A DNA stretch of 64,000 bases from positions 32,240,001 through 32,304,000 of the forward strand of contig OX638157.1 in NCBI GenBank assembly GCA_951804945.1, written 5' to 3'. Source of the stretch: Podarcis cretensis. Taxonomy: Eukaryota. The position numbers were made by a program, and so were the translations under genes. Below, one piece after another: positions 1-64,000 of the stretch. Positions within the stretch are counted from its first letter, which is position 1; the number at the start of each line of letters is the position of its first letter. The notes under the pieces were generated by a model. That model made no database searches. It had not been told where the DNA came from and saw nothing but the letters and a program-made list of their open reading frames with translations.

Positions 1-2812
1 CACAGCTGAGTGGAACTATCCATCCCCAGCTCATCAAGAATTTCCATCGCTGTTGCCTTTCCATCCGTTCCATTTTTCAACAAACTATGACAAGTGAAGT
101 ATGCATCATTATCGTTAATTATGGGGAAACTCTTTTGTTCCTAACAAGGGAATACCTAGCTACTCACAAGTAAGCCCTACTAAATTCAATGGGACTTTCT
201 CCCAGATAAGTGAGTATAGGATTGCAGCACAACTCTTTTCTCTTAAAATGGGGATAAATTCACTTTTTAAAATAAATTTAACTTCTTAACTGCATTACTA
301 TGACAAAATTAACTGTTTATTAATGAAATATGATCTCAATTTAAATAATGGCAGAGCCAGACTTTGTGGAGTTTATAAAGTCTGTACTTCCAAGTAATTC
401 ACTCTGTCTTATTCAGATATAACAACAAACCATGGTTTCTTGTTACAATAATGAGCTGTAGCAAGTATTGGGCTTACACACACCTTTCTACAGTTCATAA
501 GTACAAGGAGAGGATGGAAGGAAGAGAGGGGAGCACTAAGCCTGGAGCGTGCCATGGCATGTCCTTGTATCAAAAAACTATGGTATTTGTGTTAGGTTGA
601 GACACAGAATTTAAGCTCCCTGGAAAGATTGATTCTACCATTCATGAAATCAAGAGAGGATTTAGTTACAGTGGTGCCTCGCAAGACGAAAATAATCCGT
701 TCCGCGAGTCTCTTCGTCTAGCGGTTTTTTCGTCTTGCGAAGCAACCCTATTAGCGGATTAGCGCTATTAGCGGCTTAGCGGCTATTAGCGGCTTAGCGG
801 CTAAGAGGCTATTAGCGGCTTAGAAAAAGGGGGGGAGCAAAAAAAATTGCAAGACTCGCAAGACGTTTTCGTCTTGCGAAGCAAGCCCATAGGGGAATTC
901 GTCTTGCGAAGCGCATCGAAAAACGGAAAACCCTTTCGTCTAGCGGGTTTTTCGTCTTGCGAGGCATTCGTCTTGCGGGGCACCACTGTATTGTGGTCTG
1001 ATGTTACACCTGAACCAGGCTGCTGCATTGTCAACTTTCTTTAATCAGGACTGCTTTAGCACAATGGTCAGTACTATATATGAAAATTAAACCTGTTTTA
1101 CTATATGTATTTTTAATCTCAAATTTGATGCATGTGATTATGTCAAAAATAGACATATGCTTACATAATGTTTTAATGTAACACAGATAAAACCTTTTTT
1201 GGTGTAAGCTGAGGGCCGAACAAAGTGGATAAAATGTGATTTAAGTGAATTCTTTCAACTGCTAACTTTAGTAAGAAAATCCATCTGAGAAGTATATTTA
1301 ATGATCATTTTCTTCAGTATACATATCTCCTTAGCTGTGGCACCATGCCTAGTTTTATTCTTTATGTCTGCAGCAAGGTCGCTTTGGAAGCAAACATTCA
1401 ACTTCGAAGAGAAATCAGAGTAATGTTATATCTCCCAAGTCTGAAATTTTCTTTTCAATTCTAGCTGTAGCTGAGTAGACAGCTATTTCTTGGTTCATAC
1501 ATCACATTAAACCATAGTTTAAAACAAATTATGATTTAATGTGAAGACACATTGTGCTGATGCATGCTGCTGAAATGTACTGCACTGCCAGGAAACAAGC
1601 CAGAATCTGGATTTTTGTAATGTCTGAATCCAGCATGGTAAGACTTTTTTTAAGCCAGAACTTGCCAGAACTCAGTTCCGGCACGTCTCAAGTAGGTGCA
1701 ATTGCCATTATAAGAGAACAGGGAAGTGGTAATGGTGGGTTCTGGCACCTCTTTTTATAGAAAAATAGTCCTGAGTGTGGTTGCTCTCTTCAAACAATCC
1801 ATGAACAGTAACCAAGGTTTGTTCTTGTCTTACTGCTTATGGTTTGTTTGGAGAGAAACGAACAATGAGCCCATGTACAGACAGCACAAAAAGCCAGACT
1901 CTAGTTTGTTTCCTGGCATTGCAACATTAGCACTTTTCAGGAGTGTGCACCAAGTACACTGTATGGTCACATTAACCCTTAGTTAAAAACAAACTATGGT
2001 TGAATTTGATGTGTGACTTCAGCCAGTGTGGACAGCTATTTATCAAAAGGTGTAAAAACATCCTTAGTCATAACATTTCAGAAAATATTTGATCTATGTT
2101 TTATAACAGACAGTGAAAGCAAGGTTCCTATTCCTTGCTCATAATGCTAATTCAAATTTCATTGCCCATTTACTTTCTTGTTTTTCATTACAGACTAAAA
2201 AGACTACAGGTAATAGAAGTTCAGACCGCAAAAAAGCAAATTCTGGCCTACATCAAGTGAAAGAACATGGGGTGTTGTTTGAATGTTCTCCTGACAACTG
2301 GACAGACCAAAAGAAACCTCCACCAACTATAATGTACTGGGTTGTGGGGTAAGTGAGCAATAATACCCTTTTTCTGTTTTATGGACTGCCCAAATCCTCA
2401 AAACTCTGTTTTCCCAAGTTTGTAATTCAGCATCTTTTACATGGGTGGTCTTAGTCACTTCCCTAATGCAGCCATCTATTTTTAACTTTCGTACCACAAA
2501 GGATGAAAACGTAGCAGAGGATCAATTCAGTGTGCATAAATATACCTAGCAAAGAACATTTTGAAAGCTCAGCACGTACTGCTGTATAGTTATTCCATTT
2601 TTAGTTTGTTATTAAATCCTTACAAAAGCACGGACTGTTTTTAGAATAGCCTAAAGATCTTGTTCTGACACAAAGTTGGTTTTTTTTTTTTTTTTTACAG
2701 GAGACTCTTCATAGATCCCAAGCCTCGGGAGTTTTATGTCTGTTTTCATGACTCAGTTACAGAGGTTGCTGTTGAACTGGCTTTTAAGCTATCTTTTGGC
2801 TTAGCTCTGTAA
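1..2812 (+). CDS. INTU: Inturned planar cell polarity protein, last three coding exons (5' part outside window): join(<1..98,2194..2348,2701..2812)
   Basis: Spliced translation [32 protein letters not shown]|[52 protein letters not shown]|[36 protein letters not shown] matches the recalled INTU C-terminal longin domain. GT-AG sites with consistent phases (0,2). Expected neighbour upstream of SLC25A31. Confidence 0.95.
150..230. repeat. Short palindromic dispersed repeat (related copies near 5185-5265, 5728-5812, 12715-12760, 61715-61930)
   Basis: Recurrent GTAAG.CC..T.AA.TCA.TGGGACTT...TAGGATTGCAGC consensus with dyad symmetry. Confidence 0.5.
669..988. mobile_element. Tc1/mariner-type (Tigger-like) MITE, copy 1
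   Basis: TIRs CAGTGGTGCCTCGCAAGACGAA / TTCGTCTTGCGGGGCACCACTG, TA on both flanks, internal (TTAGCGG) array; near-identical copy at 28227. Confidence 0.9.
1492..2022. mobile_element. Old palindromic (foldback) MITE in INTU intron
   Basis: Arms about 130-140 bp: TGCCAGGAAACAAGCCAGAATCTGGATTTTTGT (left) vs reverse complement of right arm TGCCAGGAAACAAACTAGAGTCTGGCTTTTTGT; shared AACCATAGTTT near both ends. Confidence 0.65.
1640..1773. mobile_element. hAT-type MITE nested in the foldback element
   Basis: 8-bp TSD AGCATGGT (1632-1639) / AGTGTGGT (1774-1781), both derivable from AGCGTGGT by CpG decay; internal GTTC(C/T)GGCAC repeats. Confidence 0.6.
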
Positions 2813-3511
2813 ATCTGTTTAGCTATACATCATAAATCTTCCAACACACTTAAGGCACACAAATAAGAATTAAATTATGGTTTTGTCCTGGATGCTCTTT
2901 GAAGTGTTCCTCTAGAATAATCTCGATGAATAACTTTTCAAATGTTTATAATAATGCATAGATGTCATCAACAGTATTCTGAGTTGACTGACTTTTCAGA
3001 TTACTTGTTTTAAAAAAAACTAAGCAAGTGGTGATTTTCTTTCTACTGCCTTGCAACAAATTTTGCACGTAAGCACTGTGATCAAGAAGGGTCTGTATAT
3101 GTGAACCATATGTAGATCTGTATTCTCAGAGCTGAGTTTTTTTCTTGCAAGGTTTAAAAGCTCAAAACATGTTACACTTTGCTCAAGTTAAAAATGCAGT
3201 TGGGCAGAAGCAGCGATCTGTGGGGCACTTTGTGAAAATGTGAACAGCCGTAAAGAACTCAGTTTCACACACACACTTCTGGACTTCAACTAAGGGAGTG
3301 TAATGTTTAATATATTACATAGGGTACAGAATTCTAAACATGCTATGGGATGTATTAAAGATCAGTGGGGTTGAAAAAACCCCCTGAACATTTTCTGATT
3401 TTTATCTTACACAGGGGACAGTGGGGAGGGTTGAGAGGAAAAAGACTACCTTACATTAAAGGGCTATAATATTTTATACAGTAAATGATGTTATGTATAA
3501 TTATGTGAATG

Positions 3512-3642
3512 AATAAACATTACTTGTTATAAAGTAACATTGCCCTTATTGCAGATGCTCTGTGGCAAACATCAGAAGGAAATAACCATTTTGTTTTCAA
3601 AAACTTTGTATAAACTTTTTTATTTTATTTTTTTACAATAAA
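3512..3642 (+). terminator. Candidate INTU poly(A) signals (AATAAA at 3512-3517 and 3637-3642)
   Basis: Canonical hexamers at the end of an AT-rich 3' UTR, 0.7-0.83 kb after the stop codon; TGTA and T-rich elements upstream of the second one. Confidence 0.6.
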
Positions 3643-4119
3643 GACATATTTGCAGAACGTGCCCCCATGTATTTTTATATTCTCTCATGGGACTGTATAC
3701 AACATTTCACAAGCAGCAGGCAAGTCACACAACCAGCATTTCCACTTCCCCATAAGCTCCCTATATGCACAAAAGCCTCTGCAGAAGGTTAAGGGCATCT
3801 ACTTAACAGTGGGCTGGCAGAAGAATCTTGCACCATTCTCACAAGATTCCCAGTTCCCTATCTTGCCATCCAAACTTTTGTTTTTTGCTCGGCAGACAGA
3901 GCTTGAACACCTGTTAACCTTTGGTTGGAGAAACTGCGTTCGGAGGAGCCCATCGTTGTGATTCAGGCAATGTCCCTCTCCCGGTTCTTGCTTTGCTGGT
4001 TTCTAGGCCCTTGTTAGCAGAGGTTCCTATTCCTTGCTCATAATGCTAGGCCCTTGCTAACCTCCATCTCCAGGAGGCCCAGAATCTTCTTGGAGAAGGG
4101 ATGCCCAGGAAGAGAGGCT

Positions 4120-4300
4120 CTTGTGATTGGGCGCTGCCGGGTCATGTGGCTTGAGAATGCATGCTTCTGATCCGGTTGGGGGAGGGGGACTCCATTGGCT
4201 CTTCCTGAGCAGTGGCAGTTAGAAGTGTTGCCTGGTGCTGGGGGATGCCACTTGGGGCTTCCATTTCCACCCAAACCCCTGTGCCCACCCAGTCGACAAC
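4120..4300 (+). promoter_or_regulatory. SLC25A31 proximal promoter: two inverted CCAAT boxes (ATTGG 4126-4130, 4194-4198) and a MYB/A-MYB-type site TGGCAGTTAG (4213-4222)
   Basis: Motifs read directly, in a locally GC/CpG-enriched segment upstream of the ATG. Function is inferred only. Confidence 0.5.
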
Positions 4301-7300
4301 ATGCTGGCCGCAGAGGGGCAGCAGTTTTTCGACCCTGTCTCTTTCGGGAAAGACCTCATGATAGGCGGGGTGGCAGCAGCTATTTCCAAGACGGCAGTAG
4401 CGCCCATTGAGCGCGTGAAACTGCTGCTGCAGGTCCAGGCCTCGTCCAAGCAGATCCGGGCTGACCAGCAGTACAAAGGCATGGTGGACTGTTTTGTGCG
4501 CATCCCTCGGGAGCAAGGTACGTCTTCCCCAAAGAATAGGCCCTCCTCGAAGGGTTGGCGGGGTGTGAGAGCCGCAAACGTTTGCCCCTTGTTTAAATCG
4601 TGCCTCAACTGTGAACAAAATAAGTGGCAATTCTGTGTTGTGTCAAGCCCCCTCACCAGCTGCAATAAGAGGCTAATAATTCTGGCCTACCTTTTGAGGT
4701 GGTTGTAAAGATTGTGGGGAAATGTGCTATTAAGTTCTCTGAATACCTAGCACAAAACAAATACTTATTACTAATACTCTGAATAGTTTGTGTGGGTGTG
4801 TTTTCTCCAAGGCAGTATTCTAGCTTTTACATTTTTCCAATCTTTCCTTAATGGCTGTGTGCTTCCAATGAGGCCTAACTTCCATATTCCTATATTGTTT
4901 TCATTCCGACCAAACAGTTGCACGCTCCAGAGTACATAGTGCATAATATCCTTTTTACGTCCTTCTCTCCCCCCCCCCCCCAATGATTGTACCTTCCTGG
5001 CTGCTTCCACCGCGCCAGGTTTCCCTAATTCATACTGACCTATCTACACATGCAAAATTAATACAACATGCTCACATTTCAGCTAACAGGGAATATATTC
5101 ACCCAGCAAGCAAGGATTTCTTCTGTAATATATACTCCTACTTCTCTAACCAACAGAAATACAAGACTCCCACTGCACCACACGTGCAGCCTGATCCTAG
5201 ATACGTCTGCTTGGAGCTAAGCCCCACCAAGTTCAGTGGGACTTATTCCCAGGTCATTGCATAGCATAGAAACTTAATTTGACTTCCTGGAATAATAGTT
5301 GAAGATCTCATAGGTGGTTATCTTTCTCCAAATAATTATTATAACATTGTACACTGACCTGTACCATGTATTTTTGTGCAGCTACTCTATTTATGCTGAA
5401 TTCTAAGGGTGTTTTGTACAAAGGTTTATATTTTTAAATTACAATTGTCAGTGTAAGCAGTTCTTTGTGTTTATGGATTCCACTACAGTGCTGATTTGAT
5501 TAGGAAAGTAGCAAATCTAAAACTACAAGTCCACTAAACAACTAGTTCCAAGTACCTCCATATACCTTTAATTCAATAGGCATGGCATCTGTTTCCTTGC
5601 TATGTGTATATAGTGTTAATGTGCACTAAATCTGTAGTTTAGCATGTCTTCAGTGTCTGTTTTACCAGCAAAATATTTAGCCTGGCTTATTTGGAGCCCA
5701 CATCATGAAACAAAGATTCTGAGCATTTTAGCTGCAGTTCTAAACCACTTTTATTAAGAAATGTTTTACTGAACTCCGCAGGACATACCAGACCAATCTG
5801 TGTAGAACTAGACTGCTAGTGTTTGGGTAGTAAGGTGAAATAGGACAATACAAATGTGTTATCCCTAAATGTGAAGTGAGCTTTTGGACCTAGTAAAGGA
5901 ATATGTATCTTGAAGATATTTCAAAACAATTGGCAGTTCTTACCATGGCTTGATGACTCTCAAACTGTGATACCTTTGTGCATTTAACTTGAAACATTTG
6001 GTTCCCGTTTTAGAGTTATTTTACATGATAGAAGATGTTCTTCTGAGAATGAATGCCTTCGTTGTCTTCGTTTAAACACTACAGATTGAAGGTTGTCATA
6101 TTAAATGTTGGGCGCAATCTAAAATTTGTTCTATAAGTTGAATGAAATATGGATTACCAACTGCTCAGACTTTTATTTTCCATGTCATTCAGTTACATAA
6201 CTTTAATAAAATATGAACACAAAAATGAACATAATTATCTACTATTCTTCATCAAATGTTGAAAGTATGCCCTTCATTTATGGTCTGCCAAGCTACTGAA
6301 TAAAACAGGAAACATGCCCTGCTTGCTCCTATTAGCAAAAACATTAGTTTTAACTTTCTTCATGACTATCTTTTGCACTCCTGTCTTGACAGCCACTGAT
6401 CTTGGAAGCAATACTTTCCTCATCACTTTAAATTTAAATACTTGGTCCTGCAGTGTAAGCCCTCTCCTTACAACTTGTACTGAACTGCAGTGGTCACAAC
6501 AGTAAAGATCTTTCATCGTACTGAATGTTTGCAGAAGCCTTGTTTTCCATCAGAATATATAGAGTGCCCGTTACTGATTGCCATTATTTACCTTGGTGCC
6601 TGCAATTGCAACACTTTCCCATCCTTTGACTACTTTTTGTCTTTTTGAACAGATCTTACTTGCATGTTAAACTCATTTTCCACGGATCTAAACTCATCCT
6701 GTAAAATTGCCCTCTTTGACCTAACCAAGATTCTCAGATCTTTCCAATAATTTTTCCTCCCTCCTCCTCCCTTCCAGTTAACTGGTGTCCACAAGCTTTC
6801 GTATTGTTTGGCTTCATGCTCCTTTTCAGCTCTCTTTACATTCCTGCAGTGAGACCTTGGCTTCTGGGGTCCTCAACATTTCCATTTGTCCCTTTGTTCA
6901 ACTTTTCCTGTTCTCAAATGCTGCTCTTTTTATGTGGTATTTCCTCTTGAAATACATATGTAGTTTAATTCAAGTCTGCCTATCTCCCTTTCTTTTGCCT
7001 CTTCAGATCTTCCTCAAAGCCTAGTTTTGCCTTCACTTTCCCCAGCTCTCAGCAAAACTCTTCCTCCAAAATAATTCCTTTTGTTGATCTAGTTTTCACT
7101 TAGTAAGGCACTAATACACTGCATGACCTGAGTCTTAGCAAGATCACCTGAGCCTGAAGAGCACAGTGGTCAGAATGTCTAAAATAATTTTTGTTGCATG
7201 CCTCCAATGTACTGCAAAACCAAGTCCACCACTCCTTATTAAAATGGGTTTAGCACCCCCTCTGGTGGTGAAAACATAACCTAAAAAACAGCTGTACAGT

Positions 7301-10300
7301 ACAGTACAGTACTATTTTACTAAGACTAGGTTGTATATTTGATGGCGATCAAACATACAGATTTAGCATGCTTTACCATCACATGGGTGGCACTGTGGGT
7401 TAAACCACAGAGCCTAGGACTTGCCGATCAGAAGGTTGGCGGTTCGAATCCCTGTGACGGGGTGAGCTCCCGTTGCTCGGTCCCAGCTCCTGCCAACCTA
7501 GCAGTTCGAAAGCGCGCCAAAGTGCAAGTAGATAAATAGGTACTGCTCCGGCGGGAAGGTAAACAGCATTTCCGTGCGCTGCTCTGGCTCAGCAGAAGCG
7601 GCTGGCCACATGACCCAGAAGCTCTACGCCGGCTCCCTTGGCCAATAAAGCAAGATGAGCACCGCAACCCCAGAGTCGGCCATGACTGGACCTAATGGTC
7701 AGGGGTCCCTTTACCTATACCTTTACCTTACCATCACAGTGTGCTTTCTATTTCCTGCTGTTTATTTGCTAACTCTGGCTCTTTAAAGGATTAATAGCAT
7801 CCAGCTTACTGCTATCGATGATCTGAGCTTCCGTTTTTTCCAGGGTTTGCATCTCTCTCTGCTTTTTAAAAAATCAGTACTGAGACAGTTGTACATAATT
7901 ATAGGGGAGCTAGATTTGAGGTGAAAGAATTGGATGACCACTACACATTGAACTCTTTATGGATTCACTTATATTCACTTATTCCACAAGTACCATTTCA
8001 AACATATTAATAGGTCCAAGTCCAGTACACAGAAACATGTAGTTATACAACAGAAACAATTTAAGATCATGTCAACTGTACATTTTTTAATCTTCTGTCT
8101 GTAGGATTTGCCAGCTTCTGGCGTGGCAATCTTGCCAATGTTATCCGGTACTTCCCAACTCAAGCCCTAAACTTTGCTTTTAAGGACAAATACAAGCAGA
8201 TTTTCATGGCTGGAGTGGATAAAGATAAACAGGTAAATGTGGTCTAACATTTTGTTTATTGCTGATGTGTCCAAAACCATTTTGCTTGGTCCAAACATGA
8301 AGAAATTGGGATATCCTTTTGAATTATTAATTATTAATAGTATACAGTATTATACAGTACAGAATTATTAATAGTATACAGTACATTTCAATAGGTGGTG
8401 TATTAAAGAGGCATTGGGATTTGTATTTAAGAAAAAAAGCTAATATGAGTAATTGCGTGAACAATATTAATGCCCATCATATGTGACAAGTGGGACTTGT
8501 AATAAAATGTTCAGGGTTACTACCAACTCTTTTCCAGGATACTTCATTCCTGCTCTCCTCCCTACAAGTAGGCCAGTGCCCCAAAGTTACTGTGCATAGT
8601 CCTCATTGGGATATTTTGGGGCTACATCTTAAGAGTTTTTACTGTGATTTTTGTTTTTGTACTTCTGCAAACCTTGGAGTTCACTGAAGCCTGCTGATAC
8701 CTCCTCTTGTTTGTGAATGGTGCTATTTGAGCAATGCAAGTCTGTACTCTGAAGAATGAGTTTATTGGTGTAGGATGTTTCTACTTGAAGCTCAGTATCA
8801 TGCTATTTACAAAGACATTCTTTATCTGAATTAGGCCTTAAAAGAAAAAAAAAGTCCAGCTGGTACTTTAAGCCAAAATGAAAAAAGCAATTGCTCTTGG
8901 TAAATGGAGCAAACAATCCTCTCACTGAATCCTGGAGCTCTCCAAACCTGTTCGACTTGACCAGTCGCATGGTATGCAGAGGCGTAAATCAGCAGTTTGG
9001 AAATGGTTTTCTGTTAATAGCACTGATGGCACTGACTGTTCCCCAGCTATGCGTTTTTTGATCTGTAAAGGTAGATGCATGTATTTTCAAAGGACACCAT
9101 CAGAGTGCAGAGCTGCCTCCTTCGAAAGGAATACTGAAAAGGCAGTCTTTAAGGGCAGGTTTACACATCACTGTTGCTCATCACTCTGTGACTGCAGCAT
9201 AACATGAAAATTTGTGCATGTGAAAGTGCCATTGCAAATCAAGCTCTATATTTAAAAAAAAAAGAAAAATCAGTGGATACAGTTCACACATTCAGCAACA
9301 GGACTAGTTCAGATATTTGTTTGGGCTGCTACCCCCCCCCAAAAAAAAAACCAAAAAAAAAACCACACTCATGCACAGTAATGTGTGAGGCCGTGATTTC
9401 AACATCAAAATGAAGTGTGAGGTGGCACTGCACTTTACACAGAATTTTTAGGCCCTGTTGTAGCTGTGGAAATTACTGCTGTCTGTTTCTGATTCATATC
9501 GTTCCCATATGCATGGGAGCATTTCTTATGGAGCAAAATAAATGTGTGAATTGATCCCAAGTGATGGGGATTTTGTGAATCAGCTTAAAGAGGGCACCCA
9601 ACCCTACTTGATCCGCTTCCCTGGCTATGCCTCCCCAGTTGTGATAGATACTTTAAACTGAGGTTTGGTAGGAACCTCAAGGTTTGCGACTTGGAGAGGC
9701 GATCCAGGAGTGCTCTGCCGGGAGTCACGTAGGATCGAGGGGGGTTCACACGGGCACGTTAAGGGCCCATTTGATGTGGAGAGCGGTCATTGTGAATCAT
9801 CCCTAGCATTCCACAGTTTGAGAAGGGGGTTCGAACAACATACAATCACCTCAGCAACACAAAAAGGCTGTTATATGCCATATAATATACTATATATGTA
9901 TTTTGGGGACATCTTTTATTGCTATGTAATCTTTGTTTGATACTGTCATGGGATTTTTAAGGGGATTTTTTTCTAACAAGCTGGTTCATTTTCTTTCCTG
10001 CCAATGCCTTCTGCATTGCCAGAAGCTTACTGTCTAAAGCACCTGGTACTATTTAATGCTTAATGACCATTTACACATACCCTGCATTTGGATTTAATAC
10101 CTTGCATTGCATGCTCATTTTCTGTCAGTATTACCGGTATATAAATTCATATATAAGCCATTTCAGTTTTAAAGCTCTGAAAGAACATGAAATACATCTT
10201 GACATACCTTGTGATATAAATGCTCCAAAGGGTAAAAGTCTTTTTGATTTTTTATATTATCATACTGTTGTATTTTCAAATAAATAGTTTCAACAATGTG

Positions 10301-10670
10301 TGTCTTGAATATTGAAGTTCCCATCTAGCTTAAGTTAGTTGTGTGTAATAACTCCCATTGAAACTGTAAAGTTGTAAATGCCAGTACCCAAAGATTCTGG
10401 GTCATATTTAACTAAGTTAAGGGTAGACCCGTTTAAATTAGGCCCATTAATTTTAATAGGTCTACTTCGATAAAACTCAGTTGACTACCACTCAACCTTC
10501 CCCCAAAATGTAAAGAAACCAAAAAAATCTTCTACTTCAAAACACAACCTTAACCTAGTTATTCAAAAATAACTTGTGGCACCATAAATACTAAATATTC
10601 TATTATGGCAGAAGCCTTTGTAGACCACAGTCTACTTCATCAGATACATGAAGTGTTAATCCTGAGTTAC

Positions 10671-10711
<41 letters not shown>

Positions 10712-13700
10712 TTAAAAATTTTATTTATATCCCGCCCTCCCCAGCCAAAGCCGGGCTCAGGGTGGCTAACAACAATAAAATAGTGCAACATTATAAAAAC
10801 AATTCATTATAAATGTGTGTATAAATAGATACACACACACATGGGGAAGGGGAGAAGGTAAACAATGTGGTCACAGGTAAATGAAATGCAGTAAGTACAG
10901 TGACAGTGATAATTGCATAATTTAATTTGGTCATTCATACAACAGTTGAGGGTTACACAGACATCCTGGCGTTGGTAAACCAATTATCATGAGTGTAATA
11001 ATTTTTAAAAAACAACTTTATCCTGCTTCAAACTACAGGTTTGAGACTACACTGAACCTCTTGATGAATTATAATTCACTGGTTTCATCTTTCTGCCTCC
11101 GTTTGAAGTTCCTTTGTTACTCAATTTTCATGGCATAATTTGTGTTGGGATGGATTTTGTGAAAGAGCCTCAGGTTGTCTAAAATTTGTTTTACACACAA
11201 GCCAAGTTTCACCACCAAGTCTTGAGTTTGGTGTGCCCTTTGCAATGCAAGTTGTGGATTTTCTCATGGGAATTTGCAAGAGGAAACTCCATCTTGAATT
11301 CCCTCAACTAAAATGTTGCCGTCAAATCTAAGTTCCATAGGACACTGTTGATTTGCTTATATTCAAGCATCACCTTGGGAATGTAAAAAATACAGTAATT
11401 TCAGGCTTGTGTCATCGCACCATTGTTTCAGGTATTTGTAAAAATAAAATAAAATTGAGGATTGTTACAAACCCTGTTTTTGAACTCAGCAGTTTTTCCT
11501 TTTCAGTTCGGGAGGTGGTTTGTTTCAAATCTGGCTTCTGGTGGAGCAGCTGGAGCAACTTCATTGTGTGTGGTATATCCATTAGACTTTGCACGGACCC
11601 GGTTAGGTGCTGACATTGGAAAAGGTAAGAGCTTCATCTTCATATTTTAAGGGTTATGCGCTGAGACTAGCAGTTTGTGTTCCTGCCTTCTTTGTGGTGG
11701 TGCCACAGTTTATGGAGCTCCCTTCCTAGAAATATGGATTTGTTCCCTCCATTACCATCATTTTGATGTAACCTGGGGGGGGGGGGGATTTCAACCCAAC
11801 TGTTTAGTATGTGATGGGTAGTTGGTTTTCAGCAGCTGAAAATTGTTGTATTTATTTTGAAAAATGTTTTTCATGATATTTTACCTGTTGTATGGCTCCT
11901 TATATGGCTCCCTGGGCTCCTTTGTGAAGAAGGACAGGATAAAAAAATGAATTAATAGTAATAGTTCCCCTGTTCATTGTGGGGAATGCTTAGAGCTAAA
12001 GTGCTCCCCTAGTTTTGTTATTTCTTCTTTCATTTTAGGTATGGAAGAGCGACAGTTCAAAGGCCTCGCTGACTGTATTGGTAAAATTGCAAAAAAAGAT
12101 GGCATTACCGGCCTATATCAAGGATTTGGTGTTTCAGTACAGGGGATCATTGTATATCGGGCATCCTATTTTGGATGTTACGACACCATAAAAGTAAGTT
12201 TTCTCATCAAACTCACCCTTTCCCATTTAAAAAAAGGATTATTTGTCACCTTTATTATGGATGCATTTTACAGTATTTATCCTATCAGTTAAGATATTAT
12301 TAATCCTATTGCAGAAACAGAGACCTAAGACTTAAAGATAAAAAGACATGCCCAATTTGGTTTGTATTCCTTTAGTTTGTTATTATTTTATAAATTTAAT
12401 AAATCTACTACATGATCCGGAGGAGCTCTGTGGTTACCTAATGGTCGATGATAACACTTGTTTTACAGCGAATTATTTCTACACATTTATTCATCCCAAT
12501 TTGCTAATTGGTTCCTGAAGCCCAAAGGTCTGATGCAATATGATGCTCCTTTGCTCACAATGGCTGCCCTGTTGATTTAAAAGGAGAAAGCAAGTTGACT
12601 GTTAAATTGGGCAGCCCTTACGATCAAGATCTCAGTGTATTCATTGGACATGGGGATGCTCATATGTACGGATAAAACATTTTATACTATTTAGTTAATT
12701 AATGTGACTCACAGATGAATCCTGTGCATTTTTATTTAGAAGTAAATCTCTTGTGATTTCCTGCTACAGAAACAGCTTTTAAGCTCTAAGGAATGCTAAC
12801 CAGGCTCCTGGACAGTCTCGTTCGGACTGCGAGAGATCTTGCAGGAGCCTCCCAGAGCCCGCGTGAGACTTTCCCAAAGCCCAGTAAGCAAGTCTGAGAG
12901 CCTAAAAGCTCTCTGTCTTGTGTGTCTTTAATTTGTGTGATATCAGCTGGCCAGCTGCAAAGCGTGTAAAGCTGCAATCGCATAAGTTAAATGTGCTTAA
13001 GTTGCAATCTTAATATATGTTATTTGCTTCCTCCCCCCAAAAAATCATTTGGCTTGTTTGCCATATGTAAAGCGTAAAATAAAAGGAGAAAAGAATGTTT
13101 CCAGTTACACTGACCATGTAAAATAATCCATTCAAAATACAATGCACTTAGGAAATTCTGAACCAATATAATGATTTGACAGCATCTGCTTTTCCATTTA
13201 GATTCTCAAGATACCCCAGTGAATTCTTATTTCTCTTTTCTCTTCTTAGGGAATGTTGCCAAATCCAAAAGAAACACCATTTGTCGTATCTTTTGCAATA
13301 GCTCAAGCTGTGACTGTATTTTCTGGCATACTGTCATACCCCTTTGACACTGTCAGAAGACGCATGATGATGCAGGTAAACGACATATACTTGCTAGTGT
13401 CTAAGCATGGGAGGCCTATCTAGAAGGGCAACTGGGGTAGAGTCCGGGGGGGGGGGATTCTAGGAGGGGAAATATTAAAAATTTCAAAGCTACACTCTTC
13501 TCCTGTCCCCCACTGACATCCTTCAATTTGCATTTGCAGAGGCTCCTGCAGCTATTTTTATCAATCAGCTAATTGCACAGCATAGCATATCACATATAAC
13601 AGGTGCTATCACCAGGACCCTCTCAGGTGGGGAGGGGAAGCATTTCCCTGGGTATGTGGACCCTACATTTTGACCACAGATTTGTGTGGTTGCCCAGCTG

Positions 13701-14892
13701 GCTAGTCAGAAACATGTATTTGCCTGTTGATGTGCTGAGCAAACCAGGTGATTTTCCTTTTTCATGATTTAATTTCAAAGCAACAGTGTGTGTGTGTGTG
13801 TGTTAAGAGAAATACATTTATTTTTATTCTTTTCCTGTTGGGAGTAAGGGGGCAGTAACCACCCTGTTGTTGCCCTGTGGTGCTCTGTCGTGTGCTTTCT
13901 TGAAGGTCTGCTGTGTATTTCAACAATGTGGGTCTGCCTGACAGCTGTTTTATTTGCAAAAAGAAAAACAACTTATGTAATTTTATGTAATCTTCCTTCT
14001 GGATTTTTTTTTTCAACATTAGAGACTTTTGAAAAGGAAGTATGCCAATTTGGAAGTGAGAGAAATTAATTTTTTATATCTTACAGATTTATATGGAATA
14101 CTATTTGACTGTCTCAATATAAATATCTATCTTAAAAAATAGATTAAGAAAATTAAATTCTCCAGTGTAAACATTTTGATGCAAACACATTTTTTAAAAT
14201 ATCTATCAAAAAAACCATACTACCAACTTTGGGGAAATCTAAACACTTCTAGATTGGTACTTGTCGATGTTGGTGATGGGGGTGGGGAACCATGTGAAGT
14301 TCAACGAAAAGGCAGTGAAGAACAATGTTCCAAAAATATGCTTCAGACATTATCCAAGAATCAGCATGCTTCAAAACACCCTGAGGAATGACATGACCTT
14401 GTTTAACTCTGAAGCTTAAAGAAACATCACAAGAAGATCACAGACTTGCTAAATTTAGCTGCAGAGAACTACATCAGGGAAGCATTTACTCATTAAGGTT
14501 CTTATATTGAAACAGAGATAAAATTAGTGAGAGGTGTTTCTAGACTTATAATTACAAAAATGCCTAATACTATATATCAGACCCTAGACTGAAAATTATA
14601 AAAATACCAAATGCCAGATTAGTCCCTTGCCACATAGTAAGCATGTACGTTTTCCAAACATCTGTCTTTGTTTAAAATTATTTTAACACAGAGTGGAGAG
14701 GCTGAACGTCAGTACAAAGGAACCATTGACTGCTTTTTCAAGATATACAACCAGGAAGGATTAAATGCCTTTTTTCGGGGAGCCTTTTCAAATGTACTTC
14801 GTGGGACAGGCGGTGCCTTGGTGTTGGTCCTATATGACAAAATTAAGGAGTTTCTTAATATTGATCCATCAATAGGCCGATCATCTGACTAA
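4301..14892 (+). CDS. SLC25A31: ADP/ATP translocase 4 (ANT4), complete, 314 aa: join(4301..4517,8105..8232,11507..11624,12039..12193,13250..13375,14692..14892)
   Basis: Exons sum to 945 nt, all GT-AG, phases consistent. Motifs [65 protein letters not shown], and the ANT signature [10 protein letters not shown]. The six-exon layout, RWF (not RYF) and position between INTU and HSPA4L indicate ANT4 rather than ANT1-3. Confidence 0.97.
7384..7727 (+). mobile_element. Sauria SINE (tRNA-derived) in SLC25A31 intron 1
   Basis: B-box GGTTCGAATCC, (ACCTTT)-type tail, 11-bp TSD TTACCATCACA (7373-7383, 7728-7738). Confidence 0.9.
10571..10668 (-). mobile_element. Penelope-like element terminal fragment with decayed hammerhead core (also 58190-58245 and 63764-63856)
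   Basis: Three related copies of ACTTCATCAGAT(A/G)CATGA; the minus strand reads CTGATGA-helix II-(GAAA), followed in two copies by an AATAAA-like/TTAGT/GG(T/C)GCCACAA segment. Confidence 0.6.
10671..10785. repeat. (AAT)n microsatellite adjacent to a reverse L2-type tail
   Basis: About 13 AAT units (10671-10710), then TTTATTTATATCCCGCCCT..GGGCTCAGGGTGGCTAACA. Confidence 0.8.
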
Positions 14893-15689
14893 AGTCACTG
14901 ATAATAGTCACCTGTCCCTACTGTTAAAAATGTCATTCATTATTATATGATGAGTACTGTAAGAACAATCAAAAGTTTTGCACGGGTCTGCTAATCATTT
15001 ACACTAATGATTTGAAGGCAGCTAAAGCGTGATTTGTTTCCTTTCATAAAGAGTTGCATTTACTTGTTTTTGTGTGTGTGCATTCCTTTCAAATGCCTGG
15101 CTTTCGTTTTTTCACTTGTATTTGTTGTGTCACTCATTTTCATTACCAAGTCAAAACCAAGGTTGCTGCTATTTTCATCTAACAATTGGGCAACTTATAG
15201 TGACAAAACCATGTTGAGTTCATGAATGAGCTGAGGTTGGAACCTAGATTTCCATGAGGCAAGGTCAGCACCAGTCACTAGAGAGCATTGGGGAACATGC
15301 AGCCCTCCAAGATGTCCAAATTTTCTTCAGCCCAAACCAGCATGGCCAATGATCAGAGATAATAGGAGTTGTAGTCCCACAACATCTGGAGGGCCACAGA
15401 TTCCCTATCCATGCACCAGATTTTAGATTTTTTTAATTAGTGCAATCAGAAATGAGGTGCTTTTCCTGACAAGACACACATCCGTCTGTTTTTATGAGGC
15501 AGTTTAATATCCACAGCCATCAAGGTAGCAGAGCTCTTGCAAAAGTTGTAATTTTCAAATCTTTAACTCCACACTAATCCCTTCCAAGTTAATAGAATTG
15601 CTCTGGTGTAAATTACAGCAATGTGGAGGAAAGCAAATGGCTATGAATAGATGTAGCTTATGGTACTTACTAGACAGCTTGCTTGCATA

Positions 15690-16292
15690 CGTATTTATAG
15701 CACTTCTATCCGGCCTTTTGCCAAATAGCCTTAAGGCGGCTAACAATGTGAAGTAGTAAGATGCAATAAACATAACAACAAGAGATAGCTAACTAAAACA
15801 GCAGATAAAACAATAGAGAGGTAATTAGAAACTCAGATAAAAACAACATAAACAGAAATGAGAATAAACTATGAGTCATTAAAGGCACAAAGAACATGAC
15901 AAACTTCGACACTTAAAAGATTACAAAGAAGGTGCCAGGAAGATATGCCTGAGAAGGGAGTTGCCCTTCTCTCTAGTAGCCACATGCCTACTGTGGTTGG
16001 GCCCCCAAAAGAAGGGCCTTAGAAAAAGATCTGTCTGGTTCATGTGGAAGAAGACAGTCCTTTAGATATCCCTGCCATGGAGTATAAAGAGCAAAAACAG
16101 CACTTGAGCCCATAAACAAGCAAAGTGGGAGCCAGTGAAAAATCTATTCATACTGAAGTGATGTATCCTTAGAAGTTAGCTTCAGTAAATAGTCTAGAGA
16201 TGGCATTCTGCACCAGTTGAAGCTTCCATGGTGCTTTTCAGAGGCAGCTTTACAAGTGGTGTGTTACAGTATTGTAACCCGGGTGTTACCAG
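15690..16292 (-). mobile_element. Decayed L2-type LINE remnant downstream of SLC25A31
   Basis: Reverse tail motif ATCCGGCC..AAGGCGGCTAACA followed by degenerate body; boundaries approximate. Confidence 0.45.
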
Positions 16293-18447
16293 TCTGAGGA
16301 CAGGCCAGAGGACATTAGAGAACATGCCTTGAATAATTTGAGAAAGAGTTGAAAGCTACTATCATTTAGTCACACCCAAGAAAACGACATTGATTTGCCC
16401 AGCTTGATATGTAACCCTGACCGACCTTGGGGATATACAAAACAACATTTGACCGTTAAGTCAATGTGAAATCAAGGCTGGTTGGGTTCCCACTCCTTCA
16501 CCAAATCAAATGTAAAAAAGCACTCAGGGTTGCCAGCTGAATGGCTGACTTCCACCACCTTGAAATAGAAAATTAAGGAAGGAAAAAAAAATCTACTTCT
16601 CATTCAACAGATGGTGGGAGTGTGTTAATTCTTATACTACTAGCCAACAAGCTTGCAGGAGAATCCTTTCCCCTGGTGCATTCCTTTCACGCTTGCAGAA
16701 TAAACCTGCGGCGATAACAGATGCTCAGTTGGCAGCACCCTGAAAGCGTGTTTCAGAGAGGACAAAACTACAGTCGTTTCAGTATGCCATGTTTCCATAT
16801 GCCTACTTTCAGAGGAAGCCCAAAAGAGGTCTTGGAAGATGGGGTTTAGGTGATGGCACTCTTGTTCCTCCTGGAAATAATGGGTCATTATTTCCTGTTC
16901 CATCATTTAGAAAGCCACAAGGTTCTCTGACATGAAAGGTGGTAGATCTGCAGAAGAATCTAGCAGAGCAGAGGTTCTCAAAGTTTCTACCCTCCAGGAC
17001 ACACTTGAGAGGCGTGAAAATTGCTGGAACCTACTAAGTCGCAAAATGGCAAGGAAAAAGGGTGGAGCCAAATAGTGTTGGGTAGAGGAGGAGTTTGGCA
17101 TAAGCAGCAGTTATGGACATCAAATTCTGTTGATAATTAATCCTTCTTTGTAAATTGCTAATTTTGGCAAAGTTTCATAACTAATTTTTCCTCAGGCATT
17201 AGCCCTGATTGTAGTGTGACATGCTCATTTTAGGGACACCTTACTCATATAATGACTATCTGGACAGAGCTTTTTATTCTGTATCCCCTAAGGCTTTCAA
17301 AAGTATTTTTACACATCTATAATTTCTTTCCCCCTTTTCTTTTCACTCTTAATTTGTACCTTATTTCTGCACACCCAGACTGTCAATTCCTTTAATCTCT
17401 CTGTCCTTCCTCCTATAGCAGCTTTACATTATTAACAATTGTATGGACTCACTATTCCCTTTAGCACATCCTATGGCCCTTTCCCTTCAGAGGAAGGAAG
17501 CACCTGCCTTCACCCCTCCCAAATTCACCAACAACCTTTGCTCAGCGTGTGGGGAGTTGCTGGTGCAGGCTTCAGTTCAACCCAAAACTATGGCATGGCC
17601 AGAGGGCTGGTTGAGTGTGTGAGGAGGCACTGGGTAGGCTATGGCATGAGGATCAGTTGTGGGCCCTGGTCCACCATTTAAGAATCTGGATGCCCAGATT
17701 CCCTTTCCCTCCATCTCCTCTGAAAACGCCCCCCCCCAACCTTTGTGAACCTTGGAAAGTATTTCTTACATTTTTAAAAATCTCATGTAAACCATAACAG
17801 TTCAACTTTTATAGGACGTTGGAGGAGAGAAGGAACCACAAAATATGAAAGCAGCAGTAATACGTTGATGCAATAGCATGACCACCATTAAGGGCAAAAG
17901 GTCCAGAAATTCTACATGATGGTTACCATGGCAACACTCCCAGCCTACTTGTTTTGCTTGGGAATGAATTGTATATGAGCGCACAAGGTGTTATGTTCAG
18001 TGGTTTGTTTTTCATAAGCACTGCTACTCAGTTGTGGCTCTTAAGGGAGGCATAATGTTTGGAACTGAATATGCTGGTAAAATGATTTACAGCCTGCTGC
18101 ACAGGGATGAGGTTGCAAGGCACATTATATTTATAGTCTTCCCTAGTGAAGCCCTCAGAAAGGCAGCTTTTCTCACAGAACAGGCTGTATTTGTCAAGCG
18201 ATAAGAACATTTGTTTTTCTATGCAGTTCTAGGGCAGCCTTTAAAGGCACTTTCTCATTAACAGTGTAGATTTTCCTACTTTAGAAGAGGAGAACGCAAT
18301 TTCATTTGCCTGTGCATTTATAACATTATATTGGAACTTTAAAAAACGTGTATGTATAAGTGTCAGTTTTGTTGGCATCCATATATCTCGAGAGACAATG
18401 GAGTGCACCTCTGGCCGTGAAATCAAACCTCTCTGTTAGCAGTACCA

Positions 18448-18925
18448 AAGTGACCTCGAGGTGCAAGCCTGGGCAGTGTGTATGGAGGCCCTGGGATGCC
18501 AAGACAATAAGACCCCCATCTTGGCCTCACTGATGTGGTTTAAAGGAAAGCAGAGCAATACATTTGGCAACAGCTGGGCTGCAGGAGTTGCCAGAAGATG
18601 ACATAGAAGGCGCCATCCAACAGTCTTAGGGACTTCACTCCAATTTAGCGTGGAGATATTCTGCAAGGCAGCAGAGGTTTAGGATCAGAGTTTTTCTTCT
18701 CTTAGATGGGCTTCCCTCCCAGGTTAATTGAACCCCATCTGCCCCTCACTTCTCTGCAGCACAGGCAGAAACTGTCTTTGTCATTGGATCCACTATTGGT
18801 CTCATCTGCTCAATCTGCTGGAGATTACCACATGCAGAGGGAAGTTCCTAATTTATCCAGGGTTTGAGACTCATCGGCTACCCTCCCTTGATTTAGCCAG
18901 CCAATCTAAGCCATTCTCAGCTGCC
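18448..18925 (-). mobile_element. Probable RTE-clade 5' UTR-derived repeat
   Basis: Motif TTTTTCTTCTCTTAGATGGGCT..C.TCCCAGG resembles recalled RTE 5' regions; non-coding; family uncertain. Confidence 0.35.
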
Positions 18926-19071
18926 ACACACTGACAGCTTCTAGGAGCCACTGCTGAGAGCTGAAAGCAGGGTGGAGACCAAGGTGGACAAATTATCCCA
19001 GATGTGTCTCCCACCAGAGGTACTACCCCTCCTTTAACACCCCATGTACTCCATGTGTAAATACGCAATTA

Positions 19072-19293
19072 CAGTGGTACATCGCGTTACAGACGCTTCA
19101 GGTTACAGATGCTTCAGGTTACAGACTCCGCTAACCCAGGAATAGTACCTCGGGTTAAGAACTTTGCTTCAGGATGAGAACAGAAATTGCACGGCGGCAG
19201 CGGGAGGCTAAAGTGGTACCTCAGGTTAAGAACAGTTTCAGGTTAAGAACGGACTTCCAGAACGAATTAAATTCTTAATCCGAGGTACCACTG
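19072..19293. mobile_element. Tc1/mariner-type MITE, second family
   Basis: TA|CAGTGGTAC ... GTACCACTG|TA ends; internal repeats of CAGGTTA(C/A). Confidence 0.85.
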
Positions 19294-20306
19294 TAGTATA
19301 TATGCCCAAGTAATCTGTATTTCCAGGACTGTCCTGGGAAAATCAGGACACTTGGAGGGTATGTGACCAGCCTGCACAGTTTATGGGCAGGAAGTGCCTG
19401 ATGGAGCTGGGATGAAATTAACTCTGCTTCACAGCTCTCCCACTGAGGAAGTTTGATGGAATGACTGCCCTAGATGACAGCTGAAGGGGAAGAAGCCTGA
19501 TGGTGCTGGCCTATGTCTATAGTGAAACAGTGGCTATTTCACTATAGACTATAAAAAGAGGGGGTTGGATCAAGGAAACCAATAGGACCCGCTTACCAGT
19601 ACACTTCCAATTAGGACTGGAAAAAACATTTGCTAAAATAAGACTTGTGAATAAACATGACAGAAATACCTTTGTCATGGATAAGAGCATTAAGTGCTGC
19701 ATTGAACCTCCATTTTCATTCAGTTTCCACCTGATTATGAAGAAGCAATGCCTCAACTGTTGTAAGAAGAGTTCTGGTCTGTGAGCAACCTGGTGCAACA
19801 AATATTATCACCAAAAATGTATCTAGAAACTGACAAATACAAGTAAGATACCCAGCTACCTATGATGGTCCCTAAAGCAATGCTTTTGGGGAAATGATCA
19901 GCATCATGTAGCTGCCCCTCCCAACATGACATTTTGTGGTGAGCTTAGCCTCCTTATTCCGTTCCTGGCACTTCTCATACACATCTATAAATCTGTAAAC
20001 ACTGCATTTTAATTTTATTCAGTGCAGGAACACTTAGAGGGCACTTTAGTTCATTGACATATGTATCAGAAAAGGGAAAATAATGATTTAATGATGAAAA
20101 TCTAGTGACTACTCCTTTAATCACCTCTTGATTTCAGGCCTGATCATTCAGTATTCGGTTTGCAATGCAGTGCAGGTAACTGCTACAAGATAGTACTGGA
20201 AGTAAAACCTGTTCCTTTGATGCAGAGGGCATGTTTTACAGAAATCCCTCCGACACATGCCCTGACTAGTAATCGCTGCTTTGCTAGATCACCGGGTGTG
20301 GAAATT

Positions 20307-20308
<2 letters not shown>

Positions 20309-20338
<30 letters not shown>
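20309..20338. repeat. (CT)n microsatellite
   Basis: Direct reading. Confidence 0.9.
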
Positions 20339-20339
<1 letters not shown>

Positions 20340-21132
20340 GTTTACATTTTTAATTGTTTTCTTCACAATAGATTTCTATGACATAGTTACTTGTGACATA
20401 CTCCGGATGACACAAGAGCATTTGAGTAATGCAGATTGTTCTGAGACCACATTGGATTTCTGGGTCTTCAAGACTCTTCAAGTGCTCTAGAGTGTCACTA
20501 CCCTAGGCACTCTTTGAGCATAATAGTAAATTAAAATAGCAGCTCCACTTCCAGGTCCCTCTTTGAGTGTTGCTGCACCACCATTGCCAAGTGCACCAGG
20601 GCGCCTGAGGTGTGCTGATGTCACACACGCCCGCCCCATGGCATGCATGTGCTGCTGAGTAGAACTTGGGGGGCAGCCCCTTCACTGAAAATTTGTGAGT
20701 GCCGGGACCCCAACAGCCCCACATAGGTGGTGCCTATGACCATTCCCAAGTGAGCCTGAGATGGCCCACCAGCATAACAGAGGGTCCAGCAGAGTGCATT
20801 TGCGCAGACATCCAAAAAATGCCGTTATTTTTAGTCAGAGTTGGCAGAGCTGGGCTAGATTTCCCAATAGTCTAACTCAATAGAATGCAGCTTCATTGCA
20901 TTCACATATTGTAATCGTCACCACTGTGTGAAGGGCCTGGAGAAGGGCAGGTATTTCTTTTTAATAAAGTAAATTAAATACATAGTCCATCAGTTACAAA
21001 TGGGAGTAGGGTTTGTGTGTGCATAGAGCAATTACCAGAAACATACTTTTTTGTGATTCTGGCCTGAATAGCTGTAAAAGGGGCAAGAGCTTGTCTGGTC
21101 CTGCTGTCAGGAAGAGACCATGCTGTGATTAA

Positions 21133-21264
21133 TCAGGGCATGTGAGGGGAACCTTTGGCCCTCCAGATGGTGTTGAACTACAACCCCCATATGTCCCCAA
21201 TGGCCAGGGATGATGGAAGTTGTGGTTCAGTAACATCTGGAGGGCCAAAGGTTCCCCATACCTG
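21133..21264. mobile_element. Palindromic hAT-type MITE (related pieces at 15284-15412, 54836-54893, 61794-61910)
   Basis: GGGGAACCTTTGGCCCTCCAGATG...CATCTGGAGGGCCAAAGGTTCCCC perfect inverted arms, CAGG...CCTG ends; the same ACATCTGGAGG motif recurs at the other sites. Confidence 0.75.
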
Positions 21265-22735
21265 AATTAGGGAAACCATAATAAGCAAATACTTCTGCTG
21301 CTATGACAGCAGTGAGCCTTGAACATTTCTTATTCTGCATTCCTTTGGCTGCTTACCTAACAGTGTGGAAGATTCTAAAGGGCGTGGAATCAATAGAACA
21401 AAACTGCCCTCAACCTCTAAGTGATGTGGGATTCAGGTCTCCTTGATCAGAAGAGTGCTATGCAAAGTCCTGAAGTAATAACATATAGACAAGGAAGGTG
21501 ATGACTGAAATAAAACTACACCTGAAATACCTTTCTGGTTTGCCCATTGTAAAGGTTATTTCCCCCCACCTGCAAAGGGAGTCTAGTTCATGAGGCAGTG
21601 ATACACTGCGTGTGTCAGAATGTTACCATGTTTCATGTCACAATGGTATGACATCTTCCCCAAAACATCACAGAAGTTTTTGATAAGATCTATAAGGTTT
21701 CTGTGCGATCTTTGTTGCTCATGTATTGAGGATGGGGGTTGAGTGTGAGACATGAATTGAATGGATAATCTATTAATTTATATTATTGTCCAATTAATTT
21801 TTACTATCAGCCAGTGTCTTTTTATAACAAAACATTTGTATAGCATCTTATCATTGGAATTTAGTTTTCATTAATATCTAACAGTGCTGGTGCATGTAGT
21901 GAGTTCAGGTTACATGTATAAATTAACTCATCACTGAAAATCAGGGCAATGTGCTTTTTCTGTACTGCGAAGATGTTCGTTTTTATTCCGTTCTTCTTAA
22001 AATACATTGTTGGCCCTTTTTAAAAAAAGTGATTTTATTGTAAATATGCAGCAAAATACATAACAATAAAAAACAGTAATAAAAACGTAGTTCCCCTCCC
22101 CCTTTCTTGTATTACCTTTTTATTGAAATACAGATCCTTCCATTGCCTTGCAACATATTTATGCTGTTTAATAATGGGAAAACCCTTTTATGTCTTCAGA
22201 TTTACAACATGAAGAATAATATATAACACCCACATGAAATAAGATCTGCTTAGCTATGTCAATCTGTGTAATTACAGAAAATGATAAGTTAATAAGCAAT
22301 CATGGTTTAATGAAATAATGACTCATTGAGCTTCAAATCCTCAAGGACTTATGTCACAGTTGTCCTGTGGAAATTTCCAGGACTACTCTGGGGTGGAGAC
22401 TTACAATCATAGGGTGTGACCACATTTCCATTTACTGTGGCTCCAGTACACTCCCAACCCCGGATTTTTAAGCCGGGTTCACATGATGTTGTCCATCTGT
22501 ATCCTGCAGCTTTTGGAGAAATGCTCCTCTTCCATACACGTTTTCCTCAAACGAGCTTCAGTGTGATTTGAAAATGGAAGCCACAATTGGTGTGAACAGT
22601 TCAGGATACATGCACACAAATAATGGCACATGCACAAACGAAAGCTTCACTGACGGGTGTTCAGAGCAGGAAAAGCAATAATTGGGTGAAGACATACCCA
22701 GGCGGCTGTGGTGTGAACAGAAGAAGAAGGAAGAA

Positions 22736-22992
22736 CCGTATTTTTTGCTCTATAAGACTCACTTTTTCCCTCCTAAAAAGTAAGGGGAAATGTGTGTGCG
22801 TCTTATGGAGCGAATGCAGGCTGCACAGCTATCACAGAAGCCAGAACAGCAAGAGGGATTGCTGCTTTCACTGCGCAGCGATCTCTCTTGCTGTTCTGGC
22901 TTCTGAGATTCAGATTTTTTTTTCTTATTTTCCTCCTCCAAAAACTAGATGCGTCTTGTGGTCTGGTGCGTCTTATAGAGCGAAAAGTACGG
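22736..22992. mobile_element. pogo/Tigger-like MITE with internal hairpin
   Basis: TIRs CCGTATTTTTTGCTCTATAAGAC / GTCTTATAGAGCGAAAAGTACGG, right flank TA. Internal inverted repeat AGAAGCCAGAACAGCAAGAG...CTCTTGCTGTTCTGGCTTCT. Confidence 0.8.
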
Positions 22993-23933
22993 TAAATTGG
23001 AAATGCAGCAGCGGGAAATAACCTCATACTGTTTCAGTCAGAACTGCATATAAAAAAGAAGTCCAGGAAGCTGGACTGGATATAAGGGCAATGGTGGAGC
23101 AGCATCCCACCCAACCTAACAAACCAACCTCCACTGTCATCCCCTGACAAGGGAGAGCAGGGGGGACCAGCTGCCCCCCGCCCAGATCCACAAAAAAAAT
23201 ATTGAAAAGCATTGAAAGTAATTAACTGAGGTTCTGCCCCCCCAACCAAAGCCTTCCCCCCATAATGTCCTATTTTGAGGGGTATATTTACCCATGATTT
23301 CTCAAAAAAGCTCAACAACCTTGGAATCCTAGCTATGCCCATGTTCCCTGAACTGTTTTCACTTAAAACCTCATCCATGACACTCGATAAATGTTTCTGG
23401 TCAGAGTAAATTGTAGGCCAAAGGCTTCACACAATAATGTATACTTTGCATAGCAACTGCCACCTCCACCCCGTCGCCTGACTAACAACCATGTTTTCCC
23501 AAGATGCAAAACTTATTACTATTGTGTAAGTAATATATATTTTGGACAACAGGAACACTTAACATGTGTTTGCTTATGCAATACGATTGAGTTGTAGTGT
23601 TTCTCTTTAATTTTTTTCCCTTTTACTATTATTTGCTCATTAGGAGCCTGGGAGCCCCATTTCAATAATTAACCAATCTCTCTCTGTGGATTTTCAATTC
23701 GTTGCTTAATTTATTTCTGCATAACAATATCTAGGGCTGCTGCGCCGGCCTCTGTCATGTAAGGCCCCGCCCAGAAATACTTTTCCCAAAGTCACATGTT
23801 CCTGCCGCACGACCAAACCACCTTAGCAGCAGCGGCAGTACTGACATCTGGCCACAAGATGGCGACGGAGGCCACCGCCCCCCCCCCTCCCCGCGCGCGC
23901 TCTCTCTCTCTCTCCGCTGCTCACCTTACCCCC

Positions 23934-23953
23934 TTTCCAGATCTTTCTCGAAC
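23934..23953. promoter_or_regulatory. Heat shock element (HSF binding site)
   Basis: tTTCcaGATctTTCtcGAAc = four alternating nGAAn units with one mismatch, about 290 bp upstream of the ATG of a heat-shock gene. Confidence 0.75.
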
Positions 23954-24103
23954 TCGGGGAGGCTTGCCGGAGAGCCTGTGCGGAAAGAGCCGAATGCCGC
24001 AGCCGGAGTTTCGCGGCGTCCCCGCTTGGCGGCCTCTGGCGCGCGTGGGCGCGCGTGCGCAGAGGCGAGGAAGTGCCGGTTGGTGGCTGTTGCTCCGCAG
24101 TGA

Positions 24104-50468
<26,365 letters not shown>

Positions 50469-51092
50469 GTTTTGCATTTCTTTCAGTCCATTAAAAGCAG
50501 TGCAAGTAATCAGAGGGTCCATCTTTCTTTTATGTCTGATTCACACTACAGATGTTCAGTTAGTCAACTTTCTGTCCTTTGTTCTTTGCAGTAGGTTTGA
50601 AAGTGTTTTTCTATTTGAGTGCATTCCCATTGTTCATTCCATGATACCGCTTATGTGGAGCGTTAGTTGAATGTAGATTGTAAAAGTCAGTTTAAGCTTT
50701 CCCGATATATTTTATATCAAATAGGCAGAATTGCTATATAAATGACAACAATCTACCTTATTTAAAGCTTTTATTGTGGGTAAGCCTCTGCTCCTTTATT
50801 CAGGAAAGGCCACTGTATTGCACTACTGATGCTGAAGTCTAGATCTCTGCATCTTTATTTTGGAAGATATTGGATTTGATGTGGCTTAAATATTGCCACT
50901 TGAAGCACTGACCTTTTTCTAGTTGTTGTACTGTTCTAATTTAAATATTAAAATAGAGGTTAGCTGGCAAATTAGTTAATCTTGTTGATGTACCATGAAA
51001 ACTGTAAGAACCTTGTAGACAAAACATCCAAGGCTTGAAAGGAGCTCATACCAGCAGCATTCTTTGTCATAAGCCTTAGCAACATGACTCAA

Positions 51093-54000
51093 AATAAAGC
51101 TCATGGTCTCCGTGTACACACAGTCCTATATATCATATTCTGTGTTGATGCTGAGGACACTGTTTAAAGTTGTAATAGTATGAAACGTTAGTGAAAGTTT
51201 GAAGGCCATAACTGGGGACTCACTCATGTTTTCATTTCTCTTAATTACCTCCAGACTTGCTAATTTAGCTTAATTTTGAATGCTGCCTATGCATGTTCTT
51301 TAAATATGTCCTCCTCAGAATTAAAAGTGGAAAATACACACACATTAACTGGTAATTGATCTCTGTCAGTGTTCCTTACTGAAATACTTCTACCATTTCT
51401 CTTGGCCAAATTATCTTCTATTTTTGTTTCTGTGTTTAGAAAAGGAACACAACAAAAGTCACAAAATCTGTCAGCAATGGTCCCAAGCATCCTTTGGCAT
51501 CCATAAAAAACTCAGCCCAAAGATACATTCATGCAACTAATGTTCCAAATTTGCATTGCTTTAAACTTGATTCTACTATTACAGTTTTAAGCCTAAAAAA
51601 TAATCAAAGGAGATAATAAATCAACTACCTTGAAATATGAGCAAATTGGGGTCAAAAGAACTCGTAATGAACAGACATCCTTCATGAGTAACCCAGTTTT
51701 TGGCTTAAATGTTGCCTTTGTCACATTAGCAGAGTTTTGCTTCTCTTTTTCCACAACTACTATGCAAGTTCTATTACAGTATTTTTCAAGTTATTCAGTC
51801 ATTTCTTACAGTTTTTTGTGCACCAGGTTCCATGCAGGAAGGTTCTCCACTCTTTTTTTGTATTTTTCTCCGCATCTCAGATTTTAACAGATTAGTGAAT
51901 ATTGTAGGCAGAATTTCTTTTAGTTGTGCAATGTACAATATCTCCATAATGTTACTAAATATTTTAGCATTCTCTAGGGTTTCTGTGGTACTAATTCAAA
52001 GTGATTGCAGGGTGATAGGCAGACTTCACAAAAAAGAGGCCCTTTTGGAATGCTATCAAAATTCTCTGTCCAGGATTTGACAGGTTTTTTTCTGAGGCTT
52101 TGACTTCGGTTGACTTTACCAGACATTCCTGTACTGGACTTCATTTTTCAGGCTTTTAACCATCTTTCTTCAGGGTAGAAAGAAGGCTATGTTGCTGCTT
52201 AAGCCATTTTCTGATCTTCCCTTGGGACCATGAGGTTGGACATGTGGAATCCTAGCTTTCTTGTACACTCCTTTCTGCAACTTTCACACCAATAGGTTGA
52301 TTTTGGGATGGCTGTGAAACAGGATGGTGAATAACAGAGATCTTCATCTGGTCTGTTTAGAAGTACCAGAACAATGCAAGGAAAGGGGGTTTTGTTTGCT
52401 TGTTTTAAACACTCTTAAGATTTACTGAGTACAGTGAGGAGGCTTTAGCACCCAAGTGTACCACACCCCTTTCAGATGCCTCAGCAAACTAATTCATCTA
52501 CTGCCATCTTAATAATGAGTGGTGCAGATGTTTTCTCTTTGTCCCCGATAACAAGAGCTCATGCAAGTGGAATTCCTTGTCAACTGGAAGTAGCCAGTTG
52601 AAATTACTCAACATTTAGGGGCAATTGTGGATTCTATCTTTCAAGACATTGTTATTGAATAATAAACGGGATTGGGTGGGAGAAGAAGACGGGGGTCATT
52701 CAGTATTCAGTCTTCCATGGATCAGGATCCTTTCTTGAGCTTGGGTCTGTAGTGGATTTCCTACCTCCTTGCCAAGAGATGCTTGCAGAAAACTTAGTGC
52801 TTACCCTGTTTTATGCCAATCTGCCAGCTAGATAAAATGCTTGTTTTTTAAAAAAATGTGAAGGGAAGAATTAAACTTATTATTGTGTTAGGCTTTGTAC
52901 ACTGGTAGGTACTTGGAAGCCTGCTTTATTGGGAGGGGTTAGGAGTCACTTTCTCCTATTTGCCCCTGCCATAAGGCTGTCTTATGATACCAGTGGAGCA
53001 TAACCCAATTTTACAGTGTTTGATAGATAACCCAAAGGAAGTCAAATCACAGATAAGCAGCCAATTACTGTTTTTATAACCAATACCTAGGATAATGGAT
53101 TATGCAATTTTGCTACATTCTTTTGACCTGTATTTTTCTCTTATATGTGGAACTAGTGATGTCCTTGCAGTCAATTTAGCACAGGCATTCATGGGATGAG
53201 ACCATTCCTTTGACTTCCAGCAGCTTCAGTGTGAGGTAAACTTTTAATGTGCATATTCAAGCATATTCTGAATTCAGCTTCTGGTACGTCACGCTGACTT
53301 CGTAATGACTTACTCTAAACAAATGAATTCTGGATACTAAAGTGATTATTGGTTACAGAGAGCTGTGTATAAAATGTCCAAGCTAGAATATTGATGTGGA
53401 AAAGTATGGCAGAAAAGAAAGGTCTGTTACAGCATTAGAAACCCCCTGCTCATATCTTGCGGGATGAAGAATGGTTCCCACCAAATTATTTAAGGAAATG
53501 TTGCTCAGATGAGAAAGGAGGTTGTACACTTTTGCAATTGTTCTTTATCCCTTGATTTGTTGCAGAAAAATATTCCCTTAATGAAATGGTACAAAGATGG
53601 AACCTTGTTTGTATTAATAGTAATCTAGCAGTGTAGGCATATGGAGTTTGCCCAGAATTCATTCAAAAAGTTTCTAAGCTGGCCTCCCAGGGGTTTTCCA
53701 CACTTTTCCACACTTTATCTTCAAAGTAGCTTGAGTGCTTTGCAGGGGAAGCTGCTAAATCAAAATCAGCCTATTAAAGTGTGATATATATGTAAAGCCT
53801 CTTTGTGAACGTGGACTCTTTCTTTTTGGGATAGAAATGCTAGATTTTTCAATGCATCTGTTTACATTTTACGGCATGGGTTTAGCTTTATACACCTTTC
53901 TGTTTCTGAGTGAACATTATTTCTTAGTTGCAGACTATATGTAACGAAAGCACTTTTCATACTTTTGGCTTACGTTTAGCATTTTGAGTAATTTTAAAGT

Positions 54001-56428
54001 ACATTTTACGAGTTAATATACTAGACCATGGACTGATTGATACAGTATGTACCCTAAGTCACAATGGTAATGTCAACTGGTGCTAGAACTCATGAGGCAC
54101 AGTATCACATGACCAGTAGAGCTAAGTATCTTCTTAAAACACTATTTAAGAATGGATTTGGCCGCTCCAGTTTAGGCTTAGTAGAGGATAGTGCCTTGTG
54201 TCTGAGATGAATTTCTTCCCCATCATGTTCCTGTGGTTCATTGTGACTCTAGTAGATTTATCAGTATGTTAGTGTAGTTAAATGTGTCTGGGATGGGGTA
54301 TTTGCATGCATGAAAAACACATGAGCAAAGTGCTTAGTGAATATCAGGAAGGCAGACTGAGCAGTTTTGCATAGTCTGCTTTTTTTCCTCCTGTCTACTT
54401 TCTGCCCACTTCTGGTTGTGGATGATATTGAACATGAGTGATGGGGAAAAAATTAATTAGCAACTTTGTTTTACTCCCCCAGTTTATATGCATGAGTTAT
54501 CTCTTATCTCACAACAGCAAATTAGTGGTACTGCCTGCTTTTGTTCAGCTCCTATTTTCATCTCCACCTAGCACCAGTAATTATAGTTTTATAGATTCAT
54601 TATTCATAGTCATGCCACCCACCCACACTTGTCTATAAAACAGTAGCCCATAAGTCTTGGCCAGTTTTACTGGAATGCATCAGATTATTTTCTTGAACCT
54701 GTTTAGAATCATCAGGAATTATAATTTCACTCCATATGTCATTTCCTTCTGCATTGATTGCTGCTCATGTTAACTGGTTATTCCTTCATCTTCCATGACC
54801 CTTACCTCAAAAAAATGGAACCCACCATTTAAATCAAGGATGATGGGAGTTGTAGTCCCAAACATCTGGAGGGCCGGAGTTTGCCTATGCCTGATTTAAG
54901 CAGCTAGTTTCTCACTTAAATTTGGTGTAATTTTAAATTGGCTACAATTTAATTATAGGTATTTATTTAACTGAGTTGGAATGCAGGCCTTGATACTAAT
55001 TTGGGGGGGTATGAATCCTTGGGGGGCTATGAATAAAAGAATCAGTTGGGTGCCTGGATTCAAAATGCAGGGCTGAATGAACTCTCCAGCAGGGGAGAGA
55101 GCCCCCAGTAGCAGAGTTTAAACTCACAAAAGTCAAGCAGCACTATAGCATGGGAATATAGGCTATTAAACCCTTTTCATAACCCATTTAGTTGCATACA
55201 TCACTCCTTTCTTTTTACCCCTCTGGCAATGAACAAACCACACACTGTTAGTTTAAAAAGCTTTACTTACAAAAAAGTCAGATTCATCCATTTATCCAAG
55301 CAGCAGCAAGGAGAAGACAGAATGTACAGAATGAAAACTTCAAACGCGTGCTCTAAGCTTGCTCCTTGATCAGAGAGAGAACAGGAAGAGAAGGCTTCGC
55401 TTCCTAGCACATCAGAGAAGAGGGTGTGTGACATAGCCAAGTCTGGGAATACAGCTCTATTTTCTTAACCCATTCATGCAGTAACTAGCAATCATGCATA
55501 TTATGTTTGACTGCAATTTCCCACAATTTTTTCATCTAAACCCCCGCTCCATTTTAATTCCTAATTGCTACTTAATTTAAGTAGGTATCTTACAAAAATC
55601 AGCAGATTAATAGGCCATAATTCACAGTATAAGCTTCTCTACAGAGCTGTTATCCTACAGACAAATGTTGTCGTTTTTTGAGTTACCTTTCTGTATAAGT
55701 GGAAACTTTCCTGCTATCTTCCTTTCTTGCACACAGACACAATACACACACAGAGATACCTAAGGTTCCAAAACAAGGCTGTTTTATTTCCAGCCTTGCT
55801 TCAGAAGAGCTACTTTAAACAGCAGTTAGAATACCCAAGGCTGCCAGCTAGCAAGTTCAAGTCAGAAGTGTAAAATCATATTATGAAGAATGATCTTTGC
55901 AATTTCAAATTCATTTCCATAGTTTGGAATTTGGAATGGGTTCCTGTGAATATATTAAATTAGTATGTACGAGGAGGACAGAAGCTTGCTAAATTGCATT
56001 GTCCAATTAAAAAAAACCACCATTTGCTATTTTGTTAGGATAAACTTGTGAATAGCAAAATGGTACTGCAAAGTGACTCCATTTAGTTTTCTCATAAACG
56101 TACCTCAAGATACAGAAAAATGAAGGTGTGAATTGGGGAAATCAGTTCACCATAACAAGCTGAAGCTAAAGTCAATCAGCTGCCATGGCCAGGGTTCTAT
56201 AGACATTTTATATTTAGCAAGTGTTTTCTTATGTAAATGTGTCTCCATGGGGCAGGAGTGTGTTCAGCTTGAATAACCTTATAGCAGTGTTTAAGTATGC
56301 AAAGTGTTTATATGTAAAGGGATGGAATCCTTCATAGTGACATCATGCACAAATGGATGAATATGTCAGTTGATTTCCAAGTGGCAACACTAATTTACCA
56401 GAGATTGTGTGTAAAAATTTATAATAAA
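51093..56428 (+). terminator. Candidate HSPA4L poly(A) signals (AATAAA at 51093, 51615, 52661, 55032, 56423)
   Basis: Canonical hexamers downstream of the stop codon; which are used cannot be determined from DNA alone. Confidence 0.45.
55149..55525 (-). mobile_element. Possible solo LTR or TIR element downstream of HSPA4L
   Basis: Short terminal inverted match (CA)TGGGAA ... TTCCCACA and LTR-like size; no TSD seen. Confidence 0.3.
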
Positions 56429-56476
56429 TATTTAAATCTACTTCTTGAACCAGAAGTGATGTTCCCCTGAGACTTT

Positions 56477-56482
56477 TTTATT
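56477..56482 (-). terminator. Candidate poly(A) signal of the WD40 gene (AATAAA on minus strand)
   Basis: TTTATT about 230 bp downstream of the stop codon at 56714. Confidence 0.6.
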
Positions 56483-56713
56483 GTCACTAGTTTCAGCTTA
56501 ATCTGCTACTGTAATACAATAATTGTTCTAACCAATGGGATTAATGTCCACGAAGAGGACTGATCTCTTAACAGCCATCAAAGTTCTTTGGTCAGAAAAA
56601 AACACATCAGCACACTTTATAAATTCTGCTTGCTTTTTACACATCATACATTTGAGAAAAGTTGCTTGGTTGCTTAAAGGCTGCCTCTGCCCTGCAACCT
56701 GTCCAAGAAGCTG

Positions 56714-57878
56714 TTAAATTTCCAACTGAAATGGGTCGTCAAGTTCTGCTGCTAGATTTGGTTTGTGGAAGGCAAGCTGTGTGTCAGCTAACTCACACAG
56801 TGGAAGAGAGCGATAAGAATTCATTCGGTTTGCATCATGTTGAATAGGTTTCCACTGGAACTGCTTTGATCTGAAAGATAAATGGTGTGCTGGTTTCTTT
56901 CTGGCTAGTAGTTGTAAGAAGGATACTTTTCCAAATGATACAAAATTAAGACTTCTTCCTTAAATTTTGGAAATTAGGTGAGGGAATAGGGAGAGAATAG
57001 ATTATTTGGATAGCTAGGAGTCTGCAGATCACTTCCAATAATTTCTGGGAAACTACTAACAAGGCACACAAAGGGAATGGTAGATGCAAAAAGCAGTTTT
57101 TTGAAATACATGTTGCTACTGTATCAAACACACAGACTGCGCACTTGAGTCTGTCAACAGAATTTAATTTCAGTTGTCCTGTGTCTTTTATAAAGTGCAG
57201 CATTCTATTACGCCATGCAAGACTCGCATATCTGTTAAGTTAACCTAGTATGGGCCAGTATGTTGTCGGTGAATAAAGAGGATTTAAATCCAAGTTGTAC
57301 ACACCTGTGTAGTCTGTCTATCTGCCTTTGCTTCAATTCTTCAGCAAGTTCATCATCTGTTACCATCTTTGAAGTGCAAGTGTCCCAAATCATCTATGGG
57401 ATAACATACCACTCATTTAGGCTGGGCAGAGAAGTGCCCTCAAAGTACACAGGGGGCAATGATTTCCCAGAAAATAAAGTTTTTTGGTGAAACAGCAACT
57501 ATAATTACAAGGCTTTCCCAGAAGGAAGAAAGAGCTTGTGGGGTGAGTTGGTGACACAATTGTGCAGTATAATTTTAGCTTCGAAGCAAAGGGTGATAGC
57601 AGTAGGACTGAGAAAGGGTAATAAAATGGTTGCAAGGTAGTAAATTACTTTCTATAAAACATATATTACAGATCAAATGTTATTTTTTTGTTCCGAAAGT
57701 AACAAAGTATTGTGTATAATGTGTTTAGCCATTATGTTTGGTATATTAAAAGAACAGGGTTTTTTAGACAATTTCAAATCAAATTTACTTTTTATTTTTA
57801 TTTTGTTACAAAGAACTAGAAGCTGCTGGAGCAGGAAAAAAAAGTAGCAAAACCAGGATAAGCCAACATAATAGTTTT

Positions 57879-57927
<49 letters not shown>

Positions 57928-60900
57928 TGAAAATTATGCTGTTTTCCAGTCCCTCCATGTGTCAAGCAGGCATAAAGCATTCATTTCCATAAAAAGAGCT
58001 GAGAAGAATGCAGAGGACCAATACAGTACTCAATGAACACTACATTAAATTTTATCCCATTTTCTGATTCTTCATATTTTTCATTATACTGATCAGAGAC
58101 TTACAAAAATTGCAGATCTGCCCAGATTGAAAAAGCTATGTAGCTTCACATCTCAAGAGCTATTGAGCTTGGGGATGGGGGGTATACTGTTGAGTATTTC
58201 ATGGGCTGCAGGCCACTTCATCAGATACATGAAATGTTATCCTTATCAGGAATATAATATACCTGGTTTGGGGACAGGAGCTAGTTGGCAATGAAGCCAA
58301 ATGCTAATGAAAAGACAAGACAATGGGAGATACTCAGCTACCTTAATTTTTAATCATAGTAGACCTTTCGAAATTAATGGACCTAGCTTAGTCATGCTCA
58401 TTAATTTCAATGTGTCTGGTCTAAATAAAACTGAAATACTGCCCAGTGATGATAATATTCCTACCTCAGCATCCATCTTGGATTTCTTCAGTGTGTCAAA
58501 GGTTCTTGTAGATTCTTGTCCAAAAGAGTCAGAGGTAGTTGCTGAACTCGGGTTGGATTCTGATAGTCCCCATGATGACTTCTCTTTTATGTTCCATGGT
58601 TCTCTTTGACCAAATGTACCTTTTTTTAAAAAAGTAAAGTTACTTTAAAATGCTATACTTGACTACCTCAGAATCTTCTCTGTTATGCATATATTCAATT
58701 TTTACTTGCATGTAGACAAAGGACTATATCCAACCAAGTTGTCCTGTTAGATAAAAACATCTGCCTGCGCAATGAAATGTCTGCTCCCTGCCTCCCCCAA
58801 CCAATCTGCTCCAAAGGGTTGGAGAAAACCACAGGACAGATTTGGGAGGACAACAGGAGAGTAAAGGAAGAAGTCCCATTGTGCAGATGGAAGACCTGCT
58901 AACTGAATAACTTGATTGGATACAACCCAAAATAAAGCTTTCAAAAAACCCAAACCACTGTTACAGTCCTGGGGAATGAACAACCACATAAGAACATAAC
59001 AAGAGCTTGCAAGATCAGTCCAATGGCCCACCTAGACCAGCATCCTGTTCGCATAGTGGACACCTATGAGCATGCCTGTGGGAGACCTGCAAGCCAGACC
59101 CGAGCACAAGAGCAATCTCCAGCCCTATGCTTTCCAGCGACGTGTGCAAAAGCATTACTGCCTCAACCGTGGAGGAGAAGCAGTAGCCATCATGGTTAGT
59201 AGCAATTGATAGACTTCTGCTCCGTGATGATGCGGTGGTGATGGTTCCGTTCCAGATGCAATCAGAGAAAGTTTGATGTGGCAAAAACAGGATCGGGGTA
59301 TGTGGGTTGCAGACAGATCATGCAGTGTGTGTATAGTTAATCAGTTTGTGCGTGCAACACCTCCTTATTCCTGGGTCCAACAAGTGTTAAAATGTAAGCC
59401 AGGCTAGCTTTGTGAAGAGGTAGTTGCCTGGGTGATGGGCCATTAAGAGAACATAGGATTAAGGGGGCTCTGTGCAATACAGCAAATAGGTAGGGCCCCT
59501 CCCTCAACTCACAGATAGAACGCCAAAAGCCAGAGTTTAGAGTTGAGTTTGGTTGTGTTGTGACCGAGAAGAAAAGCAGAAAGACAGAGCACGATGTTTG
59601 ATTTCTGTTTGAATTCAAGGCTGCTGCTATGGAGGAAACAATACTCTCTTGGGTTGTTGATGCTGTGAACCCCTCCACTGTAGGCTTAAGTTGTATATAT
59701 GTGTAAATAAACCATATATCAAAGAAACCACAGCTTCCACTGTACCTCATTACCAAAAGGAAACATGAACCCTGGATAAGCGCCTGGAATCTCACACTGC
59801 TGGGTGATTGGAGTGGTGTGTAACAATGTATATGTATTTCCATGTAAAATTAAATCTTACCTATATATTCCCCTTTTAGGCTCCACAACTTTGCATTATA
59901 GTCTAAAGAAGTAGTGAGGAGAAGCTGGTGCTCATTCATAAGGCTGATGCTACTCCATTGGAAAAAGAAAATGGGTTTAGTTTGTTATATTGACAACTGC
60001 TCTGAAAATAGGCACTGCTGTGGAATTTCCTTACTCTCTTAAACATCTTGTTTCTCAAGTTTTTTCCACAGCTAGAATGGCAATACTCGTAGAACTCCTC
60101 AATGCCAAGCCATACCCACATGCCCAACAACCGACATCATATATGATGTTACGTGTGGGGCAAATAAAGATGCAGTTGAGCCAAAAGGGGGTTTGTACAA
60201 AGCCCTGTACATAGTGCCATACACAATACTTTGCCAGCGCAGACAACTGTCTGATGCTCGGGACTTGCAAAGCACAGTGCTGATTGTTGTGGCTTGCAAG
60301 GCACCCTGCATGGTGCTAGGGAAAAACAGTCACCTAATGACATTGTGGTGTCATGTGCCTTTCAAATGTTGTTGTGATGTTGTGTGCCTTTCAAAGTTGG
60401 CTCACGGGGATGGGGCGGGGGGAGATAAGCACCCAATCCACTGGCTGAATCCAGCTCCCCACTGCTCTTCTACAGGGTCTGTGCTTTCTTACCCAAGCAG
60501 ACAATGCAGGCAAAAGAGCTACACTGCAGCAGTTCCTCCTGCCACCACCAGTGCACCATGAGAAGGGGGCCTAAGACGTATGTAAAGGGAGCTTGTTCCG
60601 AATGGATTTGCCAGCTCCTAATCTTTCCGCAGAGGCCTTTTGTTTCTCAGCGTGTCTTACCAGGTTATGCTGCAGTTGTGAGTGTTCCAGCTGTGAAGTA
60701 CTATTTGAAAAGAAGGAGGAGGGGAGACTAAGGTAAGGACATACTGTACACTTGGGAGCAAATATGAAACATTTGGGTTTTGAATAAAAATGTTTCTCTT
60801 ACAAACTGGTGGCTTGGCTTCTGGGCCATTAATGGCATATTCTGCAATGTTCCAGATATAGAGAAAGCCCAGCTGGTCTCCTGCACACAAGAGGAAGTCC

Positions 60901-63412
60901 TTGTCATCAACTGCCACGTCACTGACTGTGGATCTCGACTGCAAGCAAGGAAAAATAAATAAAATAAATAACAATCGTGTATGCTGGATTGCAGAAGCTT
61001 CAATACTGTACTAAAGTTGTGGCGGAAATGCATTATTTTATTTTTACTCTCAAGAGGGAGGACTAACAGCATAATTCTGTGATGATGTTCTCAGAAATAA
61101 ATTCAACCAAGTTCAATGGAACTCACTCCCAGCCCTGCCTAGAAGGGTGTGTTGGATTGAAGCTTCCTTGCACTCTAAGGAGCACTTCGTTACTTGTGTC
61201 ACTTTTGGTGAATGATTAGTTTTGCATTTCAGTTGGTGCATGTGGTGAGATTTTAAGTGCAATTTCGGCACACACAGGCAAGAAGTGCCTACATTTAAGG
61301 TTGCCCTTAAGTCAAGCAAACATGTGAAATGCATGTATCCAGCCCAACTATCAATAGGCTATTGTTTACTCTTTATTTTGATTGCACATTATGTTACATA
61401 TTGGGTTGATTCTAATGTAATACCAACCCATGGTTTTGCGCTATGTAAACAGGGTTGTTCGAGGGGATAGGGTTGTGCATGCCCCATACTCTGTATCTCC
61501 TAAAGTAACCTGTTGCCCTCAGGGAGGGATACCACTGAGAGTCAGCTCTCAGTCTATCTAGCGTCTGTATGTGGAAGCAGCAGGGTGGCATCTTGTCCTT
61601 TGTCTCTGATCGCAAAATGCCCTGGGCTAGCACTGTCTCTGGGTTCACCTTGATGCTTAGACTACCATCCTATGAAAAGTCAGAAGAGGATACAGGCAAA
61701 TCCCTAATGCACAGAGCAATCCTATGCATATTTACACAGAGGCTGACCCTACTGCATGCAACGGGGCTTACTCCCCCAGTAAGTGTAGCTAGCAGGGGAA
61801 GGGAACCTATGACATTCCAGATGTTACTGGACTCCAGCATGGACGGTGGTCCGCACAGATAGGAGTTGTGGTCTAGCAACATCTGGAGGACCACTACCTA
61901 CCTAGCCTTGCTGTTTAGGATTGCAACCTAAATGAATGTGTGCCACTTCCAGTTATGACTTATTTAAAGATCTAGTTCTTATTTTGTTTGTTTCCAAACT
62001 GTTAGGAATCTCACAGCACTAATAAAAACATACAGAGGCCTTACAAATGGAAATTAGCAACATATAAAACATTTTTCCAGAAAATGAGCAGCACTTACAC
62101 TAGAGAAATAAGCAAAAAGTCTCCCACGGCCATATATATTCCAGAATGCAATATAACCTGGGAGAATAACAGCAAGCACGGTATCAATAACAGTATCACA
62201 AAGATGAAAATGAGATTTTCTGCATTCCCCCCTTAAAGTAGAAGTCTGCCCTGTGGTTGGGGGTGGGGTGGTGAGTGTTGGTTTTCTGCTAGAAACTCTG
62301 AAACCTGATTTTTTTCTCTGTACTGATATGTTCATTCTCACCCTACAATGGTCACACAATAGGCTCTATACTAAGACTCTTCAGAAAGCTTCTACAGAGT
62401 AACATCCTCCCACAAATCTAGGTACTGTCGCAAGGCCTAAAGCCTCTTCCCAATATGCAGTTGGCACAAGGAAGAAATTTTGAGTTGCCTTTCTTAAGAA
62501 AGGATCTCCCTTGCTAAAACACCTGTTTGATCTGAGTGCTTCTTTCAACAGCACTAATCTTAAGAGGCATTGCCTCTTAAGTGTCAATGGTTGAACAACA
62601 TCCTCTTAATAATATTTTGTATTTGGGTATCACTCTCAGGTGCTTCAAAGTGCTTCCTGTGCATTAGCTAACTGTCATCCTTACAGTAACCATGTAAATC
62701 AGGATTATTCTCTCCCATATTGCAAATGGGGGGACTAAAGGAGAGAGGGAGAGACTCTTACCTAAAGCCATTGAGTTAATGGCGGAGGTGAGCTTTGGAC
62801 TGGGGGCTCCACCTGATTCGTAGCTCAGTCTCTTGGCCACAGTGCTACACCATCAAAGTCACAAGTGCTGCAACTTACGACAGCCTCAGGTGCCATCGGG
62901 GTGTTTCCCCCCACCTCCCTGCCATGCTTGCCTGATATATGGATTGGGAGGAAAGCTCTAATGGCTGCAATGGGAGTTTTTTTTCTCCCAATAACAATAG
63001 TCGGATCACATCCACACCAACATTTAAAATGCTTTGTTTCTCCTAAAGAATCCCAGGAACTTTAGTTTGTTATGGGTGCTGGGAATTATAGCTCTGTGAG
63101 GAGTAAACTGCAGTTCCCAGATTTCAGGGGGTGGGGAAGCAATGTTCTTTAAATGTATGGTGTGAGGAATGCAGCAAGGTTGAAGTCCCCAGCCTCCCAA
63201 ACCACCTTTCACACAATTGATAGTTGTATGAATGGTGTCCTGCCTAGCCTGGCCCTGAAACACCCTTTGGAATGCAGCCCCTTGCACTGCATTGGCAGCT
63301 ATTTTGAAGGGTTCCCCAATCACTGAGCAGGTTTTTGGTGAGCACCTGGAGCCGTGAGAAGAATATGGGATCTGAGCATATGTAGGCCTCTGAACCCCAA
63401 CCCCACTCTATC

Positions 63413-63467
<55 letters not shown>

Positions 63468-63580
63468 ATCTATCTTACTTTTATCTTTACCTCTAGGTCC
63501 ACTAGCCACTAACATTGCAGCTGTTTTCTTCTTTTCCAGCCTTGATAAGAGGAAAATGATTTTATTGATGGTTAAATCCT
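56714..63580 (-). CDS. WD40-repeat protein of the WDR95/WDR49 family, C-terminal ~270 aa (5' part beyond window): complement(join(56714..56870,57305..57393,58465..58619,59861..59949,60661..60700,60803..60938,62099..62157,63491..63580))
   Basis: Eight exons with GT-AG ends and matching phases (1,0,1,2,1,0,2) give an uninterrupted peptide: DLTINKIIFLLSRLEKKKTAAMLVASGPRGYIAFWNIYGRGRLFAYFSSSRSTVSDVAVDDKDFLLCAGDQLGFLYIWNIAEYAINGPEAKPPVLLHSWNTHNCSITCISLMNEHQLLLTTSLDYNAKLWSLKGEYIGTFGQREPWNI...DDELAEELKQRQ...FHKPNLAAELDDPFQLEI*. Three WD blades plus the 'G.YIGTFGQ..PW' motif I recall from this family. Confidence 0.88.
57882..57926. repeat. (TA)n microsatellite
   Basis: Direct reading. Confidence 0.95.
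58987..59227 (-). mobile_element. CR1 3' UTR fragment
   Basis: CATAAGAACATAA tail and body similar to 26728-26890 (CCAGCATCCTGTTC, AGCCATCATGG.TAG.AGC.ATTGATAG). Confidence 0.7.
59228..59825 (+). mobile_element. Probable solo LTR in an intron of the WD40 gene
   Basis: About 600 bp, TG...TGTAACA ends, internal AATAAA (59706), abuts a truncated CR1. No clean TSD found. Confidence 0.4.
62635..62852 (-). mobile_element. CORE-SINE / MIR-like remnant
   Basis: ATCCTTACAGTAACCATGTAA...ATTATT.TC.CCCATATTGCAAATGGGGGGACT.A.G resembles the reverse MIR core. Confidence 0.5.
63407..63475. repeat. (TCTA)n / GATA microsatellite just after a WD40-gene donor site
   Basis: Direct reading. Confidence 0.95.
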
Positions 63581-64000
63581 CTGGGAGGGGACAAAAAGAA
63601 CCATGAAAGCATTTCCAGCACAATCCAGCACAAAGTATTTCCACAATCTCACACCAGCACAGGATATTTGTCAGCAATGCATTTCACTGTTGCAATCTGT
63701 AAAGCCAAGCCCAGCTCGCCCAGGTACAGTGGGAGACTCCACAAGACACTTCCTCTCACACACAGGTTTGTGGCGCCATCAAAACTAGCAAATTTATTAC
63801 TGAATAAGTTCTTGTGGGCAACAGGCCACTTCATCAGATGCATGAGGTGTTATCCGCAATTGATGGCACAGGTACATATACCTGCAGGTACACAGAGGCT
63901 GGCAATTGGGTGACATTTCCATTGTGTGGACTCTGCGCTCCTACAATAAACTCTCACAGGAAGCACCCTCAGTCCAGGCTTGAGATGGTGCACATCTAAC

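What the first reader, a model, noticed from the sequence alone, without database searches (positions are those of the whole stretch)
56714..63580. Hidden WDR95/WDR49-family gene tail-to-tail with HSPA4L: a likely second copy of the HSP110-WDR95 pair
Seen: eight small minus-strand exons splice in phase into an intact ~270-aa WD40 C-terminus; the ORF track shows only fragments. Recalled knowledge: mouse Wdr95 lies tail-to-tail with Hsph1 (the HSPA4L paralogue), human has WDR95P there, and the next coding gene after human HSPA4L is PLK4. Inference: this gene is a whole-genome-duplication paralogue of Wdr95, kept intact in lizards and apparently lost at the human locus. It would be a poorly characterised WD40 protein, plausibly ciliary or sperm-related, in a block with INTU, ANT4 and HSPA4L.
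Basis: partly seen in the sequence, partly recalled or inferred. Interest (0 to 1): 0.78.

Follow-up and report, generated by a model that had tools for sequence, protein, structure and literature searches.

The report
Unnamed WDR95-like gene beside HSPA4L
The eight small exons are the real, spliced 3' end of a cilia/sperm-tail type WD40 gene that lies next to HSPA4L in lizards, is a separate ancient sister copy of WDR95, and already exists as automatic gene models in public databases.

Summary
Eight minus-strand exons (63580-56714) have AG/GT borders, fit in phase and give 271 codons plus a stop. They match residues 588-860 of RefSeq XP_028599198.2, "CFAP337-like", of Podarcis muralis. Identity is 258 of 265 residues to the Podarcis lilfordi protein. 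Spliced contigs from three related organisms show all six introns that were laid. So the gene is not hidden: related lizards carry 857-860-aa models of it.

A maximum-likelihood tree puts it in clade X (100/100): sharks, sturgeon, bowfin, coelacanth, lungfish, amphibians, turtles and some squamates. Clade Y is separate (100/100) and holds the rodent proteins named Wdr95. Lacertids have both copies. No mammal, bird, crocodilian or teleost is among the 57 X rows.

The neighbours are the INTU last exon, a six-exon ADP/ATP carrier and an HSP110 gene. That is the published INTU-ANT4-HSPA4L order.

Function is inferred: an axonemal protein of the WDR64/CFAP337 type.

The parts
63491..63580 (-). Exon E1 seen in the window (90 nt). 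It starts 2 bases into a codon. The peptide begins DLTINK and matches P. muralis residues 588-618.
   Evidence: AG acceptor with 17 of 20 pyrimidines and a GTAAAG donor. tblastn 100% over 31 aa, E 1.8e-12.
62099..62157 (-). Exon E2 (59 nt), a WD40 strand region (YIAFWNIYGRG...).
   Evidence: AG/GT borders, donor GTAAGT. 19 of 19 residues match P0002. Joint 60936>62099/62100 in X15 and X17.
60803..60938 (-). Exon E3 (136 nt), a WD40 blade (…LGFLYIWNI…). The window lacks 2 codons at its start that relatives have; the difference is in frame.
   Evidence: phmmer of this exon: 206 hits at E<=0.001. 8-9 extra letters at the joint in the contigs of X15 and X17 (table 5c).
60661..60700 (-). Exon E4 (40 nt).
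   Evidence: AG/GT borders. 12 of 12 residues match P0195, P0299 and P0302. Joint 60700>60803 in X15 and X18.
59861..59949 (-). Exon E5 (89 nt), a WD40 blade (…DYNAKLWSL…). The junction codon is TGC (Cys) here and Ser in the related proteins P0002 and P0195.
   Evidence: Joint reported as 59951>60663 in X15 and X18. I read the 2-nt shift as relatives having AG where the window has TG (inference).
58465..58619 (-). Exon E6 (155 nt): end of the propeller and start of the low-complexity tail.
   Evidence: tblastn E 4e-26. Joints 57393>58465 (X15, X17) and 58616>59858 with cut +3 (X15, X17, X18).
57305..57393 (-). Exon E7 (89 nt), an acidic helix (DDELAEELKQRQ).
   Evidence: Helix 792-807 in the model of P0195. 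Joint 56870>57305 in X15 and X17. An unspliced contig in X20 and the P. raffonei model P0002 both read through this donor.
56714..56870 (-). Exon E8 coding part (157 nt including the TAA stop at 56716-56714), with the conserved C-terminal motif (…HKPNLAAELDDPFQLEI).
   Evidence: tblastn 98% over 52 aa, E 1.6e-27. Contig X15 record 1 ends at 56873, at the acceptor.
56440..56713 (-). 3' UTR. At least this much is covered by the same contig as E8. It probably runs on to about 54.9 kb.
   Evidence: X15 record 1 (2036 nt) covers 56440-56873 and has 1602 more letters beyond the laid stretch. Minus-strand AATAAA at 56482 and 54967, ATTAAA at 54953. The far end is inferred.
24236..50468 (+). Neighbour: HSP110-family gene, read as HSPA4L. 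Its stop lies 6.2 kb from the WD gene's stop, tail to tail.
   Evidence: Pfam HSP70 on 4 of 5 frames tested. Best PDB match is the human HSPH1 ATPase domain at 131.9 bits, against SSE1 at 74 and HSP70 at 52. The HSPA4L identity rests on the neighbours and on PMC3155547, not on a paralogue-level test.
4340..14860 (+). Neighbour: ADP/ATP carrier gene with six coding exons (ANT4/SLC25A31 type).
   Evidence: PDB 1okc E 8.9e-25. Pfam Mito_carr on 2 of 2 frames. Six carrier-like frames read. Coordinates are approximate.
2669..2809 (+). Neighbour: last exon of INTU.
   Evidence: PDB 7q3d_B 'Protein inturned', residues 924-964 of 964, E 8.3e-14.

Best explanation
The stretch holds the last eight exons and the 3' UTR of a real protein-coding gene on the minus strand. 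The exons encode 271 aa, about the last third of the protein.

Its orthologues in Podarcis muralis and Zootoca are 860-aa automatic RefSeq models named 'CFAP337-like' or 'WDR49-like'; P. lilfordi carries GenBank models of 857-921 aa named 'WDR64-like'. The protein is a tandem beta-propeller. The window encodes about the last three blades of the second propeller. It also encodes a roughly 110-residue tail predicted to be disordered, with one acidic helix and a conserved C-terminal motif.

The gene belongs to a vertebrate clade, here called X. X is distinct from the WDR95 clade, here called Y. Among the sequences I could fetch, Y is X's closest relative. X proteins are about 200 aa shorter at the N-terminus, and no EF-hand pair was found in them. 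Lacertid Y has one.

In this lizard the gene lies tail to tail with the HSP110 gene of the INTU-ANT4-HSPA4L block. WDR95P lies beside HSPH1 in human. The simplest history is therefore that an HSP110 + WD gene pair was duplicated together before gnathostomes diverged, most likely in the 2R genome duplications. X was then lost in several lineages, mammals included.

Mechanism (inferred by homology, not shown): like bovine WDR64 and Tetrahymena CFAP337, the protein probably docks on the CCDC96/CCDC113 coiled coil on the surface of axonemal doublet microtubules. There it would contact CFAP57 and an inner dynein arm in sperm flagella and/or motile cilia.

The confidence given (0.8) is for the gene being real, spliced, of clade X and distinct from WDR95. 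The 2R-twin history alone I put near 0.6, and the docking site near 0.5.
For: - Gene model: AG/GT borders and phases fit, with no internal stop.
- Orthology to lacertid models: colinear tblastn over residues 585-857 and 588-860. Per-exon identity is 258/265 (P. lilfordi), 253/265 (P. muralis) and 246/265 (Zootoca), against 74/265 to the lacertids' own Y proteins.
- Splicing: joints for 6 of 6 laid introns. Five are seen in 2 of 4 runs and one in 3 of 4 runs, from three organisms.
- Clades: FastTree of 66 rows has X 100* and Y 100*. The careful IQ-TREE of 46 rows x 1001 columns has X 100/100, Y 100/100 and invertebrates 100/100 apart.
- Y is WDR95: the hamster cluster holds 'Wdr95 [Phodopus roborovskii]' and 'WD40 repeat domain 95 [Cricetulus griseus]'.
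- Both copies in one species: P. lilfordi, Zootoca, Eublepharis, Paroedura, Varanus, Gopherus flavomarginatus, X. tropicalis, Ambystoma, Rhinatrema, Protopterus, Latimeria.
- Range of X: 0 of 57 X rows among the 120 listed are from a mammal, bird, crocodilian, snake, iguanian or teleost.
- Locus: plus PMC3155547 for the INTU-ANT4-HSPA4L-PLK4 order in human and anole, and PMC7890067 for WDR95P beside HSPH1.
- Family and fold: the best PDB sequence match is 9fqr_No, WDR64, at 144 bits. 8tid_Z (Tetrahymena) scores 70.6 bits. Foldseek ranks 1 and 2 are the same two chains, E 3.5e-38 and 7e-31.
- AF2 model of P0195: mean pLDDT 75.7; residues 591-740 lie in blocks of 85-94; residues 749-860 are below 50.
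- EF-hand: EF-hand_7 is found in lacertid Y (E 9.1e-10). It is not among the 25 best families shown for P0195 or P0152. PF13499 is not in the precomputed Pfam lists (some cut short) of the X rows.
- Family function: WDR64 sits atop CCDC96/113 (PMC11779644). CFAP337 binds CCDC96 and the stem of dynein d (PMC10504270). FAP337 depends on FAP57 (PMC6761771).
Against: - The window ends at 64000, so about 587 upstream codons of this individual's gene were never seen.
- The runs with spliced contigs are only guessed to be RNA, and they come from other organisms (G, H, I). The two small 'RNA?' runs of the window's own organism label hold next to none of the words.
- X20 shows an unspliced contig across intron 7.
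- True WDR49/CFAP337 and EFCAB8 sequences were never obtained. 'Closest relative is WDR95' therefore holds only for what was in the tree. WDR64 is known only through one PDB score.
- UniProt names a Gopherus agassizii X fragment 'WD repeat domain 49'.
- The HSP110 gene was not tested at paralogue level.
- The lamprey sequence joins Y with only 87/75 support, so the timing relative to cyclostomes is open.
- Of 10 exon differences listed for E7 and E8 in two runs, 6 change the residue. That gives no sign of strong constraint on the tail, and the sample is too small to judge.
- Mouse Wdr95 knock-out males are fertile (PMC13253961), so family members can be dispensable.
Confidence: 0.8

Rival explanations
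1. Clade X is the orthologue of mammalian WDR49/CFAP337. It stayed beside HSPA4L in fishes, amphibians and reptiles and moved (or evolved very fast) in mammals and birds. It would then be no extra family member.
For: UniProt/Ensembl names a Gopherus agassizii X fragment 'WD repeat domain 49'. RefSeq names for X rows waver between WDR49-like, WDR64-like and CFAP337-like. No true WDR49 sequence was in any tree, so this was never tested directly.
Against: No mammalian or avian protein is among the 57 X rows, although invertebrate homologues at 651-725 bits were listed. A true orthologue should score above the shark X protein at 864 bits. Recent RefSeq annotations call both X and Y 'CFAP337-like' in the same species, for example Paroedura, Mixophyes and Macrochelys. 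That hints at a third gene holding the plain name; this is an inference from naming habits. WDR64, said to be the sperm paralogue of WDR49 (PMC11779644), is equally far from X, Y and amphioxus: 144, 140 and 143 bits.
Confidence: 0.1
2. X and WDR95 arose by a local or segmental duplication of an HSP110 + WD block, or by independent moves next to HSP110 genes, and not by whole-genome duplication.
For: The tree only dates the split to between the amphioxus divergence and the gnathostome radiation. Pairing with an HSP110 gene was seen once for X (this window) and read once for Y (PMC7890067). An alligator model fuses Y with TEX26, which places Y near that gene only.
Against: HSPA4L and HSPH1 lie on different human chromosomes, 4q28.1 and 13q12.3 (PMC3155547, PMC7890067). 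Both WD clades span sharks to tetrapods with species-like branching, the usual pattern of 2R twins. That these two regions belong to one 2R paralogy group is recalled, not tested.
Confidence: 0.15
3. In this individual the gene is a decaying or non-functional copy. Only the 3' exons look intact.
For: Upstream exons lie outside the window. Lacerta agilis and P. raffonei RefSeq models are fragments of 139, 453 and 217 aa. The window has a private 2-codon deletion and a Ser>Cys junction codon. Six of 10 listed exon differences change the residue.
Against: Eight of 8 exons are intact with good splice sites. Full 857-860-aa models exist in three close relatives. Identity to P. lilfordi is 97%. Spliced contigs exist in three related organisms. 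The private changes are in frame.
Confidence: 0.05

Closest known systems
RefSeq XP_028599198.2, 'cilia- and flagella-associated protein 337-like' of Podarcis muralis (also Zootoca XP_034967908, P. lilfordi CAI5784388)
   Same: The same gene in sister species. It is colinear with all eight exons at 93-97% identity, including the identical C-terminal ending.
   Different: These are automatic models named by similarity only. The window's species differs by 7-19 of 265 residues, a 2-codon deletion and one junction codon.
WDR95 (mouse/hamster Wdr95; human pseudogene WDR95P beside HSPH1)
   Same: Closest vertebrate clade among those tested. Tandem WD40 propellers. Lies next to an HSP110-family gene (PMC7890067). 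Testis-enriched in mouse (PMC13253961).
   Different: A separate clade at 100/100 support. Only 74 of 265 identical residues to the lacertid WDR95 in the window-encoded part. Lacertid WDR95 is about 1080 aa with an EF-hand pair; X is about 860 aa and none was found. X sits beside HSPA4L, not HSPH1.
WDR64 (bovine sperm axoneme, PDB 9FQR chain No)
   Same: Best PDB match by sequence (144 bits) and by fold (Foldseek E 3.5e-38). Two-propeller architecture. Gives the likely docking site on CCDC96/113 (PMC11779644).
   Different: Distant: 19% identity in the Foldseek alignment. Equally far from X, Y and the amphioxus homologue. 1082 aa.
CFAP337 / FAP337 (Tetrahymena 8TID chain Z; Chlamydomonas)
   Same: Second-best fold match (E 7e-31, TM 0.46). 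Two WD40 propellers (PMC10504270).
   Different: A protist EF-hand protein, 70.6 bits. It carries a C-terminal helical bundle, whereas the X tail is predicted to be mostly disordered.
WDR49 (human CFAP337) and EFCAB8
   Same: Same family according to PMC6761771 (table passage read).
   Different: Not tested. No sequence of either could be fetched with the capped searches.

Membership tests
CFAP337 / WDR49-WDR64-WDR95-EFCAB8 family of axonemal WD40 proteins | Full-length sequence homology to named members | tested here: met
   The Xenopus X protein finds WDR95-clade and invertebrate CFAP337-like proteins at 651-768 bits. P0195 finds bovine WDR64 at E 4.8e-41 and Tetrahymena 8tid_Z at E 7.3e-19.
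CFAP337 / WDR49-WDR64-WDR95-EFCAB8 family of axonemal WD40 proteins | Two consecutive WD40 beta-propellers | tested here: met
   Shown on the orthologue P0195, not on a joined window peptide: Pfam WD40 E 4.8e-38, AF2 strands over residues 9-729, Foldseek top hits 9fqr_No and 8tid_Z. The window encodes residues 588-860.
CFAP337 / WDR49-WDR64-WDR95-EFCAB8 family of axonemal WD40 proteins | N-terminal EF-hand pair (common in the family; also not listed for hamster Wdr95, so not strictly defining) | tested here: not met
   No EF-hand family is among the 25 best of 37 Pfam families for P0195 or the 25 best of 33 for P0152. Lacertid WDR95 P0347 has EF-hand_7 at E 9.1e-10. PF13499 is not in the precomputed lists (some cut short) of the X rows. 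The families beyond the best 25 were not shown.
CFAP337 / WDR49-WDR64-WDR95-EFCAB8 family of axonemal WD40 proteins | Sits on the CCDC96/CCDC113 coiled coil of doublet microtubules | not testable with these tools
   Known for WDR64 (PMC11779644) and CFAP337 (PMC10504270). Only inferred here.
WDR95 orthologue group | Nests in the clade that holds rodent Wdr95 | tested here: not met
   X and Y are each 100/100 in the careful tree. The Y cluster carries the Wdr95 names.
WDR95 orthologue group | Lies beside HSPH1 | tested here: not met
   The adjoining HSP110 gene is flanked by a six-exon ANT and the INTU last exon. This is the HSPA4L block of PMC3155547. Paralogue identity of the HSP110 gene is by synteny only.
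WDR49 (human CFAP337) orthologue group | Nests with mammalian WDR49 in a gene tree | not tested
   No WDR49 sequence was obtained. There is only indirect evidence against.
2R ohnologue pair (X with WDR95, alongside HSPA4L with HSPH1) | Duplication node after the amphioxus split and before the gnathostome radiation | tested here: met
   Vertebrate X + Y + lamprey are separated from six invertebrate sequences at 100/100. Both clades run from sharks to tetrapods.
2R ohnologue pair (X with WDR95, alongside HSPA4L with HSPH1) | Paralogous neighbours conserved around both copies in several species | tested here: inconclusive
Pseudogene | Frameshift, premature stop or broken splice site | tested here: not met
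   None in 8 of 8 exons. Upstream exons are outside the window.

The most novel reading that the evidence does not exclude
Clade X is a fifth, so far unnamed vertebrate member of the CFAP337/WDR49/WDR64/WDR95/EFCAB8 family. It would be the EF-hand-less 2R twin of WDR95, duplicated together with its HSP110 neighbour (HSPA4L with X, HSPH1 with WDR95). It would be kept from sharks to turtles, geckos and lacertids, and lost independently in mammals, archosaurs, teleosts and perhaps snakes and iguanians. It would give sperm or ciliary axonemes of those animals an extra docking protein on CCDC96/113.
Probability: 0.55. Interest if true: 0.4.

Novelty: new member of a known kind. Interest (0 to 1): 0.3.

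Why it matters
For annotation, this is an ordinary gene that public pipelines already model in sister species.

The modest added value is evolutionary and in naming. The databases call these proteins WDR49-like, WDR64-like, CFAP337-like or WDY-like at random. The tree shows one coherent, ancient clade distinct from WDR95.

If the paired duplication with HSP110 genes holds, three things follow:
- It is a tidy 2R example.
- It explains why mammals have no gene reported between HSPA4L and PLK4.
- It flags a candidate axonemal protein that frogs, turtles and lizards have and mammals lack. This bears on comparative work on sperm axoneme composition.

In the held library I found no paper on this paralogue.

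Tried and rejected
- Pfam on seven raw open frames and PDB sequence searches on two frames gave nothing significant. Short exon pieces were not diagnostic alone.
- I considered that E1 might extend upstream, because its frame stays open to 63683 and vaguely resembles a WD blade. I rejected this. The P. muralis protein has a different preceding sequence. The acceptor at 63582-63581 has 17 of 20 pyrimidines. Only the fragmentary Lacerta agilis model P0001 reads through that stretch.
- I considered the donor at 60807 and the acceptors at 59952 or 59902. They were rejected on phase, on the match to P0002/P0195 and on the contig joints.
- One long exon 60938-60661 (open in one frame) was rejected for the same reasons.
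- Fetching true WDR49, WDR64 and EFCAB8: the two full-length searches list only the best 120 rows. These were filled by clades X, Y and invertebrate homologues. No family member was among the other hits.
- The third search, with turtle fragment P0037, gave 6 proteins among 220 candidates: 3 named turtle proteins and 3 unnamed.
- The protein atlas gave only generic WD40 clusters and no ids.
- Paralogue-level naming of the HSP110 gene was not possible. The PDB holds only HSPH1, and one C-terminal exon found nothing.
- Earlier scan notes: nothing for this place and nothing relevant by words.
- A crude count of exon differences is too small to speak of selection.
- Supplementary files of the papers were not opened. 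The tables of PMC11779644 and the figures of PMC13253961 may bear on WDR49/WDR64 and Wdr95.

Full report
WHAT IS THERE

The window is vertebrate DNA with no N. On the minus strand between 63580 and 56714 the ORF lists show only short open frames, some with WD40-like strings. Taken alone these frames prove nothing. None of 7 reached a Pfam cut-off. Two of 2 gave nothing significant against PDB sequences.

One candidate exon (60938-60804, 45 aa) was searched against 1.84 billion representative proteins. It gave 206 hits at E<=0.001, and 11 at E<=1e-10. The two best are 98% identical. They are named 'WD repeat-containing protein 49-like [Lacerta agilis]' and 'WD repeat-containing protein on Y chromosome-like [Podarcis raffonei]'. 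Further single-stretch hits at 50-65% identity come from Varanus, a turtle, frogs, coelacanth and sturgeon.

Laying these proteins on the window by tblastn fixed eight colinear exons:
- E1 63580-63491
- E2 62157-62099
- E3 60938-60803
- E4 60700-60661
- E5 59949-59861
- E6 58619-58465
- E7 57393-57305
- E8 56870-56714

All 8 acceptors are AG and all 7 internal donors are GT. The carried bases close every split codon. The sum is 271 codons and a stop, with no internal stop. Exons were handled one by one, and database orthologues served as stand-ins.

THE GENE IS ALREADY MODELLED

A full-length search with the Xenopus relative found 248 proteins at E<=1e-10 among 6121 candidates, of which the best 120 are listed. 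It brought in XP_028599198.2 of Podarcis muralis (860 aa, 'CFAP337-like').

The 90% cluster of that protein also holds an 860-aa Zootoca vivipara model, 857-921-aa P. lilfordi models, and fragments from Lacerta agilis. The window exons match residues 588-860 of the P. muralis protein and 585-857 of the P. lilfordi protein. Nothing in the window matches residues 1-587. The window thus holds the last third of the gene, and the rest lies beyond position 64000.

Exon by exon, the identities are:
- P. lilfordi: 258 of 265 whole-codon residues
- P. muralis: 253 of 265
- Zootoca: 246 of 265

The source is therefore a lacertid close to Podarcis. Relative to these relatives the window lacks two codons at the start of E3 and has Cys for Ser at the E4/E5 junction codon. 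Both changes are in frame.

EXPRESSION AND SPLICING

Twenty listed runs hold at least part of 56400-63600. Four runs of 'organism A' hold 78-97% of its sampled words. Six small runs guessed to be RNA hold 5-9%, about the share that the exons make up.

Contigs of four of these runs (X15, X17, X18, X20; four coded organisms) were laid on 56440-62200. They show joints at the following places:
- 56870>57305 (X15, X17)
- 57393>58465 (X15, X17)
- 58616>59858, equally placed 3 bases on (X15, X17, X18)
- 59951>60663 (X15, X18)
- 60700>60803 (X15, X18)
- 60936>62099/62100, with 8-9 extra letters (X15, X17)

These are the six introns between E2 and E8.
- The 2-base shift at E4/E5 fits relatives having AG where the window has TG.
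- The extra letters at E2/E3 fit the two codons that the window lacks.
- One 592-nt contig of X15 strings E2 to E7 together.

Points against, or limits:
- X20 shows no joint. It shows one contig running unspliced from the 3' UTR through intron 7 to 57293. This echoes the P. raffonei RefSeq model, which reads through the E7 donor.
- The runs are contigs, only guessed to be RNA, of other organisms and of unknown tissue.
- The two small 'RNA?' runs labelled with the window's own organism hold next to nothing.
- Intron E1/E2 lay outside the 6000-letter limit.

A 2036-nt X15 contig ends at the E8 acceptor and runs on below 56440. With minus-strand poly(A) signals at 54967 and 54953, this suggests a 3' UTR of about 1.8 kb. 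That is an inference.

WHICH FAMILY MEMBER

Best BLASTP against reference sequences sorted the 291 fetched family sequences into 84 X-type, 179 Y-type and 28 others.

Of the 120 rows, 57 are X. By their source names they are frogs, salamanders, caecilians, a lungfish, turtles, geckos, a cordylid, a lacertid, a sturgeon, a bowfin, sharks and a coelacanth. None of the 57 is a mammal, bird, crocodilian, snake, iguanian or teleost.

Clade Y runs from chimaera and sharks to mammals. The hamster cluster in it holds 'Wdr95 [Phodopus roborovskii]' and 'WD40 repeat domain 95 [Cricetulus griseus]'. No primate is among the 120 rows listed for the hamster query. This fits the statement that Wdr95 lacks a human orthologue (PMC13253961, passages read).

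Lacertids have Y as well: P. lilfordi P0347 (1080 aa) and Zootoca P0379. The window's exons share only 74 of 265 residues with them.

Trees:
- FastTree of 66 rows: X 100*, Y 100*.
- IQ-TREE LG+C20 PMSF of 46 full-length rows x 1001 columns: the quick tree gave X 100* and Y 99*. The careful tree gave X 100/100 and Y 100/100. The six invertebrate sequences stand apart at 100/100, and lamprey joins Y at only 87/75.

Fragments were left out of the 46-row tree. The 66-row tree included six rows with under half of the columns filled.

Limit: true WDR49/CFAP337 and EFCAB8 never came within the 120 rows shown. WDR64 is known to me only as PDB chain 9fqr_No. That chain scores 144, 140 and 143 bits against X, Y and amphioxus. 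It is thus equally far from all three, and far below the 651+ bits between X, Y and invertebrate homologues.

So X is not WDR95, and WDR95 is its nearest relative among what I could test. That X equals WDR49 is unlikely but not excluded. UniProt names one Gopherus agassizii X fragment 'WD repeat domain 49'.

THE LOCUS

On the plus strand the window holds three neighbours:
- The last exon of INTU at 2669-2809. It matches residues 924-964 of 964 of PDB 'Protein inturned', E 8.3e-14.
- An ADP/ATP carrier gene with six carrier-like coding frames between 4.3 and 14.9 kb.
- An HSP110-type gene from about 24236 to the stop at 50466-50468. Pfam HSP70 hits 4 of 5 frames. The best PDB match is human HSPH1 at 131.9 bits, against yeast SSE1 at 74 and HSP70 at 52.

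The order INTU-ANT4-HSPA4L-PLK4-MFSD8 is published for human and anole (PMC3155547, passages read). I therefore read the HSP110 gene as HSPA4L, by synteny and not by a paralogue-level test.

For the other pair, a GWAS table places a SNP 'intergenic' between WDR95P and HSPH1 at human 13q12.3 (PMC7890067, passage read). An alligator model fuses the Y gene with TEX26. That TEX26 lies at 13q12.3 is recalled.

HOW IT LIKELY WORKS

Shown on the orthologue P0195:
- Strong WD40/propeller Pfam matches.
- An AlphaFold2 model with beta strands from residue 9 to 729. Mean pLDDT is 75.7, and residues 591-740 lie in blocks of 85-94.
- A tail, residues 749-860, below pLDDT 50 with one helix at 792-807.

The window thus encodes about the last three blades of the second propeller and the tail. 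The tail's last residues are conserved across X.

Foldseek ranks bovine WDR64 (9fqr_No, E 3.5e-38) and Tetrahymena 8tid_Z (E 7e-31) first and second. They stand ahead of generic double propellers.

No EF-hand was found in X. Lacertid Y has one.

Inferred from papers (passages read):
- WDR64 sits atop the CCDC96/CCDC113 coiled coil of sperm doublet microtubules and touches CFAP57, CFAP58 and CFAP299 (PMC11779644).
- Tetrahymena CFAP337 binds CCDC96 and the stem of inner dynein d (PMC10504270).
- Chlamydomonas FAP337 is reduced when FAP57 is missing (PMC6761771).

I therefore expect X to be an axonemal surface protein at that site, in sperm or motile cilia. The tissue is unknown. Mouse Wdr95 knock-out males are fertile (PMC13253961), so the function may be subtle.

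VERDICT

It overstates 'hidden', since the gene is modelled in RefSeq for sister species. WGD origin, loss in mammals and the WDR49 question remain untested.

I found no paper on this paralogue or on the paired duplication in the held library. Of PMC11462348 I saw only the search listing. Supplementary files were not opened.

Interest is modest: an ordinary, already modelled gene with a tidy evolutionary footnote.

Noticed in passing
window 2669-2809 (+): Last exon of INTU. It matches the C-terminal 41 residues of PDB 'Protein inturned' at E 8.3e-14, so the window starts inside or just after INTU.
   Followed up: yes
window 4223-14889 (+): ADP/ATP carrier gene spread over six coding frames, the ANT4/SLC25A31-type structure. 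Exact exon borders were not worked out.
   Followed up: partly
window 23700-24700: The only GC-rich patch of the window (GC 0.50 in 24001-26000). It lies around the first coding exon of the HSP110 gene (start near 24236) and is a likely CpG-island promoter.
   Followed up: no
window 56871-57304 (intron 7 of the WD gene): A deep contig of run X20 runs unspliced from the 3' UTR through this intron to 57293. The P. raffonei RefSeq model also reads through the E7 donor. This may be a retained-intron or alternative 3' end form.
   Followed up: partly
window 60936-60940 and 59949/60661: Private in-frame changes of this genome against relatives: two codons missing at the start of E3, and a TGC (Cys) junction codon where the related proteins P0002 and P0195 have Ser.
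   Followed up: partly
window 58370-58412, 58949-59141, 59528-59721, 61844-62036: Short intronic patches with very high summed contig depth and many loose ends in all four runs. These are probably transcribed interspersed repeats and not part of the gene.
   Followed up: no
window 805-1041 and 28330-28560; also 7330-7690, 32440-32800, 40365-40655: Open frames at these places translate to nearly the same strings, so two families of interspersed repeats recur in the window. They were seen only in ORF listings.
   Followed up: no
window 57882-57926 and 63407-63475: Simple repeats inside introns of the WD gene: (AT)22 and about 18 copies of TCTA.
   Followed up: no
protein lists: Among squamates, clade X rows come from geckos, lacertids, a cordylid and Varanus. 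No snake, anole or Sceloporus is among them, though these appear in clade Y. This may mean further losses or gaps in annotation.
   Followed up: no
cluster of P0219: Two older alligator GenBank models named 'testis-expressed sequence 26 protein' fall in the WDR95-clade cluster. This suggests a TEX26-WDR95 gene-model fusion and hence that the two genes are adjacent.
   Followed up: no
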